A model generated the notes under the pieces. That model was not told where the DNA came from and made no database searches. It saw nothing but the letters and a program-made list of their open reading frames with translations. This document shows, one piece after another, positions 1 to 64,000 of a DNA stretch of 64,000 nt (the first letter of the stretch is position 1; each line of letters opens with the position of its first letter). A program made the translations under genes and the position numbers. The stretch comes from an uncultured Campylobacter sp. (GTDB lineage: Bacteria > Campylobacterota > Campylobacteria > Campylobacterales > Campylobacteraceae). The stretch covers positions 15,200 through 79,199 of the forward strand of contig CALKQT010000034.1 of NCBI GenBank assembly GCA_937990735.1. The letters are read 5' to 3'.

Positions 1-636
1 ACGATTAAAGCGGGCGCAAACGGCGTGGTAAACGGCTACCTGCACTCAAACGGCCGCGTAGGCGTCATCATCGCCGCAGCTTGCGATAGCGAGCAGACCG
101 CACAGAATGCGCAGGAGCTTATAAAAAATCTCTGCATGCACGCAGCCGCGATGAAACCTCAGGTTATCAGCTATAAAGAGCTTGATCCTGATTTTATCGA
201 AAAAGAATTTTTGGCTCTTAAAGGCGAGTTTGAGAAGGAAAACGAGGAGTTTGTGCGCTTAGGTAAGCCCCTTCATAAGATCCCGCAGTTTGGCTCGCGC
301 GCGCATCTAAGCGATGAAATTTTAGCCAAAGAGATCGAAGCTTTAAAAGACGAGCTTCGCAAGCAAAATAAACCTGAAAAAATTTGGGATAAAATTTTGC
401 CGGGTCAGATCGATCGCTTCATCGCCGATAATACTCAAATCGATCAGCGCCTCACGCTGCTAGGGCAATTTTACGTCATGGACGATAAGAAAACCGTTGA
501 GCAGGTGATTGACGAAGAAGCTAAAAAACTAGGTGGCAAAATCGAGATCGTAAAATACGTCCGCTTCGAAGTGGGCGAGGGTCTAGAGAAAAAGAGCGAA
601 GACTTCGCTGCCGAAGTAGCGGCTCAAATCGGCTAA
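1..636 (+). CDS. tsf: Elongation factor Ts, C-terminal part (5' end lies outside the window)
   Basis: Frame is open from nt 1 (TIKAGANGVVNGYLHSNGRVGV...). EF-Ts-like C-terminal pattern (GQFYVMDDKKTVEQV, VKYVRFEVGEG). Gene order matches C. jejuni tsf-ABC-acidic protein-gmk-tatA-argS. Confidence 0.85.
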   Translation, partial: TIKAGANGVVNGYLHSNGRVGVIIAAACDSEQTAQNAQELIKNLCMHAAAMKPQVISYKELDPDFIEKEFLALKGEFEKENEEFVRLGKPLHKIPQFGSRAHLSDEILAKEIEALKDELRKQNKPEKIWDKILPGQIDRFIADNTQIDQRLTLLGQFYVMDDKKTVEQVIDEEAKKLGGKIEIVKYVRFEVGEGLEKKSEDFAAEVAAQIG

Positions 637-638
637 AT

Positions 639-1280
639 ATGGAACTTCTAAAGGGCGTAAATCTTACTCACGCGTATGATTATACGCTCTTTGAAAATGT
701 AAGTTTAAGTGTCCAAGAGAGCGAGAGCATCGCCATTTTGGGCGTTAGCGGCTGCGGCAAATCGACCCTGCTTCATATTCTATGCACGCTTTTAAAACCG
801 AACTCGGGCGAAGTGATCTACGACGGGCGCAGTATTTACGAACTAAGCTCCGATGAGAGACTTAAAATTCGCCGTAACGACTTTGGCATAATATTTCAAT
901 CTCACTACCTTTTTAAGGGCTTCTCCTCCGGCGAAAATATCGAACTCGCTGCTAAACTTACGAATAATGCGATAGATGATGAAATTTTAAAAAAGCTTCA
1001 GATCGAACATACTTTAAAGCAAGGCGTGGGCGAGCTTAGCGGCGGACAGCAGCAGCGCGTGAGCATCGCTCGCATACTTTGCAAAAAGCCACGCATAATC
1101 TTTGCCGACGAGCCTACTGGAAATTTAGATAAGGATACCGCAAACGAGGTCATGAACGTGATTTTTGATTACGTAAAATCCAGTCGTGGCGCGCTCGTGC
1201 TCGTGACCCACGATGAGAATTTAGCGCAAAAATGCTGCAAAGTTTATCGACTAAATAACCGAAATTTAGCGCAAATATAA
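639..1280 (+). CDS. ABC transporter ATP-binding protein (LolD/FtsE-like)
   Basis: Walker [13 protein letters not shown] signature LSGGQQQRV, Walker B IIFADEPT. Starts 3 nt after the tsf stop. Confidence 0.85.
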
Positions 1281-1337
1281 GCAATTAATAACCAAAAATA
1301 TCTTACAATAGCCCAAATTCTTTCTAAAAGGTCATAA

Positions 1338-3422
1338 ATGAAAATTCTACTTGACAATCACAATGAGCAGGTTGCAAGTGTCGTAAATATTTGCTGCGAG
1401 CGCATCGGTGCGGACCTAGTAGCATATAGTGCGGACGAGAGTGAATATGATTTGACGATAAAAAATTATGAAGATGGCGATGATATTTCAAAATTTGATC
1501 TTAATAAAACGCTGTTTCTGACGCCTAAAAATGTCTCAGTACCAGGAGCGCGATACACCCTTACTAAGCCTTTTTCGCCGCTTGAGCTCATCACGTTTAT
1601 CAGCGAGTTTTCGATTCAAAATATGAGCGTGCAGGCGAAAGAAAAAATGGCGAAAGAATTTGCCGATGCAAGCTCTGTGATGAAAGAGATCGATGCGATT
1701 GACCAGGCAAATTCCACTTCGGGTAGTAATTTTGAAGAGCTTGTGGATAGCTTTTACGACTCCGGCAAGGATATACCGCTTTCGCAGCTGGCAAGCGACA
1801 TAGCGCCCGAGATTGCAGATGATGTGCCGCTTTCGCAGTTGGTAGGTGATATGCCGCGCGCGCCCGAGATCGCAGATGATATTCCGCTCTCACAGCTTGC
1901 AGATGAAGCAGCTCTTGCGGACACCATCGCCGATGATACGCCGCTTAACGCAGTCGCAGAAAAGATTGCGGATAATATCGCAGACGATATGCCTCTAAAC
2001 TTAGCTGCTGGCGATATCCCTGAGGATGTACCACTAAATAGTATCAGCACAAGCGAGTCTGCCGAAAGTAATAACACACCTCAGGGCGAAATTTCGCTCG
2101 CAAAGGATGACGCTCCAATAGCTCTAGCAGCGCTAGATGATGAAAATCCTAAGAATTTCAAAACAAATAAATCGCAGACAGAAGATGAAATTCCCGCCAC
2201 ACGGGCAAGCGAAACTTTACCGCTTGCGCAGCAAGATGAGCCGCAAAGAGCCGGCAGCTCTAATGAAACTGCTGTTGAAAAAAAGGCAGACGCTGCGCCT
2301 AATTTAGAGGAAGCGAAAGACTCTGCGGACGTTACGCTTAAACAACATGAGTCAGACGGCTCATTTGCCTATAAAACAGAGGAAAGAAAATCTGCCTCGC
2401 AAGTAGTGCAAGATGCGGCTGGCGCGTCTGTTAACAGTGGATTTGATATGGATTTTTCTAGGCTTTTCGATAGCGCTGGCATGCCCGTGGAGGAGTTTGG
2501 CGGATATGATAATTTTGCCGCGGCTGCGTTTGCTTCTGATGAAAAAGAGGATAAAAAATCTGCGCATGATAAAAATAAAGCGGCTACGGATTTTCAAAAA
2601 ACGCAAATTTCGTCTCAATACGAGGTCGCTTCAGATACGCCGATTGCGCTAGCGGGTGCGGGCGATATACCTCGCGAAAATCTTTATAACGCCGTTCCAT
2701 TTCAAAGCATGGAATTTACTGGCGGACTTGCACAGAATACGCCTATTTCTGCTCATAATGAAGCAGGGGATTCAATTGGCGCAAATTTCGCAGCTTCTAC
2801 AAATTTTAGTAATACCGGGACCACAAATTCTACTCCTGCGCCGAATTTTTCGGAGCTAAACTTACCGCACATATTAGATGCCTCAGATTTACCGAATCAA
2901 AGCGAACAATCTGATAGCGTTGCTGGCGGGTTTGCGGACGGATTTTTACGCGCTATGGAGGGCGATTTTGCAAACTCGTTTGCCGCAAACTCCGCAGATA
3001 GCGAGCAATTTAAATCCGGCAAGCCCGCAAAGAGCGCCGCGCAGCAGATAAAATTTAATGCTTCAAAGCCTATATCAAAGGCTTCGGAGCGCACCGAATT
3101 TAAAGCGCATAAATTCGGCGCGTCCGAGCAGGTAAATGAGATGAAATTTGGCGCACAAGCTATGCCGAATGAGCTTGCCGCTTCGGCTGCGGCGGAGTTT
3201 GCCAGCCTTATGGCAAGCGAGTTGGAGCCCAGCGCCAAAAGCGAGCCACTGCGTAACGAGCATATCAAAAAACCGAGCGCCGAGGAGCTGAAAACCAAGT
3301 TGCGCGATGATCTGGAAGCGGGCATCGCAAATACTATCGAGAGATTTGCGGGTAGCAAGGACGCCAAAGACGCGCTGAAGGACTTTAAGATCAATATTGA
3401 CATATCGTTTGGAGATAGATAG
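1338..3422 (+). CDS. Highly acidic repeat protein of unknown function, same position as the C. jejuni 'highly acidic protein' upstream of gmk
   Basis: 694-aa ORF, D/E/A/S-rich, with tandem PEIADD[VI]PLSQL units. About 95-aa N-terminal globular region. Its stop overlaps the gmk GTG start (TAGTG). Confidence 0.7.
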   Translation: MKILLDNHNEQVASVVNICCERIGADLVAYSADESEYDLTIKNYEDGDDISKFDLNKTLFLTPKNVSVPGARYTLTKPFSPLELITFISEFSIQNMSVQAKEKMAKEFADASSVMKEIDAIDQANSTSGSNFEELVDSFYDSGKDIPLSQLASDIAPEIADDVPLSQLVGDMPRAPEIADDIPLSQLADEAALADTIADDTPLNAVAEKIADNIADDMPLNLAAGDIPEDVPLNSISTSESAESNNTPQGEISLAKDDAPIALAALDDENPKNFKTNKSQTEDEIPATRASETLPLAQQDEPQRAGSSNETAVEKKADAAPNLEEAKDSADVTLKQHESDGSFAYKTEERKSASQVVQDAAGASVNSGFDMDFSRLFDSAGMPVEEFGGYDNFAAAAFASDEKEDKKSAHDKNKAATDFQKTQISSQYEVASDTPIALAGAGDIPRENLYNAVPFQSMEFTGGLAQNTPISAHNEAGDSIGANFAASTNFSNTGTTNSTPAPNFSELNLPHILDASDLPNQSEQSDSVAGGFADGFLRAMEGDFANSFAANSADSEQFKSGKPAKSAAQQIKFNASKPISKASERTEFKAHKFGASEQVNEMKFGAQAMPNELAASAAAEFASLMASELEPSAKSEPLRNEHIKKPSAEELKTKLRDDLEAGIANTIERFAGSKDAKDALKDFKINIDISFGDR
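1774..2045 (+). repeat. Coding tandem repeat (about 45-bp units, DD-x-PL-[SN]-x-[LV] peptide repeat) inside the acidic protein
   Basis: Repeated DIPLSQLA / DDVPLSQLV / DDIPLSQLA / DDTPLNAVA / DDMPLNLAA / EDVPLNSIS segments are visible in the translation and DNA. Confidence 0.75.
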
Positions 3423-4036
3423 TGAAAGGCAAAATTTTGCTCGTCTCCGGTCCCAGCGGCAGCGGCAAAAGCACGCTTATAAAGCGTCTTATCACAGAAT
3501 TCGGCGAGCAGATATACTTCTCGATCTCCTCTACGACTCGCGAAATGCGTGCGGGTGAAGCGGACGGCGTGAATTATCATTTCATAAGCGAGAGCGAGTT
3601 TCGCGCAGGCATCGAGCGTGGGGAGTTTTTAGAGTGGGCATTGGTCCACGGCAAATACTACGGTACTTCGCTAAAAGCCGCTACGAGCGAGCTTGAGCGG
3701 GGTAAGATCGTGATTTTTGACATCGATGTGCAAGGATATGAGATCGTGCGTAGCAAAGTGCCTAAAAGCGAGCTTACTAGCGTATTTATTACTACGCCGA
3801 GCTTGTCGGAGCTTAGAGATAGGTTGCGTGCTCGTGGCGATAATGATCCTGCCGATATTGCTTTACGCCTACAAAACGCGCAAGAGGAGATGGAGCGCCT
3901 AGGCGAGTATGATTATTTCATAATAAACGACCGCCTGGAAACGGCGTATGAAAATTTAAGATCGATCTATAAAACTATCAAATTAGAAACGGCGAGCCGC
4001 GACATAGGCAAGCTAATCGAAATTTGGAAAATTTAA
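3422..4036 (+). CDS. gmk: Guanylate kinase
   Basis: P-loop [14 protein letters not shown] motif, YHF...F, typical length of 204 aa. GTG start overlaps the upstream stop. Confidence 0.9.
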
Positions 4037-4046
4037 AGGAGAAAAA

Positions 4047-4262
4047 ATGGGTTCTATGAGTATTGGACACTGGCTGATTGTTTTGATCGTTGTTGTGTTG
4101 CTGTTCGGAGCGAAAAAAATCCCAGAGCTTGCAAAGGGTCTAGGACAGGGCATAAAGACTTTCAAAAAAGAGATGGAAGAGGACGACGAACCGCAAAAGG
4201 TCGAGAAAAAGATGGAACAAGAGGTTAAAGACGCCGAAATCAGCGATACTAAAAAGGCGTAA
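4047..4262 (+). CDS. tatA: Sec-independent (Tat) translocase protein TatA/E
   Basis: 71 aa. N-terminal TM helix followed by [21 protein letters not shown] amphipathic motif. RBS AAAGGAGA upstream. Confidence 0.85.
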
Positions 4263-4267
4263 AGGAT

Positions 4268-6064
4268 TTGAAAAATTTAGTCTTAAATGAAATTTTTAAA
4301 ATTTTATCTCGCAAAGTCGTTTTAGAAAAACCCAAAGATAAAAGTTTGGCTCATTACGCCTCGCCCGAGGCTTTCGCGCTAGCTAAGGAGCTGCGAAAGG
4401 CGCCAAAGCTTATCGCCGAGGAGCTTGCGGCTAAATTTAAAGATAGCGAAATTCTAAGCGCCACGGCGGTGAATGGCTATCTAAATTTTCACCTAAAGCC
4501 CGCCGTGTTGGGCGCTCTTGCTGAAAATGCCCTTAGACTGGGCGGCGATTTTGCGAAAAACGACGCCGAGCTTGGACGCGGAATTTTACTAGCTTCAAAG
4601 AAGCTTTGCGCGAGCGAGCCTGCTAGCAAAGGCTGTGCTGCAAATCTAGCTGCGAGAGGCAACGACACCGCCAAATCGCAAAATTCCGCCACTAGGCAAA
4701 ATTTTATTTCGCAGAATTCCGAAGAGGCGTCAAATTCTATCGCAGCATCAAATTGTGATGAGGCGCGGAATTCCGCCGCCGCGCCGCAAAAAATTCTACT
4801 CGAATACATTAGCGCTAATCCTACAGGTCCGCTTCATATCGGGCACGTGCGCGGCGCCGTTTATGGCGATACATTCGCCCGCATCGGAGGCTATCTGGGG
4901 CACCGCGTCGATACCGAGTACTACATCAACGACGCGGGCAATCAGATTGAGCTTTTGGGCACTTCGATCGCGCTTCGTGCGCGCGAGCTCGCGGGCGAGG
5001 ACGTGAGCTACCCCGAGAAATACTACCGCGGCGAGTATATCGACGAGATTATCCCTCTTGCGCGCGCTGAGTTCGGTGATGAAATTTTCCGCGACGAATC
5101 GCGGATCTTGCAGCTCGCGGAGTTTGCTAAAGACGAAGTGCTAAAGATCATCCAAAAAGATCTCGCAGACGCCGGCATCCATATCCAAAACTGGGCTAGC
5201 GAAAAGAGCCTCTACGGCGAGCTTGGGTCTACGATTAAGAAGCTCGAGCGTAGCGGCAAGATGCATGAGGCGGATGACAAAATTTGGATCCGTTCATCGC
5301 AGCTCGGCGACGAAAAGGATCGCGTCGTCATTCGCGAGGATGCGCGCCCGACCTATCTTGCGGGCGACATCGTCTATCACAACAACAAATTTGAGCGCGG
5401 TTACGATAGATACATCAACATCTGGGGAGCCGATCACCACGGCTACATCGCGCGCTTAAAGGCTGCCGTGCATTTTCTGGGCTACGACGAAAGCAGGCTC
5501 GAGATCATCCTAATGCAGATGGTAAATTTGCTCAAAGACGGGCAGACCTACAAAATGAGCAAGCGCGCGGGCAACGCGATTTTGATGAGCGACGTGCTCG
5601 CCGCGATCGGCAGGGACGCGATGCGATTTATCTTCATCAGCAAAAAGGGCGAGACGCCGCTTGAGTTCGACGTGGACGAGCTCGCGCGCGAGGATAGCAG
5701 CAATCCGATCTTTTACATCAACTACGCCCACGCGCGGGTCAATCAAATTTTTACCAAAGCGGGCAAGCGCGAGGCGGACGTCTTGGGCGCGGACTTCGGC
5801 ACGCTAGATGAAGCGGGGCTCGGCCTAGCTTTTGCGGCGCTTGGTTTGAATGAAATTTTAAACGACGCATTTAATTCGCGCGGCTTGCAGAAGCTGCCCG
5901 ATTTCCTAAAGGCGCTCGCAGCGGACTTTCACAAATACTACAACGAAAACCGCGTCGTAGGCAGCGAGAACGAGGATGCGAAGCTCAAGCTGTTCGCTCT
6001 CGTAGCGCTCAGTATCCGTACGGCGTTTGCTCTGATGGGCCTAAGCGCGAAAGAGAAAATGTAG
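4268..6064 (+). CDS. argS: Arginine--tRNA ligase carrying an in-frame low-complexity insertion of about 70 aa
   Basis: Class I motifs: HIGH (PTGPLHIGHVRG) and KMSK (YKMSKRAGN). TTG start 5 nt after tatA. About 68 aa longer than my recollection of C. jejuni ArgS (about 530 aa, not checked here). The extra segment lies between the N-terminal domain and HIGH. Confidence 0.9.
   Translation: MKNLVLNEIFKILSRKVVLEKPKDKSLAHYASPEAFALAKELRKAPKLIAEELAAKFKDSEILSATAVNGYLNFHLKPAVLGALAENALRLGGDFAKNDAELGRGILLASKKLCASEPASKGCAANLAARGNDTAKSQNSATRQNFISQNSEEASNSIAASNCDEARNSAAAPQKILLEYISANPTGPLHIGHVRGAVYGDTFARIGGYLGHRVDTEYYINDAGNQIELLGTSIALRARELAGEDVSYPEKYYRGEYIDEIIPLARAEFGDEIFRDESRILQLAEFAKDEVLKIIQKDLADAGIHIQNWASEKSLYGELGSTIKKLERSGKMHEADDKIWIRSSQLGDEKDRVVIREDARPTYLAGDIVYHNNKFERGYDRYINIWGADHHGYIARLKAAVHFLGYDESRLEIILMQMVNLLKDGQTYKMSKRAGNAILMSDVLAAIGRDAMRFIFISKKGETPLEFDVDELAREDSSNPIFYINYAHARVNQIFTKAGKREADVLGADFGTLDEAGLGLAFAALGLNEILNDAFNSRGLQKLPDFLKALAADFHKYYNENRVVGSENEDAKLKLFALVALSIRTAFALMGLSAKEKM
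4680..4795. repeat. AATT-core short-period repeat (15-18 bp spacing) inside argS
   Basis: AATT at 4682, 4700, 4715, 4733, 4751 and 4769, with spacings of 18, 15, 18, 18 and 18. Translated as QNS/QNF/QNS/NS/NC/NS units. Confidence 0.75.
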
Positions 6065-6104
6065 TCGCGCGGGCTACATTTCGCGCCGATAGCCCTAAAT
6101 CTCA

Positions 6105-6420
6105 CGAACGAAATTTTATGATTTAAAATACAAAGCGAAATTTTACTTAAAATTTATAGCTATGAAATTTTAAAGCTAGTTCTAAATTTACGGCTCATAA
6201 AATTTCGATTTTAGAATTTTACGAGCGGTTTCGCGGCATTGCTACGGCGCTGTTCGTAAAATTTAAAATTTGGCTGCAAATTTACTGCTTGCGGAATTTC
6301 AAAATTTCAAAATTTTGCGGCGTGGAAGTTCGAAGTAAAATTTTAAAACAAGGCTTGAGGTACTAAAATTTTTGTGCAGATTAAATTTCATGCGACGAAA
6401 TTTAATTCGTAGAATTCTCC
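6105..6420. repeat. Intergenic RAATTY-rich short-period repeat block
   Basis: Dense AAATTT/GAATTT/AAATTC motifs (for example gcgaaattttac, ctatgaaatttta, cggaatttcaaaatttcaaaattttgcgg). No credible ORF. Confidence 0.7.
6141..6228 (+). repeat. Left copy of an approximately 90-bp dispersed direct repeat (partner at 7564..7653)
   Basis: ttttacttaaaatttatagctatgaaattttaaagctagttctaaatttacggct... aligns with ttttacttgaaattctatcgctatgaaattttaaggcttagttctaaatttagggct... The first 60 nt or so are nearly identical. Confidence 0.75.
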
Positions 6421-6486
6421 TTGGCGGGATTTGCCTGCAAGAGTACTCCTTAAGCCCCGCGGTGCATCGCCGCAAAAAGGATAGAT

Positions 6487-7269
6487 ATGAGAAAGATCAT
6501 CGATATAGCGGCGCTTTCGCTCGCCGTTTGCATCTTGGTTATAGTGCTTTTTTGGCCGTCGCCCGTTTTGTCGTTCAAATGCTACCGCGGCGATGGCGTA
6601 AGCTGCGCGCAGCTGGGGCGCGACAAGCTCTCCCGCGGAGATTACGACGGCGCCAAGCTTGCTCTTGCTAGGGCTTGCGAGGCGGGCGAGAAGGATAGCT
6701 GCTTTGATTTGGGGGCCCTATACGATGGCGAGGGTAATGCGACGCAAGCGGGCGTATTTTATGCCGCAGCGTGCGATAAAAACGTCGCCGTAGCCTGCCA
6801 CAAGCTAGGCAACCTATATCAGCGAGGGCGCCTGAGTAGGGACTTCTCTGCGGCAGCTCGGCACTATATCAAGGCTTGCGATTTGGGCTACACCAAGAGC
6901 TGCCACAATGCGGCCGTGGTCTATTTCACAGGCGGCTTTGGACTTGCGGCGGATCAAGCAAAGGCAGTGAGCTTTTTCGAGCGAGGTTGCGACGGCGGGC
7001 TAGTGGATAGCTGCTATAACGTCGGCGTTGCGTATGATAAGGGCCTAGGCGCGCCGCAGGATCGCGATAAGGCGGAGAAGCTTTACACCAAATCCTGCGA
7101 GCTGGGCTACGGCGACGCCTGCAATAATTTAGGCTATTTGTATGTGATCAAGGGGGATCTGCGCGGATTTTCCAAGGGGCTTGGATGGGTCAAAAAGGGC
7201 TGCGACGCGGGCAATAAAAAATCCTGCCAGATTTACGAATTCATGAAAGAGCAAATTTTAAAGAAGTAG
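6487..7269 (+). CDS. Sel1-like repeat (SLR) cysteine-rich protein, Hcp-like, with N-terminal signal/TM segment
   Basis: Repeated C-x(7,8)-C-x-x-LG-x-x-Y...G units (ACEAGEKDSCFDLGALY, ACDKNVAVACHKLGNLY, SCELGYGDACNNLGYLY). RBS AAGGA upstream. Confidence 0.8.
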   Translation: MRKIIDIAALSLAVCILVIVLFWPSPVLSFKCYRGDGVSCAQLGRDKLSRGDYDGAKLALARACEAGEKDSCFDLGALYDGEGNATQAGVFYAAACDKNVAVACHKLGNLYQRGRLSRDFSAAARHYIKACDLGYTKSCHNAAVVYFTGGFGLAADQAKAVSFFERGCDGGLVDSCYNVGVAYDKGLGAPQDRDKAEKLYTKSCELGYGDACNNLGYLYVIKGDLRGFSKGLGWVKKGCDAGNKKSCQIYEFMKEQILKK

Positions 7270-7563
7270 GTGCTCGGTAGCCCCGCTCATGTTTCGGTTT
7301 GTACTGCCTGCCGTGCGCCGTCTGTTTTGTATTGCTCGCCGTGTGCCGTCTGTCCGTATGGCGTCTATTGCGCTATCCGCCTTGCACCGCATATTTATAC
7401 TGCCCGTTGCGAGATATCGGTTTTGCGATGGCTTTTGCGATATTGCCGTGGCAGGATTTGTGAGCTTTCGTAGCGCGCGCAATTTCGCCGAGATTTTACG
7501 ACGTGCGAAATTCAGTAAGACGTAATAGCCAGTGCATGCGATTAGCCAAATTTAGCGGCGGAG

Positions 7564-7653
7564 TTTTACTTGAAATTCTATCGCTATGAAATTTTAAGGC
7601 TTAGTTCTAAATTTAGGGCTTGCAGAATCTCAACTTTAAAATTTTATGGGCGG
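7564..7653 (+). repeat. Right copy of the approximately 90-bp dispersed direct repeat (partner at 6141..6228)
   Basis: See the partner entry. Together the two copies bracket the Sel1-repeat gene in the same orientation. Confidence 0.75.
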
Positions 7654-7743
7654 CGCTGCAAGCAAGACAAAATTTAGATTTTAAAATTTTACGGCGCGGA
7701 ATTTAGCGCGGAAGTAAAGCGCGAAGCTGTTTGAGGAGGTAAA

Positions 7744-8172
7744 TTGGAATATGAGATCACGGGCGAGGTTCGAAATCTCCGCGTCCACGCTGCAAGAGGA
7801 AATAGCAAAATTTGGGTATTTTTCGAGATAGACGGCGTGAAGCTGCGCGGCGAGTTTAACGATATCCCCGTGGAAGAGGGCGAGCTTGCGCGCGCGTATT
7901 TCATCCGCGGAGGATATGTGGGCAGCTACGTGATTACGAGGGTTCAGGTAGCGCGCAAACCAAGCCCCTTGCGCCGCAAGCTGGGGATCGCGACCGCCGT
8001 GTGCATGCTTGGCTTCGGCGCGGCGCTGTGGATCGTGGGCTTTGGGATTTTAAACGTCGGCGGGAGAGGCTCTCTAATTAATTTTGTCTGTGTCGCCGCG
8101 GCAGGGTTTGGGGTGCTAAAAGAGGGCGCGGGCAATCTTAAAATGTGGCTAAATCAGCGCACGTCCGAGTAG
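7744..8172 (+). CDS. Hypothetical membrane protein
   Basis: 142-aa ORF with TTG start preceded by GAGGAGG. Soluble N-terminal half, then two predicted TM helices (GIATAVCMLGFGAALWIVGFGIL, LINFVCVAAAGFGVL). Confidence 0.5.
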   Translation: MEYEITGEVRNLRVHAARGNSKIWVFFEIDGVKLRGEFNDIPVEEGELARAYFIRGGYVGSYVITRVQVARKPSPLRRKLGIATAVCMLGFGAALWIVGFGILNVGGRGSLINFVCVAAAGFGVLKEGAGNLKMWLNQRTSE

Positions 8173-8315
8173 ATCGCCGCCGCGACGCAAATTTCATAGA
8201 TTTACAAATCCGCCGAATAAAATTTACTCACGCCGCCGTATCTTTGCGACGTAAATTTTGCTAAAATTCGCTCAGGGCGCGAAATCTGCCGCGCAAATTT
8301 AGAAAAAGGTAAATT

Positions 8316-9359
8316 TTGAATATAAACGAAGCGATAGTTGCCACCGCCAAAAAGCAAAAAGAGTGTCGGCTAGCATTTGCAAAGTATCTGTTTTTGGGGA
8401 TTTTATTTATAATTATACTGCCCGTAGGCGGCGGATTTGCCGTATGGCATCTTTTTGAAAATCGCCTTGCACCGCTATTTTTCATCATTATCTATATTCC
8501 GTTTTTTCAAGCCGCGCTAATGGCTAACAGGGGCCGAGTGATCGACGAGCCGGGGGATTACAAAGCGTTTTATAAAGACGTTTTTGTCCGCGCTGCTATT
8601 CGGGGTACAGATCCAAATTTTAACTACGATCCGTTTGCCGGCATCAGCCGTAAAGAATTTCGCAAAATCGGCATCTATTCGCCCGACGAATTTCGTGCCG
8701 AAGATCAAATCAGTGGCATTTATAACGGCGTCAAATTTAGCCTCAGCGAAGCGACCCGCATCCCAAAACGGCGCGGCGCTGGAGCTAAGCGACTCGGCGG
8801 CGCTAAATTTGCTATCCGCGATAATTTTTGCATGGGAGGCGATGAAGGATATGCAGGCGTTCAGCGGCTCGGTCTTTTTTGTCGCTACGGCTTTCTATAC
8901 AATATATAGCAATGCCCAAGCCTTTAGCGGCTCGGTCTTGGTCTGCGAGTTTTACAAGAAATTTAGCGGGCAAACTATAGTGGCAAGCCGCATGCTAAAC
9001 ACCAGATTTTTGGGCGAAAAAGAGCAGATGGACGACATGTTTTTTAGCAAAGAATTCAGGGTCTTTGCGGACGATAAAGTAAGGGTACGGTATCTTTTGA
9101 CGCCGCGTTTATGGAGCGTCTGCGAGAGCTAAAGGAAAAATTCGCGGGGAAAATGGGGCTGAGCGCGGCGTTTATGGACGATAAGCTTTATCTATTTTTA
9201 AACGGAGCGAAAAACAAGTTTGAAACAACGCTCTTTTCGCCGCCGCCGAGCTTAGAGGACGCCGCAGGGATCAAAAATGAAATTTTAGAGCTTTTGCGGG
9301 TCATAGACGAGCTAAATTTGAACCCTGATTTGAGTAGAGCGGCGATTTTGGCTGATTAA
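8316..9359 (+). pseudogene. DUF3137-like membrane protein gene disrupted by two compensating frameshifts
   Basis: The reading frame runs 8316-frame, then +1 frame (8584 ORF), then back to the original frame at 9111. Restoring one T in the TTT run at 9108..9110 gives the continuous sequence ...YLLTPRFMERLRELKEKF. The family assignment is from memory of the pattern (FYK..F...F.Y.P..GI...F......ED.I.G...G..F.L.E). Confidence 0.55.
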
Positions 9360-9514
9360 ACGCGCGACGCTATTTGGCGGATAAAATCCGCTTGCACTGT
9401 GAGAGAGTGCATTACTTGTCGCCTATCGAAATACATTGCGGCTCGAGTGCTATTTCTCCGCCAGCCAAAATGTGCTACGCTTTGGTCGTATCCTTCCATG
9501 CCTATCGAGATGCG

Positions 9515-9784
9515 CTACGGATCGGATCGCTCATTTTCGCTACCGGCGGGAGCGCGTTTAAGTAGCTCCTGTTCGCGAGCGAATAATCTGCAAAATTTTT
9601 CCCAGTCGTGCAGATAGACGAGCCTGTGCTCTTTGCCATTTTCGTCTATGTAGATGCCTTGCGTCGAGCATAGGCTCATCTTTTGCCAGTAGCCGAAAAA
9701 CGGCAGTGCCTCGATGTCATCTTGCAGTACACCTCGCATCGTGCCGTTATCGTAAATTTTTAAATCATAATAAGTCATTTCCAT
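9515..9784 (-). CDS. Hypothetical small protein
   Basis: 89-aa ORF with no recognisable motif. Sits in a small accessory islet. Confidence 0.4.
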   Translation of the reverse strand: MEMTYYDLKIYDNGTMRGVLQDDIEALPFFGYWQKMSLCSTQGIYIDENGKEHRLVYLHDWEKFCRLFAREQELLKRAPAGSENERSDP

Positions 9785-9990
9785 TTTTAACCTTTCTAAA
9801 TTTTATATCTATGAAATTCTGCCGCGATAAAATTCTGCTTTCTTAAAATTTTATCGAGATAAAATTCCGTAAGTCGGATTTAGAATTTTAAAATTCCATG
9901 CGCCACGAAATTTGCTGTAAATTCCGCCCCTTTAAATTTTGCGGCGTCAATCCTCGATGAAGCCCTGTAGAATTTTACCGCAAGTAAAAT
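9785..9990. repeat. Intergenic RAATTY-rich short-period repeat block
   Basis: ctatgaaattctgcc, gataaaattctgc, cttaaaatttta, gataaaattccg, tagaattttaaaattcc, cgaaatttgc, gtaaattccgcc, ttaaattttgcgg. Confidence 0.7.
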
Positions 9991-10920
9991 TTAGCCTACC
10001 AGCGCCTTTAGCTGCTCGGCGTTTAGCCCATCCACCAAAATATAGCTCGTATCGATGAAGCGGTAGTTTTGCTTCGGCAGGCGCGCGATAAAATCGTCGT
10101 ATTCCAGCTCGGCGATTGCATGGTAGTTATCGGCGTCGTTTTCGTCGCCCTCGATGCCTATGAGTGCGATCTGCCAGCGCGCGACGTCGTTATTTTTCAG
10201 CATCTCCGTGTTTTGCCATTCCACAAACGGTTTGTAAGGCAGGATAGTAGGTAGGTCTTGCGTGAGCGCGTATGAGCCCATTATCGTGCCGTCATCTCCA
10301 TTTCGATAAAACCTCTGGCGCGCGCTGTAAGCGTCGAGATACTGCACCTCGGTTAGCCGCTTGCTAAACTCGGCAGAGGGGTTGTATGAGGCTAAAATTT
10401 CATCCATCATCGCGCGGTTTATCGCAAAAGGCCTCTCTACTCCGTAGCAAAAATTTACCTCCGTATCGCCACTTAAGTGCTGATCTATCGAATGCAGTCC
10501 CGCCGATATATCGCGCTCGTAGTCGAATTCCTCTATCCTGTCGTGGGTGTAAATTTCGCCGTTTTCATCCGCGATCTCGCCCCCCAGCTGCTTAGATAGC
10601 GCCTGTAGATATGAGATTGCCAAAACCCAATCAAATACCGTCGCTGGCGTATTTATGCGCACGGCGTAGCTTTGCTGCTCCTCGTCATATCTTAGCTCCA
10701 TCCCGCGCCCGCTCTTGCCTCGCACGCCCAAGATCAAGCACTCCTGCTCGCTCAAAGGCGATTTTAAAAACGCCCTCTCGTCAAAGTCCTCGGCGCTCTC
10801 GTCTATGCCAAATACCGATAGATCGGGTAGGAGCTCCAATGCCTTGCCTACGCTCATGGCGTCCGAATAGCCCATAAATAGCGGGCGCTTTTTGTTTTTG
10901 ACGCGGAATTCTACGCTCAT
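9991..10920 (-). CDS. Hypothetical protein (309 aa), no recognisable catalytic motif
   Basis: Start chosen at MSVEFRV (cat at 10918..10920), preceded by AAAGGAGAAAACG. The longer ORF to 10995 lacks an RBS. Confidence 0.6.
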   Translation of the reverse strand: MSVEFRVKNKKRPLFMGYSDAMSVGKALELLPDLSVFGIDESAEDFDERAFLKSPLSEQECLILGVRGKSGRGMELRYDEEQQSYAVRINTPATVFDWVLAISYLQALSKQLGGEIADENGEIYTHDRIEEFDYERDISAGLHSIDQHLSGDTEVNFCYGVERPFAINRAMMDEILASYNPSAEFSKRLTEVQYLDAYSARQRFYRNGDDGTIMGSYALTQDLPTILPYKPFVEWQNTEMLKNNDVARWQIALIGIEGDENDADNYHAIAELEYDDFIARLPKQNYRFIDTSYILVDGLNAEQLKALVG

Positions 10921-11081
10921 CGTTTTCTCCTTTGTTAAATTGGCAAAATTATAGCGAAATTTTACCCGCCGCAGCGGGCTAAATTTGTAGCGCAAGGAGT
11001 TGCAAAAAGTAAGCTTAAAGCTTTTTGGAAGTAGAATTTAAGTGGGTCACACAGGCGGTAAATTTAATCAAAGGAGCGAAA

Positions 11082-11720
11082 ATGACGAAAGATCAATGCT
11101 GCGTCCTAAAGCATTTGACGGCGGGCGAGACGGGCGGTTTTGGGAAAACGGGCGAGATGAATGACGGGGAGTTTTTGAACGCGCTTACCGGAAAAGGGCT
11201 TGTTTGGATGCTTGACTGGGTCGGCGAGGACGAGACGGGAGAGCTGGGTAAATTTATCAGCTCTAGGCTTGATGCGCTGCAAAGTGGCGTGGCTCTAGAG
11301 TGCGATAAAATTTACGCAAGGCTCGAAAAAGAAGCAAAAAAAGAGGGTTTCGAGCGCGGCGATGCGAGCCTATTTTTGATGAACGAGTTTCAAAAGGCGC
11401 TGAAAAAGAGCGATTTTAGGCTCTTTACTTTGGACCTTCATAGCGACGCTTATTATCTGCTCGTCGCGCACAAGGACGCCGAGAAAGATTTTAAAAAGCT
11501 AGGCAAGCGCGAGGAGCTATTTTGGGATATCGCGCCGTGGGGCAAGCGCCGCAAAAGGCAGATCCTTTACGTCATAAACTGCGAGTGCGGCGAGATGTCT
11601 GCGTGGCAGCTGGATGCGGACGAGCCGTCGCCAAGAGACGAGGTTTGCGAGGTCTGCGGGCGGGTGCTTTTTGACGCAGACGGCAATGCGATGCAGCCTT
11701 TGGAGAAGGAATTTATCTGA
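11082..11720 (+). CDS. Hypothetical protein with C-terminal CxC...CxxC zinc-ribbon-like motif
   Basis: Start at MTKDQ, preceded by AAAGGAGCGAAA. C-terminus is INCECGEMSAW...EVCEVCGRVLFD. Confidence 0.55.
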   Translation: MTKDQCCVLKHLTAGETGGFGKTGEMNDGEFLNALTGKGLVWMLDWVGEDETGELGKFISSRLDALQSGVALECDKIYARLEKEAKKEGFERGDASLFLMNEFQKALKKSDFRLFTLDLHSDAYYLLVAHKDAEKDFKKLGKREELFWDIAPWGKRRKRQILYVINCECGEMSAWQLDADEPSPRDEVCEVCGRVLFDADGNAMQPLEKEFI

Positions 11721-12408
11721 TCTTTTTACTTATCGCGGCTTTGCGTGCGAAGTTTCGGCTAGATGAAAAGTTAAATTTTATTGCGCAGCTCAGCAGGATT
11801 TGGCGCACAGGTTTGGTTTGCAGCTCGGCGGCGAAACGTAGTTTAAATTTAAGGCTTGCCGGGCGGCGGAATATGTTTTCATACGGCTCGCTTTGGTAGT
11901 AAAATACGCTTCGGCGCGGCTAGTTTTGCTTTGCTGTTTGCGTGAGCGGTAAAATTCGCGGCTTGCATTTGTATCTCGCAAGACCGCAGCGCAGGACGCA
12001 CTCTTTTAGCGCTTACGTTCCGCTTTTATGTTCTTGCCTCTCAAGTTCGCAGTCACAGACGTATCCGTTCAATGCTGCGCTAAATTTTGATTTTAATGGT
12101 TATGGACGCCAAGCCTGCTCCACCAAAAATCAAAATTTAGCTCTGCCTGCGATCACTAATTTTATAATCCTGTAAATTTAAAATTTTAAGCGTAAAATTT
12201 TGAACTAAAATCTCTAAATTTTAAATGCGATACGAGCTTACTGGCTCGCTTGTTATAAGGTTCGTAAACTCCGCCGCCGCATAAGCGACGAATTTATTCG
12301 ATAAAAATAAGACAAAATTTTAGCTAGAGCGCTCGAAAAGAATTCCGATGTTAGCACGCCCTTAAACGCGCTGTGTTTGAAATCCGAAACCGACGAGGTG
12401 CGGCGAGG

Positions 12409-13386
12409 CTAGCCGCGAGCTTTGGCGATGCACGCCTCAATCGCCGCCATCACCGCTGCGCGAAACCCCGCAGCCTCCAGTGCCGCCAGCCCCTCAATCG
12501 TCGTGCCTGCAGGCGAGCAGACCGCGTCTTTAAGCTCCGATGGGCGCTTGCCTCTTTGTAGCAGGCGCGCCGTGCCCTCTACTGCCGCCGCTACCGCGTC
12601 GTAGCACAGCGCTCGCGGCAGTCCGCCCCGTACGCCCGCGTCTGCCGCCGCCTCGATAAAGGTGCACATATACGCAGGTAAGCTGCCAGCAATCCCCGTA
12701 AATGCGGCAAAACCAGCCTCGTCTATCTCGTAGAATTTGCCGATTTTGGCGGCTAGCGCTCGCACGATCTCCCGACTGGCCTCATCAAAATACTCGCCGT
12801 AGCACAGCGCCGTAGCTGACGCGCCGATACCCGCAGCGACGTTTGGCATCGCGCGGGCTACAAAAACGTCCGCACCTACGATATTTTGGGCGCACTCCAG
12901 CTTGAAATTCGGCGCCAAAAGAAGCAGGATTTTGCCCGCAAGCTCAGGCGCGATCAGGCGCAAAATCCCCTCGTAGCTGGCGGGCTTGGTCGCGAGCACG
13001 ATAATATCCGCTTCGTGCGCCAGCTGCGTCTCGCCTTGCAAAATTTGCACGCCGTAGCGCTTGCGTAAGGTTTCGTTTTTGCTTCTAGCATAAGCTAGGA
13101 CTTGAAGCTTCGTATCGGAGCTGGACTGTGCGTAAGAGGAATTTTGCCCGTCGCTAGCGGAATTTTGCATATCGGGCTCGGAATTCCGCTCGCAAGCGGT
13201 AAAATTTTGAGTATCGGGCATAAAATTCCGCCCGTCGTGCGCGCAATTCTCTCCGCTCGCTGCGCAATTTTCCTTATCCTCTGTAAAATTTTCTCTGCTC
13301 GCCGTGCAATTTTGCCCGCCAGCTTTGCAAAGTGCGGCGATCATCGCCTCGCCCATATTTCCGCCGCCGATAAATCCCACTTTCAT
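12409..13386 (-). CDS. proC: Pyrroline-5-carboxylate reductase carrying an in-frame heptad-repeat insertion of about 68 aa
   Basis: N-terminal Rossmann motif MKVGFIGGGNMGEAM. C-terminal PGGTTI-like motif SPAGTTIEGL. RBS AAAGGAGC before the ATG at 13386. The insertion lies between the first Rossmann helix and the next strand. Confidence 0.85.
   Translation of the reverse strand: MKVGFIGGGNMGEAMIAALCKAGGQNCTASRENFTEDKENCAASGENCAHDGRNFMPDTQNFTACERNSEPDMQNSASDGQNSSYAQSSSDTKLQVLAYARSKNETLRKRYGVQILQGETQLAHEADIIVLATKPASYEGILRLIAPELAGKILLLLAPNFKLECAQNIVGADVFVARAMPNVAAGIGASATALCYGEYFDEASREIVRALAAKIGKFYEIDEAGFAAFTGIAGSLPAYMCTFIEAAADAGVRGGLPRALCYDAVAAAVEGTARLLQRGKRPSELKDAVCSPAGTTIEGLAALEAAGFRAAVMAAIEACIAKARG
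13140..13328. repeat. Nine tandem 21-bp units, each starting with AATT (exact 21-bp phase), inside proC
   Basis: AATT at 13140, 13161, 13182, 13203, 13224, 13245, 13266, 13287 and 13308. The units diverge outside the core (aattttgcccgtcgctagcgg, aattttgcatatcgggctcgg, aattccgctcgcaagcggtaa, ...). Confidence 0.9.
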
Positions 13387-13502
13387 TTTCGCTCCTTTTA
13401 AAGCTAAATTATGCCTCAATGATAGCTCAAAATTTCTTTATCCGCCCTTGCGGCGCGCGGTTTATCTACGTAAAAGCAAATTTTAGCTACAATCTCGCCT
13501 AA

Positions 13503-14546
<1,044 letters not shown>

Positions 14547-14559
14547 TTTCGGCTGAGCT

Positions 14560-15750
14560 TTGGCTAATACAAATCCACGCGGGCGCCGTAAAAAGCGCCA
14601 GATCAACTACGCAACGATCGCCTTTGTCGTAATCTTATGCTTTTTAAGCGGTGCGGTTACCTACGCGGTTTTGGATCTCGTATTTTCGGGCAATAAAGCC
14701 GCGTTGCAGCAAAGCTCGCGCAAACAAACTCCCGAGAGCCCTTCCGATTCTCGCGGTAAAAAGCCGCGTTTAAGCGCTGCACAGAAGGAAACTCTGATTC
14801 AAAAGGAGCTTGATAAGATCGCCGAGCAAAACGTAACCGCGCCTAAGATGAGCATCGAGCCCGCACGGCAGAATTCCGCAGGACAAAATTCTTCAAACGG
14901 CGATTCGCAAAATTCCGTAAATTCTATCGCTTCCTCAAATTCCGTCGCCGTAAATTCGGCAGGCGGCGGATCGGACGTAAATTTTACCGCGGCAAATTCC
15001 GCTTCAGAAAATTCCATAAATTCTACCGCGCAAAGCCACGCTTCTAGCGGCGCGGACGATCTTTCTAAATCGCCGCGCAAGGCTTTGCCCGCAGGCTCTC
15101 GCGCAAAGCTAGCGATCATCATCGACGACGTAGGTACCGGCGAGCAGGCGCAAAAGATTGCCGCGCTGCCCGTGCGAGTGACGCCATCCATCTTCCCGCC
15201 CGAGTATCAGCGCAAGGACACGCGCTCGCTCGCTCGCGGCTTTGAGCATTACGCGATCCACCTGCCGATGGAGGCGAGCTCTGCCAAAAATAATTCCGCG
15301 ACGCTGCGAGCTTCGGATAATTATGAAAAGCTGCAAGGCGTCATAGCGAAGCTACGCGCGGACTTTCCGAACGCTAAATTTATAAACAACCACACCGGTT
15401 CTAAATTTACCGCCGACGAGCGCGCGATGCAAAACCTACTGCGCGCGATGAACGAGCATGGATTTTTATTTATCGACTCGCGCACGAGCCCCGCTACCAA
15501 GGCTAAGGCGGCGATGAATGAGCTTGGCATGCGATACGTGCATCGCGATGTATTTTTGGATAATCAAAACAGCGTCGCCGCGGTGCGCAAAAAGCTGCGC
15601 GAAGCCGTCGCGCTTGCTAAAAAGCAGGGTTACGCCATCGCTATCGGCCATCCCAAAAGCTCCACTCTGCGCGCGCTTGCAAACAGCGCCGACATCCTAG
15701 GCGAGGTCGATTTAGTGTATTTGGACGAAATTTATGAGTACTACGAGTGA
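14560..15750 (+). CDS. Divergent polysaccharide deacetylase family protein (YibQ-like) with N-terminal TM anchor and low-complexity linker
   Basis: LAIIIDDVGTG...HLPMEA...INNHTGS...GHP motifs. TTG start. Confidence 0.75.
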   Translation: MANTNPRGRRKKRQINYATIAFVVILCFLSGAVTYAVLDLVFSGNKAALQQSSRKQTPESPSDSRGKKPRLSAAQKETLIQKELDKIAEQNVTAPKMSIEPARQNSAGQNSSNGDSQNSVNSIASSNSVAVNSAGGGSDVNFTAANSASENSINSTAQSHASSGADDLSKSPRKALPAGSRAKLAIIIDDVGTGEQAQKIAALPVRVTPSIFPPEYQRKDTRSLARGFEHYAIHLPMEASSAKNNSATLRASDNYEKLQGVIAKLRADFPNAKFINNHTGSKFTADERAMQNLLRAMNEHGFLFIDSRTSPATKAKAAMNELGMRYVHRDVFLDNQNSVAAVRKKLREAVALAKKQGYAIAIGHPKSSTLRALANSADILGEVDLVYLDEIYEYYE

Positions 15751-16522
15751 GCTCGGTTTTAAAATTCAAAGCCTAGCAAGGCTCGGTGCGAGCGAGCCCG
15801 CGCAGCTGTATTTTAGGGGCGAGCCGGCGCTACTGCAAAAGCGCCGCATCTCGATCGTGGGCTCGCGCAAGATGAGCGTTTATAGTAAAAATTTGATCCT
15901 GCGCCTTGCGCGCGCTTTGAGCGATGCGGACTTTTGCGTCGTAAGCGGCGCGGCGATCGGCTGCGACATAGCCGCGCACGAAGGGGCGTTTCCAAACACG
16001 ATTGCGGTTTTTGGAAACGGTCTTGATCAAATTTATCCCGCGCAAAACGCCACCATGATCGGCAAAATTTATGAGCGTAGCCTCGCGCTTAGCGAGTATG
16101 AGGACGGCGTGAGCGCGCGCGGATTTCAGTTTTTGCAGCGCAACCGCATCGTCGTGGCGCTGTCCGAAGCTCTGATTATCGCTCAAGCCGAGCCTCGCAG
16201 CGGCTCGCTGCAAAGCGCGCGCCTGGCTCGTGAGATGGGCGTGCCCGTGTACGTGCTGCCGCACCGAATGGACGAGAGCGCGGGCACGAATGATCTGCTC
16301 GCAAAATCTCAGGCGCGACTGATTGCGGATTTTGGCGAATTTGTCGCCTCTTTGGCTCCGCAGACGCCGCAAAACACTGAGCGCGCACGGGATGAGGTGA
16401 TGGAATTTTTAGCGCTAAATTCCGATCTGCAAGCGGCGATCGAGCGCTTCGGAGATAAAATTTACGAATACGAGCTTGAAGGCAGGATCGAAATTTTAGG
16501 CGCAAAGATAGTGGCAAAATAG
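15734..16522 (+). CDS. dprA: DNA processing protein DprA (Smf)
   Basis: IVGSRKMS.Y......L...L......VVSGAAIGCDIAAHEGA Rossmann-like DprA core. Overlaps the upstream gene by 17 nt. Confidence 0.85.
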   Translation: MSTTSELGFKIQSLARLGASEPAQLYFRGEPALLQKRRISIVGSRKMSVYSKNLILRLARALSDADFCVVSGAAIGCDIAAHEGAFPNTIAVFGNGLDQIYPAQNATMIGKIYERSLALSEYEDGVSARGFQFLQRNRIVVALSEALIIAQAEPRSGSLQSARLAREMGVPVYVLPHRMDESAGTNDLLAKSQARLIADFGEFVASLAPQTPQNTERARDEVMEFLALNSDLQAAIERFGDKIYEYELEGRIEILGAKIVAK

Positions 16523-16721
16523 CTGATGAGCGGCGTTTGCTCGCTATGACTTGTGCACCGCCGCTCGCCGGTACGGCTTGTTTGCACGGCGCGTAATCTG
16601 CGCAGTCGGTGTTTAAATTTAGAAAAAAAGCGGCTCGGTAAAATTTTACCTTCCGCAAGTAGCACTTGAGCTTAAAATAAACCCGCGCGGCTTGCCGAAG
16701 CTGAATTAAAAAGGATGAAAT

Positions 16722-17114
16722 TTGATAGTTGCGATCGATCTTGGGCTTAAACGTATCGGTGTGGCAGCGGCACCGGATGATAAGACGCCGCTTCCGTGCG
16801 AGCCGATCCTGCGCAAAAACCGCACCCAAGCCGCGCGCGAGCTAAGCGAACTGCTGCGCGAAAAGGGCGCCAGCGTGCTAGTGCTGGGCGTGCCGCGCGG
16901 CGGGGCAAGCGAAGAGGAGATGAGCAGGCGCATACGCCACTTCGCCTCGCTGCTGGATTTTGACGGCGAGATAAAATTTCAAGACGAGAGCTTTTCGAGC
17001 GCCGAAGCGGCGGAGTTTGTGAGCAAAGGCATTAAAGGCGGCGGCAAGGACGCGCGCTTTGATAGCATTGCCGCGACGATAATTTTACAGAGGTTTTTGT
17101 CGAGTAAGGGTTAG
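16722..17114 (+). CDS. ruvX: Putative pre-16S rRNA nuclease / Holliday-junction-resolvase-like protein YqgF
   Basis: N-terminal IVAIDLGLKRIGVA motif, 130 aa, TTG start. Confidence 0.85.
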   Translation: MIVAIDLGLKRIGVAAAPDDKTPLPCEPILRKNRTQAARELSELLREKGASVLVLGVPRGGASEEEMSRRIRHFASLLDFDGEIKFQDESFSSAEAAEFVSKGIKGGGKDARFDSIAATIILQRFLSSKG

Positions 17115-17560
17115 GTGCGTGCGCAGCAACGTAATTTGCGCGCAGCTGCGCAAGAGAGAATTGCCACTCATCTGTTTTGCCGACCACTTAATGCTCGCAA
17201 AATTTTATCTTGCCCGCCTAAACGGACGGATTTTATGCGCGCCGAAAGTCGGTAAAATTTCATCGTCTGCTAAAGCTCGGCAGAATTTTGATTTGCCTGT
17301 AAAGAGCCTGCGGAATTTATTTTGGCGGTAGCCGTAAATGACGCTTTAGGTAGTTAAACCGAGTGAGATTGACGGTGGTTTAAGCTTCAAGTAGTGAGGC
17401 TTATGTATTTTGGGATCTGCATTCGCGCGTACGGCTACTATTTAAGTTCTCGCAAAGCCTATTTAGGCGCAAAGAACGTGAAGTAAAAATCGCAAAAAGG
17501 CGCGGAGGTATCATAAAATAGGGCGCAAATTTTGCGATAAATTTCATTTAGGGAGCGGTT

Positions 17561-17941
17561 ATGTTTAAGATCACGATGTTGGTAAAAAAAGCGCCGGGTA
17601 TCACGCAGCAGGAGTTTGTGGCACACTGGGCGGCGCATTCACAAAAGGTTTTGGCTAATCAAAAGGCACTAAATATCGTCCGCTATGCAAAAACTATGCC
17701 CGTCTTTCCAGAGGGACAGAGCACCAGGCGCGAGACGGCGGCGTTTAGCTACGATGCGATGGGCGAGCTGTGGTATGAGAGCGTGCAGGCGTTTGCGGAG
17801 GCGCGAAACAGCGAGGCGGCGCGAGTGGTGCTAGCTGAGCTGATGGCGGATGAGGCGAGGTTTTGTGATATGAAAAACTCGGTAATGTGGTTCGGCGAGG
17901 AGGAGGAGGCTGCGATAGAGTTCGGCTCCAAAGAAGCGTAA
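17561..17941 (+). CDS. EthD-domain protein
   Basis: 126 aa. MFKITMLVKKAPGITQQEFVAHW pattern typical of the EthD/dimeric alpha-beta barrel family. RBS GGGAG. Confidence 0.6.
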   Translation: MFKITMLVKKAPGITQQEFVAHWAAHSQKVLANQKALNIVRYAKTMPVFPEGQSTRRETAAFSYDAMGELWYESVQAFAEARNSEAARVVLAELMADEARFCDMKNSVMWFGEEEEAAIEFGSKEA

Positions 17942-18737
17942 ATTTAAAGACCGAGAGGATAAAATTTCATGGATCGTATAAGCGGCGAAAAGCGGAAATT
18001 TATCGCTCATGACCGATATGCTTTTTTGGCATACAGCGCGCGGAATCGCGGCAAATATAGTGCTCATGGATGATGTGTGGGTGCAGCATACACATATGAA
18101 ATTTACGTACGCTATACAGATACTGCGCGGCCTAAATTATTTTAAGACTCACCATATCTAATTGGTGCGATCTAAGAATCCTGGGTATTGAGCCAAAACG
18201 CCTAAAGACGCATTATGCTTACGATTTTAGCATAGGCAAGCCGATTTTTCTAAGATAAAATTTAAAGGCTGGCAGCGTAAAATTTTTTAAAATTTCTAAG
18301 CAGCAATGCGAAATTTTCAAAAGTTTTCTAGGGCACGGCAAGATGCTTGTCGCGGGTTTGGTATGCAACAAAATATTTTACACACTAGATTATCGCCCTG
18401 ATAAATTACCATTGCAGAGGCTGTAGGTGCTTAAGACCTCAATGATTAAATACGTTTTAGTCCTATTATAAATACTATAGCCGTGGACAGTCATATAGAC
18501 GTGTGAGTAAAAATTGAGGCAAGCCAGCCATAAAAATAATCTTGCAAGTAAAATTTTAATTTGCCTTTTTAAAATTCCGCTCAAAGTTCCGTTTAAAATT
18601 TTATTCAAAAATTTTGCTTGGGATTTTGATAGGAATTTTGCAAAAATTCGCCGGAAATTTCACAGCTATTATCAAAAATTAAAATTTTATCCCTCGCTTT
18701 TTGCTATAATTATTTTTAAAATTTAAAAGGAGCAAAA

Positions 18738-19423
18738 ATGAAAATTTTAGCGTCGATTGCCGCACTAATCGTAGCAGCCTACTTGCTCGCGCAGATATTT
18801 TTCCCGCAAGGGGTCTCGTTTGTCGGATGCGGTGTCGGTAGGGCTAATTCGTGCGAAGACTATGGAGCATATTTGCTTGAGGAGCGAGATTATGAGGCGG
18901 CAAAAAGCCGTTTGAAAAAGCTTGTGAAGCAGGGCTGGAAAATAGCTGTGCTATCGCGGGGGATTTGTATTACGACGAGCAAAATTTATATAAAACTACA
19001 AAAGATAAGGGCAAGTCCGCGCGGTTTTATTCCAAAGCGTGCGAGCTGGGAGCTGCCAAAGCTTGCTACAACGCCGCGATAATCTCTTATAAAAATGCCG
19101 ATAAGAAAAATACGTTCGCATTTTTTGCCAAATCATGCGATTTGGGATTAGGCGAGGGCTGCTTGAACGCTGCGGTTGCTAGCTACGAAGAAAAAGACTA
19201 TCAGGGCGCTCTTAAGTTTTTCCTCAAATCTTGCGATGCCGCTTTGGCAGAGGGATGCCAAAGGGTCGGGCTAGTGTATTCAAAGAAGGAATTTGGCGAG
19301 CCGGATCTGGATAAGGCGATGATCTACTACGACAAGGCCTGCAAGCTGGGAGCTGAGTTTAGCTGCAATGTAGTAGCCGCGATGAATAAAATAAATGCAA
19401 GCGAGGCTAATGCGACTAAATAG
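18738..19423 (+). pseudogene. Sel1-like repeat cysteine-rich protein gene with a frameshift at an A5 run
   Basis: The signal-peptide frame (18738) and the SLR frame (18965 ORF, open from 18896) join if the A5 run at 18902..18906 were A6. This would give ...YEAAKKPFEKACEAGLENSCAIAGDLYYDEQ... Confidence 0.6.
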
Positions 19424-20067
19424 ATGGCAGGGCTAGCTAGATAATACCGGCGAGATCGAAATTAGTATAGAAATTTTGCGGAGCTTTATGGGATTTTATG
19501 AAATTCTGTGGAATTTTATTTCTAAATTTTATTGCTGAAATTCCGCATATTGCGATAATATCGATAGATAGTGGTTTTAAAATTTCAGTATTTTGGAAGT
19601 TTAGAATTTAATCTATGCTGGGGATTTTATTGACATAATTTTAATTTGTCATAGACTTACCCATCGCGATATAGGGATTTCATCATAATCATGGTGCTAA
19701 ATTATATATCGTTGAAGGAGAAAAAAATTGCGCAAACTAGCGAGTAGCTATGCAATCACAGCTGATATGGCGAAAATATCCGAAGAAGATCGCACGAGGT
19801 AATCAATCTGCGAAGTAAGTAAAATCAATTATCAAGTGGATGGAATCTATCAATAAACAAGTAAAATTATTCATCGCAAAGCAAGCAAAATCGATCTGTA
19901 AATGGGCAGATCAAGCTTAAAACTAACTCGAAGTAGCCTGTAAATAAACCAAATTGTAAGCAAGATAAATTTTAAGTAGGCATATTGTAAGAAAGTAAAA
20001 TTTTAGATGAGATAAGTGGGATAAATCGATTTCAAATCACCGTAGAAGTTGGATGAGGATTTTAATT

Positions 20068-21456
20068 TTAAAGCCCCATTTTTCCGGGATTTAAGATGTT
20101 TTTTGGATCGAACGCCCTTTTGATTGCGCGAAATAGCTCCATTTCTGCTGCGCTAAAAGCTAGTGGCATAAATTCTGCTTTGCTTAGCCCGATGCCGTGC
20201 TCGCCGCTGAGCGTACCGCCAAGACCAACTGCAGCTTTGAAAATTTCGGTGATTGCGTCATGTCCGCGTCGCACTTGAGCTTCATCTTTTTTGTCGGCGA
20301 CCATAACGTTGGTGTGGACGTTGCCATCGCCCGTGTGCCCGAAGCAGGGCACGCGCACACCGTATTTATCGCCGATGCGCGCGATACGGCGCAGTAGCTC
20401 GGGCAGCTGCGAGCGCGGGACGGTGATGTCCTCATTTAGCTTAAGCGTGCCGTAGATATTGATCGCCTGCGAACAGTTGCGTCTCGCAAACCAAATGCCC
20501 GCACGCTCCTCTTCGCTTTCTGCGATGCGAAAGTCGCTCGCGCCGTTTTGAACGAAAATTTCTTTTATGAGCGCGAGCTCCTCCAAAAGCACCGCTTCTA
20601 AATTGCCGTCGGTTTCGCAGATCAAAATCGCGCCCGCACCCTTCGGCAAGCCCTTGTGAAATTTCTCCTCGACCGCGGCTATGCACAGCGCGTCTAAAAA
20701 TTCCATCGCCACGGGCGTGATACCGGCAGCCATCGTCTTATACACGGCATTCATTGCTGCATCTACGCTAGGAAAGACGCCCATCGCAGTCTTTTTAAGC
20801 TTTGGCATCGGGATTAGTTTGAGCGTGATTTCGGTGATGATGGCAAGCGCACCTTCGCTTGCGATTAAAATTCCTGCCACGTTGAAGCCTGCGACATCTT
20901 TGATAGTGCGTTTGCCCGCTCGGATCACCTCTCCATTAGGCAGTACCGCACGCAGTGCCATTACGTAGTCTTTGGTGATGCCGTATTTTGCGGCGCGCAT
21001 ACCGCCGGAGTTTTCGGCGACATTGCCTCCTAGCGTGGAATAATCCTGGCTTGCGGGATCGGGCGGATAAAAAAGCCCGCGCGCTGCGGCTGCTTTTTGC
21101 AGATCGATATTTATGCAGCCGGGTTGGACTACGGCGAGTAGATTTTGCATGTCGATTTCTAGAATTTTATTCATATGTTTTTCAAATGCCAAAATCACTC
21201 CGCCGTTTGCGGCTAAAGATCCACCAGTAAAACCGCTACCTGCGCCTCTTGGAACTACAGGGATTAAATTTTCGTTGCAGAATTTTAAAATTTGACTGAC
21301 ATCGTCCTCACTTCGCGGGAAAAGCACGCCGTCCGGCAGGCAGCGTCTTTTCGTCGCGTCGTAGCAGTATGCTGTGCGATGAGCCTCGTCAAAATAGGCG
21401 TTATCCGCGCCTAATAGATTTGTAAAAAACGCTCGCGCGGCGCTATTCATCGCCAT
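20068..21456 (-). CDS. glcD: FAD-linked oxidase, glycolate oxidase subunit GlcD / D-lactate dehydrogenase family
   Basis: FAD-binding PCMH pattern (VVPRGAGSGFTGG) and C-terminal GGTLSGEHGIG...NPGK. Confidence 0.85.
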   Translation of the reverse strand: MAMNSAARAFFTNLLGADNAYFDEAHRTAYCYDATKRRCLPDGVLFPRSEDDVSQILKFCNENLIPVVPRGAGSGFTGGSLAANGGVILAFEKHMNKILEIDMQNLLAVVQPGCINIDLQKAAAARGLFYPPDPASQDYSTLGGNVAENSGGMRAAKYGITKDYVMALRAVLPNGEVIRAGKRTIKDVAGFNVAGILIASEGALAIITEITLKLIPMPKLKKTAMGVFPSVDAAMNAVYKTMAAGITPVAMEFLDALCIAAVEEKFHKGLPKGAGAILICETDGNLEAVLLEELALIKEIFVQNGASDFRIAESEEERAGIWFARRNCSQAINIYGTLKLNEDITVPRSQLPELLRRIARIGDKYGVRVPCFGHTGDGNVHTNVMVADKKDEAQVRRGHDAITEIFKAAVGLGGTLSGEHGIGLSKAEFMPLAFSAAEMELFRAIKRAFDPKNILNPGKMGL

Positions 21457-22171
21457 CTAAGCCCAGCAAATAGCGGTAGTGCTTGTCGTAATCGCTGATC
21501 GGGCCATTAGTAAAGTCCCAAATGACGGTCTTTATCTCGCCCACGCGTGAGTAAAACGGCAGCTGATAATAAGCTACGCTGCCGCTAGCAAACGTACGCA
21601 AAGGCTTGAAACTACCGCAGTCGGCAAATACGCCTTGTTTATCCATCGCGATAAAAATCAGTCCGGCGCTGTTTTGCGCGCAAATTTTACGAAAATCGTC
21701 ACGGCTGGGATTTGGCTTGCGGTTGTAGCTAAGATAGGCGCCGCCAAGATCTGGGTGGATAAAATTTATATTTGGAAAAGCTTTGATAACCTGCTCGTAA
21801 ATTTCGGCGTTAGGCGCGACGATTATGGCGCGGTCATAGAGGAAATTTAAGATCACTTTATCGCCGCTTGAGGGTAAAATTTTAGGCAGTGGCAGCGCCT
21901 CTTGAGCTAACATATCAAAGACCTCAAATCGCACCTTTGCCTTGCCTGCGCTTTTTTGCGTCACGACTGCGCGCGCGATGATGGAGCTCGCGCCGCTACC
22001 GAAATTATGCATCACTACTCCGCTGCTGCCTACGGCAATCGTAGGGCTATCTGTGATCTCGCCCGAACCATCCTTTACACTAAGTAGGGCGGTTTCGTAT
22101 CGCGGCATGTTAAATTCCGCCCCTATCGCCGCGCTTAAAAATAGACCTAAAATAAGTAAAGCTTTTTTCAA
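21443..22171 (-). CDS. Exported protein, PgbA N-terminal-domain-like (assignment from memory, tentative)
   Basis: Signal peptide MKKALLILGLFLSAAIGA. Position between glcD and the M23 peptidase is as in C. jejuni. Overlaps glcD by 14 nt. Confidence 0.5.
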   Translation of the reverse strand: MKKALLILGLFLSAAIGAEFNMPRYETALLSVKDGSGEITDSPTIAVGSSGVVMHNFGSGASSIIARAVVTQKSAGKAKVRFEVFDMLAQEALPLPKILPSSGDKVILNFLYDRAIIVAPNAEIYEQVIKAFPNINFIHPDLGGAYLSYNRKPNPSRDDFRKICAQNSAGLIFIAMDKQGVFADCGSFKPLRTFASGSVAYYQLPFYSRVGEIKTVIWDFTNGPISDYDKHYRYLLGLDGDE

Positions 22172-22309
22172 AATTCTGCTCCTGAATAAAATTTCGGCTA
22201 ATTATACATAAAACTTTGAAATTAGCGATAAAATTCCGCGGTATTTACGAAATATAAGCGTTTTTTCGTTACAATCCCGCCTTAAAATAATATTTCAAAG
22301 CGGTTTTAT

Positions 22310-23479
22310 ATGACTAGAATTTTTATATTGCTTTTTCTGTGGATAGGCGTAGTTTTTGCGAACAACCCCAGCGTAGAGAAGTTTGCCTGGCCAGATGGCG
22401 TGAGTCTGCTGCAATTTATGGAAACCGCGGGCATCCCCGCATCGGTGTATTATGACCTGGATAAAGAGGATCAGGAGCTTGCCGCTGAGGTGCGCGCGGG
22501 CGTGGAGTGTCAAATTTTGCGTGATCCAGCAGGTCGCGTCTCCCAGCTGTTAATCCCCGTCAGTGAGGAGCTTCAGATCCATATATACCGCGATAAATTC
22601 GGCACTTTTAGATTCGTTTATACTCCGATAGTTTATGAGGAAAACAGCTACTCTTTAGGAATTCAGATCGAAAGCTCGCCCTATCAAGACATCATCAAAG
22701 CTACGGGCAATGCGGCTTTAGCGAATGAGTTTATGCTTGTTTTTAAAAACGAGGTAAATTTTAAAAAGCTGCAAAAGGGCGATCGGCTCGTGATCCTATA
22801 CGAGCAAAAAACGCGCCTTGGCAAGCCTTTTGGCGGAGTAAATATCACCGCAGGAATGATCGAGGAAAATAAAAAGCCCAAATCGCTATATTTTTTCGAC
22901 GATAAATACTACGACCGAAGCGGTAAAAAGGTCGAATCTTTTCTGCTAATCACGCCGCTTGTTTATACTAGAATTTCATCCTATTTTACCCCTAAAAGAT
23001 TTCATCCGATTTTAAAGCGTTACCGCGCGCACTTAGGCGTGGATTATGCAGCTCCCAAAGGCACTAGGGTAAATGCCGCAGGAGCGGGCAAGATTAGCTT
23101 TGTAGGGCGTAAAAACGGCTACGGCAACACTGTCGAAATCAACCACGGAGGCGGTATCAGCACGCTTTATGCACATCTTAGCGGCTTTGCTAGCGGCACA
23201 AAAGCAGGCGTTAGTGTCAAGCAAGGTCAGTTAATCGCCTACGTGGGCTCGACCGGGCTTAGTTCGGGACCGCATCTGCACTTCGGACTTTATAAAAATA
23301 AGCAGGCGATAGATCCCCTTAAAGTAGTCAAGATTGAAAAAACTAACGTTATAAGCGCCGAGGAGCTTAAATTTAAAGCTCTCGTCAAAGATATGGATGC
23401 TAGAATGGCTGCGGCTAAAGACGGCTCGAAAAACCCGGCTAAATTTGAAAACTACGAGTCGCTTATCACGATAAATTAA
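22310..23479 (+). CDS. M23 (LytM-domain) family metallopeptidase
   Basis: HLGVDYAAP...G.V...G...GYGN.V.I.H..G..T.Y.HLS...GSTG.S.GPHLHF motifs. N-terminal signal sequence. Confidence 0.85.
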   Translation: MTRIFILLFLWIGVVFANNPSVEKFAWPDGVSLLQFMETAGIPASVYYDLDKEDQELAAEVRAGVECQILRDPAGRVSQLLIPVSEELQIHIYRDKFGTFRFVYTPIVYEENSYSLGIQIESSPYQDIIKATGNAALANEFMLVFKNEVNFKKLQKGDRLVILYEQKTRLGKPFGGVNITAGMIEENKKPKSLYFFDDKYYDRSGKKVESFLLITPLVYTRISSYFTPKRFHPILKRYRAHLGVDYAAPKGTRVNAAGAGKISFVGRKNGYGNTVEINHGGGISTLYAHLSGFASGTKAGVSVKQGQLIAYVGSTGLSSGPHLHFGLYKNKQAIDPLKVVKIEKTNVISAEELKFKALVKDMDARMAAAKDGSKNPAKFENYESLITIN

Positions 23480-23487
23480 GGCTGAAA

Positions 23488-24867
23488 ATGGAAAATAAAG
23501 AGCAGCTGGACGACGTCGAGGAAGCCAAAGCGCTTCTTGATGCGCACTTGGACGATACGCTTGAGCATGAGCTGAGCGCCGCCGATCTTACGGAGCATTT
23601 AAAAACTCTAAAAAAGCATGACGAAGAAAAATACGTAGAATTTCTAAAAAAGCTAGATCCTGAGGATCTTGCCGATGCTGCGCTTGAGATGCCCGAGCAT
23701 ATGCTCGAAGATGTCATCGAAACTCTGCCTCACGAAAAGATCGTCAAAGCGATCGAGGAGCTCGAAAGCGACGATCAGGCGGAGCTTTTGCAAAATATCG
23801 GCGAAATCGACGAGGACAAGGCCGAGCAGATTTTCTATGGGCTTGACGAGGACGATCGCCACGATATTCTTACTATCTCCAAATATAGCGAAGATGAGGC
23901 GGGCGCGTATATGCAGACCGAGGTCTTTAGCGCGAGGCAGGATCAGACTCTGGGGCAGGCGGTCGAGATGCTTCGCGTTATGCGCGAAAAGGACGAGATC
24001 GAAAACGTCTTTCAGCTCTTTGTACTTGATAAAAAAGGGCATCTGCTTACTACCTTTTCGACGTCCGATCTGATTTTATACGATTTTTCACTTACGCTGG
24101 AAGAAATTTCACAAAAATTCGGCGCCGAAAATAAAATCCACTTCGCCACCGATACCGATAAGATCGATGACGTGATCAAGGACTTTGAAGAATTCGATCT
24201 TAACGTCATTCCCGTAGTCGATGCTAACGGCGTGCTCATCGGGCGTATCACCGCCGACGATATCCACGATCTCATCCAAGAGCGCGCCACCGAGCAAATT
24301 TACAACCTCGCGGGCGTCGATGACGAAGCGGAGGACGATGAGACTACGATCTTTAAGGCGGGCCGCGCGCGCGCTGTGTGGCTAGCGGTAAATTTATGCA
24401 CGGCGATCGTAAGCTCCACGATCATCGGGCTTTTTGACGCCACTATCGAAAAGCTGGTCGCACTCGCCGTGCTTATGCCGATAGTCGCCTCCATGGGCGG
24501 TAACACCGGCACGCAGGCGCTTACCGTAACCGTGCGCCGCCTAGCCTTGGGCGAGATAGCGTTTAAAGACAAAAAGCAGGTTCTCTTTCGCGAGATCACG
24601 ATCGCTTTTATAAACGGCCTCATTTTTGCCACGCTGATGGGGTTTGTGGCGTATTTTTGGTTCGGCATTAAGCTTTTGGGGCTGGTGATTGCGATGTCAA
24701 TGGTGTTAAATTTAACTCTTGCGGGGCTTTTCGGCGCCGTCATTCCGATCACGCTTAAAAAATTAAATATCGACCCCGCCGTCGGCAGTTCCGTGTTGCT
24801 TACCACGGTAACGGATATCGTTGGATTTTTTAGCTTTTTAGGACTTGCGACATGGATACTACTATAA
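23488..24867 (+). CDS. mgtE: Magnesium transporter MgtE
   Basis: Acidic N-domain, tandem CBS region, C-terminal TM domain with GNTGTQ and DPA motifs. Confidence 0.9.
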   Translation: MENKEQLDDVEEAKALLDAHLDDTLEHELSAADLTEHLKTLKKHDEEKYVEFLKKLDPEDLADAALEMPEHMLEDVIETLPHEKIVKAIEELESDDQAELLQNIGEIDEDKAEQIFYGLDEDDRHDILTISKYSEDEAGAYMQTEVFSARQDQTLGQAVEMLRVMREKDEIENVFQLFVLDKKGHLLTTFSTSDLILYDFSLTLEEISQKFGAENKIHFATDTDKIDDVIKDFEEFDLNVIPVVDANGVLIGRITADDIHDLIQERATEQIYNLAGVDDEAEDDETTIFKAGRARAVWLAVNLCTAIVSSTIIGLFDATIEKLVALAVLMPIVASMGGNTGTQALTVTVRRLALGEIAFKDKKQVLFREITIAFINGLIFATLMGFVAYFWFGIKLLGLVIAMSMVLNLTLAGLFGAVIPITLKKLNIDPAVGSSVLLTTVTDIVGFFSFLGLATWILL

Positions 24868-25439
24868 AAAATTTTAAAATTTCCGAGCTTAAAAGCTCGA
24901 ATTTCGTTAAACCCTTTCGCTTAAATTTCGAAATGGACGGCGTGGCGCGCGCGTGGGACTGCGTCAAGGTGCACGATAGCGTCTCGATTTTGCTTTATCA
25001 TACGCAGCGCGACGCGCTTTTGCTCGTCAAGCAGTTTCGCCCCAGCGTGTGGTTTTATCAAGAGGAAGGCTTAATAAATTCGCCCGAGAAGGGCTACACC
25101 TATGAGCTTTGCGCGGGCATTTTGGACAAGGGTATCAGCGAGGAGCAAACGGCGATCGAAGAGGTGCTCGAAGAGACGGGATATGCCGTGAAGGATCTGA
25201 AATTTATCACGAGCTACTACAGCGCCCTGGGCTTTGCGGCGAACCGTCAAATTTTATACTTCGCGTGCATCGACGAATCGATGAAGATCGGTAGCGGCGG
25301 CGGCGTGGACGGCGAGAAGATCGAGCTTTTCTACCTGCCTGCGGCCAAGGCGCGGGAGTTTATGTTTGACGAAAAGATCGTGCGCGCGCCGGGGCTGATC
25401 CTAGCATTTCAGTGGTTTTTGAGCGAGTTTAAAGCTTAG
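24852..25439 (+). CDS. NUDIX hydrolase (nucleoside diphosphate-sugar pyrophosphatase-like)
   Basis: Nudix box: CAGILDKGISEEQTAIEEVLEETGY. Overlaps mgtE by 16 nt. Confidence 0.8.
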   Translation: MDTTIKNFKISELKSSNFVKPFRLNFEMDGVARAWDCVKVHDSVSILLYHTQRDALLLVKQFRPSVWFYQEEGLINSPEKGYTYELCAGILDKGISEEQTAIEEVLEETGYAVKDLKFITSYYSALGFAANRQILYFACIDESMKIGSGGGVDGEKIELFYLPAAKAREFMFDEKIVRAPGLILAFQWFLSEFKA

Positions 25440-25506
25440 CGGCGAGACGGAATTTCGCGTGCTGCTGCGCGCTTTTGCGTCTCGGCTTTAAATTTAAAGG
25501 ACGGCG

Positions 25507-26553
25507 ATGAGGGTTTTACTTAGGCTGTGCGTTATCGCGGCGTGTCTTTATGCAGCGATCGCGGCGGGACTTTATATCTTTCAGGGGCGGCTGATATTTT
25601 TGGGCGAGCCGCTAGATAAAAACTTCAAATTCAGTTTTGAAAATTCCGAATTTGCAGGAGTTGTGAATGTGCACGAGAGCGGCGCGCATTTAGATATGCA
25701 GGCGTCTGCTACGCAAAATGGCGCGGAGACAAATGGCGCCGCAGACGAAGGCGCTTCCGCAGCGAGCGGCACGAAAGAAGGCGGAGCCGCAGCGGACGAG
25801 ATCAAAAGCGAAGGCGCTCAAACTAGCGCCGAGTGCGTCGGCGAAAATACCGCTCGAGACGCCGTTACGGGCAATAACGCAAACGTCGCTGCGATAAAAT
25901 TTCAAGAGATCAATATCCCGTTTGAGGGCGAGCTGATAAACGGGCTGAAATTTAGTGCGGCAGAGCCTAAAGGCGCGATTTTATTCTTTCACGGCAACTT
26001 CGGCGACGTGAGCGTCTGGGGTGCATACGGCGCGGATTTTGCGGCTTTGGGATACGATTTTTATATTTTCGATTACCCGGGCTACGGCAAATCGGACGGC
26101 AAAATTTCATCGCAGGATCAGCTTTTTGCGAGTGCGGATGCGATGAGCCGCTACGTTTTAGCGCAGCATTCGCCAAGGAAGCTCGCGATGATCGGCTACT
26201 CGATCGGAAGCGGCATCGCGGCACAGCAGGCTGCGAAGTGGGACGCGGCACAGCTGATTTTGCTCGCGCCCTATTTTAGCTTCGAGCGGCTCGCGCACGA
26301 AAAAATCCCCTTCGTGCCGAAATTTTTGATCCGCTACAAGATTTCTACTGCGGAATTTTTGCACGCGGCACGCAGCACGCAGATCACGCTCATCCACGGA
26401 GCCGCAGATGAGCTGATACCGGTGCAGCACTGCCGCGATCTTGCGGGGTCTCTTAAGGCGGGCGATCTATTTTATGAAATACCAGACGCGCGGCATAACG
26501 GACTGCTGGCAATGCCCGATATTTGGGAAATTTTAAAAGAGAGGCTGCGCTAA
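25507..26553 (+). CDS. Alpha/beta hydrolase with N-terminal TM segment and an Ala/Gly/Glu-rich insertion of about 80 aa
   Basis: FFHGNFGD, nucleophile elbow GYSIGSG, C-terminal HGAADELIP...H. Confidence 0.7.
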   Translation: MRVLLRLCVIAACLYAAIAAGLYIFQGRLIFLGEPLDKNFKFSFENSEFAGVVNVHESGAHLDMQASATQNGAETNGAADEGASAASGTKEGGAAADEIKSEGAQTSAECVGENTARDAVTGNNANVAAIKFQEINIPFEGELINGLKFSAAEPKGAILFFHGNFGDVSVWGAYGADFAALGYDFYIFDYPGYGKSDGKISSQDQLFASADAMSRYVLAQHSPRKLAMIGYSIGSGIAAQQAAKWDAAQLILLAPYFSFERLAHEKIPFVPKFLIRYKISTAEFLHAARSTQITLIHGAADELIPVQHCRDLAGSLKAGDLFYEIPDARHNGLLAMPDIWEILKERLR

Positions 26554-26554
26554 T

Positions 26555-27110
26555 CTAGCGGAGCTCGGCGTAAAATTCCATGCAAAAATTCGACCGCTAA
26601 ATTTTAAAATTTTACGTAAAATTCCGCGCGGGCTAGGTCGTCGTAAAATCGCATGAAATTTTATAGCGGCAAAACACGGCGCCAAAAACAGGGGCGCAAT
26701 TTCAAATCAAAATTTGCGCACCGTTAGTGTAAATATAGAGCCAATTTTGTAGCGTTAAATTCTTTTTAGCGCATAGGTGCTGAAAATTTTAAACTAAAAT
26801 TTGCGCTAGACTGCAACGCCGTATGTTTTAGCCGCGATAAAATTCTGTGAAATTTTATCTCCGCAGCCGTTTATAAATTTCAAGTCTAAATTTTATATTT
26901 GCGCCCTGACGGCGCCATATTTTAGCCGCGTAGAATTTTGCCGCATAAAATACTGCCTAACAAAATTCTGCTGCGTAGATTTCAATTCACCGCGCTCAAA
27001 TTTTATCCGCCGCTCTGAAATTTATACCGCCGCGTCTAAATTTCTCCAGCCCGCCGCGCTTTACCGAAATTTATATTTAGTTGTTGTAAAATGCGTTTTT
27101 AAAAGGATTT
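26555..27110. repeat. Intergenic RAATTY-rich short-period repeat block (about 0.55 kb)
   Basis: No credible ORF. At the 3' end, AATT occurs at 26934, 26964, 26984, 26999, 27019, 27039 and 27068, mostly 15-20 bp apart, separated by GC-rich spacers (ccgccgc...). Confidence 0.75.
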
Positions 27111-27124
27111 TAGCGGTTTGTGAT

Positions 27125-27742
27125 ATGAGTATTTTAGAGTTTACAGAGTGCGTGGGCATCGCTTCGGCGGCGCTTAGCGGGTTTTTATTCGGCGTAAAGA
27201 AGGGCTGCGATTGGCTTGGGATCTTTATCGCGGCGTTTTTGACGGCGCTTGGCGGCGGGATCATGCGCGATACCTTAGTAAGCCGCGAAATCTACTCGTT
27301 TACGCACTATGCGCCCGTAACGATCGTGCTTGCAGTAAGCGCCGTAGCCATTTTTGCCAAGCTTTACGAAAACCGCGATTTGGAGGGTAAATTTTTATTT
27401 ATTCTAACCGATGCGATCGACGTCGTAAGCTTTTCGATCGTCGGAGCGATGGTCGCGCTAAGCTACAATCACAACGTTTTTGGCGTGGTGCTAATCGCAT
27501 TTTGCAACGGCGTGGGCGGCGGCATTTTGCGCGACGTACTGCTGAATGAAGTGCCGTGGTTTTTGCATACGGGGCTTTATGGCACGATAAGCATGGGCGT
27601 GGGCTTGATATATTTCGTGCTTGATGGATTGGGGCTTAGCGGCGCCTTTTCGGTGCTTATTTTGCTAGTTTTAGGGGTTGCGTTTCGCATGATGGCTTAT
27701 TACAAATCTTGGCATCTGCCTAAAGTGGAGTATAAAAAATGA
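27125..27742 (+). CDS. Trimeric intracellular cation channel (TRIC/UPF0126) family membrane protein
   Basis: Two UPF0126 repeats, each with a glycine-rich LGGGIMRD / VGGGILRD motif. Confidence 0.75.
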   Translation: MSILEFTECVGIASAALSGFLFGVKKGCDWLGIFIAAFLTALGGGIMRDTLVSREIYSFTHYAPVTIVLAVSAVAIFAKLYENRDLEGKFLFILTDAIDVVSFSIVGAMVALSYNHNVFGVVLIAFCNGVGGGILRDVLLNEVPWFLHTGLYGTISMGVGLIYFVLDGLGLSGAFSVLILLVLGVAFRMMAYYKSWHLPKVEYKK

Positions 27743-28908
27743 ACTATTTGATGGATAATTTCGCGCGCGTAAACGTAGCGCTAGTAAGAGGCGAGGGCTC
27801 GATAGTCTATGACGAAGCGGGCAAGGACTACGTGGATTTTGGCGCGGGCATCGGCGTAAACTGCCTGGGGCACGCAAACGAGATCGTGCTTGAAGCGATC
27901 GGCACGCAAGCCGCGCAGATCATCCACGGCTCAAATATCTATAGAATTCTGCCCCAAGAAGCCCTGGCTCAAAAGATTAGCGAGCTTTTAGGATACCGCA
28001 CATACGCGGTGTTTTGCAACTCGGGCGCGGAGGCTAACGAAGCTGCGATCAAAATGGCGCGCAAATACGGCACCGTAAACTTCCCTAATAAAAAATTTGA
28101 AATTCTAACTCTGCGAAATTCCTTCCACGGCCGCACGCTAGCGACGCTGCAAGCTACGGGGCAGGAGAAATTTCATCCGGAAATTTTTGCGCCCTATATG
28201 CCCGGGTTTAAATTTTTCGACGATATCGAGGATATCATCGCGCATATCGATGAAAATAGCGTCGCCGTGATGATAGAGCTAGTCCAGGGCGAGGGAGGTA
28301 TCAAGCCTCTGGATAAAGCTAGCGTGCAAAAGCTGGCGGCTGTTTTGAAAGAGAAAAAGCTGCTTTTGATCACCGACGAGGTGCAGTGCGGCGTATATCG
28401 CACGGGCGAGTTTGCGACGTCGCAAATTTACGACATCCGCCCCGACATCATCACCTTTGCCAAAGGTCTTGCGGGCGGCGTGCCGATCGGCGCGTGCGTG
28501 GCGCAGCAAAACATTTTCGCTCCGGGAGAGCACGGCAGCACCTTCGGCGGTAACTTTTTGGCGACCTCTACGGCGCTTGCGGTGCTTTCGCAACTTCAGT
28601 TTTTAAAAGCGAGCGGTAAGCTTGATAAGACTATAAAAAGATTTATCAAAAAACTAGACGGGCTCGCCGCAGACTATCCTAGCCTGATCGAAAAGCGCGT
28701 GGGGCTCGGTCTGATGCAAGGCCTCGTGCTGCGCGATGAAAAAAATCTGGGCGAGATCTTTAACAAAGCCCTGCAAAACGGACTTTTGATCCTAAAATCC
28801 GGCAAGCGCACCCTTAGATTTTTGCCTGCGCTAAATATCAAAAAACCGGAGATCAAAGAGGGCTTCGCGCGCCTACGCAAGAGCCTGGACGAGATAGTGC
28901 GGGCGTGA
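27739..28908 (+). CDS. argD: Acetylornithine aminotransferase (class III PLP aminotransferase)
   Basis: SGAEANEAAIK, DEVQCG..RTG, TFAKGLAGG (PLP lysine), GSTFGGN. Confidence 0.85.
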   Translation: MNYLMDNFARVNVALVRGEGSIVYDEAGKDYVDFGAGIGVNCLGHANEIVLEAIGTQAAQIIHGSNIYRILPQEALAQKISELLGYRTYAVFCNSGAEANEAAIKMARKYGTVNFPNKKFEILTLRNSFHGRTLATLQATGQEKFHPEIFAPYMPGFKFFDDIEDIIAHIDENSVAVMIELVQGEGGIKPLDKASVQKLAAVLKEKKLLLITDEVQCGVYRTGEFATSQIYDIRPDIITFAKGLAGGVPIGACVAQQNIFAPGEHGSTFGGNFLATSTALAVLSQLQFLKASGKLDKTIKRFIKKLDGLAADYPSLIEKRVGLGLMQGLVLRDEKNLGEIFNKALQNGLLILKSGKRTLRFLPALNIKKPEIKEGFARLRKSLDEIVRA

Positions 28909-29999
28909 AATTTAGCGATTTTTTTGAGGGCTGGCTAAACGAGAGCTACTACGCAAATGCCGCTAAAATCGGCAAGAGCGGCGATTTTTACACCGCCGTG
29001 AGCGTAGGAAGCTTCTTTGGGATCTGCATCGCGCGCGAAATTTTACGCCTAAGCGCGGATTTTGGCGCGAAGCAAGAGTTAAGCTTAGACGCGGCGGCAA
29101 GCCCAATTGCATCGCGGCAAAATTTTGCGGCGGCGTGCGAGCTAAATTTAGATGCTGTGCTCGCAGAAAAATCGCAAAATAACGCTAAAATCGCTATCGT
29201 AGAGATAGGATCGCACGACGGGCGACTGCTTTGCGACATAGTGCAAGCTATCTTTACGCTGGGCGGTGCGGCGGCGCTTGATAAATTTAGCTTCGCGATT
29301 ATCGAGCCGCACGAGCGCCTGCGCGAGCTGCAGCGGGCGAGCTTTGCGGAGAGCTTCGGCGGCGAAATCGCGCTAAAGCACTTCGCAAGCGCGCGCGAGG
29401 CGAAATTTAAAGATGCGATCTTTGTGGCAAATGAGCTTTTCGACGCCTTTAAATGCGAGGCGGTGGACGGCGAAAATATGCTTTTTATCGAAAGCGGTGC
29501 GGCAAAATTTGCTCCCATAAAAGAAAGTGAAATTTTGACCCTCGCGCGCAGATTCGGCATCTCGCGCGGCGAAATCCCGATCGGATGCTTTCGCTTTGCG
29601 CGCGAAATTTGCGCCAGCGCGCAGCGGTTTTATTTCATCGCCTTTGATTACGGACAGATGGGCTCTAGCGGCGATTTTAGCCTGCGGATTTACCGAAATC
29701 ACGAGGTTTTTAGCTTCTTTGAGGTGCAAAACTTGAGCGATTTTTACGGCAAAAGCGATCTTACCTACGACGTAAATTTTGAAATTTTACGTGCGGCGTT
29801 TGAGGACGCGGGCGCCGTGACGGCGGATTTTAAAAGACAGATCGCGGCTTTGATAGACTTCGGCGCGGTCCAGCTTTTAGAGCTTTTTATGCAAAAAAGC
29901 GGAGAGAAGGGCTACCTAAATGCGCTTTTGCAGTTCAATCACCTGCGCGCTGAGTTTGGCGAAAAGTTTAAGATGATAAAATTTAAAAAGGGGCTTTGA
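28905..29999 (+). CDS. SAM-dependent methyltransferase, MidA/NDUFAF7 (DUF185) family, with a short low-complexity insertion
   Basis: DFYTAVSVGSFFG, IVEIGSHDGRL, FVANELFDAF patterns. GTG start overlaps the argD stop. Confidence 0.65.
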   Translation: MKFSDFFEGWLNESYYANAAKIGKSGDFYTAVSVGSFFGICIAREILRLSADFGAKQELSLDAAASPIASRQNFAAACELNLDAVLAEKSQNNAKIAIVEIGSHDGRLLCDIVQAIFTLGGAAALDKFSFAIIEPHERLRELQRASFAESFGGEIALKHFASAREAKFKDAIFVANELFDAFKCEAVDGENMLFIESGAAKFAPIKESEILTLARRFGISRGEIPIGCFRFAREICASAQRFYFIAFDYGQMGSSGDFSLRIYRNHEVFSFFEVQNLSDFYGKSDLTYDVNFEILRAAFEDAGAVTADFKRQIAALIDFGAVQLLELFMQKSGEKGYLNALLQFNHLRAEFGEKFKMIKFKKGL

Positions 30000-30325
30000 T
30001 GAAAGCTTTTATCGATTGCGACTGCGAAATTTTGCAAAGGACGCTGGAGCTGTTTTTGAAGGATCGCGCTACAAGTGCGCAGGATTGCGACTTTGTGATA
30101 AGCGATGAGCCACAAAGCTCGGCAAAACCGCTATTTTTGATCGGCGAGGGCGGAGATCTGACGCTACCGTTTTCAAAGAGTGCCTTGCTATCGAAGCTGG
30201 AGGATTTTCAAGGCTCGCTAAAGCGGGATTTTAGCGAATATGACGCGGCGGAAGAGGAAATTTGCGCTCTATTTGATGAGTTTAAGGCAAGAATCATCGA
30301 AATTTTAAGAAGGCAAAATGGCTAA
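29996..30325 (+). CDS. Hypothetical protein (109 aa)
   Basis: ORF translationally coupled on both sides (ATGA overlap upstream, 8-nt overlap downstream). No recognisable motif. Confidence 0.5.
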   Translation: MMKAFIDCDCEILQRTLELFLKDRATSAQDCDFVISDEPQSSAKPLFLIGEGGDLTLPFSKSALLSKLEDFQGSLKRDFSEYDAAEEEICALFDEFKARIIEILRRQNG

Positions 30326-31775
30326 ATTTTCCAAACCCGCCGGCGCGCTCTTTACGCAAATCTCAAGCGGCATTTATAGGGGCAAAAAGCTCGCTCTGCC
30401 CGCGTTTTCGAGTACGCGCAGCACGAAAAGCATCGTAAAGGGCTCGTTTTTCGATACTTGGCGGGCGGAGTTGCGCGGCGCGGCGTTTATCGAGTGCTTC
30501 GGCGGTAGCGGCGCGATGGCGCTTGAAGCGCTAAGTAACGGCGCAAAAAACGTTTATGCGATCGAAAAGGATGTCGCCGCGCATAAGATAATGCGGAAAA
30601 ATTTCGAGTTTTTTGGGCTCGGCGCAAACGCGATTTTGGGTGATTGTTTCGAGCGACTACCCGAAATTTTGCACGAGCTGCAAGCGGATATGAACGGACG
30701 CTCGGGCGCGAATTCGCTAAATTTAAGCGGCAAAAATTTAGACAAAAACCATGCCGCCACCTACCGCAAAAATTTAGACGGCGAAAAAGACGGCTGTCGC
30801 AAAAGCTTTAGTGGCGTAGAGCAGGGCGAGAACCCATACTGCGGCACGCAAAGCGTAGAAGTGGAAGACGGCACGCAAAGCGGCGTGAAAGATTTTGCAA
30901 AATGCGGTACGCAAAACAGCGTGTCTTACGGCACGCAAAATGGCGCGCAGGGCGGCGCAAATGATGATTGCGCAGGCGAGGGTTTTGGCGATTGTGCCCA
31001 GATTAACGATTATGCGGGCGCTTCTAGTATAAAATATCGTGCGAATTCGCTAACTACGGATGCCGCGAGCTTTGGCGAAAAGGTTGACGATAACTGCGCT
31101 TCTCAATACGACGCGAGCGGCACCGAGACCGCTAATTGCAACTTAAATTTAAGCTCAAAATGCAGCGAGAGCTCTAATTTTGACGCAAATCGCGGTGCGG
31201 GCTTAGGCGCGAGCTGCGAAGAGAAAGAAATCTTAAATTTAGGCGAAAATTTTGATTCTAGCTGCAGAAAAAGTTTACATTCAAGCGCAAATTTCGTCTA
31301 TGATTCAAGAAAAAATTCCACTGCGAATTCTGACGGCAATTTTGGCGCTAGTTGCGAAGAAAATTCGCGCCCAAACGTAAATTTAACCCGTGGTTCAGGA
31401 AAAAATTTCGCCACCAACTCCCGTGAAAATTTAGCATGCGGTTTAGGCGAAAGCTCTACCGCAAACGATTTAGGCAAATGTTCTGCTGCAAATTCTAGCG
31501 AAAGCCATACCGTAAATTCTAGTGAAAATTCCGTCTCCGATCCCGCGCGCAGAGTGTTTGTCTATCTAGATCCGCCGTTTGCGATCAGGCAGGGCTTTGG
31601 CGAGATTTACGAGCGGGTGCTGGCGCTGATAGCGCGCCTAGGCTCCGTGCGGTGCGAGCTGCCAATCGCGATCGAGCATATGAGCGAGCTTGAGCTGCCG
31701 CCTAAAATCGGCGATTTCGCGCTGCTTAAATCGCGCAAATTCGGCGCTACGACGATGAGCTACTACGTAAAATGA
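30318..31775 (+). CDS. rsmD: RsmD-family 16S rRNA (guanine-N2)-methyltransferase split by an in-frame low-complexity insertion of about 288 aa
   Basis: N-terminal 121 aa (GIYRGKKL..P....TRST...VKGS.F, motif I ECFGGSGAMALEALS) and C-terminal 76 aa (motif IV VYLDPPF) together make a normal RsmD of about 197 aa. Confidence 0.7.
   Translation: MAKFSKPAGALFTQISSGIYRGKKLALPAFSSTRSTKSIVKGSFFDTWRAELRGAAFIECFGGSGAMALEALSNGAKNVYAIEKDVAAHKIMRKNFEFFGLGANAILGDCFERLPEILHELQADMNGRSGANSLNLSGKNLDKNHAATYRKNLDGEKDGCRKSFSGVEQGENPYCGTQSVEVEDGTQSGVKDFAKCGTQNSVSYGTQNGAQGGANDDCAGEGFGDCAQINDYAGASSIKYRANSLTTDAASFGEKVDDNCASQYDASGTETANCNLNLSSKCSESSNFDANRGAGLGASCEEKEILNLGENFDSSCRKSLHSSANFVYDSRKNSTANSDGNFGASCEENSRPNVNLTRGSGKNFATNSRENLACGLGESSTANDLGKCSAANSSESHTVNSSENSVSDPARRVFVYLDPPFAIRQGFGEIYERVLALIARLGSVRCELPIAIEHMSELELPPKIGDFALLKSRKFGATTMSYYVK
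30681..31544. repeat. Low-complexity, AATT-rich coding insertion inside rsmD
   Basis: Asn-[LSFC]-rich translation (NSLNLSGKNLDKN, NFDANRG, NFGASCEEN, NSSESHTVNSSENS). Internal repeats CGTQS/DGTQS/CGTQN/YGTQN and GASCEE(K/N). Confidence 0.65.
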
Positions 31776-32560
31776 AAAGCTTAAAGCAAATTTTAGATTA
31801 TTACGCCGATTTGAAAAATTGCGACGCGGATCTTTTCGGCGCGCCCGATCCGCTGCAGGTCGCAAAGGGACATCGAAACGACGTCGTAGCGCTCATCTGC
31901 GCGCTGTTTGCTTACGGTAACGCGGCTCAAATTTTAAAATTTCTCCACTCGCTTGATTTTTCGCTTTTAGACGGGAGCGATGAGCGCATTAGCGCGGAGC
32001 TTGCGGGCAAAAAATATAGATTTCAAAGCCCGCGCGACGTCGCTGAAATTTTTATAACTTTAAAGCGGCTTAAAAATAGCCTTAGCATCGAGGAGAGCGT
32101 GCTTCGCGGCATGCAAAAAAACGGACGGATCGAGGATGGGATAAATTTTTTAATCGGCGAGATTTACAGATTAAACCCCTACCGCAGCCCGGGATATGAG
32201 TTTTTTTTCGGGCGCGGCTTCGCGCAAAAGCCCACGTCTCCGTACAAGCGCTACAATCTCTTCCTGCGCTGGGCGGTGCGCGACAGCGACATCGATCTGG
32301 GGCTGTATAGAAAGATCGAAAAATCGCGCCTCCTCATCCCGCTCGATACCCATACGCATAAAGTTTCGCTTAAGCTTGGGCTGATCGATCGCAAGAGTTA
32401 CGATTTTGAGGCGGTTTTGCAGCTTACGCAAAGCTTAAGGCGCTTCGATCCGAGCGATCCCATCAAATACGACTTCGCGCTGTATCGCCTCGGACAGAGC
32501 GGCGAGATAGATAAAATTTTACCCGAACTGGGCGCAAATTTAAACAAAACCGCGGAGTAA
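31772..32560 (+). CDS. TIGR02757 (DUF2400) family protein
   Basis: DPLQ.......D.V.ALICALFAYGNA.QI and LIPLDTHT patterns recalled for this family. ATGA overlap with rsmD. Confidence 0.65.
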   Translation: MKSLKQILDYYADLKNCDADLFGAPDPLQVAKGHRNDVVALICALFAYGNAAQILKFLHSLDFSLLDGSDERISAELAGKKYRFQSPRDVAEIFITLKRLKNSLSIEESVLRGMQKNGRIEDGINFLIGEIYRLNPYRSPGYEFFFGRGFAQKPTSPYKRYNLFLRWAVRDSDIDLGLYRKIEKSRLLIPLDTHTHKVSLKLGLIDRKSYDFEAVLQLTQSLRRFDPSDPIKYDFALYRLGQSGEIDKILPELGANLNKTAE

Positions 32561-32564
32561 GTCG

Positions 32565-33060
32565 GCGGAATTTTACCTAACACGAGCTATGAAATTTTAT
32601 GAAGCTTTAGTGCGGGTGTGTGACGGAATTTTGCGCTGTTTTGCTACCGCATAAGTAGGGCCGGCTTTATGGATTTTGCCGTACGCCTTGAGTGCGGCGC
32701 GCCGAAATTTTATAGAATTTTGGTAAAAGATCACTTCATAAATTTCTGCAAATTTCACGGATAGATGCGCGAAATTTATAGGGCTATCTTGTAGAATTTG
32801 GGTAAAATTCCACAGCCTTGTGTTATTAAAATTTTATGAAATTTTGCAGCTCGCGCACGACGCGATAAATTGCATGGAGCTAAAACGGCAATCGCGCGGT
32901 AAATTTCATAAAATTTAAGCAGGAGCCGTGCGGCAAAATCCGATATAATTCCGTGGAATTTTATAAAATTGCATGGAATTCTAGCAGGCGCTCGTATGCA
33001 CTTTGCGGTGCATGAGCGGTTTGCGATCGTAATTGCGCGGAATTCTGGCAGGCGTTCATA
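32565..33060. repeat. Intergenic RAATTY-rich short-period repeat block (about 0.5 kb)
   Basis: gctatgaaatttta, acggaattttgcgc, ccgaaatttta, tagaattttgg, cataaatttctgc, gcaaatttcacgg, gcgaaatttata, gtagaatttggg, gtaaaattcc and so on. Confidence 0.7.
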
Positions 33061-33094
33061 GCGTGTGCCTGTGTGATTTGAGAAAAGGATAAAA

Positions 33095-33856
33095 ATGGAG
33101 CTTGAACTTTGGCAGTTTGCGGTGCTTTTTGCGGCGGCGTTTTTCGGCGGATTTATCGACTCGATCGCAGGCGGCGGCGGGCTGATCTCGCTGCCTGCGC
33201 TGCTTGCCGTGGGCGTTCCGCCGCATGTAGCGATCGCCACAAATAGATTTCAAGGCAGTTTCGGAAGCTTCACCGCCGCTTTAAATTTCATCCGCAAGGG
33301 CTATGTCGATGCGGCGGAGATCTTGCGCGGCGTGATTTTTACGTTCGTAGGCGGACTCATCGGCGCTTATGTCCTGCTCCTAATCGATGCGAAATTCCTA
33401 AACTATCTCATTCCGATCCTGCTGCTGGCGCTTTTCTTTTATATGATTTTTTCGCCGAACCTAGGCGAAGCGCCCGCCAAACCCAAGATGTCAAAAAAGA
33501 GCTTTTACGCGATTTTCGGGCTTATTTTGGGGTTTTACGACGGATTTTTCGGCCCTGGTACGGGCTCGTTTTGGACGTTTGCACTCGTGGGAATTTTAGG
33601 GCTATATATGAAAAAGGCGGTCGCACACACGAAGGTTTTAAATTTCACCTCAAACATCGTCTCTTTGGGCGTTTTTATCATCGGCGGGCAGATTTTATGG
33701 CTCGTCGGAGCGGTGATGGCGGTCGGACAGATCGCGGGCAGCTTCGCAGGCTCAAGCTTGGTGATGCGGTGCGACGTAAAATTCGTGCGCAAGATGCTTC
33801 TGTTCGTCGTTGCCGCCACGATTTTAAAGCTACTTTACGGACTGATTGCAAATTGA
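33095..33856 (+). CDS. TauE/SafE (DUF81) family sulfite/anion exporter-like membrane protein
   Basis: 253 aa, about 8 TM segments. GGFIDSIAGGGGLISLPAL and GFYDGFFGPGTGSF motifs. Confidence 0.8.
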   Translation: MELELWQFAVLFAAAFFGGFIDSIAGGGGLISLPALLAVGVPPHVAIATNRFQGSFGSFTAALNFIRKGYVDAAEILRGVIFTFVGGLIGAYVLLLIDAKFLNYLIPILLLALFFYMIFSPNLGEAPAKPKMSKKSFYAIFGLILGFYDGFFGPGTGSFWTFALVGILGLYMKKAVAHTKVLNFTSNIVSLGVFIIGGQILWLVGAVMAVGQIAGSFAGSSLVMRCDVKFVRKMLLFVVAATILKLLYGLIAN

Positions 33857-33959
33857 TTACAGATTGATTGAGGACCAATCTCGGGCTAATCTCAAGCCAA
33901 AATCATAGAATTTTATACAGGATTTCGTATAAAATTTCGCGTAAAATTTTATGAGCCCT

Positions 33960-34700
33960 CGTCGATATGTTACGACAGCGCCGCCTTACCGCCACGATAG
34001 TGCCGATTTTACTGCTACGGTGTCGATTTTGCCGCAGTGTCGCACCAAATTTACTGCGACACTGCAAATTTTAATTGTAGTGTCGATTTTATCATAGCTT
34101 CCGTATCTATTGTGCTGCGACGGGAGCCTAGCTTGTTGCTGGAATAACGCGCGGATATTGTCGTAACGTCGCACCGAACTTATTGCAGTAGCGCAGATCT
34201 TGCTGTAGTGTCGCGCCAGTCTCGCTTCGATGGCACTAATTTCCCGCTGCTGCGATGTTGGTTCTATTGCCGTTGTGTCGGAAGCCTCGCTTGTCGCGAG
34301 GTCTTTGATTTTATTTTTTCGATATCGCTGATTTTGCTCTGCGACATCGACGACTTCGTTACCGCGCTTGCTACTGCGAGGATTTTAATTGCGTTGTGCG
34401 GTGCCCACTGATTTTTATGACGGCGCTGTTTTTTCTGCTGCGATGGTGGCGATTTTGGCGCTGCTTTTACCGCCCCGCCGTCCGTATCACTACCGTGGGT
34501 GGCTTGATTTTGCTGTCGCGACATTGATGGTCTTGATGGTGCAAGGATTTGATTTGCTGCCGCAACGATGCCGATGAAGTTCCGTCCATCCGCATCGATT
34601 AAATTTAGCCGCACTGTCCGTATCTATTTCGTCGTATCGCCATGCATTCATTCGGTGCCGTCGATAGAGTCGTCGTATTGCCGAGCGCACAATGCTATCG
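33960..34700. repeat. Noncoding field of degenerate GATTTT-GCTG-N-GCGAC-like units, about 20-30 bp apart
   Basis: gccgattttactgctacgg, tgtcgattttgccgcagtg, gattttgctctgcgac, cttgctactgcgag, gattttaattgcgttgtgcgg, ttctgctgcgatgg, gattttggcgctgc, gattttgctgtcgcgac, gatttgctgccgcaac. Confidence 0.65.
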
Positions 34701-35066
34701 TGCCCGTGCTATGAAATTTTATATGTTTATGCCCACAAAATTTTAAAATACCGCTCCATAGATCATTTCGCCGTGCCGCCCGTACGTACTACCAAATCCA
34801 CTCGCAGCGATTAAATTTAGCCGCACCGCTGCGCCTGCCGTTTCACTCTGATATCGTAGGCGAAATTTTGCCTATCCATGCCATTTAAATTTGCCGTATC
34901 GCTACGTATCTGTTTCGCCTCGCCCGCCGAAATTTAGCAACCTCTCGCGTCAATTAAATTTCATCATACCCGCCGCATCCACGCCCGCCCGCAAAATTCC
35001 GCCGCCTAAAACAAAGTTAAAATATTTTGCGATAAAATGGGCAAAATTTTTCACAAAGGATTTACT

Positions 35067-35444
35067 ATGCAGATCATCTCGACTCCCGATGCGGCGCAGG
35101 CCATCGGGCCGTACTCTCAGGCGATCAAGACGGGCGGACTCATCTTTACCTCGGGGCAGATCGCGCTTAAGCCGGACGGCGAGTTCGTCGCGGGCGGCGT
35201 GGAGGCGCAGAGCAGGCAGGTTTTGCAAAACCTCGCCGCGATCCTGAAAGAAGCAGGCGCGACTCTGCAAGATGCCGTCAAAACGACGATTTTCCTAGCC
35301 GATATGGGCGATTTTGCCGCGGTGAACGAGATATACGCGGCGGCGTTCGGCGAGCACAAGCCCGCTCGCAGCACGGTGCAGGTCGCCAAACTCCCCAAAG
35401 GCGCGCTTGTGGAGATCGAAGTAATAGCGCTGGCTAGGGCCTAG
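35067..35444 (+). CDS. ridA: RidA family reactive-intermediate deaminase (YjgF/L-PSP)
   Basis: APAAIGPYSQA-like AAQAIGPYSQAIK, GQI.....G, VKTT.FL.DM.DF..VN..Y, PARS.V.V..LP....VEIE. Start at MQIIST. Confidence 0.85.
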   Translation: MQIISTPDAAQAIGPYSQAIKTGGLIFTSGQIALKPDGEFVAGGVEAQSRQVLQNLAAILKEAGATLQDAVKTTIFLADMGDFAAVNEIYAAAFGEHKPARSTVQVAKLPKGALVEIEVIALARA

Positions 35445-35694
35445 CGCTAAATTTAGATCACTAGAACTCTGCCGGTTCGCGTTTACGGTTAAAATTTGGA
35501 CGCGGGCTGCTCGAAATTTTAAACGGCTAGCTTTGGTTTTGAAGCTGCGCGCTTTTAAATTTAGATTTTCAAAGCCGCGCCAAATGCTCGCGGGTTTATG
35601 CAAACAGTGCGTCTGGTGCGCTAAGGCATTAAAATTTCTCACTCAAAATGGGATAAAAATAATAGAAAAACTTATTCAAAAATCTAAAAATATC

Positions 35695-36386
35695 ATGGCC
35701 GTGGGGCGCAGCGACATAGAGCCCGCATGGATCGCGCAGGCGCAGCGGCGGCTCAGTTTCGCACTGCCTGCGAGCTACAAGCAGATGCTGCTAAGATACG
35801 CTAGCGTCAGCGCGGCGGAGACGGAGCTAAAAATGATCGCGCCGCCCGAGTTTGCGGATAGTGCCGACGCCGACATCTGTTACACGTATGAGATAAATCT
35901 CAAAAATGGGCTATTTGCCGCGGACGAACTCGTGTTTTTGCAGCTCGAGGACGAGGAGTATTATTTTAAAATTTTGCCCGCAGGCGATGGCGGCGGTATA
36001 ACGGACGGCTCGCCAAACACGGCGCGCGGCAAGACGGCGGAGAGTACGAGCGGCAAAGCTGCGAGCGAGACAGTGCGCGATACGGTCGTCGCGACGGTAA
36101 CCGACGGTGCGAAAAATAGGGCGCCTGGCGACGAAGCGCGCGCGGAGAGATCGCCGATGTGGCGCGCAATATGAATGCAGAAGCGTCAGATGAAACGACG
36201 TGTAAAACAGCGGGCGCAACAACAAGCGAGGCGGCAGACGACGCAGCAAGTGGAGCGACGAAAAAGATAGCGAGCGAGCGGGTAGACGACGCGCCGTGCG
36301 AATACAAAGTCTATGTGCGCGACTACGCGGAGGGCGAGGATAGGCTTTTTGCGGACGATTTTTGCGGGTTTTTGGAAAAATTTTAA
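35695..36386 (+). pseudogene. SMI1/KNR4 (SUKH-1)-like protein gene, interrupted by a low-complexity segment and a frameshift
   Basis: N-terminal part has AQAQRRLSFALPASYKQMLLRY (SUKH-like i..aE..L...LP..Y...L). The C-terminal part (EYKVYVRDYAEGEDRLFADDFCGFLEKF) is in another frame (36159 ORF, open only from 36120). The frame switch must therefore lie in 36120..36174. The start codon is uncertain. Confidence 0.5.
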
Positions 36387-36418
36387 GACGAAATTTAAGG
36401 CAAAATCAGGAGCGACAA

Positions 36419-37435
36419 ATGGGACTGTTTGGCATTTTTAAAAAGGATCAATTTGACGTCGATGTGCGCCAGGACGGCATTTTCATAGGCGGCGTAAACT
36501 GCGAGTTTGATCTAGCTAAGCTTAACGAAGCCTTGGGACAGCCGCGCGTGATCAATGACGGAGAGGGCAAAAGCCGCTATTTTTGGGATGAGGCGGGGAT
36601 TTTCGCCTTCGTGCGCACAGGCGAGCCCGCAGAACCGAAGCTTACCGAGATAATTTTGATGCTTGAGGTCGCAAAGGGCGTGCAGCACGAGGTTCCGCGC
36701 AAGCTCTACGGCGGCGCATTCACGCTTGAGGGCAGACCGCCGCTTGAGGCCGTGCCTGAGCAGGAGCTGCGCGGCGCATATATATTTTTGGGGCTTAGCC
36801 TAGGCAAGTTCGAAGTCTCGCTAGCTCTCGCCGATGCCGTGCAGGAGCGCATAGGCGCGATGGACTTTGCCGAGCGCTTCGCTAAGCGCGACACCGACGA
36901 GATTGCAGATATCGTGCGAGCTGCGAAAATGCCGATAGGGCGCGTCTGCATCAATCAAAAGACAAAAAAGGTAAAGCGCAAGCCGAGCGATAAATTTAAG
37001 CTTCCGCGCGCGGCCGGCGAGACGCTAGCGTTTAAAAATTTCAATTTCAAAATCGCCGTGATGAACGAGCTGATGTATGAAAAATCCCTGCTACAGCCCA
37101 AATTTGACGTGTTTGAGTACTGCGAGGAGCGCGGCATCGATCCGTATGCAGATTTTGGCGCCCTACCGCAAGCCAAAAAGTGGTTTAAGGACTATCCGGT
37201 CCCCGCAAATTTGGCGGAGCAGGTGAGCGAGCTCTATCTTGACGGCGGAAATGAAATTTATCTGCAAATCGCGCCTGATTGGGACGGCGAGGATGAGCTT
37301 TTCGATATCAAAAACATTGACGCCGCCGAGCTTGCGCAATTCAAAAACCTTAAGAAAATCGAAACGACCGGCATCGACATATCTAAAAAGGCGCGAAAAG
37401 CCTGCGCAGATGCGGGGATCACGGTAGTTGATTGA
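36419..37435 (+). CDS. Hypothetical two-domain protein, immunity-protein-like (function unknown)
   Basis: Start at MGLFGIF, preceded by AGGAGCGACAA. C-terminal region YLDGGNEIYLQIAPDWDGEDELFDI. No enzymatic motif. Confidence 0.55.
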   Translation: MGLFGIFKKDQFDVDVRQDGIFIGGVNCEFDLAKLNEALGQPRVINDGEGKSRYFWDEAGIFAFVRTGEPAEPKLTEIILMLEVAKGVQHEVPRKLYGGAFTLEGRPPLEAVPEQELRGAYIFLGLSLGKFEVSLALADAVQERIGAMDFAERFAKRDTDEIADIVRAAKMPIGRVCINQKTKKVKRKPSDKFKLPRAAGETLAFKNFNFKIAVMNELMYEKSLLQPKFDVFEYCEERGIDPYADFGALPQAKKWFKDYPVPANLAEQVSELYLDGGNEIYLQIAPDWDGEDELFDIKNIDAAELAQFKNLKKIETTGIDISKKARKACADAGITVVD

Positions 37436-38063
37436 GCGCGGAAGTGGACTTTGAGCCATACAGCGCGCGGTTTTAAAAAAGCCGAAATAGGCTTTTAAAC
37501 GCTTTATAAATGCGCATTCCAGCGGGCATTCGGATGCGTTTTAAAAAGCTGAAGTAGGCTTTTAAACTGCGGTCGCGCTCTTAAAAGGTCATAATTGTTA
37601 CCGTGCCGCGCAAAATCCGCGTAAAATTCTACTTATATCGAGCGCTATAAATGAGCTTTTAAAGGTGGTCGGCAAGGCTTTGGCGCTTAATTTGGCGCGT
37701 GTTAAAAGCTTAGGGGCTCGTTTGCAGCATAAGAGCTGCGTCGCTGAATGCGCGAGATGAGTGCGTCGCGCGAGTAAATAATTTTCTTTTCGGCTTTTAT
37801 GGAAAATTCACTGCGCAGCAAGAGAGCTAAATTTACCGCTTTTAAATTTTAAAATTTATAAAGAGCGGCGCGCGCGGCTTTTAATGTGCGATTAAATTTA
37901 GACTTCATATAGATTAAATTCTAGGCGCGGTTAAATTTGCATTTTTAATTCCGTTTGTAGCTGTATCATGTCATAAAATAGGGCAAGAGAACAGAGCACG
38001 ATCAAGAGCAGATCAAATTAAAATTTCGTCTTTGGAATTTAGCCTAAATTTATGCTCGCACTT

Positions 38064-38279
38064 AAGAAGTGGTTTTGCGCGCTGATACCGAAAGCCTAGA
38101 AGATGTTTTAAATGCTCAAGTCGAGAAAGTATTTTGCAGGCTGGCTCGCAAGAAAGTGTTTTTTATAAGCTGATTGATGGGCTAGAAAGTGTTTTGAAAG
38201 CTAGTACCAGTGGGCTTAGAAAGTATTTTTGAGAGCCCGCACCAAAAGGGTATTTTAAAGCAGCAAGGCGTGGGCTCCT
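38064..38279 (+). repeat. Seven tandem direct repeats (27-34 bp) with core AGAARGTRTTTT
   Basis: aagaagtggttttgcg..., agaagatgttttaaatg..., agaaagtattttgcagg..., agaaagtgttttttataag..., agaaagtgttttgaaagc..., agaaagtatttttgagag..., aaagggtattttaaagc... Confidence 0.75.
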
Positions 38280-38313
38280 TCACAATTTTACCATGCCGCT
38301 TCGAGGCTAAATT

Positions 38314-39000
38314 TCATAGCCGCATAAAGCTGTCGTCGTAGCCGCCTTCTAGCTTGCGGCGCATATCCTCGCGCCATTTTGGCGTAAGCGTCGTAAGCCG
38401 GTTAAATTTTGCTAACAGCCCTTCATTGATACGCTCGCCGTAAAATAGACGGTTGAGCTCCATCACGCTCATCATAGCGGGGTCGCGCTCTACGACGTAG
38501 ATCTCGTCGCCCGCGCGGCACGAGCCCGCCTCTAGCACGCGGTAGTACCAGCCGGTAAGTCCGCTGCGCGCGATCTCCGCCGTCATCTCCGCGTTGCCCC
38601 AGCGCATCGAGAGCTTGTAGCAGGGCTTGCGCGGCTGGCTTACTTGCAGTACCAGCGAGCCTATGCGGTGCACATCGCCGATGCATACGTTTTGCTCGTG
38701 TAGTCCGCTGATCGTGAGGTTTTCGCCCATTGCGCCGTAGGCTAGATTTTTAAGCCCCAAAAACCTCTCCCACGCGGCGTAATTTTGCAGCGAGTTGGCA
38801 AAAATTGCCTTTTCCTCTCCGCCGTGATGCAGCGTGTCGGCTACCGCGTCGCCCTCGAATCCAAGCTCATTTGCGTGCACTTCGCCCGCTCTGGCTTGCT
38901 TGAATATCGCCGTCTCCCAGCGTTTTTTTAGAGGCTGCGTAGCGCGCTCGTCGCCGTAAGTGCGCGGTTGCCCGGTCAGTAATGCCTTTAAAACGGGCAT
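38314..39000 (-). CDS. MOSC-domain protein (YiiM-like)
   Basis: TAIFKQ...G.V.......GD..AD...HGG..KA pattern and G....VSQPR.PC.KL MOSC core. Start at MPVLKAL (cat at 38998..39000), preceded by GGAGCGAAAA. Confidence 0.75.
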   Translation of the reverse strand: MPVLKALLTGQPRTYGDERATQPLKKRWETAIFKQARAGEVHANELGFEGDAVADTLHHGGEEKAIFANSLQNYAAWERFLGLKNLAYGAMGENLTISGLHEQNVCIGDVHRIGSLVLQVSQPRKPCYKLSMRWGNAEMTAEIARSGLTGWYYRVLEAGSCRAGDEIYVVERDPAMMSVMELNRLFYGERINEGLLAKFNRLTTLTPKWREDMRRKLEGGYDDSFMRL

Positions 39001-39146
39001 TTTTCGCTCCTTAAAATTTGCATCCGTTCTCCTTAGATCATAAAATTTAGGCAAGAATTTTAGCTCGAAAAGAATTTTAAAATTCTAAATTTTGAGGCGA
39101 TTTTGCGCTAAATTCCAAGTGTGGGCTTGAAATTTAGCGCACGGCG

Positions 39147-40559
39147 TTATTTGTAGTCGTTCGCGTCGTAACTTTTGCCGTCGTTAAAGTCGCTCAAAAG
39201 CCGCACGACGACGGGGCTAAGTAGGATGATTGCGATTAGGTTTGGGATCACCATCAGTCCGTTAAACATATCGGCTAGCCCCCAGACGAGGTCGATCTTT
39301 TGCACGCTTCCGATAAATACGAATGCAACGACTAAAATTTGCAAGAGCTTGACGAATTTTGCGCCCAGGAGGTATCGCACGTTGATCTCGGCGAAATAAT
39401 ACCAGCCCAAAATCGTAGTAAATGCGAAGAAAAATAGGCAGATCGCCACGAAGCCGTAGCCGCCGCTGCGACCCAAAATTTGCGATGCGAAGGCTTCTTG
39501 CACCAGCGAGATGCCCGAAAATACCGCCTTGCCGTTTTCGAAGGTGACTATGTCGGTGCTGAGTACGACGAAAACGGTGATATTAAGCACGATGAAGGTA
39601 TCGACGAAAACGCCCATTATGCCGAGCACGGCTTGATCTACGGGGTGTTTGACGTTTGCCGCGGCGTGTGCGTGCGGCGTCGAGCCCATGCCCGCTTCGT
39701 TTGAAAAGAGCCCGCGCGCGATGCCGTATCTCATCGCAGTGGCGATCGTAGCGCCCGTAGCGCCGCCCCAAGCAGCCGATGGATCAAACGCAGCTTTGAA
39801 TATCAGCGCGATGACGGATGGAATTTTATCGAAATTTGAGCCGATGATGACGAGACCCACCAGCACGTAGCAGATCGCCATTAGTGGCACGACCTTTTCG
39901 GCTACGCGTGCGATCGCTTTGACGCCGCCGAAAAAGATGACGCAGCAGATAAGTGCTAAGGCTGCGCCGCTTGCCCACTTCGGGATTCCAAATGCACTGC
40001 TAAAGCCGTCTGAAATGGAGTTTGCCTGCACCATATTGCCCATGAAGCCCAAAGCAAAGATGATAGCTAGCGCAAAAAACGCCGCTAAAGGCTTAGCAAG
40101 GGGGCTTTTGAGTCCGCGACTGATGTAAAACGCGGGACCTCCGATCATATGTCCGCTGTCGTCCTTAGTGCGGTAAATTTGAGCCAGGCAGATCTCTGCA
40201 AAGTTCGTCGCCATGCCTAAAAACGCCGCGCACCACATCCAAAATATCGCGCCCGGTCCGCCCATAATTAACGCGGTGCTGGCGCCTACCAGGTTGCCCG
40301 TACCGACCTGTGCCGCGATTGCTGTGGCGACGGCTTGGAACGAGCTCATGCCGCTTTTGCCCGCAGCCGCGCCGTGCAGAGAGAAGTTGCCGAAAAGCTT
40401 GCGCGCGCCCATTTTAAATTTAAAAATCTGCACCAGGTGCAAGCGCGCCGTAAAATACGCGCCGGTGCCGCAAAGTAGGGCGATTAGAAAGTACGGACCC
40501 CACAAAAAGGAGTTGATCGCGTCAATTGTGGCGGTGAGTTTGTCGAGAAAATTTTGCAT
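39147..40559 (-). CDS. Alanine/glycine:cation symporter (AGCS) family transporter
   Basis: 470 aa, multi-TM. SSFQAVATAIAAQVGTGNLVG and FSNEAGMGSTPHAHA signatures. Confidence 0.9.
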   Translation of the reverse strand: MQNFLDKLTATIDAINSFLWGPYFLIALLCGTGAYFTARLHLVQIFKFKMGARKLFGNFSLHGAAAGKSGMSSFQAVATAIAAQVGTGNLVGASTALIMGGPGAIFWMWCAAFLGMATNFAEICLAQIYRTKDDSGHMIGGPAFYISRGLKSPLAKPLAAFFALAIIFALGFMGNMVQANSISDGFSSAFGIPKWASGAALALICCVIFFGGVKAIARVAEKVVPLMAICYVLVGLVIIGSNFDKIPSVIALIFKAAFDPSAAWGGATGATIATAMRYGIARGLFSNEAGMGSTPHAHAAANVKHPVDQAVLGIMGVFVDTFIVLNITVFVVLSTDIVTFENGKAVFSGISLVQEAFASQILGRSGGYGFVAICLFFFAFTTILGWYYFAEINVRYLLGAKFVKLLQILVVAFVFIGSVQKIDLVWGLADMFNGLMVIPNLIAIILLSPVVVRLLSDFNDGKSYDANDYK

Positions 40560-40789
40560 GTTCTTTTCCGTGAATTTAAGATGCGAAAATATATTTTAAA
40601 AACTCTTAAATTCCTATAAATCGAGGGAAATTTAAGCGAAATTTTAAAGCGTTTTTATAATTTTACTCAGCATTGAGCAAAGCGGTATGTGCCGTTTGCT
40701 CTGCATGCCAGCTTGCCAGATAAGCAGCTTAGAATTCGCGCCTTAGCTGTCGAAATTTGCAAAGCAATCAACTGAAATTTTAAGCCTTA

Positions 40790-41620
40790 TTATTCATCAC
40801 CGCCGATTTTGAAGATAAACATCTTGCAAGCGTTACAAAAGGCAGGGATCAGGCTAAAGAGGCGCCCTTTGAGGCTCCAGTGCTCGCGGTACATTTTCAT
40901 CATCGCGGCCTCCCTGACGAAGCGGATACGCGCAGGCTCCCAGCTCTGCACCTCCGCGCCGCCATTGATACCCATTTTAAAGGGCGCGTTTTGCATGTAT
41001 CGCATCGCGTCGTGGCGTTTAGAGTCGAATTTTCTTACCGAAAACTCGCTCATGAAGTCGCTCAGCACGTAGCCGCTAAATTTTTGCGAAAGCGCGATAA
41101 AAAATTTTTTAAATTCCTCCTTTTCAAAATACATACTCACCCCCTCCAAGATGAAGATGTAGCTCGCGCTGCCGTGCTTTGCGACCAGCTCATCCATCCA
41201 CGAGGGATCTAGCATCGAGTAGGGCAGACTGAAGTTATTCTTTGCTTTGGGCAGTAGTGCGTCGCGTGCGGCGATGACATCGTGTAGGTCGAGGTCGTAA
41301 AATAGGGTGCTCGGTAGGTCTTTTTGCAATCTAAGCGGGCGAGTGTCGAGCCCCGCGCCAAGTTGCACGATGATAGGGCGGTCGAACTCCGCCGCGAGCC
41401 GCAGCGTCTCGTCGTCGAAAAATTTCGCACGTATCACGGTGCCCGTCTTGCTAAGGCGCGCATCGTTAAATTTTGCAAAATCATAATCGATCTGTTCGAC
41501 CACGGCGCTTGAAAAGGGATCATTTAGGATTGGATCCGCGTCTTTGAAATCCAAGTGGCGCATATAGACATTGATTAGCAGCGTCTCGGAGACGTTATTT
41601 TTAAAATTTAACTTTTGCAT
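40790..41620 (-). CDS. Class I SAM-dependent O-methyltransferase, LCMT/TcmP-like
   Basis: VQLGAGLDTRPLRL motif. Start chosen at MQKLNF (cat at 41618..41620). The upstream 57 codons of the ORF look noncoding. Confidence 0.7.
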   Translation of the reverse strand: MQKLNFKNNVSETLLINVYMRHLDFKDADPILNDPFSSAVVEQIDYDFAKFNDARLSKTGTVIRAKFFDDETLRLAAEFDRPIIVQLGAGLDTRPLRLQKDLPSTLFYDLDLHDVIAARDALLPKAKNNFSLPYSMLDPSWMDELVAKHGSASYIFILEGVSMYFEKEEFKKFFIALSQKFSGYVLSDFMSEFSVRKFDSKRHDAMRYMQNAPFKMGINGGAEVQSWEPARIRFVREAAMMKMYREHWSLKGRLFSLIPAFCNACKMFIFKIGGDE

Positions 41621-41972
41621 GAAGTGCCTTTCTTGCGGTATTATTGCGAGCAAATACCGCTTATTTTTAATATGCATTATTATATCCTTGCTAAATAAAA
41701 TTTCAATAAAATGATATGAAATTTTATTTAGAGGTAGAATTTTAAATTCGCGCCGCGGGTTTTGGCTATAATATTGCCGCGTAAAGCTCAATAAATTTTT
41801 GAAATTTTACGCGATGCAAAGCGCGGGTAAAATTTAGAATTTTAAAAGCTATAAAATTTATTAGCTCCGGCGACCCAGATGCGCAGCTATAGTGCGGATA
41901 GTAAATTTAGTCCGCACAGCTTTATTTTTGTCTAAATATTTCATTGTATAATTCTTAGCTTTTGGAGGTTAT

Positions 41973-42611
41973 ATGGAAAAATCGCGGCTGGGACTACTGC
42001 AAACCGAGGCTATCGCCACGCTTAGCGACGAGGAGCTTGCAATGTTCGAGCACCAAGTCATTAAAAAAGGCTATGTTTTTTATAGCGAGGCGCCTAAAGT
42101 TTTTATTTTTAAAAGCGGGCAGGCGAAGCTTTCGTTTTTTGAAGACGGCGAAGAATTCATCATCAACTACCTAAATAAGGACAATATTACCATTCTTAAT
42201 GAAATTTGCGCGCTTGAGTTTTTAGAGGACAGCGAAATTTATACGATCGATGCGAGCGGACTAGGGGATATCTTGGCAAATCGCAGTTTTTGCGAGGCGT
42301 ATATAAAAATTTTAACAGAGATAATTCTGCTGCAGCGCAAAATCACACGCTCTATACTTTTTGAAAATGCAAAAGGGCGCATCGCGAGCTTTTTGATCGA
42401 GCTTGCAAACGAGCAGAATTTTCATCAAAATGGCTACAAATACGTCTTTTTGCCCTTTTCGCTAAAGGTGCTTTCATCCTTCGTGGGGCTCAAGCGCCAA
42501 AGCGCGAGTACCGCGTTTAATGAGCTTGTAAAAGATAACGTAATTCAAAAAATCAGTCAGCACGAGTTTTTGATCCTGGACTACGACAGATTGCTTAGCT
42601 ACTGTGTTTAG
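41973..42611 (+). CDS. Crp/Fnr family transcriptional regulator
   Basis: N-terminal cNMP-binding-like beta-roll, a RIASFLIELA linker helix, and a C-terminal HTH (LSSFVGLKRQSASTAFNELVKDNVI). No N-terminal Fnr-type Cys cluster is seen. Confidence 0.8.
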   Translation: MEKSRLGLLQTEAIATLSDEELAMFEHQVIKKGYVFYSEAPKVFIFKSGQAKLSFFEDGEEFIINYLNKDNITILNEICALEFLEDSEIYTIDASGLGDILANRSFCEAYIKILTEIILLQRKITRSILFENAKGRIASFLIELANEQNFHQNGYKYVFLPFSLKVLSSFVGLKRQSASTAFNELVKDNVIQKISQHEFLILDYDRLLSYCV

Positions 42612-42614
42612 GCT

Positions 42615-43010
42615 CGGGCTAGAGTTTTTAAAGCATTTATGCGGCTTACGTTACGGCTTAAGCGCGAAATTTTGTCTAAAGTTACGGCGCAAAATTTTGC
42701 CTAGATTTACAGCATAAAATTTTTATCAAGAGCTTGGTTTTAGAATTCCATCCCGAATTTCGTTTAGGATTTCGTCTAAAATTTTAACTTATATAAAATT
42801 TGGGTTTGTGATCTCGTTTAAAATTTTAACGCGTAATTCGCTTTTGGATTTTATCCGCTATCCTAAAACGCAAAGCTTTGGAATTTTAAATTTAGCGGCA
42901 GGCTATGGAATTTAAAATTTTAAATCAAGCTGGAATTTTATGGGTTGCAATGGAATTTAAAATTTTGGATCGAACGAAATTTTACGTATCGGAATTTTTA
43001 AAATTTAAGA
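42615..43010. repeat. Intergenic RAATTY-rich short-period repeat block
   Basis: gcgaaattttgtc, gcaaaattttgcc, cataaaattttta, ttagaattccatcccgaatttcg, ctaaaattttaac, tatggaatttaaaattttaaatc, ctggaattttatgg, aatggaatttaaaattttgg. Confidence 0.7.
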
Positions 43011-43039
43011 AATTAAAAATGCGCGGCAAAGTGCCGCGC
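43008..43039 (-). terminator. Rho-independent terminator downstream of focA (end of the hyf-focA operon)
   Basis: Perfect 8-bp GC-rich stem gcgcggca/tgccgcgc (43021..43039) with a 3-nt loop. On the minus strand it is followed by ATTTTTAATTTCTT. Confidence 0.55.
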
Positions 43040-43074
43040 CGTATTTTGTTTATATCGTGCTGAAGCGCGATAGA

Positions 43075-43938
43075 TTAGTCTTTCTTTTTCATATCGTATT
43101 TATTGACCATAAATCCGACCAAGCCTACGAAAAATAGACCGCCGCAGATGTTGCCTAGCGTAACCGGGATCATATTTTTAACGATGAAATTTCCCCAGTT
43201 TATTGAATCTATTTGAGCCGCTGTTACGCCGTGAAGCGAGCTTGCAAGAGCATTTACATCGCCACCCGCAGCCGCAAGGTAGTGGCCTTTAGCGATGATG
43301 CCTTCAGTTAGGATAAACATATTTGCCACGCAGTGTTCCATCGAGCAAGCTACGAATGCGCCGATCATCCACATAATTGCAAAGAATTTACCCGATAGAT
43401 TGCTCTCGCTGGTCGCAGTCCAGATAGACATACATACAAACACGTTACAAAAAATTCCGCGAATGAATAGCTCATGAAAAGGTGCGTTTATTTTGCCGGC
43501 TGCCGCAGGAATGAAGTGTTGCAAGATGTAGCCGTCATATTTAAGCGGAAGTCCTGAGTAATAATACATATACGCGATTAACGCGCCGCCTACGAAGTTA
43601 AAGCACCAAACGATAGCCCAATAGCCGATAGTTTTACCTAGCGGTAATTTGCCGTCGGCAGCAGGTACGCCCGTTAAAACCGAGCTAGTAAATAGATGCC
43701 CACCGTAAAAAACCACCATCATCAGACCGCAGCTAAAGGTAATACCGCCGATGAAATTCGATAAGCCAATAGATTGCTTTTCAGCCATTCCGACGGTCGA
43801 GTGAGCCCAGAAAATATCGCCCATAGCGATTGCAGCGCCCGCCATTATAGCTAGAAAAATTATGCTAATTAGCGGGGTATGCGCCTTGTGTTGCATCGAA
43901 CTAGACACCGCTTGCGCGGTTTCTGCAGGATTTAACAT
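43075..43938 (-). CDS. focA: Formate/nitrite transporter family channel (formate channel FocA-like)
   Basis: 287 aa, six TM segments. FNT signatures (GG.LFTS, central His in SMEHCVANMF). RBS GAGGAGGAG. Directly follows hycI. Confidence 0.9.
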   Translation of the reverse strand: MLNPAETAQAVSSSMQHKAHTPLISIIFLAIMAGAAIAMGDIFWAHSTVGMAEKQSIGLSNFIGGITFSCGLMMVVFYGGHLFTSSVLTGVPAADGKLPLGKTIGYWAIVWCFNFVGGALIAYMYYYSGLPLKYDGYILQHFIPAAAGKINAPFHELFIRGIFCNVFVCMSIWTATSESNLSGKFFAIMWMIGAFVACSMEHCVANMFILTEGIIAKGHYLAAAGGDVNALASSLHGVTAAQIDSINWGNFIVKNMIPVTLGNICGGLFFVGLVGFMVNKYDMKKKD

Positions 43939-44394
43939 TTACTCCTCCTCATTTAAATTTGAATCAATTTCTAAGATACGCTCATAAGCTTTTTGCGCAC
44001 TTTTTTTTGCGCTCTCGCTTAGTCCTTCTTTAAAATCAAGGACATTATCGAGCAGGACGCTTATGCCCAAAAACAATGTCTTTGGGCAAATTTTGCGCAA
44101 ATAGCTTAGAAGCACCGGCGTAGGTAGGTTATGCGTCGAGTATATGTAGTCGCGATCGTTGCTGAGGTCGAAAAATTCTATCTTATCCTCATCAAAGCCG
44201 CTCATTGCATCTACTACGATCAGAATTTCAGGGGCGAATTCCCTAAGGGCAGCAAATTCGTTTTCGGGCACATCCTGCCCATAAAAAACGCGCCAGTCTT
44301 TTAGATTCGCCTCGACTATTCGCCCCGTTTCATTGCCCACGTCATCGTCGCCACGAAGGGGATTGCCGATACAAAGCAACGCCTTTCGCATCAA
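43939..44394 (-). CDS. hycI: Hydrogenase 3/4 large-subunit maturation endopeptidase HycI
   Basis: LLCIGNPLRGDDDVG...P.ILIVVDA...STHNLP aligns with the E. coli HycI pattern (LLCVGNSMMGDDGAG...LLIVDA...TTHNMP). Confidence 0.85.
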   Translation of the reverse strand: MMRKALLCIGNPLRGDDDVGNETGRIVEANLKDWRVFYGQDVPENEFAALREFAPEILIVVDAMSGFDEDKIEFFDLSNDRDYIYSTHNLPTPVLLSYLRKICPKTLFLGISVLLDNVLDFKEGLSESAKKSAQKAYERILEIDSNLNEEE

Positions 44395-44735
44395 AAATCC
44401 TTCCTTAGCACGAAGTATCCTTCGCGCATATTTTTTAGCAGATCTTTAAGCTCACATTCGCAAAGCTGAGGGATTAGCTTAGCTGCGTGCTCGGCAAAAA
44501 TTTCAATCTCGAAATACTTGCTTAGGTTACCGATCTTAAATTTAACGTAGTCGCCCGAGTTTTCGATGATGCGTTTAAATTCTTCATCGTCTATTTCAAG
44601 CACCTTTTCGCTAAAATCTATCGTACCTACGCCGTGACCGACGCAGGTGGAAAAAACCTTGATATCCTTTAGCTCTTTAGGTAGATTTTCGTTTTCATCC
44701 ATATGCCGCTTTGTAAGCTTAAAAACCTCAATCAT
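44391..44735 (-). CDS. hycH: Formate hydrogenlyase maturation protein HycH/HyfJ-like
   Basis: KLTKRHMDENENLP and VFSTCVGHGVGTIDF resemble E. coli HycH QLSRKFIDENDATP and YYSLAIGHHLGVIDC. Position between hyfI and hycI. Confidence 0.65.
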   Translation of the reverse strand: MIEVFKLTKRHMDENENLPKELKDIKVFSTCVGHGVGTIDFSEKVLEIDDEEFKRIIENSGDYVKFKIGNLSKYFEIEIFAEHAAKLIPQLCECELKDLLKNMREGYFVLRKDF

Positions 44736-45556
44736 CGTTTGCTCCAGACCTCTTTTTGCGGATCGATTTTAAATTCCTCCGTAGCGCGGGCATATTTTAG
44801 ATACACGTCATTGTGTAATAGCGCCATGCACTCCGCGTATCTAGGATCCTCTTCGGTATGGATAGCGTTAAGTAGAGCCTCGCGAGAAGCTTTTGGATCG
44901 TGAACGTCAGATGAGGTTTTGATCGCATCCATATATTTTGCAAATAAAACTCTTCCGAAAATATAGCTCATCAGCCTCTTAGCTTCAGCTTGCAGATCGC
45001 GCTCGAATAAAATATCGCCGATAACTGAACTCTTAACTGGTGGCGGAAGAGTACTATCTTGCTCGTAGCTCTTCTTTTGAAGCTTTTGATCAATAATGCC
45101 AAGCGCCATGCCAAGACCATAGATGATGCTAGCAGGATGCGGAGGGCAGCCGGGGATATAAACATCTACCGGTACAATCTTATCGATGCCGCTCCATACG
45201 CTATATGCGTCGTGAAAAATTCCGCCAGTACTTCCGCAGGCTCCCAGAGCCACTACGATCTTTGGATCAGGTGCAGCCTCATAAGCGCGAAGCAGCGGAT
45301 AATACATCTGGCGAGTAACCGGACCGGTGCAGACTAAGATATCTGCGTGGCGAGGGTTGGCTACGAGTTTAAATCCGAAGCGCTCCGGATCCCACATCGG
45401 CGTGATAGAAGCAAAAATTTCGATTTCACAGCCGTTGCAACTTCCGCAGTCGATACGATAAACGCTGAAGCTTCGTTTGATATTTTTCAAAAGCTCCAAT
45501 TTTGCGGTTAGATCGTTTGCGTTTTTAATATTTTCGGGGACTTGATACAAACTCAT
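44732..45556 (-). CDS. hyfI: Hydrogenase-4/FHL small subunit (NuoB-like) HyfI/HycG
   Basis: CGSCNGCEIE, GACGSTGG, IPGCPP cluster-N2-type motifs. Start at MSLYQV (cat at 45554..45556) with GGAGGCAATAAA upstream and an ATGA overlap with hyfH. Confidence 0.9.
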   Translation of the reverse strand: MSLYQVPENIKNANDLTAKLELLKNIKRSFSVYRIDCGSCNGCEIEIFASITPMWDPERFGFKLVANPRHADILVCTGPVTRQMYYPLLRAYEAAPDPKIVVALGACGSTGGIFHDAYSVWSGIDKIVPVDVYIPGCPPHPASIIYGLGMALGIIDQKLQKKSYEQDSTLPPPVKSSVIGDILFERDLQAEAKRLMSYIFGRVLFAKYMDAIKTSSDVHDPKASREALLNAIHTEEDPRYAECMALLHNDVYLKYARATEEFKIDPQKEVWSKR

Positions 45557-46092
45557 TTTATTGCCTCCTCTATACCTTTGGTCATTCTCTCGACCGCTTG
45601 AGCTTTTTTGCATTCAGGACAGATATAGAGATATTTTTTAGCTTCTTCTAATCTGCCTGGGAGCAAATTTGCAGTACTTAGCTTTTCTAGCGTGTAATTG
45701 ATGAGCCTTTTTGGGGTCATCGGCTTGCCGCAGCAGCTGCATTTCTCCATCTCAAGCTCGCCGTGTTGGATAAGCGCGCTTTTATCAAATTTTACCGCTA
45801 ACTCAAAGCTATTGCCTAGCCTTACTGCTCCCGTAGGGCATACCTCGTCGCAGCGACCGCAAAATATGCAGCGTCCGCAGTCAAATTCCCAAATTAGTTT
45901 AGTTTGGGCTTCGTTCATCTTAAGCTCGATCGCATTGGATGGGCAGGCGATACCACATGCAGCACAGCCTATGCAAAGCTCGTAGGTGTATTCAGGTTGC
46001 CCACGAAAATTCTCGGGCACGATGTATGGCTCAAACGGATAAGCATAGGTCGCCTTACCATATTTTTCGGTAATGTCGAATAATTTCATCAT
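45553..46092 (-). CDS. hyfH: Hydrogenase-4/FHL 2x[4Fe-4S] ferredoxin subunit (NuoI-like) HyfH/HycF
   Basis: CIGCAACGIACP and CIFCGRCDEVCP motifs. Confidence 0.9.
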   Translation of the reverse strand: MMKLFDITEKYGKATYAYPFEPYIVPENFRGQPEYTYELCIGCAACGIACPSNAIELKMNEAQTKLIWEFDCGRCIFCGRCDEVCPTGAVRLGNSFELAVKFDKSALIQHGELEMEKCSCCGKPMTPKRLINYTLEKLSTANLLPGRLEEAKKYLYICPECKKAQAVERMTKGIEEAIK

Positions 46093-47825
46093 CTTAAATC
46101 CTTTTTGCTAACCTTGCCGTCTTGGCAAAATTTCTTAAGGTCTTTTTCGGTTAGAATTTTACTCTTTCCGCTATTAATATCGACTAAAGTTACGCGCTCA
46201 GTGCATGAGTAGCACGGATCCATCGAGCATACGATTAGCGCCGCATCGGAGATGTTATTTCCGCGGAATTGAAATCGTAAGCTCGGCCAGTTGTTATACG
46301 TAGCGGCGCGACATCTCCAGCGGTAAACCTTCTGTGCGTTTCCTTGCATGATCCAGTGGACGTTTTCGCCTCGCGGCGCTTCGTCGTGACCTAAAGCGTA
46401 GTTTTCCGGTCTGATCATAGTCTGTGGATCGATCATTATCGGAGTTTGCGGCATTTGATGCAAGCACTGCCTGATGATGTGGATCGATTGTTTAAGCTCT
46501 TTATATCTTACGACTTCGCGGCTGAATACATCGCCACCGTGCTCTACGGCTACTTCGAATTCTATCTTGTTGAAGAAATCATAAGGGTGATCGTAGCGAT
46601 TGTCGCGTTTAAAACCGGAAGCTCTCATATTTGGACCTACCGGGCTAAAATCACGCGCCACTTTGCGATCTAATACGCCCACACCCTTCCAGCGACCGAT
46701 TTGGCGTTTATCCTCCATAACGGCGTCCCAAATTTCAGAAATTTGAACATCAAGTTTATTGATGATCTCGATGCTCTTGCGAATTTCATTGTCGGTCATA
46801 TCACGGCGAAGTCCGCCCATAATTACATTGCCGTAAGTCTTGCGGCCGCCGGTTACGAGCTGAGCTAGCTCCATAGAATACTCGCGCACCCTAAAGATAT
46901 GCATGAAGGCGTTGTAGTTACCTGTTACCTCGCAGGCTAGACCGATATTTAAAAGATGGCTGTGAAGACGCTCGATCTCAAGGCAGATTACGCGGATAGC
47001 TTGCGCACGAAGCGGAATTTCAAGCTTGATGGCTTTCTCTGCTGCTTCAATACACGCAATCGCATGAGCGTAGCCGCAAATTCCGCAGACGCGCTCTGCT
47101 AAATAGCCCATCTGATCGTAATTCATTCGGTTTTCAGCTAGTTTCTCCATACCGCGGTGTTGATAAAATAAGCGGTAGTCTGCATCGATAATCTCATCGC
47201 CATCGCAAAATAGTCTGAAGTGTCCCGGCTCATCGCTCGTTACGTGAAGAGGTCCAAGTGGAACATCTACTACGCCGTCGCCGCTAGGAAATAAAAACTC
47301 TGCATTAGGCTCGTCTTTATGATCTACAGGATCAGGCCTATAGCGATAGTCCATTGCGTCTTTGCGAAGTGGATGAAGCCCATCTGGCCAATCGTCGCTT
47401 AACACCAAACGGCGTTTATCAGGCAAGCCCTCAGCGATTAAGCCGAACATATCGAAAGCTTCTCTTTCGTACCATACGCAAGCAGGCACTAAAGGAGTAA
47501 CTGACGGGAATGTAGGATCCGATCCGGGAATTAGCGTCCTAACGGTGATGAAGCATTTATCCTCTGCGGCGAAATCCTCCGCTTCGGTCATTTTGCCACC
47601 TTCCATAGATATCGCATAGTAAAGCGCGAAATTTCCGTTTAGCTCGCGCTCATCGTTAGGGATCATCGTGCTGATAAAACCGCCGACGTCATAATATAGC
47701 GTCTTAACCGCAAGCGGTAGATCATTTCTATCCACTAAAACGGTGATTTGATCCTCGGCTTGGCGGGTAACTTCTAAGACCTTGACTTTGGTCTTTAAAA
47801 TTTCTATAAATTTATCGCCTCTCAT
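46089..47825 (-). CDS. hyfG: [NiFe] hydrogenase-4/FHL large subunit (NuoC-NuoD fusion) HyfG/HycE
   Basis: N-terminal Ni-binding RVCGICGYAH and C-terminal DPCYSCTER, followed by a 34-aa extension of the kind removed by HycI. Confidence 0.95.
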   Translation of the reverse strand: MRGDKFIEILKTKVKVLEVTRQAEDQITVLVDRNDLPLAVKTLYYDVGGFISTMIPNDERELNGNFALYYAISMEGGKMTEAEDFAAEDKCFITVRTLIPGSDPTFPSVTPLVPACVWYEREAFDMFGLIAEGLPDKRRLVLSDDWPDGLHPLRKDAMDYRYRPDPVDHKDEPNAEFLFPSGDGVVDVPLGPLHVTSDEPGHFRLFCDGDEIIDADYRLFYQHRGMEKLAENRMNYDQMGYLAERVCGICGYAHAIACIEAAEKAIKLEIPLRAQAIRVICLEIERLHSHLLNIGLACEVTGNYNAFMHIFRVREYSMELAQLVTGGRKTYGNVIMGGLRRDMTDNEIRKSIEIINKLDVQISEIWDAVMEDKRQIGRWKGVGVLDRKVARDFSPVGPNMRASGFKRDNRYDHPYDFFNKIEFEVAVEHGGDVFSREVVRYKELKQSIHIIRQCLHQMPQTPIMIDPQTMIRPENYALGHDEAPRGENVHWIMQGNAQKVYRWRCRAATYNNWPSLRFQFRGNNISDAALIVCSMDPCYSCTERVTLVDINSGKSKILTEKDLKKFCQDGKVSKKDLR

Positions 47826-47827
47826 TT

Positions 47828-49312
47828 TTAACCTCTCATCATTATTCTAACGCCGTTTTCGACGAGCATCCAAAAATCACCTACGTGCCATACGCCGAAA
47901 ATTATCACTAAAGCGCAAAGCAAGATTAGCGGTAAATTTTCAAACAAGCTCATCTCTTTAGCATAAACCACTTCACCTTTAGGCGTACCGAAGCTCGCTA
48001 GATTAAAGTGCGCGAAGTCCGCAATGAAAATAATTACGAGCGCGATCGCAAATAATGCTACGGCTATGTATTGACCGCTGGCTATCGCGCCTTTGAAAAC
48101 GTTAAATTCGCTTACAAAGATCGCAAACGCAGGAACACCTACGAGCGAGCAAACCGCAGCACCAAACATTATCGTAGTAAGCGGAGCGATTTTTACCATA
48201 CCGCCCATTCTAGACATATCTTTGTGACCGTAAATTCTAGCGATATTACCGGTAGAGCAAAATGCAAGAGCCTTGGTAAAGCTGTGAGCCAAGCAGTGAA
48301 AGATCGCGGCAAGCAAGCCGAAATATCCACCGATACCTAGCGCAAATGCAATAACACCCATATGAACGACCGAGTGGTAAGCAAACATCCTCTTTACGTC
48401 GTGTTGGCGAACAAGGAAAATTCCTGCTATAAATAGCGTGATCGTACCGGAAATTAACATTACGGATTGAACGAAGTCAAAGCCTACAGCTTGAGCTGTG
48501 ATAGCGTAATATCTAAATATCGCTAGCATCGCACATTTTAAAAGCACACCCGAAAGTAGTGCCGAAATCGGAGCCGGACCTTCTGCGTGAACATCAGGAA
48601 GCCAAGTGTGAGTAGGAGCAAGTCCTGCTTTGGTTCCAAAGCCGATTAGAGCGAATATAAAGATAAGCTTAGCGGCATCGCCGTTTAAATTTTTGGCATT
48701 ATCCATAATGCTCGTCCAAAGCATCGAAGCCTCGCCATCGCCTGTAATTTTGAATGTAGCCGCATATAGTAAAACGGTCGCATAAAGCGCGAACGCTAAA
48801 CCGATCGAGCAGATAACGATATATTTATAACCGCTCTCGGTAGATTTTTTATCTTTATGAATAGCGACCAAAAATACCGAAGCTAACGTAGTAGCCTCTA
48901 CCGCGGCCCACATAAACGCGACGTTGTTGCAGATAACGCTAAGCGTCATCGTAAAAACGAAAACGTGGCAGAGCGCATAGTATTTTCTAAGATCGCTAAG
49001 ATCCAGATGACCGCCCTGTATCTCCCACTTCATATAGGTGGTAGAGTATAGATTTACCAAAAAGCCTGTTACGGCGATTAGCACTAAAAATACGCAACCT
49101 AGGCTATCTAGGAATAGGAATTTGTCGTATGCGTAAAACGCCTCGGCATTGCCGCTTAGAAGCTTGCCTACGTTACAGAGTAGCCCTGCGGATGTAACCG
49201 CAGAAATCAAAACGTGTAGCGTGCTTAGGAGCTTGAAATTCTTAGGGCATAAGAATAATATCAGCGCTCCGAGCAACGGAAAAATTAATATAAAAGCTAA
49301 ACTATTCATCAT
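47828..49312 (-). CDS. hyfF: Hydrogenase-4 antiporter-like membrane subunit (NuoM/N-like) HyfF (or HyfD-type)
   Basis: 494 aa, about 14 TM segments. Mrp/ND-type motifs (THTWLPDVHAEGPAPISALLSG). Confidence 0.85.
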   Translation of the reverse strand: MMNSLAFILIFPLLGALILFLCPKNFKLLSTLHVLISAVTSAGLLCNVGKLLSGNAEAFYAYDKFLFLDSLGCVFLVLIAVTGFLVNLYSTTYMKWEIQGGHLDLSDLRKYYALCHVFVFTMTLSVICNNVAFMWAAVEATTLASVFLVAIHKDKKSTESGYKYIVICSIGLAFALYATVLLYAATFKITGDGEASMLWTSIMDNAKNLNGDAAKLIFIFALIGFGTKAGLAPTHTWLPDVHAEGPAPISALLSGVLLKCAMLAIFRYYAITAQAVGFDFVQSVMLISGTITLFIAGIFLVRQHDVKRMFAYHSVVHMGVIAFALGIGGYFGLLAAIFHCLAHSFTKALAFCSTGNIARIYGHKDMSRMGGMVKIAPLTTIMFGAAVCSLVGVPAFAIFVSEFNVFKGAIASGQYIAVALFAIALVIIFIADFAHFNLASFGTPKGEVVYAKEMSLFENLPLILLCALVIIFGVWHVGDFWMLVENGVRIMMRG

Positions 49313-49956
49313 TAACCCCTTAAATTCGAAGCTTTAGACGTATCAAGTCCGTCATAAGCTTTGTAAAATCTAACCGCCAAAACGCTCATAATGATAACCG
49401 CAAAGATCGCGTCGGTTAAAATTCCAAGCTCGACTAGCTCGTGAGAGTTGTAAGCCATAAGCGCAAGGCTTAGGTGGATGCCGTTTTCAAATAGGCAGTA
49501 GGCCAGAATTTGCTTGATGAAAGAATTTCTTAGCATGAAGCCGAAAATTCCCATCATAAATACGGTTACTGCCGCTATTAGAACGATTCTTTCTTGAATA
49601 AGAGAGAATTGAAGCAAGATCGGATTGATTGTCATCGCAATCGCTAGCGAAAATCCCATCGCAATAACGGGGCTTACGAAAAAGCCGCCTACCGGCTCAT
49701 CCTCGCTGATCACATCCAGCTTTTTAACTAGCCAAAATAAAATTCCTGGCACGAAAATAACCTTCGTAAAAAACGCCACTATCGCCCAAATTCTAAGCTG
49801 CGGCGCATTGAAATTAGAATACAGCATAAAAAATATGCTTACCAAAAGTAGCGTCTGAATCGCGTAAATTCCGATCGAAAGCTTTAAATTTCTAAGTCCG
49901 AATACCGCGAGTGACGTTACGATCATACAAATTGCTAAAATATCGATACTATTCAT
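49312..49956 (-). CDS. hyfE: Hydrogenase-4 membrane subunit HyfE
   Basis: 214-aa polytopic membrane protein. Size and position match E. coli HyfE (216 aa). Confidence 0.8.
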   Translation of the reverse strand: MNSIDILAICMIVTSLAVFGLRNLKLSIGIYAIQTLLLVSIFFMLYSNFNAPQLRIWAIVAFFTKVIFVPGILFWLVKKLDVISEDEPVGGFFVSPVIAMGFSLAIAMTINPILLQFSLIQERIVLIAAVTVFMMGIFGFMLRNSFIKQILAYCLFENGIHLSLALMAYNSHELVELGILTDAIFAVIIMSVLAVRFYKAYDGLDTSKASNLRG

Positions 49957-49957
49957 C

Positions 49958-50887
49958 TTAAAATCCTACTACGTAAAGCGTTAATGCCGCAAAAGCAATG
50001 GCAAGAGCGCCGCATGAAATTTTGCGCATGCTCGAAGTCATTCTGAAGCGTGGCCCAAAGTTGTCGATGAAAACGGCTGCTACGTAAAATACGCCAGTTT
50101 TTAGCACAAAGATTATGATCGCTAAAAGCGGATTGCTAAAATTCCACGGCTCAAATATCGTTAGGAATAATCCGATCATCGCAAATTGCTTCAAAATAAG
50201 CGCCGCTTGCACTAAGCCCAAATCGCTGCCTGCGTATTCGCCAAGTAGACCTTCTTGAAGCTCTTGCTCGGCTTCGGCAAGATCAAATGGCTTTCTGCCA
50301 GTCTCGACATACATACACCATAAAAACGCAATCGAAGCGACAGCAAAGCTTGGAATTTGATAGCCGATCTGACCGCTGCGTACCATCTGCTGGATCTCAA
50401 CTAAATTTGAAGTTCCCGCAGCCATCATTACTACAATTAGGCACATCATCATAACAGGCTCGACAAAAACGGCAAGCATCTGCTCGCGTCCACCGCCGGT
50501 TGCGGCAAACGGGTTACCGCTGTCTATCGAAGCCGCACCGAATACAAAGCGCAAAAGCGCGCCTAGATATAGGATAACGAAAATATCCGAATACGCTCCG
50601 AAAAGGGTATCTTTGCTGTATGTAATAGGAATAGCCGCCAAAATCGCCGCCGAAGTAGCGAAAAGGAAAAACGGCGCCCATCTAAATACCCAGTGGCTGC
50701 ACGCAGGAACGGTCCTGCCGCGCTTAAAAAGCTTAATAATATCGCGGTAAGTCTGGAAAAAATCGCTTCCTTGTTTCGACTGAAGCTTGGCTCGAAGTTT
50801 TCTCGCCATACCGTCGAAGAGTGGAGCGACTAGGACGATAACCGCGACTTGAAATATCATTAAAAATATAGTTTGTATAGTCTGCAT
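49958..50887 (-). CDS. hyfC: Hydrogenase-4/FHL membrane subunit (NuoH-like) HyfC/HycD
   Basis: 309 aa. NuoH-type motifs (R.PFDLAEAE.EL..G...EY.G). Confidence 0.9.
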   Translation of the reverse strand: MQTIQTIFLMIFQVAVIVLVAPLFDGMARKLRAKLQSKQGSDFFQTYRDIIKLFKRGRTVPACSHWVFRWAPFFLFATSAAILAAIPITYSKDTLFGAYSDIFVILYLGALLRFVFGAASIDSGNPFAATGGGREQMLAVFVEPVMMMCLIVVMMAAGTSNLVEIQQMVRSGQIGYQIPSFAVASIAFLWCMYVETGRKPFDLAEAEQELQEGLLGEYAGSDLGLVQAALILKQFAMIGLFLTIFEPWNFSNPLLAIIIFVLKTGVFYVAAVFIDNFGPRFRMTSSMRKISCGALAIAFAALTLYVVGF

Positions 50888-50897
50888 CTCAAACCTC

Positions 50898-52871
50898 CTA
50901 GATCAAGAAATATCCGACGCCCAGTATCGCGCAAAGATAGATTAGGATGTAAAGCGTATATAAATTTGCATAGCCGCTTTGAATAATTCCTATCTTATCG
51001 GCGATCTTCTTACTCCAATCGATTACCGGTTGATAAATCATCGTCCACCAAATGTCTTGTGGGTGGTTGTGATACTCGATCGGTCCGAAGTAGCCGTTTT
51101 GCTCTATTCTGCGTTTATGACCTCTAAATAACCAGTCCATAATCTTTCTTAAATCGCCGGTAAAAGGACCGCCGGTCATCTGCATGCGAGGGCTATATTT
51201 AAAGCCGCATGCCCAAGGATCGGTCTCGCGAGGTTTGTCGCGATTTGCTTTCATAACTGCTAGGATGATAAACGGAAGCAGCATTGTAGAGCACAAAATC
51301 ACTGCAATAAGAGGAGTTGAGACGATACTTCCCAAAGGCGAAGTGATTGACGAAGCGCCTAGGCTTGCAACATACCCGCTATTGGAAGTGATAGAATTTA
51401 CTGCCTGCATTATGTAATCAACTATGAAGTGTGCGCCTACGCCAAATCCCACGCAGCCTATCATCAAAATGATCATTCCTAAAACCATTCCTAGTGGGCT
51501 TTCTTTTGCATTTTCCCAAATTTTTTCATCTCTTGGGGTTCCTGCGAAGATTACCGCATAAAGCTTAAGGTGCATACCGACCAAAACGCCCGTAAGCGCG
51601 AGCGCAACGACTGCTAAAGAGAAGGCGTATCTTATGAAAATTCCGCTTTCCTTAGCGCCTTGAAGCATTCCTTGATAGGTAAACCACTCTGAAACGAAGC
51701 CGTTTACCGGAGGAAGCGCTGCGATACCCATGATACCGATAAACATACCGACGGCAGTTAGAGGCATTTTTTTAGCTAGACCTCCTAGTACATCCATATT
51801 TTGCGTATGAGTAGCGTGGATTACAGAGCCTGCACATAAGAATAAAAGGCCTTTGAATATTGCGTGGTTTACTACGTGATAACAGCCCGCTAAAAATCCA
51901 ACTGCAGCTAGCGTTACATTGCCTGCTGCGACGCCGTAAATTCCGGTGCCAAGACCCAGCAAGATAATGCCGATATTTTCAACCGAGTGGTACGCAAGAA
52001 GCGCTTTGAAGTCGTGCTGGCACAACGCGTATAAAACGCCGAAAAGCGAACTAGCTGCTCCTAGGATCAAAACTGCAAGCCCAAAATAGATGCTTAGCGG
52101 CAAAAATAGCGTAAATTTAACAAGGGTAAAGAGCGCTACTTTGATCATAACGCCGCTCATTAGCGCGGAGACGTTTGATGGAGCCGCAGGGTGAGCTTGC
52201 GGTAGCCAGACGTGGAAAGGCCACATTCCCGCTTTTGAGCCGAAGCCGACCAAAAACAAGATGAATGCTGCTACAGAAGCGCCCATCGGCATATTTACTT
52301 TTCCCCACTCTGCAAATTCGAAGCTGCCTGCGTAGTTTGCAATGATAAGTAATCCACAGGTGATACAAAATGCACCGATCTGCGCTATACCTAGATATAC
52401 CATAACGGCTTTGAGCGTGCCTTTGCCATCGTTTACTATGATTAGAAATGACGAGATTAGCGTCATAAGCTCCCATAAAACAGCGAAGCAAAATACATTA
52501 TCTGCGCTGATGACTAAAAGCATAGATAAGATGAAGGTATTAAATAAACATGCAAAAACGCCGATATTTGCCTTTCCGATATATTCCTCAGCATAGCTCA
52601 TGCCATAAACGCTGCTTGCAAAGCCTATGAAAACGACTACGAAACTGAAGAAATTTCCAAGCGGACTTAAAGCAAATTTTGGCGCATATAAGAAAGTGCC
52701 GCCCAAAACGAAGCTGTCGCTTACGCCCATATTGGCTACGAAATGACACATCGCATAAAAACAGCTGATAGCACCTAATCCAAATCCCACCTTAACGGCA
52801 GTTTTTGGAGCGCAGTATAAAAGAATACTAATTACTGCACTGACGATAAATAAAGTATAGACGCTTATCAT
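50898..52871 (-). CDS. hyfB: Hydrogenase-4/FHL antiporter-like membrane subunit (NuoL-like) HyfB/HycC
   Basis: Start at MISVYTL (cat at 52869..52871), ATGA overlap with hyfA. WLPQAHPAAPSNVSALMSG motif. About 657 aa. Confidence 0.9.
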   Translation of the reverse strand: MISVYTLFIVSAVISILLYCAPKTAVKVGFGLGAISCFYAMCHFVANMGVSDSFVLGGTFLYAPKFALSPLGNFFSFVVVFIGFASSVYGMSYAEEYIGKANIGVFACLFNTFILSMLLVISADNVFCFAVLWELMTLISSFLIIVNDGKGTLKAVMVYLGIAQIGAFCITCGLLIIANYAGSFEFAEWGKVNMPMGASVAAFILFLVGFGSKAGMWPFHVWLPQAHPAAPSNVSALMSGVMIKVALFTLVKFTLFLPLSIYFGLAVLILGAASSLFGVLYALCQHDFKALLAYHSVENIGIILLGLGTGIYGVAAGNVTLAAVGFLAGCYHVVNHAIFKGLLFLCAGSVIHATHTQNMDVLGGLAKKMPLTAVGMFIGIMGIAALPPVNGFVSEWFTYQGMLQGAKESGIFIRYAFSLAVVALALTGVLVGMHLKLYAVIFAGTPRDEKIWENAKESPLGMVLGMIILMIGCVGFGVGAHFIVDYIMQAVNSITSNSGYVASLGASSITSPLGSIVSTPLIAVILCSTMLLPFIILAVMKANRDKPRETDPWACGFKYSPRMQMTGGPFTGDLRKIMDWLFRGHKRRIEQNGYFGPIEYHNHPQDIWWTMIYQPVIDWSKKIADKIGIIQSGYANLYTLYILIYLCAILGVGYFLI

Positions 52872-53467
52872 TTTGCGCCTCCTTCTTTTTTGGCGACGCA
52901 ACTGATTTCGCCGTTTAATACGTCTTTTGCAAAAGCATTAGCCGCATCGTAGTCTATCGCAAAGCCCAATTTATGCTTACCCTCTTTAGGATCTATCATA
53001 ATGATAGCGCTAGTTGGGCAAACCTCGACGCATGCAGGACCGTTTTCGCGTCCGTTGCATAGATCGCATTTGATAGCTGTGCTTTTGGCACCCGCTTGGC
53101 TTTCGATCTCGAGATAATACTTCGGCTCGACCGCATAATTTACTGACGGCATAAGCTCTGCATTCGAGCTGATCGCGCCATAAGGACAGGCGAGCGTACA
53201 CATCTTGCATCCGATGCAAATTTCTTCGTGTAATTCGATATAGTTATTATCGAAGCGAAGCGCACCGGTAGGGCAGACATTTGCGCATGGTCCGTCATCG
53301 CACTGCCTGCACTGCGTAGGCATAACGCCGTAAGCCTGTCTAAGCACGGTAAGTCGCGATTTAGCAAGCTTACCGCGCTCGTAGGCACTTGAGTAACAGG
53401 CTGCCATGCACGTCGTGCAACCGATACATCGTTTGTAATCGCAGATTACAAATTTATGTTGTTTCAT
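52868..53467 (-). CDS. hyfA: Hydrogenase-4/FHL multi-[4Fe-4S] ferredoxin subunit HyfA/HycB
   Basis: Four Cys clusters: CIGCTTCMAAC, CRQCDDGPCANVCP, CIGCKMCTLACP, CDLCNGRENGPACVEVCP. Confidence 0.9.
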   Translation of the reverse strand: MKQHKFVICDYKRCIGCTTCMAACYSSAYERGKLAKSRLTVLRQAYGVMPTQCRQCDDGPCANVCPTGALRFDNNYIELHEEICIGCKMCTLACPYGAISSNAELMPSVNYAVEPKYYLEIESQAGAKSTAIKCDLCNGRENGPACVEVCPTSAIIMIDPKEGKHKLGFAIDYDAANAFAKDVLNGEISCVAKKEGGAK

Positions 53468-53861
53468 ACCTTTCTCCTTGACTTAAGGAATTTTAAAAAT
53501 TTTTTACTAAAAATTTTGGTGTAATTATATTTAAGTCCGCAAAAAAATTCCGTCATTTATCTGACGATATTTGGAATTTATTTGATAAATTTGCTTTAAA
53601 AGCTTAAATTTAAAAACTAAATTCTTTTTTAAACCGGTTCGTTGATTATTTGCTTAAAAAGTCTAGTATGTAAGTATTGAAGTATATTTTAAAATTTAAA
53701 TTACTACTGAAATTACCCTAACTTACTCCTAATTATAATTGAAAAAATTCTTTTAGCTTAAGGCAAAATTTCAATTTTATTTTAGGTAAGAATTTATATA
53801 ATTGTGCCGAAATTGCATATATGGTAATTTTGCATGTTTAGTATTTTCGAAAGGAGAAAAT

Positions 53862-56129
53862 ATGGCGAATAAAGGCAAGGTCATATGCCCTTATTGTGGC
53901 ACAGGCTGTCAAATCGAGCTGACTGCGGAAGACAATTATATCAAATCCGCAACCGGCGTAAGCGACAACCCAGTAAATCAAGGTTGTTTATGTTTGAAAG
54001 GTTATTACGGATGGAATTACGTAGGCTCTAGAGATAGGCTTACTACTCCGCTAATTCGTAAAAAGAATGGCAAATTTAGTAAAGACGGCGATTTGGTCGA
54101 GGCTAGCTGGGACGAAGCGCTTGATTTGGTTGCTAAAAAGATGCTCGAGGTTAAAGAAAAATACGGCGCCGACGCGATAGCCGGAAACTATTCTGCACGC
54201 TGTACGCATGAGGATAACTACGTAGCGCAGAAGCTACTTAGAATTTTAGGCACGAATAATATCGATCACTGCGCGCGCATTTGACACGCTCCGACTGTGG
54301 CAGGTCTTGCCAAAACAATCGGTAACGGAGCGGCTACAAATAGCTTCACGGAGATCGGAACTCACAGCAACTGCATTATGATGATCGGCTCAAACCCGGA
54401 AAATGGCCATCCGATCGTAGCTATGCACGTTCAAAGAGCGTTAAATAGAGGCGCTAAACTCATCGTCATTGACCCGGTTAAGACGGAATTTGCAAATCGC
54501 GCAGATATCCACCTCCAGCTTGAGCCGGAGCACAATATCCCAGTCATCAACGCTTTAATCCATGCTATTATCGACGAGGATTTGGTAAATCACGAATTCG
54601 TTGAGAAATACACCAAGGGTTTTGAATATGTAAAAGAAGCGGTTAAGGATTATTCGCCTGAAGCCGTAGCCAAATACACTAGGCTAAACGCCGAGGATAT
54701 CAGAAAAGCGGCTAGAATTTACGCTACTACGCGACCTGCGGTTATCACGCACGGCATGGGCGTAACTCACTTCAACCACGGCGTGGGCGCGGTCTGCGAC
54801 ATTTCAAATTTAATGCTCGTAACGGGCAACGTAGGCGAGCTAGGCAGTGGCGATCTACCGATCCGCGGACAAGAAAACGTTCAAGGCTGCTGCGATATGG
54901 GTATGCTTCCTAACGTATTTACCGGCTATAAAGCTGTAACCGACGAGAGTGCCCGTGATTGGTTTGAGCGCCAGTGGAATTTACCAAAAGGTCATCTAAA
55001 CGGCAAGATCGGCATTCATAAAACCGAAGTGCCTGACGCAATTCTTGATGGTAGGGTAAAATTCTTCTGGACGATGGGCGAAAACCCGGTTATGACCGAT
55101 CCGAACGCAAACCACTTCTTGCGCGCGATTTCGCAGGTAGAGATGTATGTGATCCAAGATATTTTCTTAACCGAGACGAGCCGCAAAGCAGATGTCGTGC
55201 TTCCTGGAGCTTGTAGCGGCGAGAAGGAGGGCACTTATGCTAATGCCGAGCGCCGCGTACAGCATAGCGAGATTGTAGTTGCCCCTCCGGGACAAGCTAG
55301 ACAAGACTGGGCTATCATCTGCGAGCTTGCCAGACGCTTAGGACTAGGGGATTATTTCACATTTCAATCTCCAGAGCAGATTTGGGAAGAGGTGCGCAGG
55401 GTAGCTCCGCACAACTACGGCGGAATGAGCTATTACCGTATCAAAAAATACCACGGACTTCACTGGCCGTGCCCTGATGAGAATTCTATGGGCGGACCTG
55501 CATTGTACCTTGATAAAAAATTCTTTACTCCAGACGGTAAAGGAAATTTCGTCCCAGTTCTATTTGTGGATGATAAGAGCAAGATTGAAAGCGCCAAAGA
55601 GGAGTTTGCAAAGCGTATGAATATGCCGAAAGATTATCCTGTAATGGCGGGCTCCGTGGACGAGAAGACCGACGAGGAGTTCCCAATCCAGCTTCTAACT
55701 ACGCGTAAGGTTTACGAGTACGCAGGAGGCGCGATGACTAGGCGCTCTAAGACCGTCGAGCAGGGCGGCGACGCGATAGGACCGATTGCGGAAATGAATC
55801 CGAAACTCGCCGAGCGATATGGAATTTCACAGGGCGATTTCATCGTCGCGTGGAGCCGCTACGGCTATATCGCGATCAAGGCGGACATCACCGAGTGTAT
55901 AATGGATGGTATCATTCAGATGTCTTATCACTACTGGGAGAGCTGCTGCAACGAACTAACCAGCGGCGGCTGGGATCTCATCGCCAAAACGCCTACGTTT
56001 AAGGCAGCGATTCAGATCAAAAAGATCGACGAAGAGGAATTTTTGCGTATCCGCGAGCTTAAGCGCATTAAGTTTCAGACCAACAAGGTCGTTTACGACG
56101 ACTTCCACCATCATCCGATTAAATTCTAA
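53862..56129 (+). CDS. fdhF: Formate dehydrogenase H (molybdopterin, selenocysteine-containing). In-frame TGA at 54282..54284 is read as Sec (residue 141)
   Basis: The two track ORFs (…HCARI-TGA-HAPTVAGL…) are in the same frame (54297-54282=15). N-terminal 4Fe-4S motif CPYCGTGC...C. E. coli FdhF has Sec at 140 in the same context. RBS AAAGGAGAAAAT before the ATG at 53862. Confidence 0.9.
54285..54331 (+). promoter_or_regulatory. Bacterial SECIS hairpin immediately 3' of the UGA codon of fdhF
   Basis: Outer stem gctccg (54288..54293) / cggagc (54326..54331). Apical hairpin ggca-GGTCT-tgcc (54299..54311), resembling the E. coli fdhF apical GGUC loop. Confidence 0.65.
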
Positions 56130-56145
56130 GAATTTAATCTTATCC

Positions 56146-56181
56146 GTAGATTCGGGGGCTATGCTTCCGAATCTACTTTTT
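56146..56181 (+). terminator. Rho-independent terminator of fdhF
   Basis: 10-bp stem gtagattcgg (56146..56155) / ccgaatctac (56167..56176), followed by TTTTT (56177..56181). Lies 17 nt after the stop codon. Confidence 0.7.
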
Positions 56182-57078
56182 AACAATCAATTCAAATAAT
56201 ATGAAATTTTTAGCGATCTAGCCGTCTCGCGATATTTTAAAGATCAAAAATTTCAAGAATTCAATAAATTTCGCGGTATTAATACGCTTTTTTGCGTAGT
56301 TGCACTATCGATAAAAGGGTATAGAAATTTATCTGCTATTTCATTTAATAGATGCGACGGCAGAGACCGGGCATTCGTGATTTATCAAATCCTAATAAAT
56401 GTAGTCTCTATAAGAGCGGCGCAATGGAGTAAATTTTAAAGATAAGCATGATAATAAGGCCATTTTATCGCGACAAATCTTATCAAATTACATTATTGAT
56501 TAAATTTTAACGCGCGCAGGCTGATTTTATGCGAATTAGTCTATATTGTCAAGTAGCGCTGTAATTTTAATAACGCAAATGCGATTTTTGTGATTTTGAT
56601 AGATGAATGCAAAAGGCTCATAGGCTTTTAAAGCGCAAGACACGGTTTTTAATCTTAATGGTCGCAAATGCCGGTCTATGGCATAGCCGGAGTAGTTTCG
56701 CACTTCGCCTGAAATCAATAAATTTTGATTTTAAAATTTTAGATTTAAAATTCCGAATTCCGTCGTGCTTGGAATTCACAATTTTTAGAATTTTGTTTCA
56801 TCGCGTGTTTTTCTATTTCACGCGGGAGTCGCTCGCTGCACTAGATAGATCGCGCTGCTTGCGATGTTAAAGCTATTGCGCCAAAGCTTCTGCCTGCTTG
56901 CGGATGAGATTTATGAACTGGGCTCCGGCATTGAAGTTATTGCGCCAAAGCTTCTGCGGCAGAATTCCATCTACTTTATGCAAAAGTAGTTAAAATTTCT
57001 GCCGCTTGTCGCACTTGAGTTACTTATTGCGCCGGTCTGTTCGTCGCGCTTTAATTTTTATCGCTCGCAGCGCCCGCT

Positions 57079-58272
57079 TTACTTTGTCGCGCCTAAATTT
57101 TTGCCGTCCGTCGCGTTAGAATCGCTTGCAGCGCCGTGATTTTCGCTGCTTGCAGAATCTGAGTTTGTCGCACCGCTAGAGCCTGTAGAGATTGGATTTG
57201 CTGCACTTTCGCCCGCGATACCGCTTACGTTATTTATGTAGGCTACGGTGCTTATTTTATTCCATTCTCTACCGATTTTCAAAAATGCGCGCTGGCTGTC
57301 TAGGATCTCTTTAAACATCGGATCTTTCGCCGCTTCTTCGTCTAAGATTTCATTCGTTGCTTTTTTAAGCGCGGCTATCACGTCCGCAGGGAAGTCGCGC
57401 ACCTGCACATCCGGAAACTGCGCTTTTAGCTCCGCCCAAATGCGAGCGTTTTCGTAAAAGCCCTTATTTTGGAAGTTCTCGCCAGCAAGTCTTGCTGCAG
57501 CCTCTAAGATCGCTTGAAGATCCGCAGGCAGCTTCTCTAGTGCCTTTTGATTTACCAGCAGCTGGCAGTCTCCCATAGGCTCTTGCCAGCCTGTGTAGTA
57601 GTATTTAGCCACTTTGTGAAATCCAAGTGGCATATCATAGACGGGGCTTACCCACTCGACCGCGTCGATCGTACCCATCTCTAACGCCATAAATAGCTCG
57701 CCCGTAGGCACCGTGTTTATAGTGGCACCTAGCTTGCTCATCACCTCTCCGCCTAGCCCCGGTATGCGGAATTTAAGCCCTTGCAAATCTGCGACTGAGT
57801 TGATCTCTTTTTTAAACCAACCGCCCATTTGCATGCCGGTAGATCCCATCAAAAAGGTCTTCATGCCGTATTGCGCGAACATCTTATCATTAAGCTCTCG
57901 CCCACCACCATAGTAATACCACGCGTGCTGCTCATCAGTAGTCATACCGAAAGGCACTGCCGTCCAGAGCATAGTTTTGGCGTCTTTGCCTTTATAATAA
58001 TAAAGCGAAGTATATCCTAGATCGTATTGCCCGCTTTTGACGAAGTCGAATACGCCAAAGCTTGCCTTGTGCTTGCTCGGCGTATCGATGCGGATCTGAA
58101 GCCTACCACCGCTAAGGCTTTCGGCATAGTTTTTAAAATCCTCGGCGGCAGCGCCCAAAACGGGCGTAGTCGCCTCCCACGTACTAGCAAGTCTTAGGCG
58201 ATAGACCTTATCGTCGCCGAAAAGCTGCGAGCCCAAAAGCATGAGACATGCAAACAAAAAAATCTTTTTCAT
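57079..58272 (-). CDS. TRAP transporter substrate-binding protein (DctP family) with a low-complexity C-terminal tail. No dctQM genes adjacent
   Basis: Signal peptide MKKIFLFACLMLLGSQLFG (start cat at 58270..58272). DctP-like core (W....P......A..F...V...SGG.L.I, LKFRIPGLGGEV, TG.E.P). Confidence 0.8.
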   Translation of the reverse strand: MKKIFLFACLMLLGSQLFGDDKVYRLRLASTWEATTPVLGAAAEDFKNYAESLSGGRLQIRIDTPSKHKASFGVFDFVKSGQYDLGYTSLYYYKGKDAKTMLWTAVPFGMTTDEQHAWYYYGGGRELNDKMFAQYGMKTFLMGSTGMQMGGWFKKEINSVADLQGLKFRIPGLGGEVMSKLGATINTVPTGELFMALEMGTIDAVEWVSPVYDMPLGFHKVAKYYYTGWQEPMGDCQLLVNQKALEKLPADLQAILEAAARLAGENFQNKGFYENARIWAELKAQFPDVQVRDFPADVIAALKKATNEILDEEAAKDPMFKEILDSQRAFLKIGREWNKISTVAYINNVSGIAGESAANPISTGSSGATNSDSASSENHGAASDSNATDGKNLGATK

Positions 58273-58859
58273 TTCTATCCTTTCATAAAGTTTTAAATTC
58301 ATAAAATTTCAAAATTTAGCGCGACGTCTGCTTAAAATTTAATTGCGTCCTGCGTTACTGCTACGAAATTCTGCTTCATGGTGTCTATTTTATCGACACG
58401 TTGCTTTCTATTCTATTTTACGACGCTTCATCTTATAGGCACCTTGCTTTGCAGGTGTCTTATTTCGCGATATTTTGTTTCTAAACGCCCTGCCCAAGCT
58501 TTTTATTTTACAATGCCTGGCTTTGCGACGATAGAGTGCCGCGTTCGTTTAATTTCGCTACGTTCGGATGTTACCACATCTGCACCATATCTAGCGATAA
58601 TATTTTATCAAGCGCGCTTGCTTAAAAGCTTCCGGCGCGGATCTTTTTCTCTTAGAAATGACAAAAGTATCTTAAAGTGCCATTTACGCGCTTTTGCAGA
58701 TAAAATTCTCCTTTCCTTTCAAAGCGAGCTTTGTCATTATCGGCAAGCTTAGACGCTACGCCATTTTTTGATCTTAGACGGCAGGATCGTGCTTTTAAAT
58801 TTAAAATTCCGCAATCAGCGCACTCTTTGTACCGCATCGGCAAGCGGAGAGTGCGCCTT

Positions 58860-59337
58860 TATATTTGAATTTTGCGCCTTAGTCGAGCGCAAAATTCCGC
58901 GCGGAGTTTTGATGCAAATTCCGCACGAAGCCTAGATTAGAATTTTACGCAGAGCTGCCCCGCGTTGTCTAAAATTTTTTACAAAATTCCATGCCGCAAA
59001 ATGCACTTAAAATTTTAAATTTGCTATTGCGCGGAATTTCTTAGCGTAAATTCTAAGCCTTGAAATTTTGCTCTTGTTTGACAGCATAAAATTTTAAAAT
59101 AAAATTCTGTAGCCGCCATGCCTTAAAATTTTATTTGCAAAACATACTTTTTAAATTTTAAAATTTTAAATCTAAACCCGCAAAATTCCGTATTTTGCGT
59201 TTTTGAAATTCTATTTAGTAAAATTTTATCTCGCGGATCTCTCGCTCTATAAATTTTTGCGCTAAATGAAATTATACTCCACAAGTTTGCGCTTCGTAAA
59301 ATTTTATCTCGCAAAATTTCGCTTAAAATTTCGCGAG
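58860..59337. repeat. Intergenic RAATTY-rich short-period repeat block
   Basis: ttgaattttgcgcc, gcgcaaaattccgcg, gcaaattccgc, tagaattttacgc, ctaaaattttttacaaaattccatgcc, cttaaaattttaaatttgc, gcggaatttctt, gtaaattctaagccttgaaattttgc and so on. Confidence 0.7.
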
Positions 59338-59580
59338 CTAGCCCTTATTTTCGAATAGCTCCGCGTGTTTGCCGCGCAAAAACTCAACCACGGCTATCAC
59401 CTCGTCCGCGCCGCTAGCGTCAGAGTTTGCAAGCACCGTATCGATGTTTTCGATATACAGCTGCGCCGCATCGGCGAGCCGCTCGCGCTTGATGCCCGCA
59501 TAAAGCAGCATTGCGTCAAGCAGGATGTTGATCTCGTAGATGAGGTCCTGCTCGGCGATTTTTTCGTCATTAGTTTTCAT
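59338..59580 (-). CDS. Hypothetical small acidic protein (80 aa)
   Basis: ORF overlaps the 3' end of the DHH gene by 11 nt (same strand). No motif recognised. Confidence 0.45.
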   Translation of the reverse strand: MKTNDEKIAEQDLIYEINILLDAMLLYAGIKRERLADAAQLYIENIDTVLANSDASGADEVIAVVEFLRGKHAELFENKG

Positions 59581-60622
59581 CTTCTTCCTTTGAAATTTGA
59601 GTTTTTTTCTCGATTAGATCCACGATTTGTGCCTTTACGGCTTCGTACGAACTCGCGTCCTTAAAGCCCGCAAACATCCCGCCGCTAGCGTTTACGTGCC
59701 CGCCGCCGCCAAGGAGCAGCTTTGCCATTTCGCTAACGTCGATTTTGCCGTCGGCGCGGAAGCTGAGCGTTTTTTTGCTTGTTACGTCGATGAAAAAATC
59801 GACATCGGGGTTCTGCGTCAAAAAGTCGTTGCCGATGACGCTTACGTTGCCGATATTGTAGGTCAAAATGCCCTTTTTATCGAGATATCTGATCTCAAAG
59901 CGCTGCTTTTGCGCGCTTAGGCGATCGACTACGAAGTGCGAGACGAGATTGCTTAGCGTATCGTCGCGCTTGCTTTTAAAAAATTCTTTCTTTATGCCGT
60001 GCAGCGCGTTATCTAGCGCGATGTGAGCGTCTGGCTCGTCTTGAAATTTAAAAATTTTTTCCAGCAAGAAAAAGATATAATCCCTGCTCTCCCGCTCGAA
60101 CATGATCTTATTGATCTCTTTCGCGCCCGAGACCATGCTGAGGCAGACCTTGCCGAGCTCAAACTCGCTCTGCTCTTTCAGCCAGATATCCACGGCGTTT
60201 ACGACGCGCACGAGCTTATCCAGCCGCGGCGAGCCGCCGAACATCGCGCTAAAAAAATCATAAGTGATCTTCGTGGCGCAGCGCGAAGAGTCCAAAAAAT
60301 ACCACGGGAATTTCTTCGCGCACTCAAGTCCGCTTTGATGATGATCCAGAAGGATCGCGCGGGCGTTGCGACGGGCTAGTTCGCCGCTAAATTTCTCGCA
60401 TTGCGCAGGCAGCAAATTTAGATCGGTGATCAAAACTAGGCTTTTTTCGTCCGCGTCTGCAGCGAGCCGCTCGTCAATACTAGCGAGGATGAGATCAAAT
60501 TTTTCGTTTATCTCCTTGCCGTAGTTGGCATTGAAAAATTCTACGTCCGTCAAATAGTGCGCCGCGACGAACTGCGCGCCGTAGCCGTCCAGATCGGTGT
60601 GGCTTAGGTGATATATTTTCAT
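59570..60622 (-). CDS. DHH/DHHA1 family phosphoesterase (NrnA-like)
   Basis: Motifs HTDLDGYGA, ITDLN, DHHQSG, GGGHVNASG. Confidence 0.8.
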   Translation of the reverse strand: MKIYHLSHTDLDGYGAQFVAAHYLTDVEFFNANYGKEINEKFDLILASIDERLAADADEKSLVLITDLNLLPAQCEKFSGELARRNARAILLDHHQSGLECAKKFPWYFLDSSRCATKITYDFFSAMFGGSPRLDKLVRVVNAVDIWLKEQSEFELGKVCLSMVSGAKEINKIMFERESRDYIFFLLEKIFKFQDEPDAHIALDNALHGIKKEFFKSKRDDTLSNLVSHFVVDRLSAQKQRFEIRYLDKKGILTYNIGNVSVIGNDFLTQNPDVDFFIDVTSKKTLSFRADGKIDVSEMAKLLLGGGGHVNASGGMFAGFKDASSYEAVKAQIVDLIEKKTQISKEEDEN

Positions 60623-61032
60623 TTGCGCTCTTTGCCGATGATATCTGCTAGCGTGATCGTATCCATATACTCATCGACTTTCTCTTGAAGCTCGCCAAAC
60701 ATTAGATTGATGCGGCACAGCGTACGACCGTTCGGGCAGGCGTCGATCCCCTCGGCGGTGCAGTCAAATACCGTCGCCTTGCGTCTTTCGGCGCTTTTGA
60801 TGATCTCGCTTAGCGTGATCTCGTCCGCATTGCGCGCGAGTACAAAGCCGCCTTTGGCGCCTTTGAAGGAATTTAAAAGTCTCGCGCGAGCTAAATTTTG
60901 TAAAATTTTAGCCAAAAAGCTGCGTGAAATTCCAAGCTCGCTAGAGATCGAATCGACATCCATCGATTCCTCCTTGCCCGCGATGCAGATCATTGAAAGC
61001 AGGGCGTATTCGCTTGCTTTTGTAAAAAGCAT
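60619..61032 (-). CDS. Rrf2 family transcriptional regulator (three-Cys, possible Fe-S type)
   Basis: N-terminal wHTH: ASEYALLSMICIAG......SELGISRSFLAKILQNLARARLLNSFKGAKGGFVLA. Cys triad C-x8-C-x7-C (CTAEGIDACPNGRTLC). ATGA-type overlap with the DHH gene. Confidence 0.85.
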   Translation of the reverse strand: MLFTKASEYALLSMICIAGKEESMDVDSISSELGISRSFLAKILQNLARARLLNSFKGAKGGFVLARNADEITLSEIIKSAERRKATVFDCTAEGIDACPNGRTLCRINLMFGELQEKVDEYMDTITLADIIGKERK

Positions 61033-61136
61033 TTATTTTCTCCTTTGGTGTCAAAGCGTGCATTTTACACAAAGAAAGCAAAAATTTAGGTTAATTAAGT
61101 ATAATCGCCTCCTATTTTACCGATCAGGAGGTCATC

Positions 61137-61409
61137 ATGGCTTTAGACACGGCTCAAAAAGCACAGATAGTTGCGAAATTCGCTAGAAGAGAGAAAGATA
61201 CAGGTTCTGCGGAGGTGCAAATCGCGCTTCTTACTGAGAGGATCACGCTTCTTACCGCTCATTTGCAAGCAAATCCGAAAGATTTTTCATCTCGCTTAGG
61301 ACTGCTAAAGCTAGTAGGTCAGCGCAAAAGAATGATGAAATATCTTAAAAACAAAGACTACTCGGTTTACTCCAAGCTCGTTAGCGAGTTAAATTTAAGA
61401 GATAAATAA
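61137..61409 (+). CDS. rpsO: 30S ribosomal protein S15
   Basis: MALDTAQKAQIV..F.R...DTGS.EVQIALLTERI..LT.HL..N.KD..SR.GLL.LVG.R...L.YL. Confidence 0.95.
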   Translation: MALDTAQKAQIVAKFARREKDTGSAEVQIALLTERITLLTAHLQANPKDFSSRLGLLKLVGQRKRMMKYLKNKDYSVYSKLVSELNLRDK

Positions 61410-61601
61410 GCTTCTTTGCTCGCGGCGGCATCTGTTTGTCTGCTGCGGTTTTATACACGGCGTCCGTCATACGGCGGGCGCTTTTTTTATGCCTGGAATT
61501 TCGGCTTCCGTTTCGCTTACAAAATGTTTAAATTTATTTGGAATTTTTGAAGGTTGGCCAAATTCAGTACGGATGAGTAAATTTAATTTTAAAGGATTTT
61601 T

Positions 61602-62207
61602 GTGAACTATTTCCACGGTATCGCGATTGATGTGAAAAAAGATCCCGAATTTCACACAGAAAGCCCTGCGGATGCGAGTATTTCGAATGGCGCAGCTTGT
61701 GCGGTAGTATGGAAATTCCGGCTAAAAGGGCAGGGCGCGGATCTTTTTAAAATAGAAACGGACGATAGTTTTTATATTTTTGCAGGCGATGAAGTCGCCG
61801 GTTATGCTCCGGGCGGCGATGATGACAAAGAGGCGGGCTGCTTGAAAAATATCTCAAAAGGCGTAGATACCTTAGGCACTTATCGTTTGTCCGAGCCCAT
61901 TTTGCCGGCCGGGAGACGCGGAGTGGGCTATATTGCGACCGACATAATAGTCTGCGCCGTATTTTGTATCACCGGAAATTTCTTTATCGGCGGCTATATA
62001 TGGGGACTTTTAGCTTTTGCTTTGTTCGCGATTTGGAATGATTTTTTTGAACGTAGCGATTTCCAAAAAGCTATGAAAAAATACGAAGCAGATAGAGCTA
62101 AAAAGATCGAATACGACGAGTTTATAGCAAGCTTTGAAAGACGCGTCGCAAGTGAGAAGATCGACGAAAATACCGGATTGATCACTAAAACAGAACCGAA
62201 TAAATAA
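61602..62207 (+). CDS. Hypothetical membrane protein
   Basis: 201-aa ORF, GTG start. Two central TM helices (IIVCAVFCITGNFFIGGYIWGLLAFALFAIW) and a charged C-terminal tail. Confidence 0.5.
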   Translation: MNYFHGIAIDVKKDPEFHTESPADASISNGAACAVVWKFRLKGQGADLFKIETDDSFYIFAGDEVAGYAPGGDDDKEAGCLKNISKGVDTLGTYRLSEPILPAGRRGVGYIATDIIVCAVFCITGNFFIGGYIWGLLAFALFAIWNDFFERSDFQKAMKKYEADRAKKIEYDEFIASFERRVASEKIDENTGLITKTEPNK

Positions 62208-62401
62208 CGCAAAATTAAGAATTTTATCCTTTCTAAATGTGCCACTGCGCTCGTTATGGCGTATTTAATCGATGAAAATAGCTTTAGTGCAGCAAAATTT
62301 TATATTGCAAGGCGATATTTGCTTTGCAAATTTTCAAAAATGCTCGCCGTTAAAATTTAAAACTTAAATCTTTTTTGCAAAATACGCGTTGCATCTACTC
62401 G

Positions 62402-63106
62402 TTATTTAAACGCCGCAAAACTCATAAAATTCGCCCATTTAAAAATACTCTCGACGCGCTTAAAGCCCGCGCTTAGCGCCAAGGCGCGGTTTTCCGCCTC
62501 AGTGTAGGGCACAAGCACGTTTTCAAGCGCCTCGCGTTTTTGCGCGATTTCGTAGCGCGAGTAGCCCTGCGCGCGCTTGTAATCCTCGTAAATTTCGATC
62601 ATCTGACGCGCGAGCGCAGGCTCTTCGTAGATGATCTTTTCGCTAAAGATCAAAACCCCGCCCTCGCGCAATCCGTCGTAAATTTTACTCACGAGCGCGG
62701 CGCGGCGCGGCGGCCTGATGAACTGCAGAGTGTAGTTTAAAATCACGGCGTCGCAGTCCGCGAGGTTCGCATCCAGCACATCCGATACGCTAAGCTCGAG
62801 CTTAGCGCCGAACGCTGCCGCCTTGGCGCGGGCGTTTTGTATCATCGCCTCCGAGCTGTCGATGCCGCACAGCCGCAGATCGGGGCGCAGCGCAAACAGC
62901 GCCAGTAGCGCGGTCGCAGTCGAGCAGCCAAGATCGATCACGCGCGCCTTTTGCGGCAGTATCCGCGCCAAAAGCTCGCTGCTAAGCCGCGTGCTTGCCT
63001 CATAAAACGGCACGCTGCGCCCGATCATATCATCAAAAACCGACGCGACGCTGGCGTCAAACTCAAACTGTTTTTTGATAGGCTCTTTAAAAATTTCGTC
63101 TTTCAT
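62402..63106 (-). CDS. cmoA: Carboxy-S-adenosyl-L-methionine synthase (tRNA cmo5U pathway)
   Basis: F.FD..VA.VF.DMI.RSVP.Y and SAM motif I VIDLGCSTA. Start at MKDEIF (cat at 63104..63106), preceded by AAAAGGAAACGG. Confidence 0.85.
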   Translation of the reverse strand: MKDEIFKEPIKKQFEFDASVASVFDDMIGRSVPFYEASTRLSSELLARILPQKARVIDLGCSTATALLALFALRPDLRLCGIDSSEAMIQNARAKAAAFGAKLELSVSDVLDANLADCDAVILNYTLQFIRPPRRAALVSKIYDGLREGGVLIFSEKIIYEEPALARQMIEIYEDYKRAQGYSRYEIAQKREALENVLVPYTEAENRALALSAGFKRVESIFKWANFMSFAAFK

Positions 63107-64000
63107 CCGTTTCCTTTTTAGTTTCGCTATTCGCACAGCACTCGATTTATACTTCCTACGCATGCTAAACGCAGAATTCTCACGCCGTGCTTTCTGCACT
63201 TACGCGACACTCTATTTGCGACTGCTACGCATGGAATTTTTGCGCTTAGTTTGCCCCGCGCGAAGCATGCCTAAATTTTAAACGCAGCATGAGCACTTTT
63301 GATGCAAGCGAGCTGTATCCAAGTTTGCGCCCAACTTCTAGCCCGGACACGCTCGATGCATGATTAAATTTCACGTCTTGCTTGACAGACCCTAAAATTC
63401 CGCGCCGCGCGAATACATCCTTAAAATTTTGCGCTGTATTTAGCGGGCTTTAGAATTTCGCAGTGTTAAATTTTACGCCGTCAAATCTAGCACTGCCAAA
63501 ACAGCTCCTTTAAATTCTTTAATTACGAACTTAAACTAAAAGCATAGTCAAAGTTTTATTAGTAGAATTTCGCGCCCATTTTGCGATTTTATGCGCCGCA
63601 AAAATAGAGGCGCTTGGTAAAATTTACGTTTGACTATGCGCATAATTTAGCCGCTTGGCTCTTGCTCGGCAGCTTATCCCTGCTAAATTTTAAAGCTTCG
63701 CAGCGCAACTAAGATTTTTTATCGCCCTTAATTTTTGGCGCGGCTTGCACTTGCCTTGTTTTGCATGAGCTGAAGCTCAAGGTGCGTTAAAGTCCTGCAG
63801 GCGGTACGTCGTTAAAATTTAACGACTTTTTAGCAGCTTGCGCGCCGCTTTTGTGTACACTTCCCATATGGCATCGCAGACGCAGGCGGTGCACCAAGTA
63901 TTCTCAATGACAACGGGCGCATGACTTTTATACGGGACGACGCAAATGGCTCATTTAATGCGCTATAGATGCGAAGCGCAGACGGATGCATCAAATCAAG

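What the first reader, a model, noticed from the sequence alone, without database searches (positions are those of the whole stretch)
30681..31544. About 288-aa low-complexity insertion splitting the RsmD methyltransferase fold
Residues 1-121 (through motif I, FGGSGAMALEALS, and …FERLPEIL) and residues 410-485 (VFVYLDPPF…) together make a normal RsmD of about 197 aa. Between them lie about 864 bp of Asn/Ser/Gly/Cys-rich sequence full of AAT-T codon pairs (NSLNLSGKNLDKN, NFDANRG, NFGASCEEN, NSSESHTVNSSENSVS). It also has internal peptide repeats (CGTQS, DGTQS, CGTQN, YGTQN, and GASCEEK / GASCEEN). This is the largest in-frame expansion in the window and more than doubles the protein. The gene is translationally coupled to its neighbours, so it is probably expressed.
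Basis: partly seen in the sequence, partly recalled or inferred. Interest (0 to 1): 0.75.

Follow-up and report, generated by a model that had tools for sequence, protein, structure and literature searches.

The report
Disordered, motif-studded insert inside Campylobacter RsmD
A small ribosomal-RNA methylase of a Campylobacter gracilis-type bacterium carries a real, translated but dispensable 288-residue floppy loop whose protein sequence drifts almost freely, while eighteen copies of the six-base DNA word RAATTY inside it are frozen, so it is mainly a DNA-level feature read through by the ribosome.

Summary
ORF 30318-31775 (+) is a 485-aa RsmD whose halves (residues 1-121 and 410-485) form one contiguous RsmD match when joined. 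The intervening 864 bp hit no protein or RNA family and are predicted to be disordered.

The gene is not a pseudogene. All 49 complete alleles from the C. gracilis clade keep the frame open, and core dN/dS is 0.13. The insert is dispensable and unstable: it is 29, 100 or 226-320 aa long in different lineages, and indels end at short direct repeats.

The insert DNA behaves like intergenic DNA. GC is flat across codon positions, diversity is nearly equal at the three positions, and RAATTY density is 21/kb, the same as in spacers. It has two constraints: no stop codons, and exact preservation of the RAATTY hexamers, including at synonymous sites (Asn codon AAT 595, AAC 1; preceding four-fold base purine 262, pyrimidine 0).

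RAATTY is about 9-fold over-represented across the window. In C. jejuni it is the methylated mark required for DNA uptake.

Best reading: a tolerated loop expansion built and remodelled by repeat-mediated slippage, and populated by a genome-wide selected DNA motif. A link to DNA uptake is inferred, not shown.

The parts
30318..31775 (+). rsmD ORF (485 aa plus stop). It overlaps the upstream ORF stop by 8 nt and the downstream ORF start by 4 nt.
30318..30680 (+). N-terminal half of the RsmD core (residues 1-121): beta-hairpin, motif I FGGSGAM, IEKD, strand beta-3 and helix alpha-C (..FERLPEILHEL).
   Evidence: pLDDT is 90-97. Aligns to E. coli YhhF (2fpo) residues 10-103.
30681..31544 (+). 288-aa low-complexity insert (residues 122-409): Ser 15%, Asn 12%, Gly 11%, Cys 4.5%. 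Predicted disordered. GC is flat across codon positions.
31545..31772 (+). C-terminal half of the RsmD core (residues 410-485): strand beta-4 with motif IV (VFVYLDPPF) through to the C-terminus.
   Evidence: pLDDT is 88-98.
30710..30775 (.). First cluster of four conserved in-phase RAATTY hexamers, starting at 30710, 30719, 30734 and 30770.
   Evidence: Retained in 34-38 of 38 long alleles.
31043..31048 (.). Isolated conserved RAATTY (GAATTC).
   Evidence: Retained in 36 of 38 alleles.
31145..31531 (.). Thirteen conserved in-phase RAATTY hexamers, starting at 31145, 31235, 31247, 31289, 31313, 31325, 31361, 31379, 31403, 31427, 31490, 31514 and 31526. This is the degenerate ~30-aa-repeat part of the insert.
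30841..30957 (+). Five degenerate 18-nt direct repeats (ACGGCACGCAAAGCGGCG) encoding CGTQS / DGTQS / CGTQN / YGTQN. Several 4-24-codon indels among strains fall here.
30699..30715 (+). 5' copy (CGCTCGGGCGCGAATTC) of the imperfect 17-nt direct repeat that bounds the natural 260-codon deletion.
31479..31495 (+). 3' copy (TGTTCTGCTGCAAATTC) of the same direct repeat, exactly 780 nt downstream of the 5' copy.

Best explanation
The feature is a lineage-specific, intrinsically disordered expansion of the surface loop between helix alpha-C and strand beta-4 of a functional RsmD (16S rRNA m2G966 methyltransferase) in the Campylobacter gracilis clade.

Shown here:
- The two halves of the enzyme are intact, under purifying selection, and predicted to reassemble into the RsmD fold.
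- The insert is translated as a frame: no allele has a stop or a frameshift.
- At least 260 of its 288 residues are dispensable, and its length is unstable.
- It changes by whole-codon duplications and deletions whose ends lie in short direct repeats, most of them containing RAATTY.
- Apart from keeping the frame open, the strongest constraint on it acts on DNA rather than protein. The palindromic hexamer RAATTY is preserved exactly, with R and Y free to vary only within purine or pyrimidine, the AATT core invariant, and the flanks free. The rest of the insert drifts.
- RAATTY is strongly over-represented throughout the window. It is densest in intergenic DNA, and the insert has the intergenic density.

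Inferred:
- The insert began as a short in-frame slippage product in a permissive loop. It grew by repeat-mediated duplication and is tolerated because it points away from the SAM and RNA pocket.
- All RAATTY copies sit in phase AAT-TYN for two reasons. That phase reads as polar Asn-Ser/Phe/Leu without stops, and in-frame duplication copies the phase.
- The hexamers are kept for the same genome-wide reason that acts in spacers and at synonymous sites of ordinary genes. The most likely reason is recognition by the genus-wide RAATTY N6-adenine methyltransferase (CtsM type), whose mark is required for DNA uptake in C. jejuni. Transformation would then favour motif-rich alleles, by an uptake-sequence-like drive.

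On this reading the protein-level function of the insert is none, or marginal.
For: **RsmD identity and split**
- PF03602 matches in two stretches.
- TIGR00095 scores 122 bits above its cut-off, and 134 bits as one contiguous stretch once the insert is removed.
- Relatives are 177-205 aa long and match as two stretches.

**Fold**
- AlphaFold2 with 104 sequences gives pLDDT 90-98 for residues 11-125 and 411-485. Residues 132-405 have pLDDT 31-50 and no secondary structure.
- The best Foldseek hits are RsmD structures 6m1c, 2fpo and 3p9n. One alignment (2fhp) spans both halves with a target-normalised TM-score of 0.83.

**Function retained**
- Core dN/dS is 0.13, against 0.46 for the insert.
- 49 of 49 complete alleles are intact.

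**Dispensable and unstable**
- Insert lengths are 29 aa (10 lineages), 100 aa, and 226-320 aa.
- Short alleles are scattered in a star-like tree and are no more closely related to each other than long alleles are.
- The short alleles show two different junctions within one 17-nt imperfect repeat.
- There are 25 distinct whole-codon gap blocks, whose ends lie in direct repeats.

**DNA-like evolution**
- Diversity (pi) at codon positions 1/2/3 is 0.130/0.129/0.152 in the insert, against 0.028/0.039/0.125 in the core.
- GC1/2/3 is .465/.497/.462 in the insert, against .545/.439/.657 in the core.

**Motif constraint**
- pi is 0.036 in the RAATTY hexamers and 0.149 in the rest of the insert. In a permutation test the null mean is 0.1445 (sd 0.018), p <= 1e-4.
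- At the motif Asn codons: AAT 595, AAC 1, other 4. At other two-fold codons of the insert, 8.9% of comparisons show a synonymous change.
- At four-fold codons just before the motif, the third base is purine 262, pyrimidine 0. The background in the insert is 1275:2517.
- Per position: R = A503/G131/C4/T0; AATT present in at least 635 of 638; Y = C271/T365/A1/G1; flanking positions carry all four bases.

**Genome-wide pattern**
- 644 RAATTY in the window, against 208 +/- 14 in dinucleotide-preserving shuffles.
- Per kb: RAATTY 10.1, YAATTR 0.5, RTTAAY 0.25.
- 81% of all AATT tetramers are flanked R..Y.
- Intergenic density is 21.6/kb, coding about 7/kb, and the insert 20.8/kb.
- In the flanking normal genes, third-position pi is 0.049 inside RAATTY and 0.132 outside.

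**Recurrence**
- Four other ORFs of the window carry phase-0 RAATTY inserts.
- Independent RsmD inserts in other Campylobacter lineages carry 19 and 25 phase-0 RAATTY.

**Literature**
- C. jejuni imports only DNA methylated by CtsM at RA(m6)ATTY (PMC10046745).
- RAATTY methylation is reported in all C. fetus and 'many other Campylobacter species', and the motif is under-represented in prophage (PMC13436318).
- Uptake sequences accumulate in particular reading frames and in poorly conserved protein segments (PMC2817400).
Against: - No expression, proteomic or activity data were available.
- Non-motif codons of the insert have dN/dS of about 0.48, not 1. Some protein-level or compositional constraint therefore exists, at least against stop codons and probably against hydrophobic residues.
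- A-runs outside the motif are also conserved (AAAA pi 0.045), and GC-rich tetramers are unusually variable (0.22-0.24). Part of the contrast may therefore reflect a general mutational bias.
- The intergenic control was much less clean: pi 0.20 in the motif against 0.31 outside it, and 0.24 in AT-rich controls.
- The polarity of short versus long alleles could not be rooted.
- RAATTY methylation, a CtsM homologue and natural competence were not shown for this organism. The uptake link is extrapolated from C. jejuni.
- Almost all comparison sequences are metagenome-assembled genomes.
- Low-complexity sequence can bias alignments.
Confidence: 0.7

Rival explanations
1. The insert is a functional protein module: a disordered tether, an interaction or condensate-forming (Asn/Ser/Gly-rich, prion-like) region, or a Cys-bearing redox or metal sensor that modulates RsmD or recruits it to the 30S subunit. 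On this view the conserved Asn-X dipeptides are selected as amino acids.
For: - Insert dN/dS is 0.46-0.48, which is below 1.
- The long form is kept in about 80% of clade lineages.
- Several non-motif residues are invariant among 22 alleles.
- There are 13 Cys residues in the insert.
- RsmD loops have expanded repeatedly across Campylobacterota, including Helicobacter saguini.
Against: - Variability is nearly equal at the three codon positions, and GC is flat across them.
- The conserved unit is defined at synonymous positions: AAT versus AAC is 595:1, and the preceding four-fold third base is 262 purine to 0 pyrimidine. It is exactly the DNA word RAATTY with free flanks, which amino-acid selection cannot produce.
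- 29-aa and 100-aa alleles persist in 11 species-level lineages, and the deletion appears to have recurred.
- No family hit and no predicted structure.
Confidence: 0.12
2. The RAATTY hexamers are kept for a DNA-structural or chromosome-organising reason unrelated to methylation or uptake, for example AnTn bending or binding of a nucleoid or segregation protein. The insert merely offers unconstrained DNA in which they can sit.
For: - The enrichment is graded: AAATTT 391, AAATTC plus GAATTT 222, GAATTC 31. There is an extended T-A ... T-A context preference.
- A-runs and an AAAAGCTTT island in the insert are also conserved.
- TTAA-type hexamers are depleted.
Against: - GAATTC sites, which have no A-tract, are retained as well as AAATTT sites (38/38, 36/38, 29/29).
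- At single sites A/G and C/T interchange freely, while transversions are absent and the flanks are free. That is the signature of a sequence-specific R/Y-degenerate recognition identical to the known genus-wide methyltransferase specificity.
- No helical-repeat periodicity is seen in the spacing between sites.
Confidence: 0.15
3. The insert is a discrete selfish element: an in-frame MITE like the Rickettsia palindromic elements, an intein, or an intron or other intervening sequence that is removed or bypassed.
For: In-frame insertion into a surface loop of a housekeeping enzyme resembles RPEs (PMC10969869). The insert's translation weakly matches its own reverse-complement translation.
Against: - No other copy is found in the 64-kb window by blastn or tblastn beyond motifs of 17 nt or less.
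- There are no terminal inverted repeats at the insert boundaries.
- There is no Hint/intein or endonuclease domain, and no Cys/Ser/Thr at the junctions.
- There is no Rfam intron or other RNA family.
- The ORF is kept open in every allele, which splicing or bypass would not require.
- Length varies continuously by local duplication and deletion.
Confidence: 0.02
4. The locus is a decaying pseudogene or an assembly artefact.
For: Unusual composition, and a protein more than doubled in length.
Against: - More than 120 clusters of near-full-length homologues come from independent assemblies.
- 49 of 49 alleles are intact.
- Core dN/dS is 0.13.
- Catalytic motifs are invariant.
- There are no in-frame stops, against about 16 expected.
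Confidence: 0.01

Closest known systems
Canonical RsmD / YhhF (E. coli 2FPO; M. tuberculosis Rv2966c 3P9N/6M1C), 16S rRNA m2G966 methyltransferase
   Same: Same family by Pfam and by the NCBIfam equivalog. It has the same motifs (GxGxG motif I, DPPF motif IV) and the same predicted fold for residues 1-131 plus 410-485.
   Different: Canonical members are about 180-200 aa long, with a 3-8-residue alpha-C/beta-4 loop. Here that loop is 288 residues of disordered low-complexity sequence, and it is length-polymorphic within the clade.
DNA uptake sequences (USS/DUS) in coding regions of Haemophilus and Neisseria (Findlay & Redfield 2009, PMC2817400)
   Same: A short DNA word is over-represented genome-wide. 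Within genes it occurs in preferred reading frames and in poorly conserved protein segments, and it inflates the frequency of the peptides it encodes. A drive linked to transformation is proposed.
   Different: - USS/DUS are 9-12-bp asymmetric sequences bound directly by the uptake machinery.
- RAATTY is a 6-bp palindrome that in C. jejuni acts through m6A methylation (PMC10046745).
- Uptake bias is untested in this organism.
- Here motif clusters make up whole inserts of tens to hundreds of residues, rather than being threaded into existing sequence.
Rickettsia palindromic elements inserted in frame into protein genes (PMC10969869 and references therein)
   Same: Repetitive DNA is read through as extra peptide in surface-compatible positions of unrelated housekeeping enzymes. 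Several genes in one genome are affected.
   Different: RPEs are discrete ~100-150-bp mobile elements with conserved family sequences. Here the inserts share no element-level homology, only the hexamer and the composition, and they grow and shrink locally.
Cyanobacterial Highly Iterated Palindrome HIP1 (GCGATCGC) (bioRxiv 10.1101/2024.09.10.611283, abstract seen)
   Same: A hyper-abundant palindrome. According to that preprint's title and abstract, it improves natural transformation in a homology- and methylation-dependent way.
   Different: Different sequence, length and phylum. From my own knowledge, not checked here, HIP1 is not known to build large low-complexity protein inserts.
Asn-rich low-complexity inserts in Plasmodium falciparum housekeeping proteins (e.g. 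PMC3140889, listed)
   Same: Polar, Asn-rich, length-polymorphic, slippage-generated loops sit inside conserved enzymes and are tolerated rather than required.
   Different: That case is eukaryotic, with homopolymer-like runs driven by extreme AT bias and no conserved embedded DNA word. Here the genome is 48% GC, and the Asn codons are fixed as AAT by a palindromic hexamer.

Membership tests
RsmD (16S rRNA m2G966 methyltransferase; PF03602 / TIGR00095) | Profile match above the curated cut-off | tested here: met
   PF03602 scores 114 bits (cut-off 24). TIGR00095 scores 122.2 bits (cut-off 117.5) for the full protein, and 134 bits as one contiguous stretch without the insert.
RsmD (16S rRNA m2G966 methyltransferase; PF03602 / TIGR00095) | SAM-binding motif I (GxGxG), acidic residue after beta-2, and motif IV DPPF/Y | tested here: met
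   FGGSGAM (residues 61-67), IEKD (82-85) and LDPPF (417-421). The Gly63, Glu83 and Asp-Pro-Pro-Phe columns are invariant among diverse relatives.
RsmD (16S rRNA m2G966 methyltransferase; PF03602 / TIGR00095) | Class I methyltransferase fold with N-terminal beta-hairpin, superposable on solved RsmD structures | tested here: met
   Core pLDDT is 90-98 in the AF2 model. Foldseek top hits are 6m1c, 2fpo and 3p9n (E 3e-9 to 8e-8). 2fhp spans both halves with TM(target) 0.83.
RsmD (16S rRNA m2G966 methyltransferase; PF03602 / TIGR00095) | Methylates G966 of 16S rRNA in 30S subunits | not testable with these tools
   Needs rRNA mass spectrometry or primer extension, or complementation of an rsmD mutant.
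Intein | Hint domain blocks: nucleophile at the N-terminal junction, and His-Asn plus Cys/Ser/Thr at the C-terminal junction | tested here: not met
   No Pfam hit to the insert. The junctions are HEL|QADM and SDP|ARRV.
In-frame MITE / RPE-like mobile element | Discrete element with terminal inverted repeats and homologous copies elsewhere | tested here: not met
   No inverted repeat at the insert ends. No other copy in the window. Only 64 kb of this genome could be searched.
Tandem-repeat / contingency (phase-variable) locus | Head-to-tail array or homopolymeric tract | tested here: not met
   TRF finds nothing at score 30 or above. Only degenerate dispersed repeats are present.
Intron or other structured intervening RNA | Match to a group I/II intron or other Rfam model | tested here: not met
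   Only a chance CRISPR-DR hit outside the insert, E 0.78.
Uptake-sequence-like / highly iterated genomic motif (RAATTY) | Strong genome over-representation specific to the motif | tested here: met
   644 observed against 208 +/- 14 in shuffles. Twenty-fold more frequent than YAATTR. 81% of AATT tetramers are flanked R..Y.
Uptake-sequence-like / highly iterated genomic motif (RAATTY) | Conservation beyond coding needs (synonymous sites) | tested here: met
   The intergenic control was weaker.
Uptake-sequence-like / highly iterated genomic motif (RAATTY) | Cognate RAATTY m6A methyltransferase present and sites methylated in this organism | not tested
   Known for C. jejuni, C. coli and C. fetus. 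No methylome or ctsM homologue was examined for the C. gracilis clade.
Uptake-sequence-like / highly iterated genomic motif (RAATTY) | Preferential uptake or transformation of motif-bearing DNA | not testable with these tools
   Shown only for C. jejuni (PMC10046745).

The most novel reading that the evidence does not exclude
RAATTY is the Campylobacter counterpart of a DNA uptake sequence or highly iterated palindrome. Its methylation-dependent role in self-DNA uptake creates a transformation-linked drive that holds motif density at about 6-12 per kb whatever the GC content. In the GC-richer C. gracilis clade this requires about 9-fold enrichment. It carpets the spacers, fixes synonymous sites, and builds and maintains in-frame Asn-Ser/Phe/Leu low-complexity inserts in permissive loops of housekeeping proteins. 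The RsmD insert is the extreme case.
Probability: 0.3. Interest if true: 0.8.

Novelty: new variant of a known kind. Interest (0 to 1): 0.6.

Why it matters
As a protein feature alone this is a curiosity: an enzyme that tolerates a disordered loop longer than itself.

It becomes interesting because the insert acts as a natural probe of DNA-level selection. With protein constraint nearly removed, it shows that exactly the hexamer RAATTY is being preserved. R and Y vary only within their class, synonymous positions are frozen, and the flanks are free. The same word is enriched about 9-fold across the genome.

This makes an open question directly testable: does the methylated RAATTY mark that gates DNA uptake in C. 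jejuni shape genomes and proteomes across the genus, as USS and DUS do in Pasteurellaceae and Neisseria?

It also has a practical use. Annotators and structure predictors can treat the Asn-rich inserts in these genomes as read-through motif DNA, not as domains or errors.

Tried and rejected
- First AF2 run, with 22 close homologues: unusable (mean pLDDT 28.8). Repeating it with 104 diverse sequences worked.
A 6-sequence alignment worked.
- Tandem Repeats Finder found no array in the insert.
- The Rfam scan found nothing relevant.
- tblastn and blastn of the insert against the window found no second copy. They found only a weak self-antisense match caused by the palindromic motif.
- The neighbour-joining tree of flanking DNA was star-like, and its midpoint root (L047) is probably an artefact of non-homologous flank. 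It could not polarise short versus long alleles.
- The intergenic control for motif conservation was noisy, because two divergent spacer haplotypes are present.
- Literature searches for low-complexity inserts, or for a methylome, of C. gracilis returned nothing relevant. Beauchamp et al. 2017, the primary CtsM paper, is not in the searchable library and is cited only through PMC10046745.
- N-glycosylation sequons as a reason for the conserved Asn were considered and rejected. RsmD is cytoplasmic, the D/E-x-N-x-S/T pattern is mostly not met, and the conservation extends to synonymous sites.
Full report
**1. What is there**

The window has a 485-aa ORF at 30318-31775 on the + strand. It lies in a run of overlapping genes:
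- an aminotransferase-like gene (27739-28908),
- a Methyltransf_28 protein (28905-29999),
- a 109-aa ORF (29996-30325),
- this gene,
- and a DUF2400 protein (31772-32560).

The protein matches Pfam PF03602 and the NCBIfam RsmD equivalog TIGR00095 above their cut-offs, in both cases as two stretches. I joined residues 1-121 to 410-485 in silico. The resulting 197-aa product matches both profiles end to end as a single stretch, and with a higher score (134 bits).

A full HMMER scan of 1.84 billion representative proteins returned relatives that are mostly 177-205 aa long. These align as two stretches on either side of residues about 122-410.

The 288 intervening residues hit nothing in Pfam or NCBIfam. 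The DNA hits nothing in Rfam. Tandem Repeats Finder sees no array. A repeat search does recover the degenerate 18-nt family that encodes CGTQS/DGTQS/CGTQN/YGTQN, and the GASCEEK/GASCEEN pair.

The insert frame has no stop codon. The other two + frames have 21 and 19, and shuffles of the same composition average 15.7 (0 of 20,000 are stop-free).

**2. Where it sits in the enzyme**

The alignment to E. coli YhhF/RsmD (2fpo) places the break between the end of helix alpha-C and the strand that carries motif IV (VFVYLDPPF).

- An AlphaFold2 run on 22 close homologues failed.
- A run on 104 diverse sequences gave pLDDT 90-98 for residues 11-125 and 411-485. Residues 132-405 had pLDDT 31-50 with no secondary structure.
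- Foldseek against the PDB returned RsmD structures first (6m1c, 2fpo, 3p9n). One alignment (2fhp) bridges the insert with a target-normalised TM-score of 0.83.

From general knowledge of class I methyltransferase topology, the loop entering beta-4 lies on the face opposite the SAM and substrate pocket. That would explain why the insert is tolerated. This last step is inference, not a measurement.

**3. Comparative picture**

Close homologues are annotated as Campylobacter gracilis or uncultured Campylobacter. A scan of one genome per GTDB species gave 54 loci of this clade.

- All 49 complete alleles (48 from these loci plus the window's own) are intact. Insert length is 29 aa in 10 lineages, 100 aa in one, and 226-320 aa in the rest.
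- Outgroup Campylobacter species have no insert (185-189 aa). Two have an unrelated ~40-aa insert at the same site.
- The 29-aa form equals the first ~8 plus the last ~21 residues of the long insert.
- The deleted 260 codons are bounded by an imperfect 17-nt direct repeat ending in RAATTC (30699-30715 and 31479-31495).
- Nine short alleles carry one hybrid junction and one (L052) carries another, as expected if crossovers occurred at different points of that repeat.
- Short alleles are scattered through a star-like tree and are no more similar to each other than long alleles are.

Among all alleles I found 25 distinct gap blocks, all whole codons. Their ends lie in short direct repeats, mostly containing RAATTY. 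They include a 30-codon tandem duplication and several 30- and 63-codon deletions.

So the insert is dispensable, it is remodelled continually by repeat-mediated slippage or unequal exchange, and it is never allowed to break the frame.

**4. How it evolves**

| Measure | Core | Insert |
|---|---|---|
| dN/dS | 0.13 | 0.46 (0.48 without motif codons) |
| Diversity (pi) at codon positions 1/2/3 | 0.028 / 0.039 / 0.125 | 0.130 / 0.129 / 0.152 |
| GC1 / GC2 / GC3 | .545 / .439 / .657 | .465 / .497 / .462 |

The insert therefore looks like non-coding DNA that must stay open. It carries at most a weak compositional constraint on the peptide.

**5. The unexpected part**

All are in the phase xxR-AAT-TYx, in this allele and in essentially every other allele. 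They are islands of conservation.

- pi is 0.036 in the hexamers and 0.149 in the rest of the insert. A permutation null has mean 0.1445 and sd 0.018, p <= 1e-4.
- The conservation is at the DNA level:
  - The Asn codon is AAT 595 times, AAC once and another codon 4 times. Other two-fold codons of the insert show 8.9% synonymous differences.
  - Where the preceding codon is four-fold degenerate, its third base is a purine 262 times and a pyrimidine never. The insert background is 1275:2517.
- Position by position, R is A503/G131/C4/T0, AATT is invariant in at least 635 of 638, and Y is C271/T365/A1/G1. Single sites are polymorphic A/G or C/T, and the two positions on each side carry all four bases.

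The selected unit is therefore exactly RAATTY. Amino-acid selection cannot produce this pattern.

There are caveats. A-runs outside the motif are also fairly conserved, and GC-rich tetramers are unusually variable. A noisier intergenic alignment showed only a modest motif effect.

**6. It is a genome property**

- The window holds 644 RAATTY, against 208 +/- 14 in dinucleotide-preserving shuffles.
- Density is 10.1 per kb, against 0.5 for YAATTR and 0.25 for RTTAAY.
- 81% of all AATT tetramers are flanked R..Y.
- Density is about 7/kb in genes with no phase preference overall, 21.6/kb between genes, and 20.8/kb in the insert.
- In the ordinary genes flanking rsmD, third-position diversity is 0.049 inside RAATTY and 0.132 outside.
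- Four other ORFs of the window carry shorter inserts of the same kind, with the motif again in phase 0: arginyl-tRNA synthetase, pyrroline-5-carboxylate reductase, a divergent polysaccharide deacetylase, and a 694-aa protein.
- Independent RsmD inserts in other Campylobacter lineages, some in a different loop, carry 19 and 25 phase-0 RAATTY.
- Other Campylobacter loci have 6-12 RAATTY per kb at 33-45% GC. A Sulfurospirillum locus has 1.5.
- Published counts imply about 8/kb in C. jejuni and about 7/kb in C. fetus.

**7. Mechanism**

Shown:
- The enzyme is intact and under purifying selection.
- A disordered, dispensable, length-unstable loop is read through by the ribosome.
- Indel ends lie at direct repeats.
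- RAATTY is preserved at the DNA level, here and in neighbouring genes.
- The motif is strongly enriched across the window.

Inferred:
- The loop expansion arose and grew by in-frame slippage or duplication between motif-containing microhomologies. It is neutral or nearly so for RsmD.
- Phase 0 prevails because it reads as Asn-Ser/Phe/Leu rather than Lys/Glu-Phe or Ile and avoids stops, and because in-frame duplication propagates the phase.
- The hexamers are maintained by whatever maintains them genome-wide.

The best candidate for that force is the genus-wide RAATTY N6-adenine methyltransferase. Its mark is required for DNA uptake in C. jejuni (PMC10046745). It is reported as universal in C. 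fetus and common in other Campylobacter species, with the motif under-represented in prophage (PMC13436318). This would give an uptake-sequence-like drive of the kind analysed for USS and DUS in coding regions (PMC2817400). I put about 0.3 on that specific link. A structural or nucleoid role is the main alternative for the DNA-level constraint.

**8. Comparison with known things and verdict**

The protein is a member of the RsmD family; every testable criterion is met. It is not an intein, a MITE/RPE-type element, an intron, a tandem-repeat contingency locus or a pseudogene; each was tested and not met.

It resembles several known cases:
- Rickettsia palindromic elements, in that repetitive DNA is read through in permissive loops of several housekeeping genes (PMC10969869).
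- USS and DUS, in reading-frame and location bias.
- Cyanobacterial HIP1, as a hyper-abundant palindrome that improves transformation in a methylation-dependent way.
- Plasmodium Asn-rich inserts.

It differs from all of these because the only shared unit is a conserved 6-bp palindrome embedded in otherwise drifting, locally generated sequence. I found no description of this in the searchable literature.

I rate it a new variant of a known kind, with interest 0.6. The insert as such is an oddity. The DNA-level footprint it exposes is surprising and directly testable.

Noticed in passing
whole window 1-64000: The RAATTY hexamer occurs 644 times, against 208 +/- 14 in dinucleotide-preserving shuffles and about 75 expected from base composition. 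81% of all AATT tetramers are flanked R..Y. AAATTT occurs 391 times, AAATTC plus GAATTT 222 times, and GAATTC 31 times. The extended context prefers T-A on each side.
   Followed up: yes
window 58750-59350, 26555-27100, 6100-6420, 9750-9995, 42610-43075: Intergenic spacers are carpeted with RAATTY every 7-25 bp (21.6 per kb overall). The motifs are typically embedded as (T/C/G)AAAATTY and separated by short GC-rich runs. There is no clear helical periodicity.
   Followed up: partly
window 4268-6064 (+), residues ~139-168: Arginyl-tRNA synthetase carries a ~50-aa Asn/Ser-rich insert (SQNSATRQNFISQNSEEASNSIAASNCDEARNS) with RAATTY in phase 0, between the N-terminal and catalytic domains.
   Followed up: partly
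window 12409-13419 (-), residues ~33-100: Pyrroline-5-carboxylate reductase has a ~67-aa insert of 7-aa-like repeats (RENFTED, KENCAAS, GENCAHD, GRNFMPD, TQNFTAC, ERNSEPD, MQNSASD). It splits the NADP-binding Rossmann domain just after the GxGxxG motif. TRF sees a period-21 array at 13243-13313.
   Followed up: partly
window 14560-15750 (+), residues ~105-154; and 1338-3422 (+), residues ~483-503: A divergent polysaccharide deacetylase (PF04748) and a 694-aa protein also carry phase-0 RAATTY low-complexity segments (QNSAGQNSSNGDSQNSVNS...; NFAASTNFSNTGTTNSTPAPNFS).
   Followed up: partly
window 31231-31452, both strands: The insert's translation weakly matches the translation of its own reverse complement (tblastn E 4e-4). 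This is a side effect of the dense palindromic hexamers. There is no long antisense ORF.
   Followed up: yes
L081 27-1058; L082 1070-2143; proteins P0126, P0128, P0145, P0146, P0148, P0150, P0155, P0167: RsmD is a recurrent target of low-complexity expansion across Campylobacterota. Independent inserts occur in the alpha-B/beta-3 loop, the alpha-C/beta-4 loop, the alpha-D/beta-5 loop, the beta-6/beta-7 hairpin and the N-terminus. One example is a 425-aa RsmD in Helicobacter saguini with Leu-Glu-Ser-Asn and Lys-rich repeats.
   Followed up: partly
protein P0121 (492 aa, Logan assembly): A clade allele in which the middle of the insert is replaced by unrelated low-complexity sequence while both ends are kept. 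This suggests segmental replacement as well as simple indels.
   Followed up: no
window 30782-30811 and 31031-31036: Besides RAATTY, a few A-rich islands in the insert are invariant among 38 alleles: CGAAAAAG, CGCAAAAGCTTTAG (which contains the palindrome AAAGCTTT) and AAAATA. GC-rich tetramers such as GCGC and CGCG are the most variable.
   Followed up: partly
window 32561-33094 and homologous spacers in L001-L054: The spacer downstream of the DUF2400 gene exists as two divergent haplotype groups (about 29 versus 9 of 38 lineages), although the flanking genes are similar.
   Followed up: no
window 27739-32560: Five consecutive genes overlap by 4 or 8 nt (ATGA-type junctions): aminotransferase, Methyltransf_28, a 109-aa ORF, rsmD and DUF2400. 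This looks like a tightly coupled operon. A frameshift in the insert could therefore also disturb translation of the downstream gene.
   Followed up: partly
L082 2212-4419: In another Campylobacter lineage, the insert-bearing rsmD lies directly upstream of a pglB (STT3) oligosaccharyltransferase gene. This gene neighbourhood differs from the one in the window.
   Followed up: no
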